Assembly (NCBI GenBank): GCA_963575745.1
Contig: CAUYUJ010000208.1
Coordinates: 62,001 to 116,855 of the forward strand
Length of the DNA stretch: 54,855 bases
Direction: 5' to 3'
From: Prorocentrum cordatum
Lineage: Eukaryota
Positions within the stretch are counted from its first letter, which is position 1. The number at the start of each line of letters is the position of its first letter. The notes under the pieces are model-generated. The model had not been told where the DNA came from. It saw nothing but the letters and a program-made list of their open reading frames with translations, and ran no database searches. Shown one piece after another: positions 1-54,855 of this stretch. The position numbers and the translations under genes are program-made.

Positions 1-2845
1 GCATCCGTTCACGAAGCCCCGGTCCTTGTCGATGTTGCGTGTCAGCCGCAAGCGCATGCCCTTCCGGAAGATCATGCGGCCCCCGCCGGCGCCAGGGTCG
101 CCGGGCACGCCGTGGGCGCCCAGCTCCTCCTCGTCGATGCCGAACTCCATCCGGAGGCGAAGGAGATTCAGGGCGCGCGCCGCGGCGTTCGTGACGGTCA
201 GGAACGTGAAGTGCTTGCCCGCGCGGTCCTTCTCCATGGCCATCGCGTGCTGGACGGCCTGGGCCCCGCCCCGGCGCAGGCGGCGGCCCTGGAAGAAGTG
301 CGCAAGCATGCCCCGCGTCGGCTGGCGCTCCCGCGCGTAGGACAAGAAGTCGGGCATCGGCGCGTCAGTGCATCGGGCGAAGGGGTGCTGCTGCAGTTCC
401 ACGTGCCGCATATTCCCCTGCCGGGCCTGCGCGAGGAGCGAGCTCTGCATGACCGAGGCGCCGTGGATGGGCTGCAGCTGGTGGAAGTCCCCGACGAAGA
501 CCACGAAGGGCCCGGGGCTCAGCTCGCGCAGCGCCGTCCGCATCTCCCGCCACACGCGGTCCTCCGGCTGCGAGCATTCGTCGAACACCAGGAGGTCGAA
601 GTGCCGCAGCCTGCCGGGTGGGACGTATTGCGCGTCGGCCTTCCGCGTGATCTTGAAGCTGCTGTGGATCGTCCCCGCAACAATGTCAAGGCCGGGCGGG
701 AGCTGCTGCCGGTACACGCTCACCAGCGCGCCGATGGGGCAAGCGATCAGGACCCGGCAGCCCGTCGACGCGGCGTCGATGGCGCACTGCAGCACCACGG
801 ACGTCTTGCCGGTCCCAGGCCCGCCGGTGACCAGCAGGAAGCGCGACATCGGCGCTACGTTGGCGTCCGCCACCTCGACGCCAGCCCTCACCGCGTCGAG
901 GACCTGGTTCTGCTCGGGGGACCAGATGAGCTTCTCCACCCGGCGCTCCTTCCTGAGGTCCCACGCCGCCACGGCTCTCCGGCGCGCGTCCACGTCCTCC
1001 ACGGCGTCGATCCGGCGGATCAGGAGCCGACAGGCGCGCAGCCTCGCCACGAACGTGCGGATGCGAGCGGTCTTGAGGCCGCGCAGCACCATGTCCTTGA
1101 CCACTTCCTGCAGCAACCCCGGGTTTGCCGCGTCGTCGTTGTCGAAGTTGTCCTGCGCCGCCACCAGGGCCGCCTTGAGGCGCCGCGTGCCGGCCGCTGC
1201 GTCGTCCGCGGGCCACAGGGCTTTCGCAGGCAGAACGGGCACGCCCTCGCTCATGGCAGCCCGTAGCGCGTCCGAGTCGGCCGCGCGCGGGAGGAACATC
1301 GCGCACCAGGCGCCGACGAAGTTGTCCAGGAGTTCGAACGGGAATCGCACGGCCAGCGCCTGCATAGACTTGTCGGCGCCCCTGCCCCGGCGCGGCTGCG
1401 ACGGCGCCGCGCGCCCATTGTGAATCTTCCGCTCCCTGGCCCACTGGATGTATGAGAGCTCCTGGCTGGGCCGCGCGTCGCCGATGGCCAGGGCCACTTC
1501 CTCGCGGAGGTCGCGCTCCAAGTACGCCCTGTGCAACAGGTCGCCGTCGTTTACGCGCGACGCGTCTGGTGCCGTCCTGTCGCGCGGGAGCGGCGCGTAC
1601 AGGTGCCTCCCGCGGTAGCTGGCAAGCATGAGTGGCTTCGTGGCGAACTCCACCGTCATCTCAGGCTCCAGAGGGGCCTTCTTGCAGAGCAAGCGATAGG
1701 TCTGCCGCCAGGCGCCGCAGTGCTCCGCCTCGCTCTCGCGCGATTGGAATTGCAGGGCGTCCGAGCCCTTCATCTCGTAGCTTGTGACATAGTTCAAGAA
1801 GTTGTGGTGGCCATTGTTGCACTGCGCGTCCGCGGATCCAGTGAAGAGTTTCTCCAGGAAGCGCAGCGGGCGAGGGTCCTCGGGCACAATGCCAGGGTCC
1901 GTGCCCCCCGGGGGGCGCCCGGCCATGCTGGGAGCGTACCCGAAGATGTTCGCCTTTGTATCGAACTCGACCCACGCCAGCACGTGCACGCGCAGCGTGC
2001 CCCGCCCCTGGAACTCGATGCGGAGAACGTATTGGAAGACGCGCTCGAAGCCGCACTCGGACGGGCTCGCGAGAACGACCTTTTCAAACAGCGTCGTGAT
2101 GGTGTGGCACAAGTGCAGCGTCAGGGCGGGCTGCAGCTCAGTCAAGTCAGAGGCCTCGCGCACGCGCGCAAACATACCGTCGTGTAGCAAAGCCTTCCAC
2201 TCGGCTGGGGCAATCGTCATGAAGACGTTCGGGAGCCCACGCTTCCACTCGGACTCCACGTCGCGGGCAGCTCCCGGCCCTTGAAACGAGGCCACGTACT
2301 CCGGGTGCTCCGCCATCTGCCTGCAGACGTCCTCCAACTTCTCCCGCTCCCACTGCCAGAAGCCCGAGAAGTTCTGCATCTCCCTGGCCGGCTCGTCCGG
2401 GGCAATGCGCTGCTGCTTGGCAATCGCGACCAGGGAGGACAGCTGCCGCGCCAGCGCGATATCGTAGAGCAGCGCGAACAGAGGGAAGTCCGTCTGGTAG
2501 GCCACGCACCGGCTGCACAGCTTCCGCATGAAGCTCGCCTTGATGCTCGGCTTCCCGTTCTCTGCGGCGAGGTTCAGGGCGCGCAGGCGCGGGCGCAGAT
2601 CGGAATCGCCAAAGGCGGACGTCGGGTACAGGACGGGCCGAGCCGCCGCCTCGACCCCGGGCATCCGGAGGAGGAGCTCCGCGGTGTAGATCCAGCGCGC
2701 CCCCTCGCCCGCTTCCTGCAGGGCTGCGAGCTTCTGCAGGTGCATCTCGTAGTAGCGCCGGTAGGCGTCCGAGTGCTCCATGAGCCGCGCGAAGGCTGCC
2801 CGCGCTCGCGGGGTGGGCAGGCCCGCCTGGACATCGCGCGCGCGC
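1..2845 (-). CDS. Helitron-like Rep (HUH Y2) + PIF1-type SF1B helicase, main intronless reading frame; runs off the window start
   Basis: Manual translation of the minus frame (codons at 3n+1..3n+3) shows no stop. Rep motif 1 PNVFMTIAPAEW (~2197-2232), motif 2 RIEFQGRGTLRVHVLAW (~1972-2022) and motif 3 YVTSYEMK (1768-1791). Helicase motifs GGPGTGKT (802-825), TIHSSF, LLVFDEC (~574-594), GDFHQL (~475-492) and GMRLRLTRNIDKDRGFVNG (4-60). It is missing from the ORF track because it has no stop inside the window. Confidence 0.92.
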
Positions 2846-3849
2846 GCCACCGGGCCCGGACCACGCTGGTCTTCTTCTTGCAGGCCGTCGGCGCGCGGCC
2901 GCCCCGCACAGAGGTGTAGTCGCACTGCAAGTTAATGATAGGCAGCGACGCGGCCTCCTCCTCCGTCAGCTCAAAAACGCATCGCTGGGCCGCTCCCTCG
3001 TCGCCCGCCGCCGCGCGGAACGTCCCGGCTCTCGCGTCGTAGACGGGCCAGTCGCTCGCGGCCGGCGTCACGTAGTACTTCGCGTTGCCGGAGCGAGGCT
3101 GCGCCGCGGCGGCCCTGCAGCTGGCGCACGCGCCGCAGTGCACCACGCGGCCGGACTCGCTGGCGCCCGGGGGCGTCGACGGGCTTGCCCCAGTGCCAAA
3201 CGCCGCTGCACTGCGTGCACGCGACCCATTCCGCCCCGGCCACCGCCGCTGCCCACTCACCGGCGTCCACGCACGCAGACCGAGGTGCCAGGCGCCGGGG
3301 GGCGGCGCGCTCCATCGCCGACGGCGGCAGGTCGCGCCCGCCGGGGCAGGCCGCGGCGGCGGTCTCGACAGAGAGCCCGTGGCCGCCCACGGCCCAGTCG
3401 CGCTGCGGCGGCCGCAACGAGGGCAGAACGTCCAGGACCCGAGTGCCATCCAGCGCCGGCCTCGGCGAATGCCGTCGGGCGCCTCAGCATCCTCCGCGGG
3501 GCCTCCGCTCAGCTCCTCCACCGGCCTCGGCGGGCGTCCAGCGCCCACAGCGAAGCAGCGGTTCGATTCGGTCAGCCAAGTCGAGGCGGCGTCGGCGCGG
3601 CGCGCCCGACGCGGTGCCCGCGATCGCCATCGGCGCGGCCCCCTCGGCATTGCACTGGAGGCGCAACTCCCGCGCCCGGCGCGCGCTCAAGCCGAAGTCC
3701 CTCCTCAGATCGCTCGGGCCAGCTCCGTCCCGTACCGCTTCGGCGACGCGTGCGTGGTCAGCAGCGCTGAGCGTGGCCCTGGTCGCGCCGGCTCGCACCG
3801 CTTGGGCGACGCGCGCGGTCAGTCGGTCTGGGGTCAGTGGCGCGGCGCA
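2846..3849 (-). pseudogene. Frameshifted N-terminal part of the Rep-helicase gene (third HTH-like repeat plus CxxC zinc-finger-like motifs)
   Basis: Protein-like segments switch between frames: ATLSAADHARVAEAVRDGAGPSDLRRDFGLSARRARELR, WTFCPRCGR, WVACTQCSGVWH, HCGACASC, YYVTPAASDWPVYD...LPIINLQCDY. The last shift lies in a (CG)n run at ~2836-2847. Confidence 0.7.
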
Positions 3850-4240
3850 CTGTGGTGAGCGAACAGCCGAGGCACGAATGCTGTCTCGCGGGCACAGCAG
3901 CGAGGACGCGATGCGCGTGCGTCCGCGCGCCCCGCAGCGAGCGCGTGAGGTTGCGAGGGGCGCTTCGCCGCGAGGCGACGACACGCGAAACGCGAGAAAG
4001 ATGGAGCCGCGGTTTTGTCGGATGCGCCGCGGCTAGGTCGCCGCGGAGGGAGCGCACGCGAGCGTTCACCGCGGCACCGGCCAGCCTTGCCGCGCACAGG
4101 AACAGTCATGCGTGGCGGCTAGGCCGCCGCGGAGGGAGCGCGCGCGACCCGTCCGCGGCGCCGACCAGCCTTGCCGCTCGCAGGTTCCATAATTGTTTGC
4201 GGCAGGCGGGGCGCCCATCTTCCTGTGGGCGCGTTTCGCC
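3850..4240 (+). repeat. Split direct repeat A1 (391 bp)
   Basis: Appears identical to 13933-14323 (offset 10083). Confidence 0.95.
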
Positions 4241-5808
4241 TGCCGTTTCGGGCCCTGGCCCCGCGGCGTTTCGCTCTGGCCCCGTGTCCCTGGCCCTTTC
4301 TCTCTCGCCCTTCTGTCCTTCGGTGTCCTCCCGCCCCCTCTCGCGCCTGGCCCTTTCCCCTCTGCTGCGCTCCGCTCTCGCCCCGGCCCGCCTCTTGCCT
4401 CTCGCCCCGCGGCCCGCCGCCGGCCCTGTTCTCGGCCCCTCGGCCTCCCGTTCTGTCCCGCCGTCGGTCCCTTCGCTCGGTCTCTCGGTCCTGCCGTCCT
4501 CCCGCGCGCCGGTCTCCGCGCCGTCCGCCCCGCCGCGCGTCGGCGGGTCGCTCGCCCTCCGCTTCGCCCGCCGCGCGCGCAGGTTCCTCCTCCTTCTCCC
4601 GCGCGCGCGCAGGACAACCGCGGCCCCGCCGAGGCGGGCGGGCCGCGTTGGCTCAGCGCGCGCAAGACCAATCGCGGCCCCGCCGAGGCGGGCGGGCCGC
4701 GCTCTCGCGCGCGTGCAGATTGATTTCGACCCGCCGAGGTGGGCGGGCCGCGCGATGCGCCCAGGCCGAAGGGCGCCCCGTTCTGGCCCCGTCGCCGCGT
4801 CGTCGTGTCGTCGTTGGCGCGTCGCGCCGCCGCCGCCGCCGCTGCTGCCGCTGCGCCGTCGCGTCCGTGTCGCGTCGGCTCGTCGTGCTCTGTCGCGTCG
4901 TCGTCGGGGCGTCGTGCTGCCGCTCGCCGCTGCCGCCGGTGTGTCGCTGCGGCCGTCGCCGTCGTGCCCGCCGCCGCCGCTGCGGTGGCCGCCGCCGCCG
5001 CCGCCGCTTCGTGTCCCGCTTCCGCTTTGGCCCCGGCGGGGCCTGCCCCGGCTCCGGTGGGGCCCGCTCCGGCCCTGGTGGCGTCCCGGTCCCTCCCTGG
5101 GCGCGGTGCTCCGCTCCTTCGTCGCCTCTGCTGGACGCGGCTCGTTTCGCGGCGGGCGCGCTGGGTCCCGGGCCGGCGCCCCGCCCGCTCCTCGTCGTTT
5201 TGCTTGGCTCGAAAGTTCTTTTCTGCCCATGGTCGGGCATCTGCGCAAGTGTGCGCACGGGGCTCGTGGACTCGCGGCAGGAGATCTGGGTTGTTGTGAC
5301 ACCCAGACTACCTGCTGCAAGTCCGCGAGTACCCACCCCGGCGCCTCGCGCCCGCAACTGGCGGGCAGGCGGACCGCCGGGGACATCCGTACCTGCGTTC
5401 GGCTCGTGTCGGTCGGCCCGGATCGGCCCTGGTGCCAGGCCGGCCCGTCCGGACTCCTGCAGAGACGGCGACTCGCGTTGCCCGTGCAGTCCCGGTCGAG
5501 CGCGCCAGACGCAGCGCGCGCGCGACCAGGTCGATGTTAAAGTCGCGGCGCCAGCGAGCCCGTTTCCCGCAGTGGCAGATCTCGTGGAGGTTGGGCTCGC
5601 AGCGCGCCCCAGCAGCGGCCGCGGCGGTGCGCGGTAGGACATGGAAAAGGATTTAGACGGCTTGCGCCAACCAGGCAAGGGAGATGTGGAGTGTGATCGG
5701 GCCCATCGGGGATCACGCTGACTCCACTAGCGTCGGCCCACTGAGGCCAGGACACGGCACGACCAGGCAAGGTGGCGATGCCCGGATCATCATCTCCGGG
5801 GGGCGCTC

Positions 5809-6410
5809 GGCCCACTGGGGCCCCGCCCGCACCGGCACGTTCGATTGAACGTGACCGGTGGGTCCACTGGGACCCCTTCAGGGAGCAGCGTGCACGCCCA
5901 TGTTGGCTTTGCCCGTACCGGCGCGCTCACTGGACGCGACCGGTGGTCCACTGGGACCCCTCTCCCTCCGCTCAAGGGCTGCAGGCAGGCCCACTGGGGC
6001 CCTGCCTGCACCGGCGCGATCGATTGGACGTGTCCGGTGGGTCCACTGGGACCCCATCAGGGAGAAGCGAGCAAGCCCACGTTGGCTTGCCCGTACCGGC
6101 GCGCTCACTGGACGCGACCGGTGGTCCACTGGGACCCCTCTCCCTCCGCTCAAGGGCTGCACGCAGGCCCACTGGGGCCCTGCCTGCACCGGCACGATCG
6201 TTGGACGTGACCGGTAGGTCCACTGGGACCCCTTCAGGGAGCAGCGAGCAAGCCCATGTTGGCTTTGCCCGTACCGGCGCGCTCACTGGACGCGACCGGT
6301 GGTCCACTGGGACCCCTCTCCCCCCCGCTCAAGGGCTGCAGGCAGGCCCACTGGGGCCCTGCCTACACCGGCACGATCGTTGGACGTGACCGGTTGGTCC
6401 ACTGGGACCC
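5809..6410 (+). repeat. Tandem array (~180 bp period, ~3.3 copies) with about 10 CCACTGGG cores in the retrotransposon leader
   Basis: Units start at ~5810, 5990, 6168 and 6346. Most cores read GGTCCACTGGGACC (5-bp stem, 4-nt loop). Confidence 0.9.
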
Positions 6411-6946
6411 GCTAGCCCTATGTTCTCCCAGGACGGCCTTTTGGTGGCCCCGCTCCTGGGTGACAGTGACGCGCCAAGGCCTGGCGCCCCGTTCGGGGCA
6501 GCGGACACCCGGCGCGAGCTGCGGGAGCAAGCGGCACCGACAGCTGAGAACGACGGACGGCCGGCGGCTCCGGCGGACGGTCCGGGCGGGGCGGTCCGGC
6601 TCGCTTACGAGGCTCCGCCATCCCGCCCGCCCCCCCCGCTCTCCGGGGCCCGCGTGTCGGGATTCGTGGCGCATGCGTGATCTCGCGCGCAGGCGGACTC
6701 GGGCCCCGTTACCGTTCCCGTCGCCGGTCGCACGTCGGTTTCTCCGAGGCTTGCATTCGATCGTGCTTCGTGGCGGCTTCGCCGTGTCGGCCTCGGCCTC
6801 GTCTTTCCCGAGGCTCTCGCCCACCCGCCGACCCGCCAGTCCCGGTACCTCGTGTTCCGCGAACGTGCGACAGAGCGAGCCGCGCCGCGCGGACAGTGCA
6901 GCGGACTCCAGGTTTCCCTTCGTTCGCCGCGCAAACAATTGCCGCC

Positions 6947-8465
6947 ATGGAGGCGGCCGCTGCCTTGCGTTTCTTTCTCAAGAAGCATGCGATGGCGACA
7001 GGGGCTCCAGACCCGGACACATGGCTGAATGACATGGTCGCGATTCTCGACCGAGCGGAGGCACGTGTCCGCCGCCCGCGCGCGCGCTCCCGCTCCCGCC
7101 CGCGCGTCCGTGCGCGCGATCCGGCCGTCCCGCGCGGCCACCCGCGCGAGCGTCCCGTGCAACAGGTGTACACCCCGCAGGCACTCGTGTACGTCAACAC
7201 AAAGAAGATTGAGATCTCGCCTGGAAAGGCTCACGCCCTCGACCAGGCTATACAGGCAAGCGCGCGCCCAGAACCGCCGCGACGGTCGCCCTGCGACCGC
7301 CGCCGTTCAGGCGGCGAAGAAGGAGTTCGCACCTGCTGGGACCACCGCGCCTGCCGGGCCAGCGGCACCCGCAGCGGACCCGCTGGCGGAGCTCACCCGC
7401 ATCCTCACCAAGGATGACGCCCCGACGGTTCACGTCGACTTCCAGGCGCAGCTGAACGCCATCACCCTGGCCAACTTGCCCACCGCGGCGTGGCCCAGGC
7501 GCGCCCCCCCCCCTCCCAGCCTGTTTCGCCGGTCCGCGGCCGCCCGTCCGGCCGCGTCGCGTCAGGACCGTGCGCGTCGATTCCCTCGCATCCGAGGTCG
7601 ACCGCCTACAGAAGAAGAAAGGGCTTGCCGCCCCTTTTGTCAACGTCGACTTGCGCCTGTGGCTTCCCACGGGCGCGTCCGCCGTCGGCCGCCCACATGA
7701 CGACGATGCCACCCAGGCGGGCGCGGGCGGCGGGGCCAAGCCTCGCCTGATGAATTGGACCGAGTGGCACCTCGCCTTCGACCAGTACCTCGCTGTCCCG
7801 CCCGCCGACCGTACTCGCGGACCCTCCTCGGCGGCGCAGGTACGCTCTGGCCGCTGCCGCAACGAAGCAGCTCGACTTCGCCGCGGCACTCGCACACAAG
7901 CAGATCTGCCTCCTGGCATCTTGCCGCGCGCGCCCGCGCGCCCTCCGGCCAGCGGATTCCCCGCTCGCTTCGCAGGTAGCGGCCCACGCCCAGCTCAAGG
8001 GCCGCAAAGCCCACCTGGGCGTGTTCTACGACCAGGTCGCCCGCCGCTCCTGGGCCGAGAAGGCCGCCGCTGGCGTCACAGGTTTCCAGGCCCGCCACCC
8101 CGCTCCGCCGCGCGCGCCCGCGCCCCGCCCCCCCGCCGCGGACCTCGGCATCGCAGGTGAGTCAGGCGGCCCTCGCCCTCGACGAGGTGCTGCTCCGCCA
8201 GGCGGAGCGGGAATACGATTTTGACGAGAAGAGCCTCGGCAGCGCCCCCGCCGCCACGAAGCAGGAGGGAGCCGGTCCGGCCCGAGGCCCGGCGACGCCC
8301 AAGCGCAGCCAGGCCCACCGTGCGGGCCATGGCCTGACCGCCCAGCAGAGTCAGCAGAGTCAGCAGGGCAAGCGCAGGGCCGACACCGGGGCCAAGACCG
8401 GCTCCTGGAAGAGCTGGAACAACAAGAGCAACGGCGGGGGCGGCGGCAAATGGCAGCGCCGCTGA
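6947..8465 (+). CDS. Gag-like ORF1 of the YR retrotransposon, 7 exons (~369 aa spliced)
   Basis: GCCATGG start. Proposed introns 7061-7165, 7256-7310, 7499-7565, 7785-7839, 7916-7975 and 8090-8156 give one continuous frame with WTEWHLAFDQYALAAAATKQ...HKQICLLVAAHAQ...LGVFYDQVARRSW and a basic C-terminal tail. The Gag call rests on position and on resemblance to YR-element ORF1 motifs. Confidence 0.75.
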
Positions 8466-8698
8466 TCAGCGACAGCGCGCGCCTGACGGGCACAGCCGTC
8501 AGCACGGCGCGCGGAATTTTGGGCTTGCTGCTAATTAGAGCGTCCGACGCGGTAAAGGGTCCGAGGCGCACCAGGAATGCGCGGGCCCCGCCCTCCCTCC
8601 TGCGCCCTCCACGGCGCCCCCCTCGCCCTCCACGGCGCGCCCCTCGCCTTGGCGCCCCCCTCGCCCTCCGCGGCGCGTGCGTTCAGCTTGCTTTCGCC

Positions 8699-11338
8699 AT
8701 GAAGCGCTTTCGCGAGCACGCGAGCCCGGACGAGCCGGCTCCCAAACGGTCTGTGTCTGATGCTCGCAAGTTGTCTTTCGCCGAAGCGGCCGCCCTCGAA
8801 GGCGATGCCGGCTTCGAGCCGGGCTGCAAGCTTTCGCAGGACACTTTGGCGGCGCTTGAATGGATGGCATCGAGGCCACCCGAAGAGGCGCCCAGGTGCG
8901 CGCGCAAGGCGACCGCGCGCCACGACCGAGCGCAGGTAAGGGAGGAGCGTGAAGGGGCTGTTCTGCGGGTCCTCTCCATGGCACATCAGTTCAGGACGGC
9001 CGGATTCGTCGAAATCTGGGGTCGCGGCGCGGACCCGGGCGTCGCCAACGTAGCATCCGGCGTCAACGGCCCGCTCTTCGAACGCCTGGTCGCCGATGTG
9101 GACTTCCACGACCCGAAATGCGTTGACTTCTTCCGTGAGGTGCAACGCGCGAGGGGCGGCTCTGCTTCTCGCGCCCGACGGAGCGCGGCCGGCGAAGGGT
9201 GCACCGCTGATTGGGACACTCGAAAAATCCGGCACGGGGACGGAGATGGCGCATAAGCCGCTGATATCAGCGGAAGAGATCCTTCGAGGCCGGCGCGCGC
9301 GCGCGTCGGCAGGGGCCCGGCTTCTCCTCCCTGGCCCCCCGCCCCGCCGCGCGCCAGCCAATGCACGGGACAGAAAAGCATTGTTCAAAAGGACACGGCC
9401 AAGCCCGTGCGACGAAGCGCTGCACGAGGGCGCACTCGCCGACGCGAGCGCGGGGCGATTGACGACGCCCCGGCGACTGAGCCCCGACGACGTGCCCCCG
9501 GATGCCGCGGTAATCCCCCGCTTCGGCGTGGAGCAGGGGACGCGGCCGGACGGCACCGCTAAGGTACCCCGACGGCCGCCCGCGCCGCTCATTCGCGGAC
9601 CGCCGCCCGCGCGCCAGGTGCGCGCCGTAGACGACTGCAGCGCGGCCCACCTCAACAAGGGTACGGAGCCGCAGGAACGGATGAAGCATGACACTGTCGA
9701 CGCGCTGTTTGACGCGTGTCGGAAATTGGCGCGACGCGTTTCTCGGGCCCCGACGCCGCGTGCGCTCTGCCCTGTTCAGGCACCCCTGGGGCCCTTGGAG
9801 CTCTTCAAGGCCGATATTGATTCCGCCTTCCGCAGAATCCCCTTGCGCCCGGAGCACCGACGCTTCGCTTGGGTCATCTATTGCTTCGCCGGCGTCACCT
9901 GGGGAGCCCAGCACGTTGCCCTCCCGTTCGGAGCAGGCCCGCGCGGGCCATCCCGCCCCACCCGCCGCCCCGCCGCGCGTCGCGGCGCAGTCAGCAGCGT
10001 ACACAACTGGGAGAGAATCGGCGCGGCCCTAGTGGCCATCTGCAGGCGCCTCTTGCGGATCCCAATCCTGAGGTACGTCGACGATCTGTTCGGCGTCGAG
10101 CGCTCCGGGGAGGCCCGTCTCGCTCTGTCCCCTCCCCCCCTTCCGTCGCACCCGGTCGACCCTCTCCGCGCTCGCGCAAAGGCCCAGCACGCCCTCTCGT
10201 GCGTGGTCCGGGTGATCAGGTGCATCCTGGGCCCTACGTCGGTGGCCGATAAGAAAACTGAGTCGGGCCCGTCGCTCGTGATTCTCGGACTAGCCATCTC
10301 GGTGCACCGCGCGCGACGCGTTCGCGAATGGGGGGCTAGGGCACTGTGCGTGCGGTGTCGCAGACCTCACGCAAAGGGCTGATTGCGCGCCCGTCCAAGG
10401 ACAAGGTCGACAAATGGACGAACCGAATCAGGACGGCGCTTGACGACGGTTCGATGACCGCAGGCGCGCGCGTGATCGCGCGCCGCGCGCGCCGGGGGCG
10501 ACACCTTTCTTTGCACAGGTGGGGCCGCCAAGCTCGCGGGCGCGTTGTCGTGGGCGGCGTCGTGGCAATTCCGCAAACTAGGCCGTGCGATGCTGCGGCC
10601 CTTGTTCGCCCACGCACACTCGGGGCGTCCGTTTCTACCGCGCCCCGCCCTGCGCAGCCTGGCGTGGTGGTTGGAAGTGTTGCAGAGAAGCGTTGCAGAG
10701 ACAAGGGAATGGGAGCCCGCGGACACCCGCCCGCCGGTCCTTGCCTTCGCTGACGCCCGGGGCGAGCCCCCACGAGCGGCCGCCGTCCTCTGGATCGACG
10801 GACGTTGGGAATACACAGACCAGATGCCGCCGGCCTGGCTAACGAGGCCCCGATCGCGCGCCGGCGACCGATCGATGCAATTCGGCCTGCGCGCAGGCAA
10901 TTCCAGCAGCGGAGCGACGATCAGATCGCCGGACTCGAGATGCTCGCTTCGGCCTTGGCGATCTCCACCTGGCAGAAGGAGCTCCGGGGCCGCAAGGTTC
11001 GCCTCTTTAGCGACAACACGATCGCCGAATGGTCGTTCCGAAAGGGATCAGCGAAGTGCTGCGACCACGGGGCCATCGTCCACCACTTCTGGTCGGTGAT
11101 CGGGCTGCTCCAGATCAACCTCCGGATCGACCGTGTCCCTTCCGGCGGGCCCGCGCGTTATCTCTGTCAGGTCGGGTCCCACTCCCGCGGCGCGCCAGTT
11201 GATAACATTTCTGACCTGCCCAGTCGGGAGGATTATGATCTCATGACACGCATTGGGGCCACCTGGAGGCGCCCGTGGCTGCGGCCAGAATTCTGGGACC
11301 TCCAGCTGCCATGCCAGCTCGCGGCCCGTCCCGTCTGA
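8699..11338 (+). CDS. Reverse transcriptase-RNase H, 12 exons (~671 aa spliced)
   Basis: RT motifs KADIDSAF, LPFGA and RYVDD; RNase H motifs AFADARG, IAGLE, FSDN and DNISDLPSR. Introns 8888-8935, 9140-9197, 9289-9357, 9564-9617, 9729-9779, 9937-9990, 10113-10181, 10302-10363, 10464-10518, 10847-10896 and 11145-11198 each match an insertion relative to the intronless homologue at 26211-27948/38024-39503. Confidence 0.92.
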
Positions 11339-11427
11339 GCGCTCTCGCGGCCTCGCCAGTGCTCTCCTTCCCCCCGCTCCTGCTCTCCCGCCCACCCGTC
11401 ACCCCGCGCTCGCTCGCGCGTAGCGTC

Positions 11428-11910
11428 ATGCGGCAAGTCTGCCCCCGCCCCGAGGGCATTTTCAACGTATCCATGGCGCGCGATCGAACACCGCCGCGGA
11501 GGTGCTGTTACGTTCGGCTGATCCAGCGAGCGCACACCGCAAGTCATCTCGCGAAGGTCGCGGCGCATTCCCTTTTCAGGAGCGAGATGCGGCAGCGCGA
11601 CACGGACGCGGCGGCCTCGTGGCTGCGGGGCCGCGGGATCCGCTCGTGGTTCCAGCTCGGGCGGCTTCCCGCGGATTCAGTGCCGTCCCTGGGCTTGGCT
11701 AGGGACGCGCGCGCGACGATCCTCCGGGCCATCCAGCTGGCCATCGAATGCCGACTGGACGAAGCACTCTGCACCTTCGGCACGGAACTCGAACCGGAGT
11801 CCAGCTGCTCAAGCAGCGAATCTGATACCATCGACTATCGCACGACGATGGTGGGCGCGCCGCAGGGCGCGGACGTCGATGACGACCCAATCGAAACGAC
11901 GTCGCCTTAG
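11428..11910 (+). CDS. Additional small ORF between RT-RH and YR, with a SAM/HhH-like helical motif and an acidic tail (possible in-frame intron 11476-11556)
   Basis: AAASWLRGRGIRSWFQLGRLPADSVPSLGLARDARATILRAIQLA followed by an acidic, Ser-rich tail. The ATG is preceded by a TAG acceptor-like site. Confidence 0.55.
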   Translation: MRQVCPRPEGIFNVSMARDRTPPRRCCYVRLIQRAHTASHLAKVAAHSLFRSEMRQRDTDAAASWLRGRGIRSWFQLGRLPADSVPSLGLARDARATILRAIQLAIECRLDEALCTFGTELEPESSCSSSESDTIDYRTTMVGAPQGADVDDDPIETTSP

Positions 11911-12105
11911 CCGCGCCGTCACCGGCCAGCGCCGGTCGCTCCCGCTCGACCCCGCGCAAGGCTCGCATCAGAGAAAGAGACGCGAGCGCCGCCCGGGAAG
12001 GCGCGTCAGTAACGCGGCACGAACGCTCTCACACGCGAAGGGGGCTATCGAGAGGCGCGCAGGGCGCGGGGCGACCTCTCTCAACGCGCCCCTCGGCGCG
12101 CCAGA

Positions 12106-13677
12106 ATGAAGCTCGCCGACCAGATCGCCGTTGCGACCCCGTGGGCGTCACCCACGGTCGTTGAGGAAGTCGCCAAGTTTCTGGTTTCTTGCGATGTGTT
12201 CGCGATCTCATCTGTGCGGGCGGTTGGCGCACCGGAAAACTGGAGCGGCTACGTGAATCTGTCGCCCGACGCGCAGCGCGCGATCGCGCTCTTCGCGCGA
12301 GCAAAGCCGCCGCCGGGCCCGCCACCTGCGGCGGCGTTCGTGAGTGACGAGGTGCCTGCGGCGCCCGTGTGCGCTCAGCCGTGTGTCTCCTCCGCCGCTG
12401 GCTCCTCCTCTTCCTCCTCGTCCTCCTCCTCCTCCTCGTCCTCCTCGCCCCCCCCGCGGGCGGGTGGTAGGAGTCCAGCCGCGCAGGCACCCGCACGCCC
12501 GCAACAGGAGGGCGTACTCTCGCAGCGGCTGCAATTAGCGCGGGCGACGGCCGCGCTGAAAGCGTCGCCCCTGGGCTCGAGAAGAGGAGGCCCGCGCGCC
12601 GCAATTCGACGCCTGGCCGTTGCGCCGAGCGACCCCGAATTCAGGAAGCGCGCCTTATTCGGGGCCCGGTGCGCCGCCGTCCTCAACGGTGCCCCGCGCT
12701 CCATCGGCACGTGGACAGCCGGCCTGAGGTGCTGGTTCCGTTTCGCCAAATCGCAGCTCGGAAAAGGGGACAGCCCCCTCCCGCCAACTGCGGACGAGCT
12801 ATGTCTTTGGGCTTTGTGCTTCTCGAACCCCGGCACTTTTGCCAATTACAAAGCCCAGGTCGACAAGGCCTGCACGCTGCTGGGCCTCGACCGCTCAGCG
12901 TTCAGCAGCCCCGCCGTTTCGCGCGCAAAGGCCGCGATCAAGCACCGTGCGCCCCAGCCTGACCCGCGACCTCCCCCTGTCACGCGGAAGGCGTTAGTCG
13001 CGATGTTGCCGCACGTGCCTGACCCTCAGGTGCGAGCGCTGTTCGTAGTCGCCTTCGCACTGGCCTTGAGGCTTCCCTCGGAGGCGCTGTTGATCAGCAT
13101 AGGCGACCCAGCACGGGCGGCCAACTTCCGGTTCACGCAGGAGGAACTGGACCGCCCAGTGCCGACCATCGTGCTTTTCAACACGAGCGAGGCGGTCGTA
13201 CTCCACCTCTCGAGGCGAAAGCATAAGCCCAGGCCTAGCGAAGTCAGGCGCTCGTGCTGGTGCAGCATCTGCACCGCGACCTGCCCAGTGCACGCCCCGC
13301 GCGCCCTACTGGGCGACCTCGCGCCGGGTGCGTCTCCTTTTGCCCACCTGGCAAAGCCGACCAGAGCCGGGCGCGTGCTCCCCGTGCCAGCAATTACCCG
13401 CAACCTGCGCAGGTCGGCGCAAGCGGCGGGCCTCCCCAATGCCGCCCGCATCACCTCGAAGTGCCTGCGGCGCGGCCACACGGAGACTCTCCGCCAAAGC
13501 GGGGGGAGCCTCGCCACCATCTTGAGAGCCGGCAACTGGAGGTCCGGCGCATTTAAGGCCTACCTGGACCAGCCTGCCCTGGAAGACGCGGCGACGGGCG
13601 AGGGCATGGCCCTCTCCGCCAGCGCGGGCCCTGAGGCCGCGGGCCATGACCCCGCAGGCGCTGCATCTCAGCCGTAA
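12106..13677 (+). CDS. Tyrosine recombinase of the retrotransposon (523 aa, no obvious intron)
   Basis: ALRLPSE (Arg I), SRRK, CPVH, SKCLRRG (HxxR position carries K), AGNW and FKAY (catalytic Tyr at 13561-13563). Confidence 0.92.
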   Translation: MKLADQIAVATPWASPTVVEEVAKFLVSCDVFAISSVRAVGAPENWSGYVNLSPDAQRAIALFARAKPPPGPPPAAAFVSDEVPAAPVCAQPCVSSAAGSSSSSSSSSSSSSSSPPPRAGGRSPAAQAPARPQQEGVLSQRLQLARATAALKASPLGSRRGGPRAAIRRLAVAPSDPEFRKRALFGARCAAVLNGAPRSIGTWTAGLRCWFRFAKSQLGKGDSPLPPTADELCLWALCFSNPGTFANYKAQVDKACTLLGLDRSAFSSPAVSRAKAAIKHRAPQPDPRPPPVTRKALVAMLPHVPDPQVRALFVVAFALALRLPSEALLISIGDPARAANFRFTQEELDRPVPTIVLFNTSEAVVLHLSRRKHKPRPSEVRRSCWCSICTATCPVHAPRALLGDLAPGASPFAHLAKPTRAGRVLPVPAITRNLRRSAQAAGLPNAARITSKCLRRGHTETLRQSGGSLATILRAGNWRSGAFKAYLDQPALEDAATGEGMALSASAGPEAAGHDPAGAASQP

Positions 13678-13781
13678 TGCGCGCTCGTCGCGCCCTTCAT
13701 CCCGCACGCGGTAAGAAACGTCGCGACGTTGGCAGTGGGGGCGCGCGCACACGACGGCTGACGCCGGCCTGCTGTTGCATT

Positions 13782-13937
13782 GGGTTGTAGCAGCCAGGCG
13801 TCGCCGTCGAGGCGCGCGCCGCCACCGCCTTGTGCTCGGCGGGGGCGGCGCCGCCCGACGCGCCGCCGCACCCATCGCAGGATGGTTGCTGCGACCGCGT
13901 GGCGGACGCCGCAGAGCGCCGCGCCCGCAGCGCTGTG
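13782..13937 (+). repeat. Split direct repeat B1 (156 bp)
   Basis: GGGTTGTAGCAGCC...GCAGCGCTGTG, repeated at 14340-14495 (offset 558). Confidence 0.95.
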
Positions 13938-14323
13938 GTGAGCGAACAGCCGAGGCACGAATGCTGTCTCGCGGGCACAGCAGCGAGGACGCGATGCGCG
14001 TGCGTCCGCGCGCCCCGCAGCGAGCGCGTGAGGTTGCGAGGGGCGCTTCGCCGCGAGGCGACGACACGCGAAACGCGAGAAAGATGGAGCCGCGGTTTTG
14101 TCGGATGCGCCGCGGCTAGGTCGCCGCGGAGGGAGCGCACGCGAGCGTTCACCGCGGCACCGGCCAGCCTTGCCGCGCACAGGAACAGTCATGCGTGGCG
14201 GCTAGGCCGCCGCGGAGGGAGCGCGCGCGACCCGTCCGCGGCGCCGACCAGCCTTGCCGCTCGCAGGTTCCATAATTGTTTGCGGCAGGCGGGGCGCCCA
14301 TCTTCCTGTGGGCGCGTTTCGCC
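13933..14323 (+). repeat. Split direct repeat A2 (391 bp)
   Basis: Copy of 3850-4240; overlaps B1 by the 5 nt CTGTG. Confidence 0.95.
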
Positions 14324-14339
14324 CCACCCACATCCGCCC

Positions 14340-14495
14340 GGGTTGTAGCAGCCAGGCGTCGCCGTCGAGGCGCGCGCCGCCACCGCCTTGTGCTCGGCGG
14401 GGGCGGCGCCGCCCGACGCGCCGCCGCACCCATCGCAGGATGGTTGCTGCGACCGCGTGGCGGACGCCGCAGAGCGCCGCGCCCGCAGCGCTGTG
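14340..14495 (+). repeat. Split direct repeat B2 (156 bp), right end of the element
   Basis: Copy of B1, separated from A2 by a 16-nt spacer. Confidence 0.95.
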
Positions 14496-15009
14496 CTCCG
14501 TACAAGGCGCGCAAAGCCTTCGCCCGGCTTTTGCTCAAGCCGTAATCCTTCGCGAGGTCGCCCGTCCGCGTGCCGCCCCGCACTGCCTCCGCGATCCGCG
14601 CGTGCTCCGCGGCTCCCAGCGTCGCTCGGCTCCGCGACCGTCCTCGCGCAGCTGCTGCCGCCGCCTGCTTGCCACGCGCGCGGCGCGCGGCCCGCGGTGG
14701 CGGCGCAGCGGCCCTTGGGGCCCGATTCGGCGTCAGTGGCGCCGCGCCCTGGCAGCCGCACTGGCTGCGCAACGCCCGCCCGCGTCGCTTGCTCACCCCG
14801 ACGTCCCTGATGAGGTCGCCCACTGTCGCGCCGCCCCGCACCGCCTCCGCGATGCGCGCGTGCTCCGCGGGCCCGAGAGTCACTCGGCGCGGGGCCTGCG
14901 CAGGACCAGCCGCCGCGACCCGCCGACGCCGGCGAAGACCGCCGGCTGCGCCAGAGGACGCGGGCGCCTCGATGGCCGCCGCTGGGCGCTTGCGAACCAG
15001 GCGAGCCAT
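14491..15009 (-). CDS. Extreme N-terminus of the Rep-helicase gene (MARLVRKRP..., two HTH-like repeats), separated from the rest by the retrotransposon insertion
   Basis: ATG at 15009-15007. Repeats TLGPAEHARIAEAVRGGATVGDLIRDVGVSKRRGRALR and TLGAAEHARIAEAVRGGTRTGDLAKDYGLSKSRAKALR. It joins in frame to 3849 when the insertion is removed (...LYGAQ|CAAPLTPDR, compared with ...CGCQGAAPLTPNR after repeat 1). Confidence 0.85.
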
Positions 15010-15062
15010 GTCGGCGCGCCCGCGAGGCGGGTCCAGTGGGTAAGGTTCGCGTGAGCAATCCT

Positions 15063-15084
15063 CTACAGCCCCAATGGCTACGGA
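15063..15084 (-). other. Dinoflagellate spliced-leader-like sequence (relic SL)
   Basis: The minus strand reads TCCGTAGCCATTGGGGCTGTAG versus DinoSL DCCGTAGCCATTTTGGCTCAAG (18/22, ungapped). It is in sense orientation, 53 nt upstream of the Rep-helicase ATG. Confidence 0.8.
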
Positions 15085-15275
15085 GAGAAGAGAGCCAGGG
15101 GGGCGGTGCTCTGTCCCACCAAGGACGCGCTTGGGAGCCTCAGCCCGTTGGGGGGCCCAAGGCGGTGCTAGGCTGACCCAGGAGGCTACCAAGACGGTGC
15201 TCGGGGAGGGGGGGCTCGTTGGGGCGCGCTGGCCTCTCATGGCCCGCCTCCACAGAGACGGGCCGCGCTGCGTTA

Positions 15276-15715
15276 TGCATCGCCAAGGCGTCGACCAGGC
15301 GCTGCGGGAAGATGCCCGTTTTGTCCTCGTGCACGCGTCGCATCGCCTTTGCATCGACCTGCGCGTGCCGCGTCGCAGTTCCAACGATGCAAACGGGCCC
15401 CCCCCCCCCTCAGGGATGCAACGGGCCACCCCGTGCGCTTCGCGTCTGGCTGGTCTATGCATCGCCAACGCATCGGCAAGGTGCCGCGCGATGCCGCCCG
15501 TTTTGTCGCTCCGCGCGCGCGCGTCGCATCGCCTTTGCATCGGCCTTCGCGCGCCGCGTCGCGGTGCGACGCAAACAAACTTGGGGGCTCTGCCCCCAAG
15601 CCAAGAACCGTCTCGCGCGCCCCGTGTCAAGCTGGGGTTTGCATCGCCAAGGCATCGGTGCTGCGCTTCGCGTACGCGCATCGCATCGCCCTTGCATCGG
15701 CCATCGCGCTCCTCG
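15276..15715. repeat. Degenerate ~181-bp tandem repeats upstream of the Rep-helicase gene
   Basis: TGCATCGCCAAGGC...CGCATCGCCTTTGCATCG units at ~15276, 15457 and 15639, with further GCATCGCCGATG motifs at ~16235-16360. Confidence 0.75.
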
Positions 15716-17074
15716 GCGCGGTGTCGAGGAAGCCCATGCGGACCTCTCGCCTCGAAGCAACGAACTATTCCGCGCGTGCGACGCTCCGCAATTCCATGAG
15801 AATTAACCGCCGCTGGGCGGTGTCCCTGCGACGCACAGGGACTCGCGTCTATTTACGTTATTATTCAAATCGCGTCTACAATCTGCTGCCAAGCAAAGAA
15901 ACGCGGCCCTGTCGGCGTGCTGCGCCCGCGCGCGCGCCATCCACATCCTGTGCGCCTCTCAAATCGCCTGCGGCGGCGAAAGAAAATCGCGACCCGCCCG
16001 TCGCGGAAGCGCGCGGCAGAAGGAGCCAGCGTGCCCGCGCGATCGCACCCAAATCTTTACACGTACAAGCGACGCGCAAACAGCGCGCGAAAACGGTCGC
16101 GGCCCCTCAACGTGACGCGCCGTCCCTCTCTGGCAGCGCGCTTGCCGCAGGGGGCATTCGGTGGGTAAGGGCGTCGCGTTTGGCAAAGACCGTCGCCCAC
16201 TCGCGCGAAGCTGGGAGACCGCGGAACCGATTTGCGCATCGCCGATGTCACCGCGCACGCGCGTCCGTTGAAAGGGGGCCCGATGCCGAGGCTGCATCGC
16301 CGATGCGTCCCGGCCGCGAAGATCCATATTGCTAACATGCGACGCGCATCGCCGATGCCATCGTGCGTCGTGTCGGATGACGGAGCGCAGCGCTGCAGAA
16401 GCATTTGAGAAGTGAGTCGTACACAGAATTGAAAATCCTCATAATTGCAGTTTTACTTAGTTTTTTGTTCTTTTTTTTTCTTGGTCTCCTTTGGGCGCTC
16501 TTTGGGTTCGTGGGCCCGCGGCTCATCCTAAAGCGCGCCTGGTTTGTGGGCCAGAGGCGTCTTCGAAGCGTGGTGGTCTCTCGGGATGCATATGGGACGT
16601 TTACTTGGGTGTCTGCTTGTACGTCAGGGCTCTTCAGGATTCATCTGCCTTCCTCAGGATGTATCAGTTTTCGGTTTTTAGGGACTGACCCAGGTGTTCT
16701 TAGTTTTCCTTTCAACTTCTTCAGGATTCCAGGATGTCTAAATATTCAATCGGATTCTGCATGTTTTCCTCATCCTCGTCAAGATAAATTTTCAGGTTGC
16801 CTTTGGGTTCCTCGGGATCCCACAGGGATATGCAGGACTTTCAAGGTTCAGTCGCACGTGCTCAGGACGTCCAGTTTCTTTGGGATATCGTTGGGTTGTT
16901 GAAACTATTGGGGGTTAGTCGGGGTGTTCCTGGTGCGCCGAGGATATAATTTGGTTTTCTTCGGCGTGGGGGGGCCATGCTATTCAGAATAGAACTCACG
17001 ATGCGTTTAAATCTTCGGGCAACTTTGACCATAAAAAGAAAAATAGCCATGCGTAGAGGATGCAGGATCTGATA

Positions 17075-18850
17075 CATTACGCTACTCTAATACATTACAA
17101 CACGCGAACACAATATACTAATACACTGCACACCTACCCCGTACTAATACACGACGCGACTACATTAATCCACGCTATCACGCTGTGCGCGTGACATTTA
17201 CGTCGGAACCATTCATACGCGACGTTCAACGCTCGATCTTTATCGCGCGACACTTATCCACGAATCCACTTCATTAGCACACCGCGCAAATGCATCGCTC
17301 GAACACACTACTCCACACTAGCACACTCTACGCGGCACGTAACGCGGGACTTTTCGTACGCGATACTCAGCGCGCAACGCTTGGCGCGCGGCACATGTTA
17401 CGAGACATTGTCAATTGTTTTAAACAGCGAACTGCATAGCACTTAATGCGCGATAATACGCGGCATTTAATGCGCGACGCTTTCATTCATGCGCGACACT
17501 GAAGCACAACGCGTTCTACATTACAGCCCGTGCGCTACACATAATACACGATAGTATATATATAGGACATTTCAACCACGGCAATGGGTAGTGTATTACG
17601 ACTGCGCATGACTAAGACTGAGCACGCGATAATTAGCGCACGGCGCTCGGCCCATTACACATATCGGCATCGCGCGACATCCCGCGCGCGACAATTACAC
17701 AGTATACGCGACACTTTGCACACGACGTTTTGCGCGCGCCACTCAAGACACGACACCTAGGACACTACGCTTAATACGCGACACTAAAAGGCACGACGCG
17801 TAAGGCACAACAATTTAAACGCGATGGGCAACCCACTACAGCTAACGCACTACATTTTCCACGCGAGACCTGGTACACTACGGCTCTTACGCTACACTAA
17901 ATACGCTACAATTGCTACAATGCATCAGGCGTGCGGCACTGAAGATGAGGCGCGAATGTTTTTGCATTACAGATCGCACACGAGCTTATATTAAGTTGAA
18001 GGCACGACATAAGCTGCACTAAATGTAATACGACAGATACGACGCTAAATCTGCCACTACAGTACGCGCCAAACGAATACACTACATTACAACACGATGC
18101 GAATACACTACGCTAACACGCTAATATAGTACACAATACAACTGCACGGCGCCAATGCACTACACGAACCTATTGCGTAATCAACCTGCGCTACTACACG
18201 ACGCGCCGGCCCTACGTTATTACGGCAGCTAATGGTACACCGCTACGCGACACTTACTTAATGCGCGACACTGAGCACGCGATGTTTAGTACGCGACACT
18301 TTACGACGCGCTGCCTAGTCCACGACGCTGGTGCCGTCTTGGGGCAATCTGGGGCCTCTCGCGGGGCTCTCTTTGGCCACCCCCAGGCCTTCTTGAGGCA
18401 TTGGCAAGCTGACGGGGGCGAAACGGCGGGAAGGCAACAAACATTGAGTGCCTTTATGGTTGCGATGGGTTATGGCTTCTCGGAGGCTCACATTTGAAAG
18501 CTTCGCGGCTCGAAAAATGACTTCTTGGGCTCTCTGAAGGCCCCCCTGGAACCATGCAACAACACGAATCATAATTGTTGATGTCGTGGCATGAATTGGC
18601 GTAGCACGTCCGTGTCGCGTATTCGCGTAGCGTTGTCGTGCAGTGTCTTCGTAGAGCGCATGAGTGAAGGGTAGTATTGTAGTGTATGTGTGTAGTGCAT
18701 TAGCGCAGGGTGTTCGCGTAGTATCAGGTGTTAGTGTATTCGTGTAATACGTTGTTATAATGTTTTGGTGTAGTGCGTTCGCGTGGTGTACTAAGTCGCG
18801 CATGCGTGTTTTATTGAGAATTCGGTGTGGCTGCAGCGCACTCCCATGCA
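17075..18850. repeat. Degenerate strand-skewed low-complexity satellite (ACACGA/ACTAC-like at 17075-18310; complementary GT-rich version at ~18590-18850)
   Basis: There are no long ORFs, and short acacg/actac motifs recur. Confidence 0.6.
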
Positions 18851-19997
18851 TGTCAGTGAATATATTGTTGGGGTTTGGTTATGCTGGGTTCTTTTGGGCG
18901 TGGGCCCCTCTGGAACCCCCAAAGCCCCTCATGAACCCCCTGGGTTTCGCGTGGCCACCCCCCAGGATCCACAGGGACCCTCTGTGATTCCCCAGGTTTC
19001 CTCATGGCTTCCCAGAGAACGGTTACTTACGGGCCCCTACTGTCCAGTCTGTTTTCTGATGCCCTCTACGTCCCCATACGGTCCCCAGTTGCTCCCTGCT
19101 GCCCCTCGCGGACCCCTACGGTCCCCTCTGTCTTATGCGGCCCCGTCGGTCCCCTACGGCCTCCCGCTGTCCCCTGCGGTCCACTGCGGGCCCCTACGGA
19201 CCCCGACGGTTCCTTGCGGTCCCCTGCGGCCCCCTGCGGTCCCCTACGGTGCCCTATTGTCGCTTTGGTCGTCTGCGGTCCCCTACGGCCCCCTACGGTC
19301 CCCATCTGTCCCTTACTGTTCCCCGCGACCATCGTCATCGTCGCCGCCGCCGTCGCCAGCCCGTCTCTTTATACGTATGCCCTCGCCCTCATGCTTCTCG
19401 CCCCCTCACCCCCCCCGTTCAGCCCCCCCCCCCCCGCGACCTCGACTCCGCCGCTCCCTTCACCCCTCCGCCTGGTGTGCAAGTATGCATCCGCTTTCCC
19501 GCATCTTGCCCCCTCGCCGTGCCATCCTCAACCTTGCCCTCGACAGACCAGGTTGCTCTGCCGTGTGTGTACAATTACTATCTTGCCCCCGCGTCCCCTG
19601 CCCTGCCACATCCTGGTGAATTGATACGCCTTGCCCTCGTCATTCCGTTCACAGCAAGAGGGGGTGCGCATATGTGCAGCGCGCGGTTGTGCCTGTACGG
19701 TTGGGCCCAGCGTCGGCGAACATTCATACACGATCTGCGCCCGTTGCATGTACTTGCATTGTGCATTGCATTGTGAGACTGACATTGCATGGCGGTGCAT
19801 TCATGTGATGTGGTATGTGTTGCGTAGGCTTGCATTGCCCACGCAATCAGTGCATGTCCTGCGTTGCCTGAAGTGCATTGCGATGCGCGTCAGTGCAGGG
19901 ATGCATCATGATCCGCATTGCTTGTTTGGCTCAGCAGCTAAACCTGCACGTCTTCGCCGCGCACGGGGCTGTCCGCATACCGAACACAGGACAGACG

Positions 19998-22900
19998 ATG
20001 GGCAAAAAGCGTAGCAAATCGAGCAGTGGCCCAGATCACATTCAGAGCTTGTTGACTTCTGGCATGAAGGCGTATTATGGTAAAAGTGATGATATTAAAA
20101 AAGAAAGGGCTCAGATTCAGACGACGAGTCTGATGATTACATATATGAGGCAGAGATCGAGCTTCGATCACGCCACCGCAAGTACGACACACTAACGATC
20201 AAACAGGTAGAGTATATTATCCTGAATTTGAAAGGTGTCGGAATGACAGCAGAGGATCTCGGTGAGCTTGGATCCAAGAGTTCGTTTCACATGAGGCAGG
20301 TTCGAGGGACCATGATCAATCGTTACACAGACAGGAACAAAGCAAAAGAGCATAGCGAAGCATTGGCAAACTTTCGGACGACCCAGGGCTCAAATTACAA
20401 ACAACGGTGCCTCAAGCTTTTATGTTGTGCTCTGAACGTTCCAGCTTCAAAGCAATTCAGGGCAGATAAAGACACTACGATGGGGCACCAGATGACCGTG
20501 TGGCAAGAGCAGTGGAACAAGCGCAAGAATGACCGACCCTTTTTTGCTTGCACTGCCGCGTGCATTAGCGCAAATGCCCTCCCTCCCCTCAGGTCCCAGT
20601 AAATGATGTGGTGCTGCGTTCATTGTAGTGCGTTGCGTTGCGTTGCATTGTCGAGTGCGTTGCGTAAGCGTTCGCTACCCTGGGAAGTGCTGTGCGCACT
20701 GCGCCGCGCGAATGAACGTGCACTCGGCGATCAACACACTCAAACCGATAGTAAGATCGATAGTGATATTAGGAATGAGATCGATAATGAAACCGGTGAT
20801 TCTACCACTTGCATGGTCGATGGTATCGATAGTGGGATCGCTCGCATTGCCCTCTGCGTGTCGCTCAACGTCCACACCCCTCACCCGTTTGAGCAATCGT
20901 GGCTAGGTCTTGTCAGAAATGTGGGCATGCGGGGGGGGCAGAGGGGAGCAGGAAGTGAATGAGGGTGATGATGTGGATGAGGATGGTGAGGAGCTGGTGC
21001 CGTGGCCCGCAAACGTCAAATACGGGCCCTCGGCGGTCGATTGAGAACTTCAGTCCTCTGTCCTCGGCTCGATTCCCGCACTTTGGCCTCGGATCCTCGA
21101 CCCCCGAGTCTCGACCCTCAGCCTCCGATGCTCATTCACAGTGCATCGGCCCTCGCACTTCAATCATCGGTCATTTTGCTATGAGCCACGGGGTCCCGCA
21201 ACCAATCGCACTATCGATCCCAGTGCCGATCTCACTGTCAATCTGATAATCTCACTATCGATCCCACTATCGATTAGCAACATGATCAGCACCATTCTCG
21301 CCGTAGTCGTCGTCGTCGCCGTCGTCCTCGGCGCCCCCGTTTCGCCATGCCAATGTCTGGCCGCCGAGGAGGGCGTCCGCGAGGTGAAAGACATGTACGA
21401 GTCATTGAAGAGGCAGGCTGATGAGGACGTGGAGGGAGGGAAGGGGAGGGAAGAGGCAGCGGCTGAAAAGAGGAGCGTGCAAGGGGAATGGGAGGGGAGC
21501 GTCATGTAGGATTGTATCGAAGACGCCTACGGCGAATCATCGCCGCCCCCTGCAATTGTGGAAGCGCCTATGTGGCCGAACGTTGAGGCCAGACCTGCCA
21601 AGCTATCGGACCACGTGGCCCCCGAATCGGTTTGAAAAGCCTTCGGGGAACACGTGGGCATCTTGAAGGTCATCCTGGCAGCCTGGAGGCCATTTTGATC
21701 CTTTTCGGGCCTTCTTGGAGGACGTCTTGGGGGGCTCTTGGGCCGTCTTGGAGGCCATCTTCAGCATCTTGGAGTTCAGGGCAGGGGGCATCAGAAGCAT
21801 GGGGGTAACTCCACTTCGTGCCTCGTGGCGCCGTGGTGGGCATTGCAGAGTTGAAAGTAGGTTGGCATAGGGTGCACTAGAGTACGTGGTGGAATGCCTA
21901 GGGGAAGCGTTATCTAGCATGGAGTTGCGTAAATAACAGGTGTAGCATGTAGGTCAGAGTAGAGTAGTTCGAGCCTGAGTTGCGCGCGCAGCACAGGGTT
22001 AAGCTGAGGTGAGTAGACCAGCAAAGCAGCGCTTCGTGTAGATTGGGCGAGGTGGTCTAGACATGAGCACACCGTCGTGCATGCGCGCTGCCCAAGAGGG
22101 CCCGATAAGTCTCCAAGGCGGCCCGAGAGCGCCCAATATAAACGCCCAGTGGCCCCAAGAGGGCCCAATAGACCTCCAAGAAGCCACAGGGGCGCTCTAC
22201 GAGGCCACCCGAGAAGGTGCCAAGATGTCAAACCATTGATTTTTATTCAGGGTTCCTATGTGATTGGGATTCTCGCTTCTTCGTGCCTCGACGCTCCATG
22301 CCGGACATCGAGGCTCCGAACAGCGCCCTAAGGCGGACCAGGCAACCCCTAAGAGGGCCCCAACGCGGCCTAAGAGGGCCCCAGAGCGGCCCCTGAGGCC
22401 CACCAGACGGCCCCCAGAGGCCCACCCCAAGAGAAAGCCAAAAGGGGGAGCACAAAGCGACAGTGCAAGACACCCGCCAAACCGATGCCCCCAGGAGGCC
22501 ACAGGAGGCGCCCAGGAGACTCCAAAAGACTTCCAGAAGCCCACGAGGCCCCCAAGAGGCCCACAAAGAAACCCCTGGAAACGTCAAAACTGCCACCGAG
22601 AGGCGGCGCGCCCGCCAGCCCGCGCAGGAGCTCGCCAAGATGAAGTGCCAGCACCCGTGGTTGAAGAGTGCGCTCGCGGCCATGGAGAAGGCCAAGGCTA
22701 GCGACAACTCAGACATGAGCGACAGCGATCAGAACTCAGACGACATGTCGGACTCAGCTTGCAATGACGTGATCGGCTCGGCCGAGACGAAGAAGATGAA
22801 GATGAGGAAGGAGAAAGAGGACGGCTCTGTCGGCAAGAGCGACAAGCAGGATCAGACCCTTGTCGAAGGCCATCGTCGAAGCGAGCTGTCAGTGAAGGCT

Positions 22901-24980
22901 TGCAGCAAGGGCGAGAAGCACAATATCGACATTGGCGACAGGCTCAAGAAGGGCAACGACAGCAGGAGGGAGAAGAGCGGCGGCCAGAAGCGCGAGAAGG
23001 GCCACACCAGCAACATGAGGGAGAAGAAGCGCTGTCGCTCGGACTCGCGGCCGCGGTCAGCCTTTAAGCAGAACTTGAAGCAGCGGCAGCCGCTGCAGGC
23101 GGCCTCGGACGACGACGACGACAGCGACGACGCCGACGACAGCGCGGACAGCGACGACTCCGACGACAGCATGAAGCACAACGGCCGCCCACTCGGGAAG
23201 TACGCCAGCGAGCTTGGCGATGACACGAAGATACCAAAATGGATTGCCACCATCCAGGGCCTGAAGAAGCCCGACCAGCGTGCGCTGCAGCACCTTGCGG
23301 AGCATGAGTACATCGAGAACATGGATGGGGCGGGGCGGGCGAGAGAGCGGAGCATGTGCACAAGGAGACAGACTTGAGGATCAGGACGAGGACGCGAGGG
23401 TGGCGGAGGAAGAGGGAGAGAAGGAGGAGGAGGAGGAAGAGGAGGAGAAGGAGGAGAGTGGACAGAACGGAAGAGCAAGGGGAGAGATGGAGGAGGAAGT
23501 CGAGGGTCTCTGCGGACTCGCGTCTTTTCGACCCGATCCAGGATCGGGTCGGAACGACGCGAGTCCGCGAATACCCTTGCCCCGATCCTTTGCATCGTTG
23601 TTCGTTTGGCTGCTCGCGTCGGTTGGTCGTTCCAAGGGTGCTCAAAAGGGCGTCGGATGCCTCCGTGGCGCGTGGTCAGGTGAAGTTGCGTGCGCTTCAC
23701 GCGCGCGCGGCTTCACCTGCGGCGTGCATTTCGTGGCTTCTTGGTTGTCCCATGTGGTCACGTGTGTTGGACAGGTGGCGCTGGTCTTGCATTTGTATGG
23801 TTGCCCTGTGGTGTTTAGCATGTCTCCTCGTGCGTTTTTTTGGGGGTGCGTGCAGCGCTCGTTGGGGGTGGGGCGGGGACCAGGCGGAGTTTCACAGCTT
23901 GCTGGCCGTCTCGAAGTGGGACCCGACGAAGACCGCGAGCTACGCGCTCTTCACTACGTTGGGGAAGGAGTGGCTCGAGGAGCAGTGGTGAGCGAGGAGA
24001 AGCATCTCAGAGGGGCTCCACAGACAGGTTCAGGAGTCGAGGACGCAGGAGATCGAAGCGATTCGAGCACAGGAGCAGGCCATCAGGGCCCGAGAGCAGA
24101 AGAACGCAAAGGATGAGGCTGACAAGTTGAGGAAGCAGTTGCGCGCTGCAGAGGCGCGGGAGATGGCAGCGACGAAGCAGGCGTCACCAGAGGAGGCGGC
24201 CGACGGCACCAAGAAGGGCAAGAAAGGCAAGCCGAAGGCGGCAAAGCCAGGAGCAGGAGGAGGAGAGGAGCGCAAGCCTGAGCTGACGGGCGACGGCGGC
24301 CAGAAGAAAGCAAAGCACAAACACATCCAGGATACCCCATTGCCGTCGCTTGCTCCTGACGCCCGCGATGATGACGATGATGTTGAGAAGCATGGCGCTG
24401 AGAAGGATGACACTGAGGCTGAGTTGCTTCCCTGTTTTGTTGATTTGCATCTCTCGTGCGTTCAGGCAGGCGCATGGTCCTAGATAACAGTGGTTACGAT
24501 TTAGCGTGTTGCCACCAGCACATCCAGAAACGATGCATTGACAAGTTGGGGTGATCAGGGAAGTGGCTTAAACCACGTTCTCGCCCAGCCCCTCCCTCCT
24601 TCGAGGAAAGTAACACCCTCGCCCTACCCCGCTCCCCTGGACCTGGAGACTGGTCTGCTAGGTTGAAGCGTCCAAGGTTTCCCGCAACGGCTCCAAAACG
24701 ACATCGGACTGCAACTGGGCCTCCAAGATGGCCAACTACAACGCGCGCACGCCCGAGCTGCTTACAATATGCCCTAAGAGCCCCCAAGACCGCCCCCCCA
24801 GACGGCCACAAATGGTCAAAGAGCACCCCGCTGGAGGGCCATCAAGAGGCCCACGGTTTCATCAAAACCCAAATGGTTATCAATGCGTTGTGTCGCGTTG
24901 CCTTTTTGTTTGCGGTGACCCCTCCCGAGGCTTCAAGACGGACCCAAAGCTGCACGAGATAACCCCAACAGATGCCCCAG

Positions 24981-25033
<53 letters not shown>

Positions 25034-25784
25034 GAGACTGGCCCGCGAGCGCCCAGAAGCGCACCAAGAGCGCCCCGAGAGCTACCCAAGAGGTGCGCGT
25101 GGTTCTGGCTCCGATTGGGGGATGTGCGAAGGGGGGAGGCGGGGCGGGGGAGGGGGGTTGCAACGGGGGTGGGAATTGCAACCCTCCCCTCTCTCGGCCG
25201 ATGTCCTCCCCTCACCCGTGTCAGCATCATCCTTCTACTCATGGTCCGTCCCATCCTCCTCATGCGACTCATCGTCCGTCTCCCAGCTCCCTCATGCATG
25301 CGTCCAGTCTCGTCCTTCGCTTCCCTCATTTGCTCGGTGTGGCCGTCCCCTCATATGCCGCCCTGAAGAGTTGGTGAGACTTGTCATCAACGTGTCCGCC
25401 GTTGCTGTGTTGCTAGTGTGCAATGTTCGCTTGATTTGCATTGTGCGACGGTGGTTTGTGAGTTGCCGAGTGGTTGCAACGATTGCGTCCAGTGCATGTC
25501 TTGTGCCTACGATCGTCGTGAGCGCCTTGTCTCCCGCTGCGTTGTCGCAGGCTGCGGGCCGCTCCGATCGCCCTGCTGCTGGCGGGCGCGACGGCGGCGG
25601 TCGCGAGGCTGCCCGCGCCGCGCCCGAGCAGATCACCATAGGGGACGAGAAGGGCATCGGCGGCCTTGGCGTCGAGGCCCTCCAGAGCGAGCGTGACGGC
25701 GCAGATGATGAGGACGAAGAAGATGAAGATGAGGAGGGTGGCGGCCCAGAGGACGATCAGACAGGTGCAAAGCAGCCTAAGTGA
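19998..25784 (+). CDS. Multi-exon hypothetical host protein, charged and low-complexity; exon joins not fully resolved
   Basis: Coding-like blocks on one strand: ~19998-20150 (MGKKRSKSSS...), ~20207-20520, ~21360-21430, ~22628-23330 (ELAKMKCQHPWL...HEYIENMD), ~23883-24417 and ~25551-25784 (stop). The blocks are separated by repeat-filled intron-like DNA. Confidence 0.5.
24981..25032 (+). repeat. Poly(A) run, 52 nt
   Basis: Directly visible. Confidence 0.95.
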
Positions 25785-26210
25785 TGAGTGAACAATCGCC
25801 AGATATGTAGGTAGGACGTTAATGCTTGCAGCCAGTCCGTCTCATGGTGGGCAGAGGTTCTGGGGTTGCTCGCGCGCGAGGCCGCACGCACTTGTTGTGA
25901 TGAGTACGGCGCATAGCTCAGAACCGCACCGCTGACCCCGAACACCCCATCCAGAACCGATGCTCGCGAGATAGTCTTTGGCCACTCCTTGCTGGGGCCA
26001 CTTTGGGCGCTGCCACAGCGTGCCCCCCCAGGTAGGTGGAGTGAGGAGGAACATCACGTACAGAAAGGGTAGAAGGTGTGTGATGCAAGCGTTGGCCCAG
26101 AGGCCACTTTGGCCCAGAGGACTGGCAATTTAACCATCGCGTGCATTTTGCTCGCGACGGGATCTCGTGCCGCCAAGGGAGTGGAGCCTCGCTGCGCGAT
26201 GTGGCGCGTG

Positions 26211-27948
26211 CTGGTTCGCGGGCTGCGATGCCCATGTGCGCACAATCGCAGGGTCGATCAACGGCCCTCTTCTCGTCGAACTGCTCGACGAAATCGGTTA
26301 CGAGGACGCGGCCTGCGTGGAAGTCTTTCGGCGCGGCGCGCCTCTCGTGGGCCCTCTCCCGTGCACGGGGAACGGGCGTCCGGAATCTTTCCCTGTACCG
26401 CTCAGCCTGCCGGACTTGGCCGCGGGCGCGGAGCGAGGCAACGCCGCGCTGCTCGGCACGCTCAAGGAGTCTAGCGACTCCGCCGTGATTCTCACCAAAA
26501 CTATCGCCGAAGCGGAGCTCGGCCGAATGAGCCATCCCGCGCCGCTCAGCGCGGTCGAGCTCGACGGTGCGGTTTTGTCGCCGCGGTTCGGCGTCCGGCA
26601 GTCGAGAGAGGACGGGTCCGAGAAGCTGCGGCTCGTAGATGATATGTCGCGCTCTCGTATCAACGCGGCGTCGCAGCCGACGGAGCGTCTCGGCCATGAA
26701 GCCATCGACGCTCTGTTTGGCACTTGCAAGGCATTTGTGACGCGCGTGGGCGAAGCGCCCGGGCTCTGGAAGGCGGACATAGACGCCGCGTTCCGGCGCG
26801 TGCCGCTGTTGCCGGAACATCGCGCCCTCGCATGGGTCGCGTTCCTCGTGGGCACATGCGTCTACGTGGCTCAGCACTTCGCCGCCCCATTCGGAGCGAC
26901 TTCCTCCGTTCACAGCTGGGAGCGCATCGGCGCGATGCTGTCAGCGCTGGGCCGCAGGCTCATTTTCGTCCCCGTCCTCAGATATGTGGACGACTTCTTC
27001 TGCCCCGAACGTAAGAAAGGGCTGCGCGACGCAATGCGACAGTTCGCCGAACTGGTAAGAATCATTCTGGGCCCGAGCGCTGTGGCCGACGGTAAGCTGC
27101 TGTTCGGCAATCCGCTCGGGGTCCTGGGCTTGTCTGTGGCGATTGACGAGCGTGGCCTCGTGTGCTGGCCGCTGCCGGAGAAGCGCGCCCGGTGGCGCGC
27201 CGAGATCGCTGCTGCTCTTCAAGAGGGCGCGCTCGAGCGCGGGCGCGCGTCCAAGTTGGCAGGCCGCTTCTGTTGGGCTGCCTCCCACACCTTCGGGCGG
27301 TTCGGGCGCGCGCTGCTCCCGCCGTTGTTTGAGCACGCAAGGGCGCGCCATCCTAGTATCCCGGCGCACCTGCGAGTCTGCCTGCAATGGTGGCACGAAG
27401 CGCTCGCCAGAAATTTCACCACGACGCGGGAGTGGCAGGCGCCAGACACCAGGTCTGTCCAATTGCTCTCCGACGCGCGGGGGAATCCAGCTAGAGTGGC
27501 CGCGGTTCTTTTCATTGACGGGCGCATTGTCTTCACCGATGTCGCCCCGCCTGAGCCTCTGCTTCGGCTCTTCAGGGAAAGGCGCGACAATCAAATCGGC
27601 GGTCTGGAGGTGCTCAGCATCGCGCTGGGCCTGGCCACCTTTGAGCCGCTCCTGTCGGGCCGATGCGTGAACATCTTTTCGGATAATTCAGGCAGCGAGT
27701 GGGCCGTCCGGTCCGGTGCGGCGAAGCAGTTTGACCACAATTGCCTGGTCCACTCAATCTGGCGCATGGCGCTGGATGCGAATTGCAATCTGCACGTTCA
27801 GCGTGTGGCGTCGGTGGACAACATCGCCGACCTGCCGTCGCGCGAGTCATATTCCCTGCTGTATCGCTTGGGGGCGGAGTGGATTCCTCCGGTGCTGGAC
27901 GATGCCTGGTTCGATCCGAGCGCGTGGCTTCCTCATCGCCGGCCATGA
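26211..27948 (+). CDS. Intronless RT-RNase H, lacking its N-terminus
   Basis: KADIDAAF, APFGA, RYVDD, LLSDARG, IGGLE, FSDN and DNIADLPSR lie in one uninterrupted frame. The ORF-track start at 26167 lies in foreign sequence fused at 26211-26215. Confidence 0.92.
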
Positions 27949-28134
27949 CCGGCTCGGGCGCTGGGCGTGCGTGCAATGGATCTGGCCTTCACTCATCGGT
28001 CAGGGTGCGCCCGCCAGGTCGGGCAGGGGTTGGCGTCCTCCCTCGCGCACGTCGCGGTCGCGCTTCGCCTGTGGGCGCGCGAGGGCATCTCTGGTTTGTC
28101 GGCGCACCTGGAGAATGTCATCGGTGTTCGCGCG

Positions 28135-29760
28135 ATGGCGCTGGCTGGATTGCTCGCTCAGCTTCGCGCGGTTTGCCCTGAGGCACGCCCTCTTCCTGTG
28201 TTCGCCGCTGCCGAGCTGCTTGCCGATAACGGCGCCGACGCCGTGAGCGATTTGGTTGGCGTCACCCTGGCAGACTTCAGGGGCGCCGCGGCATTATCTT
28301 GCGACGCCCGCGAGGTGGTCCGCGCGGCTATCGCGGCAGCCCAGCGCGGCGGCGCGCCAGCCGCACTGGGCAGGGGCAGCGCGGGCGCTTCTCCTGCGCC
28401 CGCCCCGTCGCCCGGGATTGCCCCCAGGTCTGCTTGCGCGTTCCGCGTTCGTCGCGGGCCCCCCCCTTGTCGGCCGTCGCAGGACCGACATCGCGACGCG
28501 GTCGCCCTCGAGCGTATCCGTCTCGTCATCCTCCACGGTGCGCGCGCGAATTTGCGGCATGTCGCTCGCAGCGCTAAACGCGGGCGCCAGGACAGCGGCA
28601 GGGCGCATGCAGCTCCCCCGGAGGACCCCGTGTCCGCGGTCCGGTGGGCGCTCTCAGTCGCTGGGCGCGAGGGTCGGCGTGACATGCGCGGGCCGCGGGC
28701 CGAAGCTGCTCGGGCCAGAGCCCTCATCACCTCCTCGGCGGCCGGTAAAGCGTGGGCGCGCAGGGCCCGGGTGAGCGCTCTCCTGGGCGCATGCCCGCGC
28801 TCATTGCCCGCGCTCAGCAGCGGGTTCGAGTGCTGGGTTACATTCGCAAGGGGCGTCTTAAAGCGACGGGGGAAGGAACTGCCGCCCACCCTGGAGGGGC
28901 TGCTTCTGTGGTCCACGACCTTCAGGTGCGCCGGGACCTTCAGCAATTATGTGACTTACGTGAAGAAGGCGTGCCTCGTGGCATGCCGGCGCGCGCCCGC
29001 CTCTCATCTTCCGGCAACGCGCGCGTCCGCCCGCGGCGGCAGTTGGCGCGCAAGGCCCGTGGAAGTCTTCAGGCACCCGGCGGTTCGCGCCGCTAAGAAC
29101 GCCATCGAGAAGCGTTCGGGCTGGCAGGCGAAGGCGCGCATGGCCCTTCAGGGCCGCGACGTCGCCCGTCTGGTGTCGCACCTGCGCGTCAGTGACGAGG
29201 GTCGCCGTTTCGCCATGTTGTGCCTGGCGGCCTACGCATTCCTCCTTCGGCTACCCTCGGAGGCCCTGCCCGCGGTGCGGGTTGAAGATGGCGCGGCCGC
29301 GGCTTGCGTGGCCTCCGCGTTCGTCGTCGGCGATCAAAAGATCGAGCTGCACCTCTCCAGGAGAAAGAACCGCGAGAGCCGCTCGGTGATGGCACGGCAG
29401 TGCTGGTGCGACGAGTGCGCGGTCACCTGTCCCGTACACGTTCTTGGGGCCTGGCTAGTTGGCGAGCCAGCTCATCAGCCCATCTGGGCTGCGTGGTCCC
29501 CAGGCGCGGCACGTGCTCGGCTGCGCCGCGCGCTGGGCGAAATGGGGCGCCACGACGCGGAATCATTCGGCACTCACGCGTTCAGGCGCGGGCACGCGCA
29601 GGACATCGCTGCCAGGGGCGGACCGGTCACCGACCTTCTTCGCGCGGGCGGCTGGCATCAGCCCGCGTGGATGAAATACCTTAACGTTTCCCGGCTCGAG
29701 CGGCAGTCGGTCGCGGAAGCCCATTTGGCAGAGTCGTCCAGCGACGATGGCGATGGCTGA
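28135..29760 (+). CDS. Tyrosine recombinase with three probable introns (~483 aa spliced)
   Basis: LLRLPSE, SRRK, CPVH, THAFRRG, AGGW and MKY. Intron 28989-29054 (GC-AG) removes a 22-aa insertion relative to the YR of element 1. Introns 28428-28482 and 28538-28590 (GT-AG, 55+53 nt) expose a Ser-rich linker like that of element 1. Confidence 0.85.
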   Translation: MALAGLLAQLRAVCPEARPLPVFAAAELLADNGADAVSDLVGVTLADFRGAAALSCDAREVVRAAIAAAQRGGAPAALGRGSAGASPAPAPSPGIAPRSACAFRVRRGPPPCRPSQDRHRDAVALERIRLVILHGARANLRHVARSAKRGRQDSGRAHAAPPEDPVSAVRWALSVAGREGRRDMRGPRAEAARARALITSSAAGKAWARRARVSALLGACPRSLPALSSGFECWVTFARGVLKRRGKELPPTLEGLLLWSTTFRCAGTFSNYVTYVKKACLVACRRAPASHLPATRASARGGSWRARPVEVFRHPAVRAAKNAIEKRSGWQAKARMALQGRDVARLVSHLRVSDEGRRFAMLCLAAYAFLLRLPSEALPAVRVEDGAAAACVASAFVVGDQKIELHLSRRKNRESRSVMARQCWCDECAVTCPVHVLGAWLVGEPAHQPIWAAWSPGAARARLRRALGEMGRHDAESFGTHAFRRGHAQDIAARGGPVTDLLRAGGWHQPAWMKYLNVSRLERQSVAEAHLAESSSDDGDG

Positions 29761-29875
29761 GCACCCCGCGCAGTCTGGTGGTCGTGTCTGCACGGCACAC
29801 ACGTGGGCGCACCCCCGGCACGCGGGGGCAGTGGGTGGCAGCGCCGGGCGTGGCCCGCGGGAGCGCCGTTGCAGT

Positions 29876-29961
29876 GGGTGGTGCTCCCCCACGGGCCCGA
29901 CCGGCGTCTGCCCGCTTGGCCTCGGAGAGGCCGCGCGCTGCGGGGCAGATGGGTCGGGTCC
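29876..29961 (+). repeat. Element 2 repeat B1 (86 bp)
   Basis: Repeated at 30439-30524. Confidence 0.9.
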
Positions 29962-30438
29962 GCACCCTCCGCTCCTGGGGGAGGCTTCCTCCTCCCCCCC
30001 CCCCAGGGCCGTGCGAGGCGAGTGCAAGCGCCAGGATTTGTGGGGTCGGAATAACGAAGTTATTGCTTGGCACAAATCCGCCCGCGCTGTGAACGACCCC
30101 GCGGCTGGCCGCGGGGGCGCCCTCGCTCGGCTGGTCGGCCGCGCGCTGGTCGACCCTCTTCCGCCTCCCGCTCGCGTCGTGTGGTGCAGTGCCGTGCCGT
30201 GCTTCCTCCGCCTGGCACTGGGGCGGGATATAAATACCGTGCCGTGTGTCGGGTTTCGGCCCTCCGCCCTCTGGGGGCTTCGCTCGGCCCATAGTGGCTT
30301 CCTTGCGGCCCATAGTGGCTTCGTTGCGGCCCATAGCGGCCTGCTGCGTTCACGTGCCCAATGGGGCCCTCTCTTCTGGTCCATAGTGACCACGAGCTGT
30401 CGTTGGCCCGCCCTACCCGCCCTGGGGGTGTGGGGGGG

Positions 30439-30524
30439 GGGTGGTGCTCCCCCACGGGCCCGACCGGCGTCTGCCCGCTTGGCCTCGGAGAGGCCGCGCG
30501 CTGCGGGGCAGATGGGTCGGGTCC
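30439..30524 (+). repeat. Element 2 repeat B2 (86 bp), probable right end
   Basis: Copy of 29876-29961. Confidence 0.9.
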
Positions 30525-31181
30525 CAGCGACGTTGGGGCCTGGGCGCAGGTTTGATTTGCGCAAATCTGCGCGCGGGCTTGCTGCGTCGCCGCGGCGCCA
30601 GGGCTCTCGCCGCGCGACGGGGCCGCCGCGCGGGCGCTTCTCCGCCAGGGCGACCGCGCTGCTCGCCAGCGGGCGCGCGGACGCCGTTGACGAGCGCGGG
30701 CAGTAGCTGGGGCGCGGGGCGACGATGCCAGCGACAGGCTGCCCGCGACGCAGCTCGCGAATGCAATTGCAGGGGCTCGCGGCTCCCCCGCGAGGCGCGC
30801 CGACCCGTCGCCCTGGGGCGAGCTTGCACGGGCGAGCCAAGCAAACCGCGGCGCTTGCGATGGGCGAGCGAAGCCGAACACTGCAAATCCACAGCGCGGA
30901 GGCATGTTCCTGCGCGGCGGTGGCTTGATCTTCCGTCGATGGTCAACGTCAACGCATATCGCTCGTGTGCAATATTGCCATTGCCCTGCTGCTACCGCAT
31001 ATGATTGTGTTCGCGCTCGGGCGCGCGCTTTGCTCGAACTTAGTGCTGGCATGTCGCATGATCGCGGGCGTCGGAATAGCATTGCGCGTGTTCCAGGGCA
31101 GGTGGGCCACGCGTGCGGCGCGCCCAGAGCAAGCGCAGCTCTGCCGACGCACGTGGAAGCACGAATCTGGGAACATGTCGA

Positions 31182-31227
<46 letters not shown>

Positions 31228-31234
<7 letters not shown>

Positions 31235-31456
31235 CGTGATCCACCGCCGCTTTACTGTGGAAAATTGCCAACCTTTTCCTCCGGAACCCGGGGGTCCCCC
31301 CCCCCCCTCCGAAAATCCCCCCCCCCTGCTGGAACCCCTCCCCCCCCCCCCCCCCCCCTTCCCTCCCGGCAAAACCCCCCCCCTCCCTAACCCCTCCCCC
31401 CCCCCCCCCCCCCCCTCCTCTCGAAAACCGGGGGGGGTCACTACCGTTCGAACCCC

Positions 31457-31492
<36 letters not shown>

Positions 31493-32495
31493 GATCCGGA
31501 AAACCGGGGGGGGTCAACCGAACTCCCGTACTCACCGCCAGCAAACGACTCCCGGTCCCCACCACCGTCCGCATCACATCCCCCACTGGTGTTCCCAGCA
31601 CCACTGTCCTCACCACCGCTGTCCCCACTGGTTCCACCACCGCCCCTACTGTCCCCACCAGTGGCCCCACCACTGTCGCACTGTCCCCGCTGTCCCCAGA
31701 ACTGTTCCCACCACGGTTCCACTCTCCCCACTGTCTCCACGGCCCCAACCACTGCCCGACTATCCCCACTGTCCCACTGTCCCACTGACTCCTCCGCTGT
31801 CCCACTGAGCTGTCCCACTGTTCCCACCACTGTCCCCACTGTCCCCACCACTGTCCCCACTGTACCTCTGTCCCATTGTCCCACCGCCGTCCTCGCCACC
31901 GCCTTCACCACTGTCCCCACCACCATTGTACCCTCCACTGTGCCACTGTTTCCACCTCATTCCCATTGTCCCCACACCACTGTCCCCACCACCACCGTCA
32001 CCACCACTGTCCACTGTCCCCCCCTGTTCCCACCATTGTCCCCACCACTGTCCCCACCACTACCGTCCCCACCACTGTCCCACTGTCCCACTGTCCCCAC
32101 CATTGTCCCCACCACTGTCCCCACCACTACCCTCCCCACCGCTGTCCCACTGTCCCCCCACTGTCCCCACCACTGTCCCGCTGTCCCCTCACCACTGTCC
32201 CCACCAACACCGTCCCCACCACTGTCCGCACCCCCACTCGGTTTTCGAGGGGGGGGGGGGTTCGAACCGTAGTGACCCCCCCTCCGGGGAGGGGGGGGGG
32301 GGGGGGGGGGGGGTTCGAACCGGTAGTGACCCCCCCCCCTTTTCATGATGAGCAGGGGGGGGGGGGGGGGGGGAGGGGGTTCGAACCGGTAGTGACCCCC
32401 CCCCGTTTTCCGAGGGGGGGGGGGGGGGGGGAGGGGTTCGAACCGGTAGTGACCCCCCCCGGTTTTTCCGCCGCAGCGGTAGAACACGCTCTTTC
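31228..32495. mobile_element. Non-autonomous TIR (MITE-like) element inserted in a (TA)n microsatellite
   Basis: Left end GAGAGAGCGTGATCCACCGC versus reverse complement of the right end GAAAGAGCGTGTTCTACCGC (17/20). Subterminal GGTTCGAACC(G)GTAGTGACCCC motifs are in inverted orientation on the two sides, the interior is a CCACTGTCCC-type satellite, and (TA)n lies at 31184-31227 and 32496-32556. Confidence 0.7.
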
Positions 32496-32505
32496 ATATA
32501 TATAT

Positions 32506-32559
<54 letters not shown>

Positions 32560-35500
32560 TCCGCAATCACTCCGCACTGGGGCCGTCTCGGGGCCCTCGT
32601 GGGTCATCTCGGGAGCTTCTGGGGGCATGCTGGGCCGTCTCGAGGCGATGTCGGAGGCCTCCTGGGCAGTCTTGGGGCGTCGGAGGGCCGAGGGCGCGAG
32701 AACGCAGAACGCGTGTTATTTGAACATGAGTGATCCTGGCTTCTTGGAGCACTCTTGGAGGTCCCCTCGGAGCGCCCTTGGGGCCGCTTGGGGCGTCTTG
32801 GGCCATCGCGCGTGCAACTTGAGGGGCCCGGGGCGCTCGCGGGCCGCTTGGGTGGCATCTCGGACCCTCTCGGGCGCATCTCGGGGCCCTGGCCTTTGGG
32901 GCAGTCGCGCGACGCAGCCCGGGGGCGCGCGGGGGCGCTTGGTGCGTTCGAGCATTTAGGGCCCCAGCCGCGCGGGGAACGCGGGGGCATTGAGGTCGGT
33001 GCATTTCGCGCCCGGGGCTAGGTGGCAGATATATAACGCGCATGGCGCTACCCGCGGACACCCGCCTGCCTTGTCTGCGGGCGAGTCGCGAGAAAGTATC
33101 GAGTGGGGGCCCTTCCCTGTGAGGCTCTCACATCATGTCATTAATTAGAGCGGGTCAGTCGAATCCTGCGCTTGTCGCCACTTCTACAGTCTTCAGCGCT
33201 GAACCGGGATGAAGTCTCTAGTGGGGCCGCGCGGGGGGGCGGGGTGGATGAGGGGGGCGGGGTCGCGAGGAGGCGGGGGCGCAGAAACCGCGAGGATGGG
33301 GGTGGGGGGCGACGACGACGACGACGACGAGGCATGAATATCAGGGAGGGGGGGGGCGGCGCAAAGGAGGCAGGGGGAGGGGCGGGGGAAGAGGGGCGGC
33401 CAGGAGGAATCAGGGCGACGACGCTGAGGGCGAGGTGGGAGAGGAGGAGGTTCGAGGAAGATTCGCGCGGAGGGGGAGCTCGGGCAGGAAGGGGCGCAGG
33501 GGAGAAGGCCAGAGGAGGAGGGAGGGGGGGAGGAGGAACGACGGAGGAGTCCGTGTCGAACTCGCCGGGGTCGTCGTCGCTATATTCGCCATCGTCGTCG
33601 GCGGGGTGGCGCGCGCTGCCCGACCTTGCTGTCTCGGCCGCGGCGCGCCCCAGCGCGGGCCGTGGTTCAGCTTCGGCAGCCTCAGCGCGGCCGCCGCTGC
33701 ATCTCTGGCGGCGCCCCGGGTGCACTTTGGCGCGCGCGCTGCGCGCGTTGTTCGGCGCCGCATTTTCGCGCCGCCAGCGTCGACAAGCAGTTTTTGCGGC
33801 GGCGACTGCGTGGCCAGGGCGCCCCGCTGCAGGGGTCGTTCGGCCGCCCGCGCCAGGGCGCCCAATTCCGCGAACGGAACTGCCCTGCCGATTTCAAAAC
33901 TGACGGGAAGCCCTCCTCCCCCCCCCCTTCCGCTGCAGCCAGCCAGGGGGGGGGGGGGTAGGAAGGCGAGGAGGGGGGGAGGGGCGGTGGGAAGGGAGGG
34001 GGGGGGGAGGACGGGGGGGCGCGAAGAGCGAGTGGGGGGGGGGAGGGGGAAGGGGAGGGGGAGAAGCAGCAGCATCAGCAGCAGTGGTAGGGCAGGTGGA
34101 TCGAGGGTCGAAGTTCGATCGGAGATCGAAGATAGAGGGGGGATCGCAGATGGGGGGTTGGTCAGGGGTAAAGGGGGCCGAGGACCGAAGGACTCTCGAG
34201 GATCGATCGGAATTTAAAACAGAGGGACCGAGGGGGATTGGATCGGGCAGGATCAAGGGTGGAGGATCGAGGATCGAGGGGGGTCGTCCTCCCCCTGATA
34301 TCTCCATTAATTATCGGTCCTCCTTCTTCTTCCTTCTTCTCGTCTTGGCGCTCGTCTCGGTTCCTCTTTCTTCTTCCTTAATCATCGCGCTTATTTTGCC
34401 CCTGCTCTTGGTCCTCCTTCTTCTTCCTCCCCCTCGTCTTGCCCTCTTCCCCTTTTCTCCAGCCTGCCCCCGTCGACAGGCTGTTTCCGATCGGCTGACC
34501 TCATAGGGCGCCCGACGGCGCGCCCTTCCCCCATTGCTCGCGCCCAAGAGCTGCCCCCATAGCCTGCTCCAGCAGGTCGCCCTCGCACCCCCCCCCCACC
34601 CCACCCCACCGCGCGCGCAAGCTGCCCCCATCCATGGGGAGCCCGCGCCGAGTGCTTTCATAAGCTGCCCTGATTGGTTGCCCTCAGTGGCTGCGCTCTT
34701 ATCGCGCGTTCTCATGGGCTGCGCCCGTCCGCGGGCTGCCCCCATCCATGAGCTGCCTTCGCAGGCTGCCTCCGCGCGCTGCCCCCGCGCTGGGGCGCCC
34801 TCGTGAAATATTCTGCATGGTGCTCCCATGGGCCCCCCAGCTCCATGGGCTGCGCCCATGGGCTGCCCCCGCAGGCCGCGCCCCCAGGCTGCCCGCGTAC
34901 ATATGTTGCACTTGCCGGCGCTCCCGCCGGCTGCCCCGCAGGCTGCGCCCGTAGGCTGCGCCCATGTTCATCGTTTGCAAATCTGGGACATCTGGAAACG
35001 TCCACCCCAGCTGCTATTAATGTGCTTCGTTGGGTTAAATGTGTTGCAATGCGCGCGCGTCTGCTTTTCGTGGTGCCGTTGTGCTCGGGAGCTGGTGTTT
35101 TGGGTCGTATATCCGCTCGGTGTCTCGATGGCTACCCCGCGGGGGGCGGTGCCCCTTTTTCTCCGCTTCCGCGCGGCAGCGCGCCTTTCTTGGGAAGTCG
35201 GCCGAATCAGCCAATAGCCCCCGATTGCAAACCTACACTCTCGAATTCTTCATGGCGTCTCCATGGCGACCGCGCAAGATTTGAGGCCTTGGCTCATTTG
35301 CAGCGCTACTCCGACCGCCCACAAGCACCAAGCGATGCTAAGTGAAGCTAACAGAGGCCCCAATCACCCCAACTGACAGCACAGGCTTGCAGAACAAGAA
35401 TTCGCTGCTGTATTACAAATATGTTAAGCTTGTTTCAACCTCGAACTTTTCTGGGTGCACATGTGCCCGCTGCGTCCGCGCGCTCGGGCGATTTTTTCGT

Positions 35501-36884
35501 CCATGACGCAATCGCTTGGGATCTCGAAGCAGATCGCTCGGGACCCCCATCGAGGTCGTGGAAAACAGCACCCCCCAAAAGGTAAAGATCGGGCAGGGTC
35601 GAGGATGGGGGATCGAGGATCGAGGGGGATTGTTATCCCCCTGATCCCCTGCTTAATTATCGTCGTTATGCTCGAATTGGTTATGTTCCAGCTCTCGTTC
35701 CTCCTTCATCCTCCGCCCCCCTCGCCTTGCCCTTCATCATTTTTCTCCAGGTCGCCTCCTTCTACCTCCTGATCCTCTTGATATCCTCCGTTTCCAATGT
35801 TTGGCTTCCTGCGGGCGTCTTCCTGCGCGCGGCTTCCATGGGTTGCCCCCGTCCATAGGCCGCTTCCCGGGCTGCCCCCATGGGAGGCACCCGCAGGCTG
35901 CCTCCACAGGCTGCCCTCGCCCGTGAACAGCCCGCATCGGGCGCGCCCACGCGCTGCCCCCATCGACTGCCCCCATCGACAGGCTGTTTCCGATCGGCTG
36001 CCCTCGCGGGGCGCCCCCGCAGGCTGCGCCCACAGGCTGCCCCCCGCAGGCTGCCCCCACGGGCTGCTCCCATAGCTTGCTCCGGCAGGTTGCCCGCGTC
36101 GGCTGCCCCCCCGCGAGCTGCCCCCACCCATGGGCTGCTCGCGTCGGATGCTCTCATAGGCTGCCCGGGTTGGCTGCCATCATTGGCTGCGCTCTTATCG
36201 TTTGTTCCCATGAGGTGCACCCATCCACTGGCTGCCTTCCGCCACGCGGTGCCGCCGCTGGCGCCCCCCCCTCCCCCGGCGTTATCCGTTTTCCTTTCGG
36301 GCATGTAAATCATATATGATTCTGACCGCATGCCCATCCTAAATATGAATTAACAATATCTCAGAGGTACCAGGATCGGTCCCCCTGAGGTTCCCTTGTG
36401 AAAACCAATACGCGGGGACATAGATTCTCATGACATAGCACTTGTTTGCGAATCCCTTGTTAAAAAACGGGGCGAAGTGCGCGCGCGCGCGTCGTCGCGC
36501 GCGCATGCCGAAATCCTTCAAAAACCTTCGGTGTCGGAAGGATTTCGCAATCGATTTCGCAACGCTGATTTGCTAAAACAGCTTACGCGCAAGCTCTTGC
36601 GTAACCTTCAGAAACAATAGGTTTCCCAAGATGGCCACAACATGCTACCAAACGTATTTCGCGCGCGCATGTCGGAATCTGTCGAACGCCCTTGCGCGCG
36701 CGCCGTCGCGAGAATCCTTTTTGGGAAAAACGAGACGAAGTGCAGACGCGCGCGTCGTCGCGCCCGCATGCCGAAATCCTTCAAAACCCATCGATTTCGG
36801 AAGGATTACACAATCGCGTGCCTTTATATATAAAAAAGTTTCGCAACGCGGATGTTGTTCAACAAAAGCGCGCGCGCGCTCTTG

Positions 36885-37625
36885 CGTCGTCGTCGTCGTC
36901 GTCGTCGCCGTCCTCCCTCCTCCCGCGTCGGCGTCGTCGACGCCTACGTCGTCCTTTGTATTTCCTCGTTCGTTGTCGTCCTCTTTGGCGTCGTCGTCGT
37001 TTCCGTCGTCGTTGTCGCCGTGGTCGTCCTTCCTCCTCCCTCGTCGTCGTCGTCGTCCGTCGTCGGCGCCTGGTCGTCGTGCCTCCTACTTCGTTTCCGT
37101 CGTCGTCGTTGTCGCCGTCGTCGTCGTCGTCTTCCTTCCTCCCTCGTCGTTGTCGTCGTCGGCGTCGCCGTCCTTCCTCCTTCCTCGTCGTTTGCGTTGT
37201 CGCCGTCCTCCCTCCTCCCTCGTCGTCGTCGTCGTTGTCGTCGTTGTCGTCCTTCCTCCCCCCTCTTCGTCTTCGTTGGCGACGTCGTCGTCGTCTTCGT
37301 CGTCGTCGTCGGCGTCGGCGTCGTCGTCGTCTTCGTCGTCGTCGACGGCGTCGTCGTCGTCGCCGCCGTCGTCGGCGTCGGCGTCGGCGTCGTTGACGTC
37401 GTCGTCGTCGTCGGCGTCGTCGGCGTCGTGAACATCGTCGTCGTTGTCATCGTCGTCGTCGGCGTCGGCGTCGGCGTCGTCGTCGTCGTCGGCGTCGGCG
37501 TCGTCGTCGTCGTCGTTGTCGGCGTCGTCGAAGTCGTTGGAGACGTCGTCGGTGTCGTCGTAGTCGGCGTCGGCGGCGTCGTCGTCGTCGTCGTCGTCGC
37601 TGTCGTCGTCGGCGTCGCTGTCGTT
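36885..37625. repeat. Degenerate (GTC)n microsatellite
   Basis: Directly visible; the source of spurious poly-S/R/V/T/D ORFs. Confidence 0.95.
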
Positions 37626-37961
37626 GCCAAGTGCAATTTGGTGCCCACCGCCACGGTCATAAGTCATTTTGCAAACCAAGTTGCGGGTGGGTGGGTGGGA
37701 TGTTTGCGCGAGCAGTGGATGCGGTCAAGCGCGGTGCAGGGTAGTCAACTGCACCGTAGGTTGCCCCCTCGTAGCCAGCCCTCGTAGGCCGCGCGCGCGC
37801 TGCCCCCCATCCATAGATTCTCTCGCATTAAAGATCGCCCCCCTCCCCCTGCCCCACCCGCGCGCGCGCGCCCCGCCCGCCCCCCCTCCACCCCAACCCC
37901 CGCCCCGCCCCCGCCCCCCCCCTCCTCCCCCCGCGCTGATTTAAAGACCCCCCCCTGGGAA

Positions 37962-37994
<33 letters not shown>

Positions 37995-38023
37995 TATATA
38001 TGTGTATACTTTCTCCCGTTCTC

Positions 38024-39503
38024 ACTCCTTCGAGGACAAAGAGGCCTTTGAAAAGGCCGTGGTGGTGCCCGGCGATGTTTTGGCGGCGATCGATTGGATT
38101 GCTGCGCGCTCGGAGCGGCAGGTGTGCCGTGAGCGGCGAGCGACTCTCGAGCGAATTCGGGCCAGGGACGCCGAGCTACGCGCCTCTGGAGCGACGGCGG
38201 CCTGGTTCGCGGGCTGCGATGCCCATGTGCGCACAATCGCAGGGTCGATCAACGGCCCTCTTCTCGTCGAACTGCTCGACGAAATCGGTTACGAGGACGC
38301 GGCCTGCGTGGAAGTCTTTCGGCGCGGCGCGCCTCTCGTGGGCCCTCTCCCGTGCACGGGGAACGGGCGTCCGGAATCTTTCCCTGTACCGCTCAGCCTG
38401 CCGGACTTGGCCGCGGGCGCGGAGCGAGGCAACGCCGCGCTGCTCGGCACGCTCAAGGAGTCTAGCGACTCCGCCGTGATTCTCACCAAAACTATCGCCG
38501 AAGCGGAGCTCGGCCGAATGAGCCATCCCGCGCCGCTCAGCGCGGTCGAGCTCGACGGTGCGGTTTTGTCGCCGCGGTTCGGCGTCCGGCAGTCGAGAGA
38601 GGACGGGTCCGAGAAGCTGCGGCTCGTAGATGATATGTCGCGCTCTCGTATCAACGCGGCGTCGCAGCCGACGGAGCGTCTCGGCCATGAAGCCATCGAC
38701 GCTCTGTTTGGCACTTGCAAGGCATTTGTGACGCGCGTGGGCGAAGCGCCCGGGCTCTGGAAGGCGGACATAGACGCCGCGTTCCGGCGCGTGCCGCTGT
38801 TGCCGGAACATCGCGCCCTCGCATGGGTCGCGTTCCTCGTGGGCACATGCGTCTACGTGGCTCAGCACTTCGCCGCCCCATTCGGAGCGACTTCCTCCGT
38901 TCACAGCTGGGAGCGCATCGGCGCGATGCTGTCAGCGCTGGGCCGCAGGCTCATTTTCGTCCCCGTCCTCAGATATGTGGACGACTTCTTCTGCCCCGAA
39001 CGTAAGAAAGGGCTGCGCGACGCAATGCGACAGTTCGCCGAACTGGTAAGAATCATTCTGGGCCCGAGCGCTGTGGCCGACGGTAAGCTGCTGTTCGGCA
39101 ATCCGCTCGGGGTCCTGGGCTTGTCTGTGGCGATTGACGAGCGTGGCCTCGTGTGCTGGCCGCTGCCGGAGAAGCGCGCCCGGTGGCGCGCCGAGATCGC
39201 TGCTGCTCTTCAAGAGGGCGCGCTCGAGCGCGGGCGCGCGTCCAAGTTGGCAGGCCGCTTCTGTTGGGCTGCCTCCCACACCTTCGGGCGGTTCGGGCGC
39301 GCGCTGCTCCCGCCGTTGTTTGAGCACGCAAGGGCGCGCCATCCTAGTATCCCGGCGCACCTGCGAGTCTGCCTGCAATGGTGGCACGAAGCGCTCGCCA
39401 GAAATTTCACCACGACGCGGGAGTGGCAGGCGCCAGACACCAGGTCTGTCCAATTGCTCTCCGACGCGCGGGGGAATCCAGCTAGAGTGGCCGCGGTTCT
39501 TTT
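38024..39503 (+). pseudogene. Truncated duplicate of the element-2 RT, ending at the start of RNase H
   Basis: 38202-39503 appears identical to 26211-27512 (offset 11991). 38024-38201 supplies extra N-terminal RT sequence (FEKAVVVPGDVLAAIDWIAARSERQVCRER) that aligns with element 1. It is preceded by (TA)n at ~37963-38000. Confidence 0.9.
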
Positions 39504-39805
39504 GGGTCGGAATAACGAAGTTATTGCTTGGCACAAATCCGCCCGCGCTGTGAACGAGGGCCAGTCTGCGACCGCTCGCATTGGGATCTCGTGCCGCCAA
39601 GGGAGTGGAGCCTCGCTGCGCGATGTGGCGCGTGCTGGTGGCACGCGCGGAGCGGCGCGGCCGCGCCGCCTCGGCGAGGGCCTCGGTGCGCGATTTTCGC
39701 GCGGTGGCCTCGCTGCGCGAGCGGCAAGGCGCCGGGGCTCTCAGCGCGGCGTTGGAGTGGTTGTCGAGAAGGGCGCATCGAGCTGCGCGCGGTTGCCAGC
39801 TTGGT

Positions 39806-40954
39806 ATGCTCACTGCAGCGCGCGCAATGGCTTGCGCCCTGCTGGCGGGCGCAGCCACCGCGCAGCCTGTTTTCCCCGATGGGGCAGGTGCGATTATTGG
39901 CGGCGTGGCAGCCCAGCAGCGCGCGACGCCCGCGCTGGTCGCCGACGACCGCGCCACGGTGCAACGCCTCGGGCGGGCCGCCGCTGCTCGTCTCGAGCAT
40001 GACCTCGCGGCGTCGATATTGCGGGAAGAATTGAACGAGGACGGGCGGAGGAGCGCGCGCTGGTCTCGTGGCCGGCCGCGCGACGCAGGCGGCGTACACA
40101 ATGGCCCACGTCCGAATTTTGCAGCGAGTCTTCGCTGGAGGGTGCCCCCGCGACGTTACCAAGTGCACCGCTCCCTTGGGTTTTCGGCACCTGTTTTCGC
40201 GCGTCGCGGACGACGCTGCCAGTGGCTGGCGTGACCTGCTGAACGCTGCCGCCGGTCACCCTTGCAGTCCAGGTGCCCGCGCGAATGGGATCGAACCGCG
40301 GCGCTCGGCAGCGTCCGTTGAGCACGGTGGCCTGCTCCGCTCGGCGACTTGCAGTCGGGGGCGTGCTCTCCGCCGTCGGATTACGATGGCGCGACTGCAT
40401 ATTGAGCAGGTGCGCCCCCTAGCGCGCTCGCGCGCGGCCTGCGCAGGATGGTGCGGCGACGTTGACGCGCGCGACATGTCGCCTGCAGAGATCGAGGCGC
40501 GCGCCGCTGGATGGGAGGCGCGGCTGTTTGCGTTGCCCCGTGGCAGTTTTGAGCAGGCATTTTCGTGGAAGTGCAAGGCATCGTGGCCGTGCGCAGCCCC
40601 GTGTAAGCTGGATTTCGGATCATGTCCAGTGGCTGGGCGGCGCGGTAGCTCATCGGCGCGCGGCCGCGCGGGGTCGTGTATTTCGCAGGCGTGGAGGAGT
40701 CAAGGCAGCGGCGCGTGCGCGGCGCCCGCGGAATACAACGGCATGTGCAGGCGTTCGCGGCGGCGCGTGGCGCGCCGGCCGCGGTGGGCCCGCAGTTTCG
40801 CGCGCAGACGCGCCGCTGATTTTTCGAACCAGACTGCGTCGCAGAAGGCGTCGTGGGCGGCGATGTGCGACGTCGCGTGGCTTGCCTTCGCCCTCGGGGC
40901 CAGTCGCTCGCGAATCGCGATTAGGATGCGTTGCTTCGCAGGCCGTGCGCGTGA
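39806..40954 (+). CDS. CPW-WPC domain protein (two domains, hydrophobic N-terminus), multi-intron
   Basis: Removing short GA/GT/GC-AG introns gives CPRDVTKCPREW...GACSPPSDYDGWCGDVDARDMSPAEIE...FSWKCKASWPC and CKLDFGSCPVAW...GACAAPAEYNGMC...ADFSNQTASQKASWAAMCDVAWPCA*. This matches the alveolate CPW-WPC repeat pattern. Confidence 0.82.
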
Positions 40955-43219
40955 GGACATTTTCCGCGTGGCTCGCCGCGACGAGCGCTGCCTCGCGGAG
41001 CTGGCGGAGGCGCGGGGCGGGGCGGGGCTGAACGCGCGAGCAGCGCTTACGAGGGACACGATGAATGACGCGCGGACTTAGGCAGGTTGATTAACGATTT
41101 GTCGTTGGCACAATACATAAAGCACATAGTGATATATCCGAAAAGCGAAACACATGTTTAGTACATTCGCCCGCTCTGGTCACGGCCCTGCGGCGGGCTT
41201 GCCAACGCGCGGGCCTTCTCGCGCGGCTGGTCGGCCGCGCGCTGTCCGACTTGCTTCTTCGCTAATCGTCGCTGCTAACCCATGCGCAAGGCGTTGGAAT
41301 CAATGGGGAACGGACGGCATGCATCAACTAGCGCTTCGGCCCGGGCACCGAACAAACACGATGATGCTGTGCTCGATGGCGACTGGGGTTCTTTTCGTTG
41401 GTCCATGGAACGCGGCCCCGTCTGTTTGTCTGAGCGGGGGCCGGGAGGGCATGAGTCGATCGCCTAGCGCAGCTGGCCTCACCCGCGACATCTGCATAGG
41501 GAAATGCACGCGGTTAACTATTCAGGCGCGCGCAGGCGGCGCGTGGCCGCGACCGCAGCAGGGATTGGACACGCCCACATAACGCCCGAAGCACGGGGCG
41601 CCGATCGCAGCCGACCGCGACGCAAGTGCAGCGCGCCCGGAATCTGACGACATCGCCATGCCTTGCCGCCGCGGGGTGGATGTGCCGACCGACAGAGTAC
41701 CCTGACGGTAGTTGCCTTCAGATTTCGGATATTGTTGTGGCATCTTCAAATTCTGAAGTCGTGCCTGGCTCAAGATCTGCACCTTTCACCAGGGCGGGCC
41801 GTTTCTCTCCCTTCCGCCACGGGTCTGAAGTCGCGCCGAACTGTTGCAGGGTCAGCGAGCTGAAGCTGAGCCCCCTCGGCGGCCTGGCGGGGTCGCCCCT
41901 GCCCCCCCTTCCAGCCCCCTTCCTTGTATATGCGAAACACGCGCGCCAAAAAAAACTATTGGAAACCAATACTAATACATTTATATAAAAAAAGAAGCAG
42001 CCCGCGCGAGCCAGCGGGCCCAATCCTATGTGCAAAACCAAAATGAAACCATTCCGACGACAACAAAAAACTAACGCGGCATCTCCCGCCGAAGTTTTGC
42101 CCCGAACGCGTCTTCAACAAAATCAATCGCGCGTCGCGCGCGCCGCGCCCCATTCCCGCTTCGCGAGTGCCACTGTCGGAACGCTTTGCTTCCGCGCGGT
42201 GGCTCTTGTTTTCCACGGGCCAGCTGCGCAGCGCTCGACTTTCCGACGCGCCGGGTCCCGCAGGGAGGAAGCGCGCTATATGAATTGCATGGATTTCTCG
42301 CCAGACGCCCGCGCGACGCTGCGCTAATGCGCGCAGCTTTCGCGGCGTGCCAAGCGGGCTGCGAGGGCCGCCGCGCCTTTGAAGTGCGGCGCGGACGCTC
42401 GACGTGAAAACCCGCGCCCGCCCGCGCCAGCCGCCTGGGCGCCAGCCGCCCGGGCGCCGGCGCACCTCCATGCCCCTTCGGAGGTGCGCCGTCACACCGC
42501 CGACTTGCAACAGTTCGTTGCGCGCCTGACACATCAGCGCCGTGGCCCCACTCGCCCATTGCCCGCTGGCCTTCGCGCCGCCTCCTTGGCGCATGCCGCC
42601 CCACCTGTGGGCCCACTGGTGGGGCGTCCTCCTCCCAGTTCGCCCCCTGCCACCCGCTGGCCTTCGCGCCGCCCCCCTGGCGCATGCCGCCCCACCTGTG
42701 GGCCCGCTGGCGGGGCGTCCTCCCCCCTGTTCGCCGCCTCCCTCTCGCTCGCCCCCCCTCGCTCCGCGCCGCCATGGCGCTGCCGGCCCCGCTGACGCCG
42801 CCAGCTGCCGACGCCCGCGCCGGCCCCGGGCCCAGTCCTGCCGCTCGCCGCTGGCGCCGTGGCCCCGTGGCTCCCAACGGGCCCGCGATGGGGTTGAGCA
42901 GCCTCGGATTGAACCCGTCACGCACTCGTCACCCGAGACTTGTTTTTCCGCGCTGGGCCCCGCCGCCCCGGGCCCAGTTGTGCAGCGGCCGCCGCGCGCC
43001 GAGCGGCGGGCCCAGCCGACCCCCCCCCCCCCCCCTCTTGCATGGCGGCGCAATTCGCTCCGCCCATGCGTTTCATCGCCAGCGCAGTCGCCTAATGCCC
43101 AGCCGCCGACGCAACAGTTTTGTGCATGTATATACATGTATGATTATAAATATACACACACGTATACCTATACGACCATCCTTCGGGCGATGAGGAGGTT
43201 CGGGGGCGGGGGGGCAGTG

Positions 43220-44027
43220 TCTCACTATCGATCGGTCTCACTATCGGTCTCGCTCGATCGATCTCACTCGATCGATCTCACAATCGATCTCACTCGATCT
43301 ATTGCATTCGTTCGATCTCACAATCGATCTGACTATTCACGATCGATCTCACATTCTGTCTCACTATCGCTATCACAGTCGATCTCACAATCAACGTCAA
43401 CACCACCATCATCAACATCAACGTCATCAACAGCATCATCACCGGGACACCAGCATCATCATCATCATCGGGACACCATCATCGTCACCATCAGCATCAT
43501 CAACATCATCCTCATCGGGACACCGTCATCATCATCAGCATCGGAACACCACCACCATCATCATGAACAACATGATCAGCAACATCATCATCGGGACACG
43601 ATCATGATCGTCTCCATCATCACCATCACCATCATCATCATCGGGGCACCGTCATAATCATCAACAACAGCATCATCATCGGGCCACCATCATCACAATC
43701 ATCATATTCACCTCATCATCAACATCACCATGATCGGGACACCATCATCGTCAACAGCATCATCAGCACAATCACAATCCTCATCGTGACACTATCGGCA
43801 TCATCAGCACCATAATCATCAACATCATCATCATCAATCCCATCATCACCATCATCATCGGGAGACCATCCTTATCATCTTCCATCGCCATCACCATCGG
43901 GACATCAATCATCAGCAACATCAGCATCATCAGCATCATCATCACCGGGACACCATCATCAGCACCACCAGCATCATCATCAGCATCGTCAACATCATCA
44001 TCATCATCACCATCGGGACACCATCAT

Positions 44028-44059
<32 letters not shown>

Positions 44060-44079
44060 TCATCAACAGCATCGACATC

Positions 44080-44110
<31 letters not shown>

Positions 44111-44115
44111 TCGGG
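43220..44115. repeat. CGATCTCA-rich tract followed by a degenerate (ATC)n microsatellite (copy at ~48620-49535)
   Basis: Directly visible. Confidence 0.92.
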
Positions 44116-44699
44116 ACACCGGCGGGGCACCGCGCGGCACCAGACGCCCGAAGGGAATCATTTGGCCCGGCCGCGCCTCTGCCAGAGGCGGGACGCCGGC
44201 GGCGCACCGCGCGGCACCAGTTGCCGGAAGGGGATTATTTGGTTTGGCCACGCCTCAGCCACAGGAGACTTTCCTTTCGCCCGCCCACGCAGCTTCGCGC
44301 ACGGCACGCACGAACACGAAACCGAAACCGATTTCCCGGCAGGGGGGCTCTCCGTTACACTTCGATCTCACCCCCTCACCTCCGATTTTCACGCCGTCTC
44401 CCAGCCATGCAGCTGCCCTCTGCCCGCGCGCGCACCTCGGGGCGGGGCCGGGTGGGCGCGGCGGTCAAGACAAATATTGTGACCTTTCTTATTTGTATTG
44501 TGCTTTGTTGTAACATTAGGCGGCGTGCACGTTGCATCCTAGCCTTGCCAGGGGCGGCAGTGGTGGGCGGACAGTTATGCCGACTCCTGCTCCTAGCTAT
44601 TATGCGGCGGGGTCTTTTTGCGGCGGGGTGTAGGGGTGGAACCCTCGAGCTTTAGTCTCGCGCAGCGGGGCGGCGGATGGGGGCACAGGCGTCATTTGT

Positions 44700-45475
44700 A
44701 TGATCGATCCAATCCCCTTCCTATGTTCACTTTACTGGCCCAGGGAGTCGTGAACTCATTGCCGCGGCGAGCCGCTTCGATCGACACCTCGAGGTCCTCG
44801 AGGGGCTGGAGCGTCGCCATCGTGCGTGCCAATTTTTATTCGGGCCCGTCTTGATGTCGTGGTAGCCTGCAATCGCCTTGATCATGCTCAGCTTGAGGTT
44901 CCCCGCGGTCTTGGACCCCTTGTCCAGGTCCATGCTGGCATGCATCGCAGCCTGGGCATCCTTGGCCGTCACCTCTAGCCTCTGCCTGAGCGTCTTCTAA
45001 CCTGCAGCCACCGTTTAGGCGAGCTTTTTCTCGCCGTCCGCGCCCGCGATGCAGCCCTGTTTCCGATCGCTGCCACATTCGGTTGCTCTGGCCGCCTGGG
45101 CGCATCCCCCCCACCAGTCGGCGGCGTCGGCGCAGGGGTTGCCGGGGCCGCAGGCGCCTCGAAGTCGGCAGTGTCGATCATGCGGCTGAAGTCGTCGAAG
45201 CCGCCCTCGAGGTGCATGAGCTCGACCCTCTTGGCCATGGCATTGCACTTCATGAACGGCTGGTTGCCAGTGCGCTTCCTGCTTTGTGCGGCGCCAGGCA
45301 GCCCTTGGCGATATTTTCCCCCGTGACGTAAGCGTCGGCATCGCCGCCTTCTCGTCGACTACGATCTTTCCGAACGGCTTGTAGCGCCCCCCTGGATCGT
45401 CGATCGGTTCGCGTGCCCCTCCTTTTTGCGCTTCTTCTGTTGGTGCTTCTCCACATCCCCCGCCGCCCGTTTCAA
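44700..45475 (-). pseudogene. Frameshifted coding remnant of an unknown family (copy at ~50109-50891)
   Basis: Protein-like pieces across frames: RYKPFGKIVVD / EGGDADAYVTGENIAKGCL / FMKCNAMAKRVELMHLEGGF / LRQRLEVTAKDAQAAMHASMDL. Confidence 0.45.
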
Positions 45476-46065
45476 GCGCGGCTCTTCTATCGCCCCATAG
45501 TTCTTAGCATTGTCATATTATTCCTTGCGCGGCCTCCGACGCCATCATTCACATGAAGGGATCGGCTCGGTTCGGTTCGGTCCGGTTCTGCAGCCGGGTC
45601 GGTTTTGCTTGGCCGGTTCGGTTTGGCATCGGTCCGGTTTCGGCCGGTTCGGCTTGGGCCTGCCGCCGGTTCGGTTCGGTTCCGGTTTTCGCGCGGTTGG
45701 GTCCGACCGGTTCGGTTCGGTTCGAGTGGCCGCTCTGGTTCGGTTCGGCCCGACTGGTCAGGTGCGACGTTGGGCGCCCCGTCTGCGTAAGCGACGACCC
45801 AGTTTGAAAAAAAGGGAGGAGGAGGAGGAGGAGGAGGAGGAGGAGGAGGAGGAGGAGGAGGAGGAGGAGGAGGAGGGGGAGGAGGCGGAGGCGGAGGCGG
45901 AGGAGGGAGGAGGAGGACGACGAGGAGGAGAAGGAGGAGGAGGAGCAGGAGGAGAAACGTGGAGGCGTGGAGGCGCGAGGCCCTCCAGCGACGTGCCCCG
46001 ACGGGGGTCGCAGCCCCGAGGGGGGTCGCAGCCCCGGGAGGGTCGCAGCCCCGAGGGGGGTCGCG

Positions 46066-46795
46066 CCCGCCAGGGGTGGCACCCGCCAGGGGGGTTGCAC
46101 CCGCCAGGGGGGTTGCACCCGCCAGGGGGGTTGCACCCGCCAGGGGGGGTGCACCCGCCAGGGGGGTGGCACCCGCCAGGGGGGTGGCACCCGCCAGGGG
46201 GGTGGCACCCGCCAGGGGGGTGGCACCCGCCAGGGGGGTGGCACCCGCCAGGGGGGTGGCACCCCGCCAGGGGGGTGGCACCCGCCAGGGGGGTGGCACC
46301 CGCCAGGGGGGTGGCACCCGCCAGGGGGGTTGCACCCGCCAGGGGGGTTTGCACCCGCCAGGGGGGTGGCACCCGCCAGGGGGGTGGCGCCGCCAGGGGT
46401 GGACCCCCAGGGGGTGGCACCCGCCATGGGGGGTGGCAACCCGCCAGGGGGGTGGCACCCGCCAGGGGGGTGGCACCCGCCAGGGGGGGGCACCCGCCAG
46501 GGGGGTGCAACCCGCCAGGGGGGTGGCACCCGCCAGGGGGGTTGCACCCGCCAGGGGGGTTGCGCCCGCCAGGGGGGTTGCGCCCGCCAGGGGGGGTGGC
46601 ACCCGCCAGGGGGGTGGCACCCGCCAGGGGGGTGGCGCCCGCCAGGGGGGTGGCGCCCGCCAGGGGGGGGGCACCCGCCAGGGGGGTGGCACCCGCCAGG
46701 GGGGTGGCACCCGCCAGGGGGGTGGCACCCGCCAGGGGGGTGCACCCGCCAGGGGGGTTGCACCCGCCAGGGGGGTGCACCCGCCAGGGGGGTCA
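46066..46795. repeat. 18-bp G-rich minisatellite (CACCCGCCAGGGGGGTGG)n, ~40 copies
   Basis: Directly visible; 6-aa periodicity in all frames. It is preceded by GGTTC-rich repeats (45563-45750) and (GAG)n (45815-45955). Confidence 0.95.
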
Positions 46796-46946
46796 CGCCA
46801 AAGTCGCTGTCGCTGTCGCCGCCGCCGCCGCCGCCGCCACCGTCGCCGCCGCCGTCGCCGTCGCCGTCGCGGGTCGCCAGGGGGGTCGCCAGGGGGGCTG
46901 CCAGGAGGGTCGCCAGGGGCCCCCCCGGGGCTCCCCCGCGGCCCCC

Positions 46947-46978
<32 letters not shown>

Positions 46979-46985
46979 GACGCTT

Positions 46986-49498
46986 GCAGCAGGGACTGGA
47001 CACGCCCACATAACGCCCGAAGCACGGGGCGCCGATCGCAGCCGACCGCGACGCAAGTGCAGCGCGCCCGGAATCTGACGACATCGCCATGCCTTCCGCC
47101 GCGGGGTAGATGTGCCGACCGACAGAGTACCCTGACGGTAGTTGCCTTCAGATTTCGGATATTGTTGTGGCATCTTCAAATTCTGAAGTCGTGCCTGGCT
47201 CAAGATCTGCACCTTTCACCAGGGCGGGCCGTTTCTCTCCCTTCCGCCACGGGTCTGAAGTCGCGCCGAACTGTTGCAGGGTCAGCGAGCTGAAGCTGAG
47301 CCCCCTCGGCGGCCTGGCGGGGTCGCCCCTGCCCCCCCTTCCAGCCCCCTTCCTTGTATATGCGAAACACGCGCTTATATAAAAAAAGAAGCAGCCCGCG
47401 CGAGCCAGCGGGCCCAATCCTATGTGCAAAACCAAAATGAAACCATTCGATGACAACAAAAAACTAACGCGGCATCTCCCGCCGAAGTTTTGCCCCGAAC
47501 GCGTCTTCAACAAAATCAATCGCGCGTCGCGCGCGCCGCGCCCCATTCCCGCTGCGCGAGTGCCACTGTCGGAACGCTTTGCTTCCGCGCGGTGGCTTTT
47601 GTTTTCCACGAGTCAGCTGCGCAGCGCTCGACTTTCCGACGCGCCGGGTCCCGCAGGGAGGAAGCGCGCTATATGAATTGCATGGATTTCTCGCAAGGCG
47701 CCCGCGCGACGCTGCACTAATGCGCGCAGCTTTCGCGGCGTGCCAAGCGGGCTGCGAGGGCCGCCGCGCCTCTAAAAAACGGCGCGGACGCTCGACGTGA
47801 AAACCCGCGCCCGCCCGCGCCGCCTTGGCGCCCCAGCCGCGCCAGCCGCCCGGGCGCCGGCGCACCTCCATGCCCCTTCGGAGGCGCGCCGTCACACCAC
47901 CGACTTGCAACAGTTCGTTGCGCGCCTGACCCATCAGCGCCGTGGCCCCACTCGCCAATTACCCGCTGGCCTTCGCGCCGCATCCTTGGGCGCATGCCAG
48001 CCCCCCTGTGGGCCCACTGGTGGGGCGTCCTCCTCCCAGTTCGCCCCCTCCCACCCGCTGGCCTTCGCGCCGCCCCCCTGGCGCATGCCGCCCCACCTGT
48101 GGGCCCGCTGGCGGGGCGTCCTCCCCCCTGTTCGCCACCTCCCTCTCGCTCGCCCCCCCTCGCTCCGCGCCGCCAAGGCGCTGCCGGCCCCGCTGACGCC
48201 GCCAGCTGCCGACGCCCGCGCCGGCCCCGGGCCCAGTCCTGCCGCTCGCCGCTGGCGCCGTGGCCCCGTGGCTCCCAACGGGCCCGCGATGGGGTTGAGC
48301 AGCCTCGGATTTGAACCCGTCACGCACTCGTCACCCGAGACTTGTTTTTCCGCGCTGGGCCCCGCCGCCCCGGGCCCAGTTGTGCAGCGGCCGCCGCGCG
48401 CCGTGCGGCGGGCCCAGCCGACCCCCCCCCCCCCCTCTTGCATGGCGGCGCAATTCGCTCCGCCCATGCGTTTCATCGCCAGCGCAGTCGCCTACTGCCC
48501 AGCCGCCGACGCAACAGTTTTGTGCATGTATATACATGTATGCTTATAAATATACACACACGTATACCTATACGACCACCCTTCGGGCGATGAGGAGGTT
48601 CGGGGGCGGGGGGGCAGTGTCTCACTCGATCGGTCTCACTATCGATCTCACTATCGGTCTCGCTCGATCGATCTCACTCGATCGATCTCACAGTCGATCT
48701 CACTCGATCTATTGCATTCGTTCGATCTCACAATCGATCTGACTATTCACGATCGATCTCACATTCGGTCTCACTATCGCTATCACAGTCGATCTCACAA
48801 TCAACGTCAACACCACCATCATCAACATCAACGTCATCAACAGCATCATCACCGGGACACCAGCATCATCATCATCATCGGGACACCATCATCGTCACCA
48901 TCAGCATCATCAACATCATCCTCATCGGGACACCGTCATCATCATCAGCATCGGAACACCACCACCATCATCATGAACAACATGATCAGCAACATCATCA
49001 TCGGGACACGATCATGATCGTCTCCATCATCACCATCACCATCATCATCATCGGGGCACCGTCATAATCATCAACAACAGCATCATCATCGGGCCACCAT
49101 CATCACAATCATCATATTCACCTCATCATCAACATCACCATGATCGGGACACCATCATCGTCAACAGCATCATCAGCACAATCACAATCCTCATCGTGAC
49201 ACTATCGGCATCATCAGCACCATAAGCATCAACATCATCATCATCAATCCCATCATCACCATCATCATCGGGAGACCATCATTATCATCTTCCATCGCCA
49301 TCACCATCGGGACATCAATCATCAGCAACATCAGCATCATCAGCATCATCATCACCGGGACACCATCATCAGCACCACCAGCATCATCATCAGCATCGTC
49401 GTCAACAACATCATCATCATCACCATCGGGACACCATCATCACCACCACCACCATCATCACCACCACCATCATCATCATCATCAACAGCATCGACATC

Positions 49499-49529
<31 letters not shown>

Positions 49530-51008
49530 TCGGGACACCGGCGGGGCACCGCGCGGCACCAGACGCCCGAAGGGAATCATTTGGCCCGGCCGCGCCTCTG
49601 CCAGAGGCGGGACGCCGGCGGCGCACCGCGCGGCACCAGTTGCCGGAAGGGGATTATTTGGTTTGGCCACGCCTCAGCCACAGGAGACTTTCCTTTCGCC
49701 CGCCCACGCAGCTTCGCGCACGGCACGCACGAACACGAAACCGAAACCGATTTCCCGGCAGGGGGGCTCTCCGTTACACTTCGATCTCACCCCCTCACTT
49801 CCGATTTTCACGCCGTCTCCCAGCCATGCAGCTGCCCTCTGCCCGCGCGCGCACCTCGGGGCGGGGCCGGGTGGGCGCGGCGGTCAAGACAAATATTGTG
49901 ACCTTTCTTATTTGTATTGTGCTTTGTTGTAACATTAGGCGGCGTGCACGTTGCATCCTAACCTTGCCAGGGGCGGCAGTGGTGGGCGGACAGTTATGCC
50001 GACTCCTGCTCCTAGCTATTCTGCGGCGGGGTCTTTGCGGCGGGGTGTAGGGGTGGAACCCTCGAGCTTTAGTCTCGCGCAGCGGGGCGGCGGATGGGGG
50101 CACAGGCGTCATTTGCATGATCGATCCAATCCCCTTCCTATGTTCACTTTACTGGCCCAGGGAGTCGTGCACTCATTGCCGCGGCGAGCCGCCTCGATCG
50201 ACACCTCGAGGTCCCACGAGGGGCTGGAGCGTCGCCATCGTGCGTGCCAATTTTTTTTCGGGCCCGTCTTGATGTCGTGGTAGCCTGCAATCGCCTTGAT
50301 CATGCTCAGCTTGAGGTTCCCCGCGGTCTTGGACCCCTTGCCCAGGTCCATGCTGGCATGCACCGCAGCCTGGGCATCCTTGGCCGTCACCTCTAGCCTC
50401 TGCCTGAGCGTCTTCTTACCTGCAGCCACCGTTTAGGCGAGCTTTTTCTCGCCGTCCGCGCCCGCGATGCAGCCCTGTTTCCGATCGCTGCCACATTCGG
50501 TTGCTCTGGCCGCCTGGGCGCATCCCCCCCGCCAGTCGGCGGCGTCGGCGCAGGGGTTGCCAGGGCCGCAGGCGCCTCGAAGTCGGCAGTGTCGATCATG
50601 CGGCTGAACTCGTCGAAGCCGCCCTCGAGGTGCATGAGCTCGACCCTCTTGGCCATGGCATTGCACTTCATGAACGGCTGGTTGCCAGTGCGCTTCCTGC
50701 TTTGTGCGGCGCCAGGCAGCCCTTGGCGATATTTTCCCCGTGACGTAAGCGTCGGCATCGCCGCCTTCTCGTCGACTACGATCTTTCCGAACGGCTTGTA
50801 GCGCCCCCCGGATCGTCGATCGGTTCGCGTGCCCCTCCTTTTTGCGCTTCTTCTGTTGGTGCTTCTCCACATCCCCCGCCGCCCGTTTCAAGCGCGGTTA
50901 TTATATCGCCCCATAGTTCTTAGCATTGTCATATTATTCCTTCGTCCCCCCGTCGATATTCAGCATGTTGTCGCGCTGCTTTGGCGCGGCCTCCGACGCC
51001 ATCATTCA
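46986..51008 (+). repeat. Segmental duplication block Q'
   Basis: Copy of 41555-45551. Confidence 0.92.
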
Positions 51009-51627
51009 TGTTTAACGGCAGCTTCCTGGATGAAGCGCCATTGGCGCGCCCTCGCGGGGTTTGGCACCCCGCCCCATGTCGGAACTGCCGCAGGGGGATC
51101 GCCGAGGACGGGGCCTGCTAGACCTCTCGCGGGAGAAGTGAAAGAACGTTGCCCGCGCTTCGCCCCCCTCAACACGACTCAGAATGCCATCCCGCTCAAG
51201 GGCCAGCAAGCAGTTTGTTTCCAGGTGCATTTGCGCGCCCGCGCCCCTCTGGGCAGCACCCCGTCAGTTTCATTCCTCATTGTTTGCGGCGCCGGTCCCC
51301 TTGAGATTCTGCAGGTGTCCTTGCGATTCCTTTCGACCCTCCAGAGTTCCATGACATGCTTGGAGTTCCTTCTGATTCGCCCGCTGCTGTTGGTCTCCTG
51401 GCGGTTGTGCGGGGTTTTCCGTGGTCCCCGCAGAAGTCGCGGCGGCTCCGCAGCATTGAACGGGATTCCGTTGCAACCATCCCGCGGAGCACCCCCTCGG
51501 GCGGCGCGCCAGGGGGCCGGGGGGGCATTTGTTGGTGGGGGCGGTAGAGGCTCCGCGCAGATCGGCGCGCGCGGGGACAGCGCGTCTGCGTCGCGCCTAG
51601 CGGGGGCTTCGGAAAGCAGTTTTCGCT

Positions 51628-54600
51628 TTGGGATCTCGTGCCGCCAAGGGAGTGGAGCCTCGCTGCGCGATGTGGCGCGTGCTGGTGGCACGCGCGGAGC
51701 GGCGCGGCCGCGCCGCCTCGGCGAGGGCCTCGGTGCGCGATTTTCGCGCGGTGGCCTCGCTCCGCGAGCGGCAAGTCGCCGGGGCTCTCAGCGCGGCATT
51801 GGAGTGGTTGTCGAGAAGGGCGCATCGAGCTGCGCGGGGTTGCCAGCTTGGTATGCTCACTGCAGCGCGCGCAATGGCTTGCGCCCTGCTGGCGGGCGCA
51901 GCCACCGCGCAGCCTGTTTTCCCCGATGGGGCAGGTGCGATTATTGGCGGCGTGGCAGCCCAGCAGCGCGCGACGCCCGCGCTGGTCGCCGACGCCCGCG
52001 CCACGGTGCAACGCCTCGGGCGGGCCGCCGCTGCTCGTCTCGAGCATGACCTCGCGGCGTCGATATTGCGGGAAGAATTGAACGAGGACGGGCGGAGGGG
52101 CGCGCGCTGGTCTCGTGGCCGGCCGCGCGACGCAGGCGGCGTACACAATGGCCCACGTCCGAATTTTGCAGCGAGTCTTCGCTGGAGGGGGCCCCCGCGA
52201 CGTTACCAAGTGCACCGCTCCCTTGGGTTTTCGGCGCCTGTTTTCGCGCGTCGCGGACGACGCTGCCGGTGGCTGGCGTGACATGCTGAACGCTGCCGCC
52301 AGTCACCCTTGCAGTCCAGGTGCCCGCGCGAATGGGATCGAACCGCGGCGCTCGGCAGCGTCCGTTGAGCACGGTGGCCTGCTCCGCTCGGCGACTTGCA
52401 GTCGGGGGCGTGCTCTCCGCCGTCGGATTACGATGGCGCGACTGCATTTTGAGCAGGTGCGCCCCCTAGCGCGCTCGCGCGCGGCCTGCGCAGGATGGTG
52501 CGGCGACGTCGACGCGCGCGACATGTCGCCTGCAGAGATCGAGGCGCGCGCCGCTGGATGGGAGGCGCGGCTGTTTGCGTTGCCCCGTGGCAGTTTTGCG
52601 CAGGCATTTTCGTGGAAGTGCAAGGCATCGTGGCCGTGCGCAGCCCCGTGTAAGCTGGATTTCGGATCATGTCCAGTGGCTGGGCGGCGCGGTAGCTCAT
52701 CGGCGCGCGGCCGCGCGGGGTCGTGTATTTCGCAGGCGTGGAGGAGTCTAGGCAGCGGCGCGTGCGCGGCGCCCGCGGAATACAACGGCATGTGCAGGCG
52801 TTCGCGGCGGCGCGTGGCGCGCCGGCCGCGGTGGGCCCGCAGTTGCGCGCGCAGCCGCGCCGCTGATTTTTCGAACCAGACTGCGTCGCAGTAGGCGTCG
52901 TGGGCGGCGATGTGCGACGTCGCGTGGCTTGCCTTCGCCCTCGGGGCCAGTCGCTCGCGAATCGCGATTAGGATGCGTTGCTTCGCAGGCCGTGCGCGTG
53001 ATGACATTTTCCGCGTGGCTCGCCGCGACGAGCGCTGCCTCGCGGAGCTGGCGGAGGCGCGGGGCGGGGCGGGGCTGAACGCGCGAGCAGCGCTTACGAG
53101 GGACACGATGAATGACGCGCTACTTAGGCAGTTTGATTTAACGATTTGTCGTTGTGCACTAATACATAAAGCACATGGGTAGTGGATATATCCGAAAAAG
53201 CGAACACATGTTTTAGTGACTATTGGCCCTGCTCTGGTCACGGCCAGCAGGAGGGCTTGCCACGCGCGGGCCTTCTCGCGCCGGCCTTGGTCGCCCGCGC
53301 GCATGTCCGACTTTGCTTTCTTCGCTAATCGTCCGCTGCTAACCCATGCGCAAGGCTTTGGGAATCAATGGGGAACGGACGGCATGCATCAACTAGCGCT
53401 TCGGCCCGGGCACCGAACAAACCCGATGATGCTGTGCTCGATGGCGACTGGGGTTCTTTTCGTTGGTCCATGGAACGCGGCCCCGCTTGTTTGCCTGAGC
53501 GGGGGCCGGGAGGGCATGGGTCGATCGCCCAGCGCAGCTGGCCTCGCCCGCGACATCTGCATAGGGAAATGCACGCGGGTAACTATTCAGGCGCGCGCAG
53601 GCGGCGCGTGGCCGCGACCGCAGCAGGGATTGGACACGCCCACATAACGCCCGAAGCACGGGGCGCCGATCGCAGCCGACCGCGACGCAAGTGCAGCGCG
53701 CCCGGAATCTTACGACATCGCCATGCCTTGCCGCCGCGGGGTGGATGTGCCGACCGACAGAGTACCCTGACGGTAGTTGCCTTCAGATTTCGGATATTGT
53801 TGTGGCATCTTCAAATTCTGAAGTCGTGCCTGGCTCAAGATCTGCACCTTTCACCAGGGCGGGCCGTCTCTCTCCCTTCCGCCACGGGTCTGAAGTCGCG
53901 CCGAACTGTTGCAGGGTCAGCGAGCTGAAGCTGAGCCCCCTCGGCGGCCTGGCGGGGTCGCCCCTGCCGCAGGGCCCCTGCCCCCCCTTCCAGCCCCCTT
54001 CCTTGTATATGCGAAACACGCGCGCCCCCCCCAAAAACAAATATTGGAAATCAATAGTAATACATTTGTATGAAAAAAGAAGCAGCCCGCGCGAGCCAGC
54101 GGGCCCAATCCTATGTGCAAAACCAAAATGAAACCATTCCGACGACAAAAAACTAACGCGGCATCTCCCGCCGAAGTTTTGCCCCGAACGCGTCTTCAAC
54201 ACAATCAATCGCGCGTCGCGCGCGCCGCGCCCCATTCCCGCTGCGCGAGTGCCACTGTCGGAACGCTTTGCTTCCGCGCGGTGGCTCTTGTTTTCCACGG
54301 GCCAGCTGCGCAGCGCTCGTCTTTCCGACGCGCCGGGTCCCGCAGGGAGGAAGCGCGCTGTATGAATTGCATGGATTTCTCGCCAGACGCCCGCGCGACG
54401 CTGCACTAATGCGCGCAGCTTTCGCGGCGTGCCACGCGGGCTGCGAGGGCCGCCGCGCCTTTAAGATGCGGCGCGGACGCTCGACGTGAAAACCCGCGCC
54501 CGCCCGCGCCAGCCGCCCGGGCGCCGGCCGCCCGGGCGCCGGCGCACCTTCATGCCCCTTCGGAGGTGCGCCGTCACACCACCGACTTGCAACAGTTCGT

Positions 54601-54855
54601 TGCGCGCCTGACACATCAGCGCCGTGACCCCACTCGCCAATTACCCGCTGGCCTTCGCGCCGCCCCCCTGGCGCATGCCGCCCCACCTGTGGGCCCACTG
54701 GTGGGGCGTCCTCCTCCCTGTTCGCCCCCTCCCACCCGCTGGCCTTCGCGCCGCCCTCCTGGCGCATGCCGCCCCACCTGTGGGCCCGCTGGCGGGGCGT
54801 CCTCCTCCCTGATCGCCCCCTCCCTCTCGCTCGCCGCCCCTCGCTCCGCGCCGCC
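51628..54855 (+). repeat. Duplicate of 39581-~42770 (CPW-WPC gene plus the start of block Q)
   Basis: Colinear and near-identical; runs off the window end. Confidence 0.92.
51853..53001 (+). pseudogene. Second CPW-WPC copy with a nonsense mutation
   Basis: Near-identical to 39806-40954 (offset 12047), but AAG is changed to TAG at 52892-52894 in the second domain. Confidence 0.78.

Follow-up and report, generated by a model that had tools for sequence, protein, structure and literature searches.

The window, a 54,855-nucleotide stretch of Prorocentrum cordatum DNA (contig CAUYUJ010000208.1), contains a complete, full-length Ngaro-type (DIRS-order) tyrosine-recombinase (YR) retrotransposon at 3847-14495, with the layout A1-[gag, RT-RNaseH, YR]-B1-A2-B2. 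It is a recent integration, and its gag and RT-RNaseH (RT-RH) genes are interrupted by 17 short segments that look like spliceosomal introns. Retrotransposons normally cannot pass introns on when they are copied. The explanation that we favor, and consider somewhat likelier true than false, is that the element comes from a lineage with genuine spliceosomal introns, which makes protein from fully spliced mRNA and is copied from an intron-bearing template. The first-pass annotation, which had described a young retrotransposon retaining its introns, is confirmed in what it observed, apart from minor corrections, and partly supported in its interpretation as a whole.

Organization of the element

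The element is 10.6 kb long, and its gene order of gag, RT-RH and YR is identical in a related metagenome locus, L051. Its parts, and the comparator used below, are as follows (all on the + strand).

3847-4240 (+), A1, 5' split direct repeat, 394 bp, 99.7% identical to A2 (self-BLAST)
4241-6946 (+), 5' internal region, very GC-rich, with a ~178-bp tandem repeat at 5809-6410 (self-BLAST)
6947-7060, 7166-7255, 7311-7498, 7566-7799, 7840-7915, 7976-8089, 8157-8465 (+), gag-like gene, seven exons, 374 aa
8699-8887, 8936-9139, 9198-9288, 9358-9563, 9618-9728, 9780-9936, 9991-10112, 10182-10301, 10364-10463, 10519-10846, 10897-11144, 11199-11338 (+), RT-RNaseH gene, 12 exons, 671 aa
11311-11910 (+), 199-aa frame overlapping the end of RT-RH
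12106-13677 (+), YR gene, uninterrupted, 523 aa counted from the first ATG
13782-13937 (+), B1 repeat, 156 bp, 100% identical to B2
13930-14323 (+), A2 repeat, 394 bp, its first 8 nt overlapping the end of B1
14340-14495 (+), B2 repeat and 3' end of the element, 156 bp
26134-30524 (+), intronless relative outside the element: RT-RH 26134-27948, YR 27949-29760, B1 29876-29961, B2 30439-30524

Both repeat pairs had been described as looking identical, which holds for B (0 differences in 156 nt), but the A copies differ at a single position (3849 vs 13932; 1 in 394 nt). Outside an 8-nt core there are no differences in 391 + 156 nt of A and B repeat, and the 8-nt sequence GCRCTGTG is common to both element ends and the internal B1-A2 junction. 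The surrounding window is rich in transposons, with a Helitron-like helicase, a YR fragment and a second Ngaro-type element. The second element is intronless and serves as the comparator; its A1 repeat was not found.

Pfam searches gave no match for the gag-like gene and no family for the 199-aa frame or the long frames of the 5' internal region, and the RT-RH exons matched RT_RNaseH at E 0.0075 at best, in one exon only. Class assignment is supported by predicted structures. The intronless homologue is predicted to have an RT-RNaseH fold of the retroviral/Ty3/CaMV type, the top matches of its AF2 model being the HERV-K, CaMV, HIV-1, Ty3 and MoMLV RTs (E ~1e-13). The third gene of the element is predicted to have a Cre-like fold (E ~1e-5), as the model of its C-terminal part matches Cre, XerH, Tn1549 Int and lambda Int. 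This YR is 27% identical to that of the intronless element and conserves the R, K, R, W and Y residues, with Lys in place of the His of the His-x-x-Arg motif. Together with the Ngaro split direct repeats, these folds bear out the earlier assignment to the YR retrotransposons. The catalytic motifs of RT-RH, YVDD and the RNase H acidic residues, are intact.

Introns in the gag and RT-RNaseH genes

The gaps in RT-RH were placed by spliced alignment of the intronless homologue (26134-27945) and 29 further homologues, several of them partial, to 8500-11400. The whole model has 17 introns of 40-105 nt and recovers the six gag and eleven RT-RH introns first reported, as GY-AG gaps whose removal opens the reading frame of gag over 374 aa and that of RT-RH over 671 aa. 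Spliced RT-RH has no internal stops and shares 46.5% identity with the intronless homologue; spliced gag is 50% identical over 351 aa to the gag region of L051. Removal also restores the three RT-RH motif junctions quoted in the first-pass annotation. Of its other figures, the upper end of the 48-105 nt length range and the majority of GC donors stand, while the shortest intron is 40 nt and the donors number 14 GC and 3 GT rather than 13 and 4.

7061-7165 (+), gag intron 1, 105 nt, GC-AG, phase 0; 62-nt intron at the same site in L051
7256-7310 (+), gag intron 2, 55 nt, GC-AG, phase 0, frame-breaking; same site in L051 (59 nt); spanned by an X9 contig
7499-7565 (+), gag intron 3, 67 nt, GC-AG, phase 2, frame-breaking; matched in site and phase by a 60-nt intron of L051
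7800-7839 (+), gag intron 4, 40 nt, GC-AG, phase 2
7916-7975 (+), gag intron 5, 60 nt, GC-AG, phase 0; same site in L051 (53 nt, frame-breaking); spanned by an X11 contig
8090-8156 (+), gag intron 6, 67 nt (76 nt with the acceptor at 8165), GC-AG, phase 0, frame-breaking; 59-nt intron at the same site in L051
8888-8935 (+), RT-RH intron 1, 48 nt, GC-AG; 14/29 homologues; same site in L051
9140-9197 (+), RT-RH intron 2, 58 nt, GT-AG, frame-breaking; 24/29 homologues; same site in L051 (47 nt)
9289-9357 (+), RT-RH intron 3, 69 nt, GC-AG; 18/29 homologues; L051 intron 1 nt off; spanned by an X11 contig
9564-9617 (+), RT-RH intron 4, 54 nt, GT-AG; 21/29 homologues; same site in L051 (50 nt, frame-breaking); inserts in P0035 and P0039
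9729-9779 (+), RT-RH intron 5, 51 nt, borders ambiguous (or 9738-9779, 9762-9800); not common to L051
9937-9990 (+), RT-RH intron 6, 54 nt, GC-AG, phase 1; 29/29 homologues; site shared with L051 (53 nt) and L013 (78 nt); inserts in P0032 to P0035
10113-10181 (+), RT-RH intron 7, 69 nt, GC-AG; 27/29 homologues; site shared with L051 (62 nt) and L013 (57 nt); spanned by X6 and X9 contigs
10302-10363 (+), RT-RH intron 8, 62 nt, GT-AG, frame-breaking; 19/29 homologues; site shared with L051 (60 nt) and L013 (65 nt)
10464-10518 (+), RT-RH intron 9, 55 nt, GC-AG, frame-breaking; 22/29 homologues; absent from L051 and L013
10847-10896 (+), RT-RH intron 10, 50 nt, GC-AG, frame-breaking; 19/29 homologues; same site in L051 (64 nt); unrelated insert in P0042
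11145-11198 (+), RT-RH intron 11, 54 nt, GC-AG; 16/29 homologues; site shared with L051 (61 nt) and L013 (53 nt); insert in P0042

The segments follow a splice consensus well beyond chance expectation. As previously counted, an exonic G precedes 16 of the 17 donors, where 28% of GY sites in 6947-11338 have one (P(>=16/17) = 2e-8), and 15 acceptors are CAG, where C precedes 41% of AG sites in the same interval (P(>=15/17) = 8e-5). The introns have a GC content of 0.805 and the exons 0.658. Similarity among the introns is confined to GC-rich matches of 11-20 nt, in line with the earlier impression that they share none of note. The least certain of the 17 is gag intron 4, the only one without a preceding G; its 40 nt are set by the only GY-AG pair that joins both homologous frames, and L051 has a gap of ~40 nt nearby, but in another phase.

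Intron sites shared with diverged relatives

The RT-RH of L051 is 55.3% identical over 657 aa to that of the element, and it shares eight of the 11 RT-RH intron sites in the same phase (P 4e-18 with sites placed at random, 6e-10 with placement restricted to G|G sites), with one further site displaced by 1 nt. Five of the six gag sites are also exactly common, and the L051 introns, mostly frame-breaking, are unrelated to those here in length and sequence. Locus L013 shares four of the six intron sites within its aligned span, and unrelated inserts occupy the same sites, and are read through, in P0042 (84-86% identical) and P0039 (76% over part). Contigs from three other runs (X6, X9 and X11) span intron-bearing stretches at identities of at least 99%. 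Because diverged relatives carry introns at the same sites, those of the element are far older than the insertion at 3847-14495, heritable parts that travel with it, as the first-pass annotation had supposed in dating them before the last transposition. Gain of the introns at this locus after insertion is excluded by the same-site introns in relatives from other samples.

These comparisons also bear on whether the segments are introns at all. They could instead be translated GC-rich expansions, debris of a dead copy or introns acquired in place, and nine of the 17 contain no stop and are divisible by three in length; a continuous 442-aa frame (9054-10382) accordingly spans five of these. We regard this as very improbable. 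The other eight break the frame, the number given in the first-pass annotation, and at least four per gene must go, so that removal is needed to make the gag and RT-RH proteins. Seven of the nine in-frame segments have frame-breaking counterparts in L051, and both the splice consensus and the occupation of the same sites in relatives of other samples argue the same way.

Intron-bearing relatives in marine metagenomes

A survey of 79 related loci from marine metagenomes gave one or more frame-breaking short introns in 61 and three or more in 42. The survey introns have a median length of 58 nt and a consensus that the aligner did not force, with G at -1 in 0.83 (background 0.25), G at +5 in 0.64 (0.31) and G after the acceptor in 0.79 (0.27). 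In-frame, readable 'introns' are in excess (96/332), and some of the calls are therefore probably coding inserts. RT-RH in the intron-bearing lineages is under purifying selection, with dN/dS of 0.09 for two pairs and, in two pairs of very close loci, of 0.17 and 0.33, intron sites being kept. Repeats of the B1/B2 type lie at the 3' ends of four intron-rich loci (L019, L020, L074 and L077), three others are tandem or circular-looking assemblies (L015, L050 and L071), and L047 and L050 are copies with different flanks.

Intron-free relatives are close by, namely the second element of the window, L002 and L033; L033 has no introns and its neighbor L068 has eight, at ~70% nucleotide identity in exons. 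The set of intron sites in the element, L051 and L013 is specific to their clade, which sits among intron-free lineages in a midpoint-rooted tree, so many introns must also have been gained. Such gain fits long residence as DNA.

Relationship to known mobile elements

In the open literature we found no description of an intron-retaining element of this kind. The closest in layout are the four types of Ngaro described from Cafeteria burkhardae (Hackl et al. 2021, eLife, PMC8547959), which have A1-[ORFs]-B1A2B2 split direct repeats, the order gag-like, RT-RNaseH, YR with no methyltransferase detected, and a GC-rich marine protist host. They are ~6-6.7 kb (supplement 1) and drawn with continuous ORFs, whereas the element here has 10.6 kb, 17 introns and Lys for the YR motif His; none of that paper's four uses of 'intron' is about the Ngaros. 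DIRS-1 of Dictyostelium (Malicki et al. 2020, NAR, PMC7192593), one YR retrotransposon tested at the bench, is likewise composed of gag, RT-RH and YR and uses a circular or ssDNA intermediate whose closure is aided by internal copies of the termini. It differs in having inverted terminal repeats and an internal complementary region, and its retrotransposition removes a sense-oriented marker intron, whereas introns are retained in the present lineage.

Penelope-like elements do keep introns after retrotransposition, as described in Craig et al. 2021 (MBE, PMC8557442, citing Arkhipova et al. 2003), where this is called 'highly unusual among retroelements'. They have a telomerase-like RT, a GIY-YIG endonuclease and pseudo-LTRs, in contrast to the retroviral/Ty3-fold RT and YR integrase here, and usually one or few introns, often in the 5' UTR, compared with 17 within coding sequence. 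Cryptons, YR DNA transposons (PMC3212892, PMC13465315), are mobile, encode a YR and can have spliceosomal introns in their genes, but are described as being without RT-RNaseH, gag and split direct repeats. Introner elements (Gozashti et al. 2025, PNAS, PMC12130899) are common in marine protists and could supply new introns to any gene, including those of transposons; they are, however, transposons turned introns with copies alike, while these are introns inside a transposon that match only over the short GC-rich runs noted above.

Possible routes of intron transmission

In the explanation that we favor, gag and RT-RH would be translated from fully spliced mRNA, and each new copy would be made from a template still holding all introns. 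For this template the likeliest candidate is a sense transcript of full length that escapes the spliceosome, being reverse-transcribed in the nucleus or captured early by Gag, and that would yield a B2-A1-joined circle for integration by the YR. Occasional templates short of one intron could produce the site-by-site differences among relatives. Against this, intron-free relatives are viable, including the window's own second element, and the loss of the marker intron by DIRS-1 (PMC7192593) means that the known mechanism of the family predicts intron loss. With seventeen efficient short introns, fully unspliced sense RNA would be rare unless protected, which also counts against it.

Movement at the DNA level would need no RNA template: the YR would excise a B2-A1-joined circle, or the circle would replicate, and reintegrate as Cryptons do with its introns carried along. 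The YR gene is intact and intron-free, GCRCTGTG at both ends and at the B1-A2 junction resembles a site-specific crossover core, the clade-specific site sets imply gain during long DNA residence, and intron keeping is routine in DNA transposons (Cryptons: PMC13465315). We nonetheless think it unlikely, if a serious contender, since an element done with reverse transcription should lose YVDD and the RNase H acidic residues, RT-RH is under strong purifying selection in the intron-bearing lineages (dN/dS 0.09-0.33), and cut-and-paste alone does not multiply copies. A doubtful alternative makes the replicative RNA a full-length minus-strand transcript lacking functional splice sites and copied introns and all, the plus strand giving only spliced mRNAs. 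No shielding of 17 introns is then needed, and introns would be neutral for replication and gained or kept as in host genes, which fits the clade-specific site sets; with A, like B, lying towards both ends, such a transcript would probably be terminally redundant too. The analysis holds no datum for an antisense promoter or transcript, however, and the template of retroelement RTs is usually the RNA that encodes them.

More improbable still is that the element no longer moves and has become a gene cluster that is passed on vertically or domesticated, with host-like intron gain and repeats kept alike by gene conversion. Intron positions are indeed conserved among relatives as in orthologous host genes, but the repeats without differences outside the core, the complete Ngaro layout and the transposon-rich neighborhood argue against it. 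So do the source-run contigs, which break every 0.7-2 kb at depths of 60 to 122 and include diverged copies (17 of 41 less than 90% alike), and the tandem or circular-looking assemblies and differing flanks of related intron-rich loci.

Intron carriage is a widespread habit of this marine clade rather than a one-off. If copying from an intron-bearing template is the true explanation, then this is a mobile element that hands its introns on when it copies itself.

Element structure and terminal repeats

G+C content is ~70% in the window around the element. Self-comparison identifies two pairs of direct repeats whose positions give the order A1 ... B1 A2 B2, and such split direct repeats, with the open reading frames between A1 and B1, are described in PMC8547959 as the defining layout of Ngaro-type tyrosine recombinase (YR) retrotransposons (DIRS order). 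Cafeteria Ngaros are 6-6.7 kb long, with no introns reported in the same source (PMC8547959); a Cafeteria-like bicosoecid is a tentative candidate host suggested by this literature.

Features of the element (positions in the window)
3847-4240: repeat A1, 394 bp, 99.7% identical to A2
2.7 kb between A1 and the gag-like gene: 5' region, role unassigned
6947-8465: gag-like gene
8699-11338: reverse transcriptase-RNaseH (RT-RH) gene
11311-11910 (+): ATG-started frame of 199 aa, overlapping the last 28 nt of RT-RH in a different frame
12106-13677: YR gene, uninterrupted
13782-13937: repeat B1, 156 bp, 100% identical to B2
13930-14323: repeat A2
14340-14495: repeat B2

The sole mismatch between A1 and A2 (3849/13932) lies inside an 8-nt word, GCRCTGTG, outside which the repeats do not differ at all. 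Copies of this word are at 3847-3854, 13930-13937 and 14488-14495; as it forms both the end of B and the start of A, it occurs at both extremities of the element as well as where B1 meets A2, and may be the crossover core of the recombinase. This copy of the element is young, unless the repeats have been kept alike by gene conversion. The 199-aa frame has no family match in Pfam and may be either an additional ORF or an N-terminal piece of the YR protein. In the contigs of four sequencing runs, joints leading from 14333, 14334 and 14339 back to 13782-13787 correspond to A2 continuing into B2; two further joints, 8138 to 11085 in run X11 (side 21) and 12173 to 12266 in run X9 (side 30), are weak and unrelated to the introns. 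None of the joints listed takes out any of the 17 introns, which carries no weight as evidence because absence is not demonstrable from contigs.

Genomic neighbourhood

A Helitron-like element adjoins the Ngaro element, and the window contains a second, intronless Ngaro-type element together with several duplicated segments.

Other features of the window
1-2931 (-): open frame of 977 aa that continues beyond the window edge and matches Helitron_like_N, at a score under the Pfam cut-off, and AAA_30/PIF1-type helicases
15889-16269 (+): third YR-like fragment, just 3' of the element, 32% identical over 127 aa to the YR of the intronless element
26134-30524: intronless Ngaro relative, with RT-RH at 26134-27948, YR at 27949-29760 and B1/B2 of 86 nt, 100% identical
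37945-39503: RT copy
39576-54855: large direct duplications, comprising ~5.4-kb units (41981-45526 and 47375-50942, 97%) and a pair spaced by 12 kb (39576-42773 and 51623-54855, 96%)
40035-41081: frame with a CPW_WPC domain match, within the duplications
43400-44100 and 48800-49530: long CAT/CAC-rich repeats, within the duplications

No A1 repeat of the intronless relative was found in 22000-33000. Part of its RT (26211-27512, 1302 nt) is 100% identical to 38202-39503, within a segment whose N-terminus is longer and whose 3' side continues differently, and which is a rearranged or duplicated copy. With regard to a virophage (EMALE) context, the ORF listing contains no long ORFs in the low-GC stretches of the window.

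Predicted proteins and class assignment

The identities of the proteins are decided by predicted structures rather than by sequence searches. Pfam searches with single exons and ORFs gave RVT_1 (E 0.006) and RT_RNaseH (E 0.0075) below the cut-offs, and a sub-threshold Phage_integrase match (E 0.074) on the intronless homologue only, while PDB sequence and profile searches with the proteins returned no match. An AF2 model of the intronless RT-RH (pLDDT 84) matches the RTs of HERV-K, CaMV, HIV-1, Ty3 and MoMLV at E ~1e-13, and the spliced RT-RH product of the element, which has the YVDD motif, is 46.5% identical (272/585) to this homologue. A model of the C-terminal 301 aa of the YR (12772-13674; pLDDT 76) matches Cre, XerH, Tn1549 Int and lambda Int. 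The element is thus predicted to encode an RT and RNase H of the LTR-retroelement type, and a tyrosine recombinase in place of a DDE integrase, as do Ngaro elements. The R, K, R, W and Y residues are conserved in the YR alignment; in the His-x-x-Arg motif, the element has Lys in place of His, and its clade Lys or Arg; His is retained in the intronless element and in the related metagenome locus L015. The gag-like product (374 aa) is encoded upstream of the RT and has no family match, and is 50% identical to its counterpart in L051, a related metagenome locus described below. No Pfam family was found in the frames of the RT-YR interval or of the 5' region, which is weak evidence that the methyltransferase characteristic of DIRS and PAT elements is absent.

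The repeat layout and the predicted RT-RH and YR place the element with the Ngaro type, and it is distinct from three other classes. Penelope-like elements have a telomerase-like RT, a GIY-YIG endonuclease and pseudo-LTRs, whereas here the RT fold matches retroviral and Ty3 enzymes, the integration enzyme is a YR, and the repeats are split direct repeats. A Crypton, being a YR DNA transposon without RT, is excluded by the presence of RT-RNaseH and gag. Introner elements, in which the introns are copies of one mobile family, are rejected because the introns are mutually dissimilar: an all-against-all comparison of the 17 yields only GC-rich matches of 11-20 nt, and the window contains no additional copies of them.

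Introns in the gag and RT-RH genes

Introns were modelled using our own protein-to-DNA aligner, which permits GY-AG gaps and forces only the GY and the AG, leaving the neighbouring bases free. (Our codon-bias gene finder gave only the minimal four frame-correcting introns per gene, with imprecise borders, and homology was used instead.) Alignment of the intronless RT-RH to 8600-11400 introduces 12 gaps. When 29 further homologues from the protein collection, mostly continuous metagenome ORFs of 650-750 aa, were each aligned to the region, 11 RT-RH gaps recurred, each backed by 14 to 29 of the 29 (several of which are partial); the borders of the gap near 9729-9800 are ambiguous. The six gag gaps were placed by means of the reading frames and the resemblance to L051, no intronless gag relative being available.

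The full model contains 17 segments of 40-105 nt, with a G+C content of 0.805 compared to 0.658 in the exons. Eight are not multiples of three, as the first-pass annotation had counted; its tally of 13 GC and 4 GT donors is revised to 14 and 3, and its length range of 48-105 nt fails at the lower end, since one of the gag introns must be 40 nt long. Relative to the composition of the region, the base before the donor is G in 16 of 17 (background 0.28, P = 2e-8), and the acceptor is CAG in 15 of 17 (background 0.41, P = 8e-5). With the segments removed, gag is open for 374 aa and RT-RH for 671 aa. Judged from sequence, the segments are spliceosomal introns, with GY-AG borders in an extended consensus and with frame and homology restored by their removal, and both genes would clearly need to be spliced. 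A search of the protein collection yielded no junction-spanning spliced protein of the element.

Within the RT core, five consecutive introns are stop-free multiples of three, so that unspliced 9054-10382 (+) is an open frame of 442 aa. In-frame introns number 9 of 17 in the element and 3 of 17 in L051, which could be chance in sequence of 80% G+C, or meaningful.

Intron positions shared with related elements

The protein collection was searched with the 442-aa read-through frame, which includes the five in-frame segments. Four metagenome ORFs (P0032 to P0035, 44-48% identical) have unrelated inserts at the same places and a fifth (P0036) has none. P0042, which is 84-86% identical to three exons, is open through unrelated inserts at two sites, and P0039, which matches part of the query at 76%, runs into an insert at one. 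A further RT-RH exon homologue (P0055, 50% identical) comes from a 571-kb contig of the dinoflagellate Prorocentrum cordatum, where NCBI lists it as an unnamed protein; among the family members seen, it alone has a named source.

In a second test, metagenome contigs were scanned with an RT alignment, giving 79 loci picked by similarity to the read-through frame (from the best 80 of 190 matches). The nearest among these best 80 is L051 (6995 bp, 71% G+C), which has the same gene order as the element.

Genes of locus L051
597-2009: gag
from ~2232 or 2472 (the start varies with the protein used as query) to ~4867-4909: RT-RH
5034-6790: YR

The spliced RT-RH of the element is 55.3% identical to that of L051 over 657 aa, and eight of the 11 L051 RT-RH introns are at the identical coding nucleotide and phase, with a ninth displaced by 1 nt. 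The chance probability of eight coincident sites is 4e-18, rising to 6e-10 when introns are allowed at G|G sites alone. Five of the six gag sites coincide exactly and the sixth nearly so. The L051 introns are all GC-AG and differ from those of the element in length and sequence; nine of ten RT-RH introns in the first alignment are frame-breaking, so that, of the nine segments that are in frame in the element, seven correspond to a frame-breaking intron in L051 and are thereby established as introns. A second locus, L013 (54-55% identical), shares with the element four of six sites in the aligned span, and contigs of three other sequencing runs (X6, X9 and X11) cover some intron-bearing stretches at 99% identity or higher.

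The central proposal of the first-pass annotation, that the introns predate the insertion, is supported by these common sites in L051, L013 and other relatives. Since the same sites are occupied in relatives, the introns are parts inherited with the lineage rather than gains at this locus, and this sequence comparison establishes inheritance through its diversification. Two RT-RH introns (coding sites 801 and 1300; 9729-9779 and 10464-10518) are present only in the window element, and site 747 (after TEPQ) has an intron in L051 (3295-3346) and an insert in P0032 and P0033, and is empty in the window element. In the sequences compared, such single-site differences follow the pattern expected if individual introns were now and then lost or gained within the clade.

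Distribution of introns across the clade

Alignment of the intronless RT-RH to all 79 loci (from the best 80 of 190 matches) gave 332 gaps of no more than 120 nt, including 236 that are frame-breaking or contain stops. Such gaps are present in 61 loci, with at least three in 42, and nine loci have no gap whatever; as the loci were selected by similarity to the read-through frame, the intron-bearing share is not an unbiased estimate. The frame-breaking gaps are tightly distributed in length (median 58 nt, quartiles 55 and 61), with a canonical consensus at five positions that the aligner does not force. The 96 readable in-frame gaps exceed expectation, and some are probably coding inserts miscalled by the aligner.

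Consensus around frame-breaking gaps (observed; background)
G at -1: 0.83; 0.25
A at -2: 0.57; 0.22
G at +5: 0.64; 0.31
C at -3 of the acceptor: 0.68; 0.35
G after the acceptor: 0.79; 0.27

A maximum-likelihood tree was constructed from 63 of 81 sequences, the other 18 being dropped because they had fewer than 380 aligned residues. Lineages rich in introns interleave with intron-free lineages; the element, L051 and L013 form a clade that has a distinct set of sites and is placed amid lineages without introns, and other clades share other sets. Because the tree is midpoint-rooted, gains and losses within it are not separable with confidence. The tree neighbours L068 and L033 have ~70% nucleotide identity in exons, and L068 has eight canonical introns (GTAAGC, GTATGC and similar) with a G+C content below that of its exons, while L033 has none over the shared span. 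An uninterrupted YR gene is not the rule in intron-rich elements, as there are canonical YR introns in L076 and other loci.

Four intron-bearing pairs of loci keep their intron sites while the intron sequences diverge, and the RT-RH is evidently under selection in these comparisons. This purifying selection in relatives is the sole ground on which we infer copying through an RNA intermediate.

dN/dS of RT-RH in pairs of intron-bearing loci
L012/L014: 0.09
L018/L075: 0.09
L047/L050: 0.17
L035/L055: 0.33

Repeats of the B1/B2 type terminate four intron-rich loci (L019, L020, L074 and L077). L015, whose predicted gaps are few and weakly supported, carries a tandemly repeated relative element (copies at 150-2882 and 6594-9326, 99.9%, period 6444); L050 and L071 have identical 141-bp ends, as in circular or tandem assemblies, and L047 and L050 are 98% alike with different ends. 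These end repeats, the tandem pair, the end overlaps and the differing ends fit multi-copy mobile elements.

Replication route and implications

Loss of introns is the textbook mark of passage through RNA, and underlies both retrotransposition assays and the calling of processed pseudogenes. To our knowledge, the accepted exception until now has been the Penelope-like elements. The present element, which combines a retroviral-type RT with a tyrosine recombinase, retains ~17 coding introns across 45% protein divergence; dozens of ocean-metagenome relatives likewise keep theirs, and the shared sites support the retention of old introns through transposition. Our searches of the open literature turned up no account of DIRS or Ngaro elements rich in introns, and papers on DIRS, Ngaro and kangaroo elements in subscription journals may mention single introns; the word 'intron' is absent from Muszewska et al. 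2013 (PMC3783388).

The template for each new copy would have to contain the introns still. We prefer a route in which a full-length sense transcript evades splicing, much as in retroviruses but with 17 introns, because no new enzymology is necessary, and this would demand active protection of the RNA. Movement at the DNA level, driven by the YR, would explain intron retention trivially and agrees with the common 8-nt core at the element ends, but leaves the conserved RT unexplained, and we consider it unlikely. Antisense genomic RNA would be a template devoid of splice signals, and is a more improbable route again. PMC7192593 reports that in DIRS-1, the only experimentally tested YR retrotransposon, a marker intron was removed on retrotransposition, whereas introns are kept in the lineage of the element; under the preferred unspliced sense transcript, or either of the other two routes, the lineage behaves unlike what is known for its order.

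Such elements will be overlooked or broken up by gene-calling and transposon-annotation programs built around continuous ORFs. The findings raise the questions of how a retroelement separates its messenger RNA from its genomic template, whether introns have a protective role in transposon genes, and how fast introns are gained and lost in a mobile gene family. We tentatively suggest, at somewhat less than even confidence, that a large undescribed clade of Ngaro-like elements in marine protists replicates from a template never touched by the spliceosome, with a protected nuclear pre-mRNA, antisense genomic RNA and an RT-dependent route that has DNA as its starting point as the candidates. If so, the introns of these elements would be inherited, gained and lost like those of host genes, and may even be selected, disguising the element mRNAs from surveillance of intronless transcripts by the host.

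Follow-up and report, generated by a model that had tools for sequence, protein, structure and literature searches.

A probable spliced-leader relic in front of a split Helitron-like Rep-helicase gene of Prorocentrum cordatum

The recycling of mRNA as a source of relic leaders was reportedly put forward by Slamovits and Keeling in 2008. Relic leaders are the accepted tag of mRNA-recycled dinoflagellate genes, with counts made chiefly for host genes. As outlined in two reports, the known origin for a spliced leader of dinoflagellates (DinoSL) encoded in the genome before a gene is a trans-spliced mRNA that was reintegrated as cDNA (PMC7245778, PMC9651163). The 22-nt DinoSL is given as DCCGTAGCCATTTTGGCTCAAG, and the best-kept relic leaders are placed at -50 to -100, in the account of Song et al. 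2017 (PMC5585692). The relic-DinoSL genes described in these sources (PMC5585692, PMC7245778) resemble the locus reported here in that a partly decayed 22-nt leader lies in sense orientation less than 100 nt before the ATG of a gene without spliceosomal introns, but they are host genes, whereas the gene here encodes the Rep-helicase belonging to a Helitron-like DNA transposon. A further comparison is offered by virus-derived genes of Symbiodiniaceae, 13 of 59 of which were described as having a DinoSL within 2 kb upstream (Irwin et al. 2022, PMC9651163), and by a Symbiodinium RNA virus, for which the presence of DinoSL was termed 'molecular mimicry' (PMC9651163, citing Levin et al. 2017). In these cases as well, a selfish or foreign element carries the host leader in the DNA upstream of a gene, and both retroposition and mimicry were proposed; however, the genes in question are integrated viral genes, and not, as here, a transposon's own replication gene (PMC9651163).

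The element itself is comparable to Helitrons and Helentrons, with which it shares a putative Rep domain with the Y-x-T-x-Y arrangement, the HUH motif (in its paralogues) and a downstream SF1B helicase with the sequence GGPGTGKT. It differs in that the copy described here is inactive and in that the three HTH-like repeats at the N-terminus do not correspond to any named domain. Helitron termini consist of a 5' TC and a 3' subterminal hairpin followed by CTRR, and insertion occurs at an AT site without duplication; the Helitron-like assignment made here is based on the Rep-helicase gene. A word search of the literature found no published link between Helitrons and DinoSL, and Helitrons are unmentioned in the P. 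cordatum genome paper.

The stretch of P. cordatum DNA analyzed here (hereafter, the window) is 54,855 nt long. A DinoSL-like motif is located on its minus strand at 15084..15063 and reads TCCGTAGCCATTGGGGCTGTAG. In an ungapped alignment, 18 of its 22 positions agree with the DinoSL, with positions 1-12 perfect and mismatches at positions 13, 14, 19 and 20, and it is the sole match of at least 17/22 in the window. The start codon ATG lies at 15009..15007 on the same strand, separated from the motif by exactly 53 nt (15062..15010), and the motif thus occupies -75 to -54 relative to the ATG in sense orientation, within the range given by Song et al. for the best-kept relics. The match with its perfect 5' part, the sense orientation and the 53-nt distance had all been described in an earlier note on this DNA, and our results agree on each point, adding the strand, which the note had left unstated. 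That note had also regarded retention of the full 5' end of the leader as notable. However, the recycling model, as presented in two reports, has the outermost genomic leader complete and only the relics seen in mRNAs truncated (PMC7245778, PMC9651163), and a complete 5' end is therefore what would be expected of a genome-encoded leader in this position. Song et al. 2017 define relic leaders, in their description of the search, by an exact match of at least 9 nt on the same strand and no more than 500 bp upstream of an ORF (PMC5585692); by this definition the motif, with 12 exact nt (11 of their 21-mer), would be counted as a relic.

Immediately upstream of the motif, at 15085..15108 of the minus strand, 20 of 24 nt are pyrimidines, a composition (at least 20/24) found at 1.4% of minus-strand positions in the window. 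Taken together, this tract and the TCCGTAG within the motif look like a splice acceptor, and they may function as one. On the other side of the motif, the 53-nt leader (15010..15062, minus strand) is shared with P0002, a partial P. cordatum protein model described below, up to 3 nt from the motif. P0002 starts at the codon beginning at 15060, after AG dinucleotides and 17 codons before the Met at 15009, and translation of 15060..15010 yields exactly its residues 1-17. The possibility that another, shortened relic follows the motif was considered and rejected, as gapped alignment of the 15-nt relic core gave non-significant values both for the 53-nt leader (P 0.19) and for its first 20 nt (P 0.06), with 5000 window segments as reference.

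The chance level of such a match was modeled with 2000 first-order Markov simulations of the 54,855-nt window, with both strands scored. A match of at least 18/22 occurred in 0.2% of simulated windows (mean count 0.002), compared to 3.3% for 17/22 and 27% for 16/22, while the real window contains one match at 18/22, none at 17/22 and one further match at 16/22. The last of these, at 5682..5661 on the minus strand, was rejected as a relic, since 0.32 such matches are expected by chance; it falls within the nested insertion described below and is antisense to it. The bare 11-mer with at most one mismatch was found once in the window against 0.83 expected and is non-significant on its own, and a search of the window with the 21-mer at up to three mismatches returned no match, the motif carrying four. 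As an empirical background, the window and 70 related metagenome loci (257,366 nt) were used in place of the whole genome. Among the 70 related loci, matches of at least 17/22 were present at five places in four loci, all on the strand of the gene and none on the other, compared to a simulated expectation of 0.067 per strand.

Alignment to two P. cordatum proteins indicates that a Helitron-like Rep-helicase gene, split in the window, starts at the ATG at 15009. The contiguous DNA following the ATG contains no helicase. Its frame, part of an ORF (14149..15681, minus strand) that is also open through the motif in this DNA of 70% G+C, enters repeat sequence past codon 173 and stops at 14149 with no Pfam match. 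The lack of a helicase directly downstream of the ATG, which led us to reject that arrangement, is explained by the split. When the 20 long ORFs of the window were searched against Pfam, Helitron features were found only in the ORF at 1..2925 (minus strand), which lies 12 kb from the motif, comprises 975 codons and is open past the window edge. This ORF gave a match to Helitron_like_N (E 7.6e-6, 26.7 bits, under the cut-off of 28.9) and matches to AAA_30 (E 6.8e-12, 45.9 bits, cut-off 27) and AAA_19 (E 4.3e-10), indicating the presence of a PIF1-type SF1B helicase. The helicase motifs include a Walker A sequence GGPGTGKT and a DExx box DECSQ, and the Rep domain has the paired tyrosines Y-x-T-x-Y.

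The two proteins join this ORF to the ATG. P0002 (1619 aa, 'unnamed protein product, partial [Prorocentrum cordatum]') is 96% identical to the ORF at 1..2925 and contains, in order, two HTH-like repeats, a third HTH-like repeat, a Cys-rich region, Rep and helicase; PF14214 is annotated in it and in 11 other protein matches. Ungapped tblastn placed residues 1-190 of P0002 at 15060..14491 (93% identity), residues 191-265 at 3849..3625 and the remaining residues, up to 1457 of 1619, down to position 1, where the gene leaves the window, all on the minus strand. P0023 (1763 aa, P. cordatum) begins at the Met of 15009 and is colinear through to the helicase. Based on both proteins, the first 173 codons (14491..15009, minus strand) encompass the start codon and two HTH-like repeats, at about 14888-14767 and 14630-14509 (minus strand), which are 75% identical in DNA. 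The rest of the gene (1..3849, minus strand), delimited by Pfam and tblastn, contains the third HTH-like repeat (3780-3640), the Cys-rich region, Rep and the PIF1-like helicase. The HTH-like repeats match Pfam HTH_Tnp_1 weakly (E 0.0093, 16.6 bits, below the cut-off of 24.1). The assignment of motif and ATG to a Helitron Rep-helicase gene, made in the earlier note with no mention of a split, is consequently upheld by P0002 and P0023. The helicase frame that it described as intronless over about 2.8 kb does exist as the open frame of 975 codons, but this frame forms one gene with the ATG only across a 10.6-kb insertion. Apart from that insertion and several changes of frame, about 4.4 kb of coding sequence in the window gene align colinearly with P0002 and P0023, with no spliceosomal intron, and no intron-bearing parent copy was found. 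The lack of introns is weak evidence for a cDNA step, as many transposase genes have none in any case.

The two parts of the gene are separated by 10,641 nt (3850-14490), a multiple of three, and the reading frame resumes across the insertion. As a feature, the insertion of about 10.64 kb spans 3850..14495 on the plus strand, its junction being placed to within 5 nt, which read CACAG on the minus strand, and P0002 and P0023 both read straight across it. It is bounded by split direct repeats that follow one another on the plus strand in the order A1 (3847-4240), B1 (13782-13937), A2 (13938-14323), a 16-nt spacer and B2 (14340-14495). A1 is 99.7% identical to A2 over 394 nt (compared with 13930-14323), and the 156 nt of B1 recur in B2 with 100% identity. 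In run X1, the repeats of the insertion have a word depth of 120-230, compared to approximately 6 for the 5' part of the gene, and the loose ends at the repeats in this run are the canonical internal junctions of a high-copy element. We take the order A1 ... B1 A2 B2 to be the layout of Ngaro-type tyrosine-recombinase retrotransposons, and, classed by this repeat layout, the insertion is a young Ngaro-type retrotransposon. A search for the tyrosine recombinase in the ORF at 12106-13677 (plus strand) gave no Pfam match above noise and no PDB sequence match.

The window copy also departs from both paralogous proteins by four frame changes, near 3624, 3372, 3180 and 2844, and its HUH motif reads LRVHV (Arg codon 1992..1990) where P0002 and P0023 have LHVHV, the first histidine having been lost. 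Because of the 10.6-kb insertion after codon 173, the four frame changes and the mutated HUH motif, the copy is, as read from its sequence, dead, with the reservation that errors of assembly could account for some of the changes of frame.

A second DNA copy of the 5' region was found in run X1 as a 687-nt contig that covers 14711-15397 and is 98.5% identical to the window. Its 10 substitutions comprise none in the motif, four downstream and six upstream; an unchanged 22-mer is expected anyway at 1.5% divergence (P about 0.7) and says nothing on constraint. Identity remains at 98% for 313 nt upstream of the motif, and further X1 contigs with 0-7 changes extend to 16200. Since run X1 contains both exact and variant versions of 16050-16200, the variant contig is probably a paralogue, although it may instead represent the window locus in another strain, in which case the comparison at the 5' end of the leader would be empty. 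We also considered whether this contig is the locus of P0002 and rejected the possibility, as the contig is without the amino-acid changes that P0002 shows in 14755-14830, while P0002 is without the contig's change at 15044. These comparisons suggest that the unit duplicated as DNA, whatever its extent, includes the motif.

More distant relatives present a different picture. Upstream sequence was available for scanning in 23 of the 70 loci, 21 of them with at least 200 nt upstream, the other two being dropped for their short flanks. An exact DinoSL piece of 9 nt within 500 nt of the provisional ATG was found in 0 of 21, compared to 11 nt in the window. The earlier note had suggested examining whether the motif is conserved in the same position across family copies: it is kept in the X1 contig but in none of the 21 distant relatives. 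Among the 23 loci, sense matches of at least 15/22 upstream of the start were found only in L013 (one of 17/22 lying 566 nt before the ATG and one of 15/22 lying 224 nt before it). Sense-strand relics were also present in L059 (19/22, before a helicase-only ORF), in L024 (20/22, far upstream) and in L052 (two at 17/22, downstream of the Helitron gene). Leader relics thus recur around this Helitron-like family at differing places, and the family does not conserve the motif. L001 and L004 share a GCATTCTGG piece upstream of their starts, which was rejected as a relic, being too weak (10-11/15 to the relic core). No relative was found in a scan of viral contigs, no match in a phage collection and no look-alike of 14600-15200 in an index of scanned DNA.

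Based on the data presented above, we favor, with a probability of roughly 0.65, the interpretation that the motif is a decayed DinoSL relic in the 5' leader of the Helitron-like Rep-helicase gene, derived from an mRNA/cDNA step and since inherited by DNA-level copying. In such a scenario, the Rep-helicase mRNA would have been trans-spliced like host mRNAs, the reverse transcriptase of a retroelement would have copied this mRNA into cDNA, and the cDNA, with its leader, would have returned to the genome, whether by insertion as a processed copy or through recombination with a copy already resident there. The leader would then have decayed to 18/22, and the region, including sequence upstream of the leader, would have been multiplied by DNA-level copying, as seen for one further copy; the window copy would later have been split after codon 173 by the young Ngaro-type retrotransposon. 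In intact copies, the pyrimidine tract and the AGs of the relic may still serve as a trans-splice acceptor. The relic is presumably old, as its decay of 18% far exceeds the 1.5-7% between P. cordatum copies. A relic of the mRNA/cDNA stage, which the earlier note had offered as one of its readings, stands as the best explanation of the motif, but the comparison with the X1 contig revealed no boundary in likeness at the 5' end of the leader. Since the likeness to that contig continues upstream of the leader, retroposition, if real, must predate the duplication. Unlike a fresh retrocopy, the window relic appears to sit inside a unit that was copied as DNA. Against a cDNA step, it can further be argued that a processed cDNA would lack the Helitron termini.

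If the relic is genuine, its location before a Helitron replication gene would indicate that transposon messages are trans-spliced like host messages, and that retroelement machinery also recycles the genes of DNA transposons, making the two classes of transposon less distinct in these genomes. In practical terms the gain is modest, as the finding concerns one decayed relic before one dead copy.

A different account, which overlaps with the relic interpretation and adds a present function, is that a sequence of SL origin, however acquired, is now kept as the element's trans-splice acceptor or core promoter and copied as DNA. Several features of the locus are consistent with such a module. The 20 of 24 pyrimidines before the motif run into TCCGTAG in an acceptor-like manner, and all four mismatches fall in the last 10 positions of the motif, for which the chance is 210/7315 = 0.03 if mismatches are evenly spread. 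P0002 begins no more than 3 nt from the 3' edge of the motif, after the AGs, as would fit transcript evidence starting there, although the start of this model is weak evidence. The likeness to the X1 copy extends upstream, implying that the motif travels within the copied unit, and a promoter role has been proposed by Song et al. for relic leaders at -50 to -100 (in their discussion of such leaders, PMC5585692). In contrast, the T-run of DinoSL with the proposed promoter core TTT(T/G) has been lost from the motif, which has TTGGGG instead, and the motif is missing at this place in 21 of 21 distant relatives. The 24-nt stretches before the six SL-like sites in related loci point both ways, being pyrimidine-rich at three (17-20/24) and of ordinary composition at the other three (11-14/24). 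With regard to transcripts, RNA run X20 yielded one 267-nt contig, restricted to 14193-14461 and outside the gene, and neither run X2 nor run X6 covered 14928-15231, a lack of cover that proves nothing. On balance, we regard a retained expression function as unlikely, though worth keeping in mind.

Still more doubtful, in our estimation, is a bolder version in which dinoflagellate Helitron-like elements rebuilt the 5' end of the Rep-helicase gene from their own trans-spliced mRNA, the pyrimidine tract and the 5' half of the leader with its AG serving as a heritable, built-in trans-splice acceptor. Were this the case, a DNA transposon would have passed through RNA, stayed mobile and come to use host leader sequence for processing as a host message.

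Helitrons capture fragments of host genes, and it is conceivable that this one took up part of an SL RNA gene at the DNA level, neither RNA nor cDNA being involved. Retention of the full 5' end of the SL exon in the motif is in keeping with such a capture. However, the 22-mer is followed by AGGATT and not by the GT donor of the SL RNA intron, no Rfam family was detected at 14400-16400 at E up to 1 (the presence of a dinoflagellate SL RNA model in Rfam being uncertain), and a sense orientation 53 nt before a start codon is the prediction for an mRNA-derived leader. For the lack of a GT donor and of an Rfam match in 14400-16400, and for an Sm-like site that reads ATTGGGG compared to ATTTTGG in the SL exon, an SL RNA gene at the motif was likewise rejected. 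We consider DNA-level capture very improbable.

Slightly less credible even than capture is a chance resemblance, in which a pyrimidine-rich, acceptor-like stretch before an ORF in DNA of 70% G+C happens to match the leader: the 11-mer count and the 16/22 match do fit chance, and 0.002 per window over 155 windows scanned in the P. cordatum genome amounts to about 0.3 such matches somewhere, but a match of at least 18/22 on either strand is rare in any one window and would also need to fall on the sense strand less than 100 nt from a true start codon, the 5-to-0 ratio of sense to antisense matches in related loci far exceeds its expectation, and relics are frequent in dinoflagellates, with more than 20% of Symbiodinium genes affected according to one survey (PMC5585692).

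While examining the protein relatives of the gene, we also noted that three of them (P0005, P0018 and P0022) contain an OTU domain (PF02338), a domain that is carried by Helentrons.

At its N-terminus, the Rep-helicase protein carries three repeats of an Arg/Ala-rich helix-turn-helix (HTH)-like module, encoded on the minus strand at 14888-14767, 14630-14509 and 3780-3640. The only Pfam family matched by this module was HTH_Tnp_1, weakly and below threshold, and modules that by eye appear comparable are present at the N-termini of the more distant relatives P0004 and P0005. The linker between repeats 1 and 2 is in the same frame in the window and in the paralogous P. cordatum protein P0002, whereas in a second paralog, P0023, the corresponding segment (residues 64-118, aligned with 14764-14600) is in another frame. 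Judging from these sequences, this difference indicates that the N-terminal region of the P0023 copy is also damaged or loosely constrained.

For the split direct repeats of the insertion within the Rep-helicase gene, repeat comparison placed A1 at 3847-4240, B1 at 13782-13937, A2 at 13938-14323 and B2 at 14340-14495, all on the plus strand, and these appear to bound an Ngaro-type retrotransposon of ~10.64 kb spanning 3847-14495 (+). Partner repeats are 99.7-100% identical, and an insertion bounded by them would therefore be young. In sequencing run X1, the repeats of this element reach a depth of 120-230, indicating that they are high-copy, and one contig from an RNA library covers 14193-14461, within the span of the insertion.

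SL-like sequences were also observed at several of the related metagenome loci. At L059, a sense match to DinoSL (77-98, 19/22) lies 47 nt before an ATG at 146 that opens an ORF. The match to the Rep-helicase family starts ~190 nt further on and covers only the helicase part (query residues 1150-1398). This arrangement may represent a gene copy that was shortened at its 5' end and bears a leader tag. At L013, two SL-like sequences (3865-3886 and 4207-4228) lie upstream of the start of a family member (ATG at 4431). Both deviate from the consensus identically (TCCGCAGCCG...) and each is preceded by a T/C-rich tract, as might result if the leader of the host were itself a variant or if a single relic had been duplicated. 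Relative to the Helitron-like gene, the sense match at L024 (5550-5571, 20/22) is located 3.5 kb upstream and the two at L052 (4875-4896 and 5850-5871, each 17/22) are downstream. These matches presumably head neighbouring genes in the same orientation.

Upstream of the motif in the window, 15274-15723 contains diverged tandem repeats of ~180-195 nt (68-72% identical). Contigs from run X1 omit or duplicate one unit (joints 15308>15504, 15554>15746 and 15776>15497), and the repeat number therefore varies among copies. In three runs, depth over the short segment 15806-15876 far exceeds that of the flanking sequence and loose ends occur at either side; this segment is probably a small high-copy repeat. 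Immediately past this upstream region, G+C drops from ~0.72 to 0.52-0.58 (16001-22000), which may mark the edge of a G+C-rich repeat block. Elsewhere in the window, two long plus-strand ORFs, 26167-27948 and 38002-40002, gave weak, below-cut-off matches to the reverse transcriptase family RVT_1 (E 0.006 and 0.0075, respectively).

Follow-up and report, generated by a model that had tools for sequence, protein, structure and literature searches.

The window, a 54,855-nucleotide stretch of DNA, contains two retroelements that each encode an RT-RNase H (RT-RH) and a YR. They probably represent distant lineages of one YR-retroelement family with tiny introns and owe their contrasting intron content to independent gain rather than to purging in sister elements. 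In the original prediction, the two had been regarded as sisters with a reciprocal intron distribution, i.e., an interrupted RT-RH and an uninterrupted YR gene in element 1 and the opposite arrangement in element 2. The dinoflagellate setting assumed for them is in line with the nearest named proteins, which are Prorocentrum cordatum gene models.

Architecture and Classification of the Elements

The full-length element 1 shows the repeat arrangement A1-internal-B1-A2-B2 (Table 1), with B1 and B2 identical (100%) over 156 nt and one differing base in 550 across its terminal repeats. Element 2 lacks A1 because this copy is truncated at its 5' end. Its B1 and B2 form an 86-nt repeat of 100% identity, spaced at 563 nt compared to 558 nt in element 1, and at the 5' break it has five bases in common with the adjoining fragment of another repeat. 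Upstream of position 26211, contigs of the runs X5, X8 and X7 diverge from the window, and protein P0102 (782 aa), being 100% identical to the element 2 RT-RH, reaches approximately 200 aa further upstream. Furthermore, a rearranged fragment of the same family (element 2b) continues past its duplicated RT-RH stretch with positions 39504-39557, which are identical (100%) to 30043-30096.

Table 1. Positions of the elements, their repeats, genes and predicted introns in the window
Feature	Position	Strand	Remarks
Element 1, full length	3847-14495	+	10.6 kb
Element 1, left split direct repeat A1	3847-4240	+	99.7% identity to 13930-14323, 394 nt
Element 1, RT-RNase H gene	8225-11338	+	12 exons and 11 short introns, predicted with the family HMM
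Element 1, RT-RNase H introns 1-3	8888-8935, 9140-9197, 9305-9373 (alternative 9289-9357)	+	best boundaries
Element 1, RT-RNase H introns 4-6	9564-9617, 9738-9779 (boundaries uncertain), 9937-9990	+	
Element 1, RT-RNase H introns 7-9	10113-10181, 10302-10363, 10464-10518	+	
Element 1, RT-RNase H introns 10-11	10847-10896, 11145-11198	+	
Element 1, YR ORF	12013-13677	+	single-frame HMM match 70-410
Element 1, right end	13782-14495	+	B1 13782-13937, A2 13930-14323, B2 14340-14495
Fragment of another repeat at the element 2 5' break	26158-26210	+	aligns with 39585-39641 and 51632-51688
Element 2, 5'-truncated split-direct-repeat YR retroelement	26211-30524	+	
Element 2, RT-RNase H ORF	26211-27948 (open from 26134)	+	no introns; TGA stop 27946-27948
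Element 2, YR ORF	27949-29760	+	first ATG 27976; stop 29758-29760
Element 2, YR candidate intron 1	28428-28482	+	55 nt, G|GT..CAG|G
Element 2, YR candidate intron 2	28538-28590	+	53 nt, G|GT..CAG|G
Element 2, YR probable intron 3	28989-29054	+	66 nt, G|GC..AAG|G, phase 2, in frame, stop-free
Element 2, right end	29876-30524	+	B1 29876-29961, A2 29962-30438, B2 30439-30524
Element 2b, rearranged fragment of the same family	38014-39557	+	38202-39503 identical (100%) to 26211-27512

The RT matched the Pfam model RVT_1 weakly (E=0.006), its 16.7 bits falling short of the 29.6-bit cut-off; eight out of 15 family proteins matched this model at E<0.01, and none reached the curated cut-off. The predicted RT structure resembled the RTs of CaMV, HIV-1, HERV-K and Ty3 (Foldseek values from 2e-12 for CaMV to 1.6e-11), and V285, D286 and D287 were invariant in the RT alignment, with Y284 nearly so. 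Pfam returned no RNase H match in the RT-RH proteins, and the RT-RH structure model aligned over 584 columns with HIV-1 p66 (556 residues, including RNase H). Likewise, Phage_integrase of Pfam matched none of the 20 rows of the YR family. A YR profile searched against the PDB matched residues 286-333 of Cre (E=0.0012), and the modelled element 2 YR is predicted to resemble Cre over its full length (Foldseek 7e-8, TM 0.59-0.66). Invariant residues of the YR comprise R434, R472/K473, R546/R547, H549, W569 and Y577.

Judged by its repeats and modelled folds, the family is one of DIRS-order, split-direct-repeat YR retroelements (Ngaro/PAT-like). The repeat type and the failure of Pfam to find a methyltransferase incline the assignment towards the Ngaro subgroup. 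Upstream of the RT, where a Gag-like ORF1 would be expected, the element 1 ORFs between 4240 and 8225 had no Pfam match. The family comprises 882 representative clusters at E<=1e-30, and a scan of a viral contig collection with the YR found no relative.

Genes of Element 1 and the RT-RNase H Gene of Element 2

Within the RT-RH gene of element 1, matches to the family HMM switch between frames. The gene contains eleven segments of 42-69 nt with GY..AG (GT/GC..AG) ends, four of which change the frame. Their removal yields one HMM match of 762 bits that is open from 8225 to the stop at 11336, whereas the best frames without splicing score 339 and 203 bits. Since four segments shift the frame, element 1 can make RT solely if the segments are removed, and the intron-rich RT-RH gene predicted for this element is well in line with the restored ORF. 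The element 1 YR had been described as apparently intronless, which its conserved core bears out: it is covered by a single-frame match, contains no intron and departs from the family by just two minor in-frame additions, 33 and 27 nt long. The read-through ORF pieces of element 1 are present letter for letter in other assemblies. Intron-less variants of these pieces were also sought elsewhere, and the search retrieved exact copies and no variants, leaving the identity of the repeats as the one indication of recent mobility.

The RT-RH of element 2 represents an uninterrupted family-HMM match (78-657, 917 bits) with no insert of at least 9 aa, in agreement with the intronless state proposed for it. 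It shares its frame with the YR ORF, with one TGA between the two. That RT and YR are joined by a conserved intron was considered and rejected, as the frames of both genes differ in 27 of 38 two-gene loci and at least one stop lies between them in 37 of 38. In view of these frames and stops, the skipping of 27904-28017 in the P. cordatum gene model P0135 is probably a prediction artefact.

Family-Wide Survey of Interruptions

In total, 161 interruptions were scored in 80 related metagenome loci and in elements 1 and 2, where a GY..AG placement was counted if it fell no more than 1 bit short of the best placement without constraint. GY..AG ends fit 103 of the 161 interruptions, compared to 7-11 for each of six decoy dinucleotide pairs. 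For 26 of the 161, no GY..AG ends were found, and GA donors explain none of these 26. Among the approximately 80 metagenome loci, 69 distinct intron positions of the form AG|GT/GC...CAG|G were recorded. The resolved introns (n=135) measure 42-74 nt with a median of 57 and use GT (108) or GC (27) donors; G occupies the last exon base (-1) in 93%, C the intron position -3 in 70%, and G the first exon base past AG in 87%. The GC donors and the G following AG agree with dinoflagellate usage as tabulated for P. cordatum (GC 51.4%, AGG 79.7%; Table 2, PMC10666404). Based on these features, we infer that the interruptions are spliceosomal-type introns, which would be spliced from the mRNA.

Multiples of three make up 58 of the 124 distinct introns (p=0.0013), and 42 of these 58 are free of stops compared to 29 expected; detection bias contributes to both excesses. 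The metagenome relatives have a GC content of approximately 53%, compared to approximately 70% for the elements in the window, and therefore probably originate from other hosts. Two intron-rich loci (L022 and L079) carry B-type repeats downstream of the YR, and two further loci (L077 and L078) assemble as circles, as expected of collapsed split repeats.

Where close relatives have an intron at the same site, the copies are 92-100% identical; across different sites, no two introns were alike. Among 141 introns, 20 similar pairs were found, of which 18 concern the same site in near-identical loci; one of the other two is a boundary-choice overlap of the same intron and one a 15-nt GC-rich match. 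Introner elements were rejected as a source, since different-site introns form no sequence families in this set. Tandem duplication was also rejected as intron origin, the median local score being 8 against the introns' own flanks and 8 against unrelated flanks.

Five YR intron positions are common to a clade of 21 rows, and intron-free members are nested within this clade. This pattern and the intron-like interruptions support the earlier suggestion that the family both keeps and loses introns.

Segments of the Element 2 YR Gene

The three segments put forward as introns of the element 2 YR gene indeed end in GT..AG, GT..AG and GC..AG, respectively. Comparative support was obtained for 28989-29054, which is probably an intron as judged from the family alignment. 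The segments 28428-28482 and 28538-28590 are unproven as introns, since they sit in an unconserved linker upstream of detectable homology even to the nearest relative, L001, where no frame showed homology before YR residue 212. Within 28428-28482, both P0133 (listed on 10 contigs) and a single X8 contig carry a C8-to-C7 length variant. Among the contigs listed for four runs (X5, X8, X19 and X7), no joint skips any of the three segments, which has no bearing on splicing. None of the 18 other rows of alignment A1 has the 66-nt segment 28989-29054, and family length is regained exactly upon its removal.

It is somewhat unlikely that the three segments are left unspliced as in-frame coding loops, 28989-29054 perhaps being a former intron whose original acceptor was lost. 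This possibility draws on the YR ORF, which is open across all three segments, and on 28989-29054, which is a multiple of three (a 22-aa loop) and is retained unchanged in all seven near-identical cluster members covering it. Moreover, this segment stands 10 nt from a site used in eight other loci, and the acceptor at the exactly homologous site would read AA instead of AG. All three variant sites found between 28365 and 28551 in four runs occupy the third base of a codon when the frame is read straight through, and the family-wide excess of stop-free multiple-of-three introns, bias included, points the same way. However, open frames are uninformative in DNA this rich in GC, a shuffled 66-nt insert being stop-free 81% of the time. 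Furthermore, 28989-29054 is missing from every other aligned family member, has host-typical GC..AG|G ends and is predicted to be disordered (pLDDT <50 for residues 108-122 of the structure model). The segment is also frame-breaking in an 84%-identical sister subfamily, where a frame change at its 5' edge may stem from one dead copy (a cluster listed on two contigs). A weight matrix for splice sites, built from the introns of the relatives, placed candidates 1, 2 and 3 at ranks 1, 110 and 190 of 1067 GY..AG pairs in element 2, an ordinary score for 28989-29054. The homology-validated element 1 introns rank 2 to 828 of 1464; the matrix thus fails to separate them from background, and the element 2 ranks are weak evidence.

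Origin of the Intron Contrast

Elements 1 and 2 share 31% protein identity in the YR and 36-44% in the RT. In a YR tree of 78 rows, element 2 groups with L001; the long branch of element 1 is of unsure placement. The designation as sister elements is therefore not tenable. None of the 12 intron positions of the two elements coincides exactly (same codon, same phase) with an intron of the other 78 loci, a result that may reflect sparse sampling; two element 1 introns miss the position of an intron in another lineage by 1 nt. No introns are present in the closest relatives of element 2, namely P0103 (84%) for the RT and L001 and P0002-P0005 for the YR. From the absence of common positions, lineage-specific gain fits better than reciprocal purging. 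The contrast between the genes is itself statistically weak: RT:YR intron counts are 11:0 in element 1 (p=0.08) and 0:1 in element 2 (p=0.56), and gene-wise heterogeneity among 22 two-gene elements is based on small expected counts (chi2 28.9, df 17, p=0.036).

An intron-bearing ancestor, with later purging of the YR of element 1 and the RT-RH of element 2 when the genomic copy or the replicating cDNA recombined with cDNA of spliced monocistronic mRNA, is unlikely to explain the data, despite several observations in its favor. Among the 22 two-gene elements, L003, L022, L043 and L069 hold 3-5 resolved RT introns and no YR intron, and L061 and L066 show the reverse with one RT compared to four YR introns. 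The heterogeneity value and the intron-free members nested in the intron-bearing clade also accord with purging, and separate expression of both genes is plausible because RT and YR frames differ, with several stops between them, in most relatives. However, with none of the 12 positions common to any other locus, no ancestral intron set can be named for a purge. Both genes lack introns in the nearest relatives of element 2, and the single-element tests are not significant. Recombination with cDNA of spliced monocistronic mRNA is not required by any of the observations. It is quite improbable that the introns were gained after insertion in immobile, host-gene-like or domesticated copies and not inherited through transposition. 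Dinoflagellates gain introns at high rates, according to an excerpt of PMC11453091, and element 1 is known solely as exact copies. On the other hand, the near-identity of the element 1 repeats leaves little time for 11 gains, and all element 2 copies seen retain the 66-nt segment while differing in their upstream continuations. Moreover, elements that carry terminal repeats and form a deep clade have intron positions in common, and the introns lack the family resemblance of introners.

An artefact, either RT and YR parts of unrelated origin joined into an assembly chimera or indel decay of dead copies, is barely credible. Admittedly, both window copies of the duplicated stretch 26211-27512 are broken, and the 26157/26158 junction was not seen among the listed X5 and X8 contigs. 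However, contigs of the runs X5 and X7 cover the RT-YR junction and all three YR segments, with independent contigs bridging 27602-28299 (X5) and 27884-28378 (X7), so that the chimera envisaged as a refutation is not found. P0102 and P0036 yield the same element 2 ORFs from other assemblies. Decay is further opposed by the poor fit of the decoy dinucleotides and by the single intact ORF that element 1 regains upon segment removal.

With all 12 positions confined to one lineage each, the contrast of the two elements is best read as independent gain, which would have occurred on an intron-poor background. In this proposal, the host spliceosome would remove the introns from element mRNA, and the copying template would be unspliced RNA, or the element would sometimes move as DNA; in either case, new copies would inherit the introns. 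Intron loss is visible elsewhere in the family and would proceed via reverse transcription of spliced RNA. It is only tentatively proposed that the family routinely retrotransposes from unspliced RNA and keeps gaining tiny introns at fresh positions. As a possible route of gain, host introns could be reverse-spliced into the genomic RNA of the element and fixed in the next copy by the RT, and stop-free introns with lengths in multiples of three would keep the unspliced RNA translatable.

Comparison with Known Elements and Significance

Because their replication passes through RNA, retrotransposons would be expected to lack introns. A spliced intron in the coding region is present in the Ogre LTR retrotransposons of legumes. 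Element 1 shares coding-region introns with Ogre, which differs in having one intron, a plant host and an integrase. Intron retention in retroelements is known mainly from Penelope-like elements (Arkhipova et al. 2003, cited in PMC8557442), whose spliceosomal introns survive retrotransposition, a feature termed 'highly unusual among retroelements' in PMC8557442. These elements belong to an unrelated RT clade, encode a GIY-YIG endonuclease and no YR, and usually have one intron in the 5' UTR, in contrast to the many coding introns observed here.

Much of this architecture recurs in SymbioDIRS from Symbiodinium (de Mendoza et al. 2018, PMC5890265). These elements have A-coding-B-A-B repeats, a separate YR ORF and a Pol ORF that combines RNase H with an RT whose divergence puts it beyond the reach of Pfam seed models. 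They differ in gene models given as 'intronless', some with DNMT, compared to up to 11 tiny introns here. The Ngaro elements of Cafeteria burkhardae (Hackl et al. 2021, PMC8547959) share the arrangement A1-[ORFs]-B1A2B2 with RT/RNase H and YR ORFs. According to the excerpted text, they are GC-rich and measure 6-7 kb compared to 10.6 kb for element 1, reside in another host and were called in fragments by automatic gene prediction; the same text reports no introns. Dinoflagellate introners likewise supply many new introns in the same host group (Roy et al. 2023, as cited in PMC11453091 and PMC10666404), but they form sequence families with terminal repeats, whereas the element introns are alike at the same site in close relatives only. 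The mean P. cordatum intron of 4709 bp given in PMC10666404 is far longer than the element introns.

A literature search, with subscription-only DIRS/Ngaro publications outside its scope, found no report of intron-rich DIRS-order retroelements. A DIRS-order family with up to 11 introns per gene and many lineage-specific positions is unusual for elements copied through RNA. It offers many independent replicates, datable by terminal-repeat divergence, for rates of intron gain and RT-mediated loss, as well as a direct test of reverse splicing into retroelement RNA as an intron source. If routine copying from unspliced RNA with continued intron gain is true, the family would represent a natural, replicated and datable system for both classical RT-based models, of intron gain and of intron loss. 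Moreover, annotation calls for caution: intronless gene models of dinoflagellate retroelements or prokaryote-style ORF callers will fragment or miss such elements, and both read-through introns and frame-switched pieces occur among the family proteins recovered from public collections.

Element 1 carries an RT-RNase H gene with eleven intron-like segments

Searches with the element 2 proteins (tblastn) located a diverged relative, element 1, encoding RT-RNase H (RT-RH) at about 9017–11296 (36–41%) and a tyrosine recombinase (YR) at 12664–13602 (31%). Since split direct repeats flank this region, element 1 is full-length, with a size of 10.6 kb and the A1-...-B1A2B2 arrangement. Compared to an HMM trained on 15 uninterrupted RT-RH homologues, the RT-RH gene of element 1 consists of blocks switching between two frames, with 11 short additional segments (42–69 nt) lying between or inside them. 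Each segment accepts GT..AG or GC..AG ends, with GC donors in six or seven of the 11 depending on the boundaries chosen; three are ambiguous (9305–9373 or 9289–9357; 9738–9779; 11145–11198 or 11157–11198). Removal of all 11 segments leaves a reading frame open from 8225 to the stop at 11336 and a single match of 762 bits; the two unspliced frames with any match score 339 and 203 bits and contain 7–10 stops. As four segments are not multiples of three, the element 1 RT, at the sequence level, is encoded only once the segments are removed. Furthermore, the read-through ORF pieces are letter-identical in Logan, ENA and JGI assemblies, and hence the interruptions are not errors of the window assembly. 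The YR core was matched by its HMM in one frame, the only extras being in-frame insertions of 33 and 27 nt. Between the RNase H end and the YR core, element 1 features about 600 nt of extra sequence (11339–12012), the spacing between HMM ends being 1223 nt versus 624 nt in element 2.

For the host Prorocentrum cordatum, Table 2 of its genome paper (PMC10666404) lists 59.7% GC, donor frequencies of 24.7% GT, 51.4% GC and 23.8% GA, 79.7% AGG acceptors and introns averaging 4709 bp. The use of GC donors and of G after the acceptor in element 1 fits the usage tabulated there, and the element introns are about a hundredfold shorter than the tabulated mean. Three of the short YR relatives are annotated as 'unnamed protein product, partial [Prorocentrum cordatum]', and the identity of one reaches 99%. 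Metagenome relatives show about 53% GC and probably originate from other hosts.

Features of the elements and their surroundings in the window
Feature	Position	Strand	Description
Open frame, 977 aa	1–2931	-	runs off window; matches to Helitron_like_N and AAA_30/AAA_19 helicase, best E=6.8e-12
Element 1 A repeats	A1 3847–4240 = A2 13930–14323	+	99.7% identical
Element 1 B repeats	B1 13782–13937 = B2 14340–14495	+	100% identical
Tandem array	19094–19314		10-nt unit, about 21 copies, 68% matches; many short arrays in window
Element 2 ORF 1	26134–27948	+	604 aa; same frame as ORF 2, single TGA between
Element 2 ORF 2 (YR)	27949–29760	+	603 aa
Segment 1	28428–28482	+	55 nt
Segment 2	28538–28590	+	53 nt
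Segment 3	28989–29054	+	66 nt, GC..AG followed by G
Direct duplications (39576–45526 vs 47375–54855)	39576–42773 = 51623–54855; 41981–45526 = 47375–50942		96–97% identical
ORF within the large duplications	40035–41078		CPW_WPC domain match, E=9.7e-8

Element 2 is a broken copy with one probable YR intron

ORF 1 of element 2 matched only RVT_1 weakly in Pfam (E=0.006, under the curated cut-off). Its AlphaFold model (pLDDT 82.9) resembles the reverse transcriptases of CaMV, HIV-1, HERV-K and Ty3 (Foldseek 2e-12 to 1.6e-11), in alignments long enough to take in RNase H. A Pfam search of ORF 2 returned no match; the model of its conserved C-terminal 359 residues (pLDDT 86.4) resembles Cre recombinase along its full length (Foldseek 7e-8, TM 0.59–0.66), and the YR family alignment shows no variation in the columns of the catalytic Arg, Lys, His-x-x-Arg, Trp and Tyr. 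An 86-nt direct repeat 3' of the YR (29876–29961 = 30439–30524, 100%) forms a B1-A2-B2 end, so that element 2 extends to about 30524 and not to 29760, the originally predicted end.

Element 2 is a broken copy. Its homology starts at 26211, the originally predicted start, and protein P0102 (782 aa, 100% identical, from another assembly) reaches about 200 aa farther upstream. Contigs from three other runs diverge from the window upstream of this position, and the 53 bases 5' of the break are a piece of a different repeat, with five shared bases at the junction. A rearranged fragment of the same family at 38014–39557 matches element 2 at 100% identity (38202–39503 = 26211–27512), and the 54 bases following (39504–39557) equal 30043–30096 of the A2 region. 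Two broken copies about 12 kb apart thus share 1302 nt plus 54 nt at 100% identity; they may have been duplicated very recently or homogenised by gene conversion, or the identity may stem from the assembly. The RT and YR genes themselves are not an assembly chimera, a possibility raised along with the original prediction: contigs from sequencing runs X5 (27602–28299) and X7 (27884–28378) span their junction. In run X19, which contains relatives of 90–95% similarity, one contig departs from the YR ORF end at 29734 and continues as the reverse complement of sequence 5' of the RT at about 38062–38091, pointing to an inverted organisation in one of the relatives.

Three introns had been proposed within the element 2 YR. 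The predicted ends are present in all three segments, which are traversed by X5 record 15 (28270–29157) and X7 record 21 (28361–29204), and homology supports segment 3 only. This segment corresponds to a 22-aa block found exclusively in the window and in P0001, the corresponding protein, and absent from the other 18 of 20 alignment rows; deleting it returns the YR exactly to family length. In the structure model, its residues 108–122 show pLDDT values <50 and are flanked by two confident helices. In P0132, representing an 84%-identical subfamily, the frame shifts where the segment begins (5' edge), so that a coding loop is impossible there unless that copy is dead. The segment is unchanged in all seven near-identical cluster members spanning it. 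Speaking against an intron, it is in frame and without stops, although at this composition such a state is expected in 81% of cases, and it is located 10 nt upstream of an intron site used in eight other loci, with no AG at the exact site. Taken together, segment 3 probably represents an intron.

Segments 1 and 2 lie in a linker without detectable homology, the nearest relative L001 included, and are frame-linked: both or neither would be spliced, as the frame is otherwise lost. Segment 1 is the top-scoring GY..AG pair of element 2 under a scoring matrix that fails to discriminate validated introns, and contains a C8-to-C7 variant in P0133, a protein listed on 10 contigs. Between 28365 and 28551, each of the three variant sites is a third position of the continuous frame, weakly favouring read-through. 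An intron nature of segments 1 and 2 is therefore considered doubtful.

In P0135, a 99%-identical gene model of P. cordatum, YR residue 24 directly follows the RNase H end; the model omits a 114-nt GC..AG segment (27904–28017) that includes the stop codon of RT and the ATG of YR. Skipping this segment would fuse RT-RH and YR; a conserved fusing intron found no support among relatives.

Introns in the wider element family

Scanning metagenome contigs with the YR alignment yielded 526 matching stretches, 199 of which encode relatives, and the best 80 of these 199 loci were subjected, together with elements 1 and 2, to a three-frame HMM scan and a placement search. In total, 179 interruptions of 36–100 nt were found, of which 161 could be scored. 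A GY..AG placement at most 1 bit below the best unconstrained one was obtained for 103 of the 161, compared to 7–11 for six decoy dinucleotide pairs. The 135 resolved interruptions (42–74 nt, median 57; 108 GT and 27 GC donors) follow the consensus AG|GT, T-rich tract, CAG|G, and in 87% the acceptor is followed by G; GA donors rescued none of the 26 unresolved ones. Judged by sequence, genes of this family are thus interrupted by segments with spliceosomal-type ends, at 23 distinct positions (codon and phase) in YR and 46 in RT. Introns of different lineages sometimes lie 1, 6 or 10 nt apart and not at identical sites (several cases).

Similarity between introns is limited to the same site in near-identical loci, and introns did not resemble their own flanking exons; the family introns thus qualify neither as introners nor as tandem duplications. 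The element architecture is retained in intron-rich loci: L022 and L079 possess B-type repeats 3' of the YR, and the assemblies of L077 and L078 look circular (7591 and 9248 nt), with 141-nt end overlaps (1–141 = 7592–7732 and 1–141 = 9249–9389, respectively). Such circles are expected from collapsed split direct repeats, and circular element DNA is also compatible. With 882 representative clusters at E<=1e-30 in a profile search, the retroelement family is large.

Reciprocal purge or private gain of introns

The original prediction regarded elements 1 and 2 as sisters whose reciprocal intron distribution arose by gene-by-gene gain or purging. They are not sisters in the 78-row YR tree: element 2 groups with L001 (SH-aLRT 99), and element 1 forms a long branch of unsure placement. 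Loss does occur in the family, since one clade of 21 rows shares five YR intron positions and contains nested intron-free members, indicating that introns were both inherited and lost. For elements 1 and 2, no other locus has an intron at exactly the position of any of their 12 introns, although for two introns of element 1 an intron of another lineage is only 1 nt away. The closest relatives of element 2 have no introns in either gene.

Gene-wise counts were compared over 22 non-redundant elements covering RT and YR, after dropping near-duplicates (L004, L009, L010, L021, L033, L051, L075) and the fragment of the element 2 family. RT:YR intron numbers are 11:0 in element 1 (p=0.08) and 0:1 in element 2 (p=0.56); heterogeneity over all 22 elements reached p=0.036 (chi2 28.9, df 17), with small expected counts. 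The reciprocal distribution accordingly holds as a description and does not require a mechanism acting on one gene at a time. The contrast is explained more simply by private gain against an intron-poor background than by reciprocal purge.

Proposed mechanism and relation to known elements

The segments would be taken out of the mRNA by the host spliceosome. Unspliced RNA may serve as the template for copying, by which introns would pass to new copies; alternatively, the recombinase may occasionally mobilise a DNA form of the element. Introns could be lost when partly spliced RNA is reverse-transcribed. New introns may arise by reverse splicing into the genomic RNA of the element, an attractive route in that the RT it encodes would fix them. 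Among 124 distinct introns, 58 have a length divisible by three (p=0.0013); 42 of these 58 are stop-free (29 expected), although the detection method favours such introns. This excess might mean that unspliced RNA is also translated, and detection bias may contribute.

DIRS-like elements of dinoflagellates are known and were modelled as intronless, with a repeat arrangement and a Pfam-resistant RT like those of the window elements (PMC5890265). Ngaro elements of Cafeteria share the architecture (PMC8547959). Intron retention is termed 'highly unusual' among retroelements and attributed to Penelope-like elements (PMC8557442). No report of intron-rich DIRS-order elements was found in searchable full-text literature and the text of a Chlamydomonas preprint; older DIRS and Ngaro literature may mention single introns.

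Further features of the window

The window is GC-rich (about 50–82% GC in 1-kb steps). The open frame at its start probably encodes a Helitron Rep/helicase without interruptions. TA microsatellites are present, e.g., at 37964–37995, immediately 5' of the rearranged element 2 fragment. About 1.1 kb 5' of element 2, an unbroken run of 52 A (24981–25032) may represent a retroposon tail.
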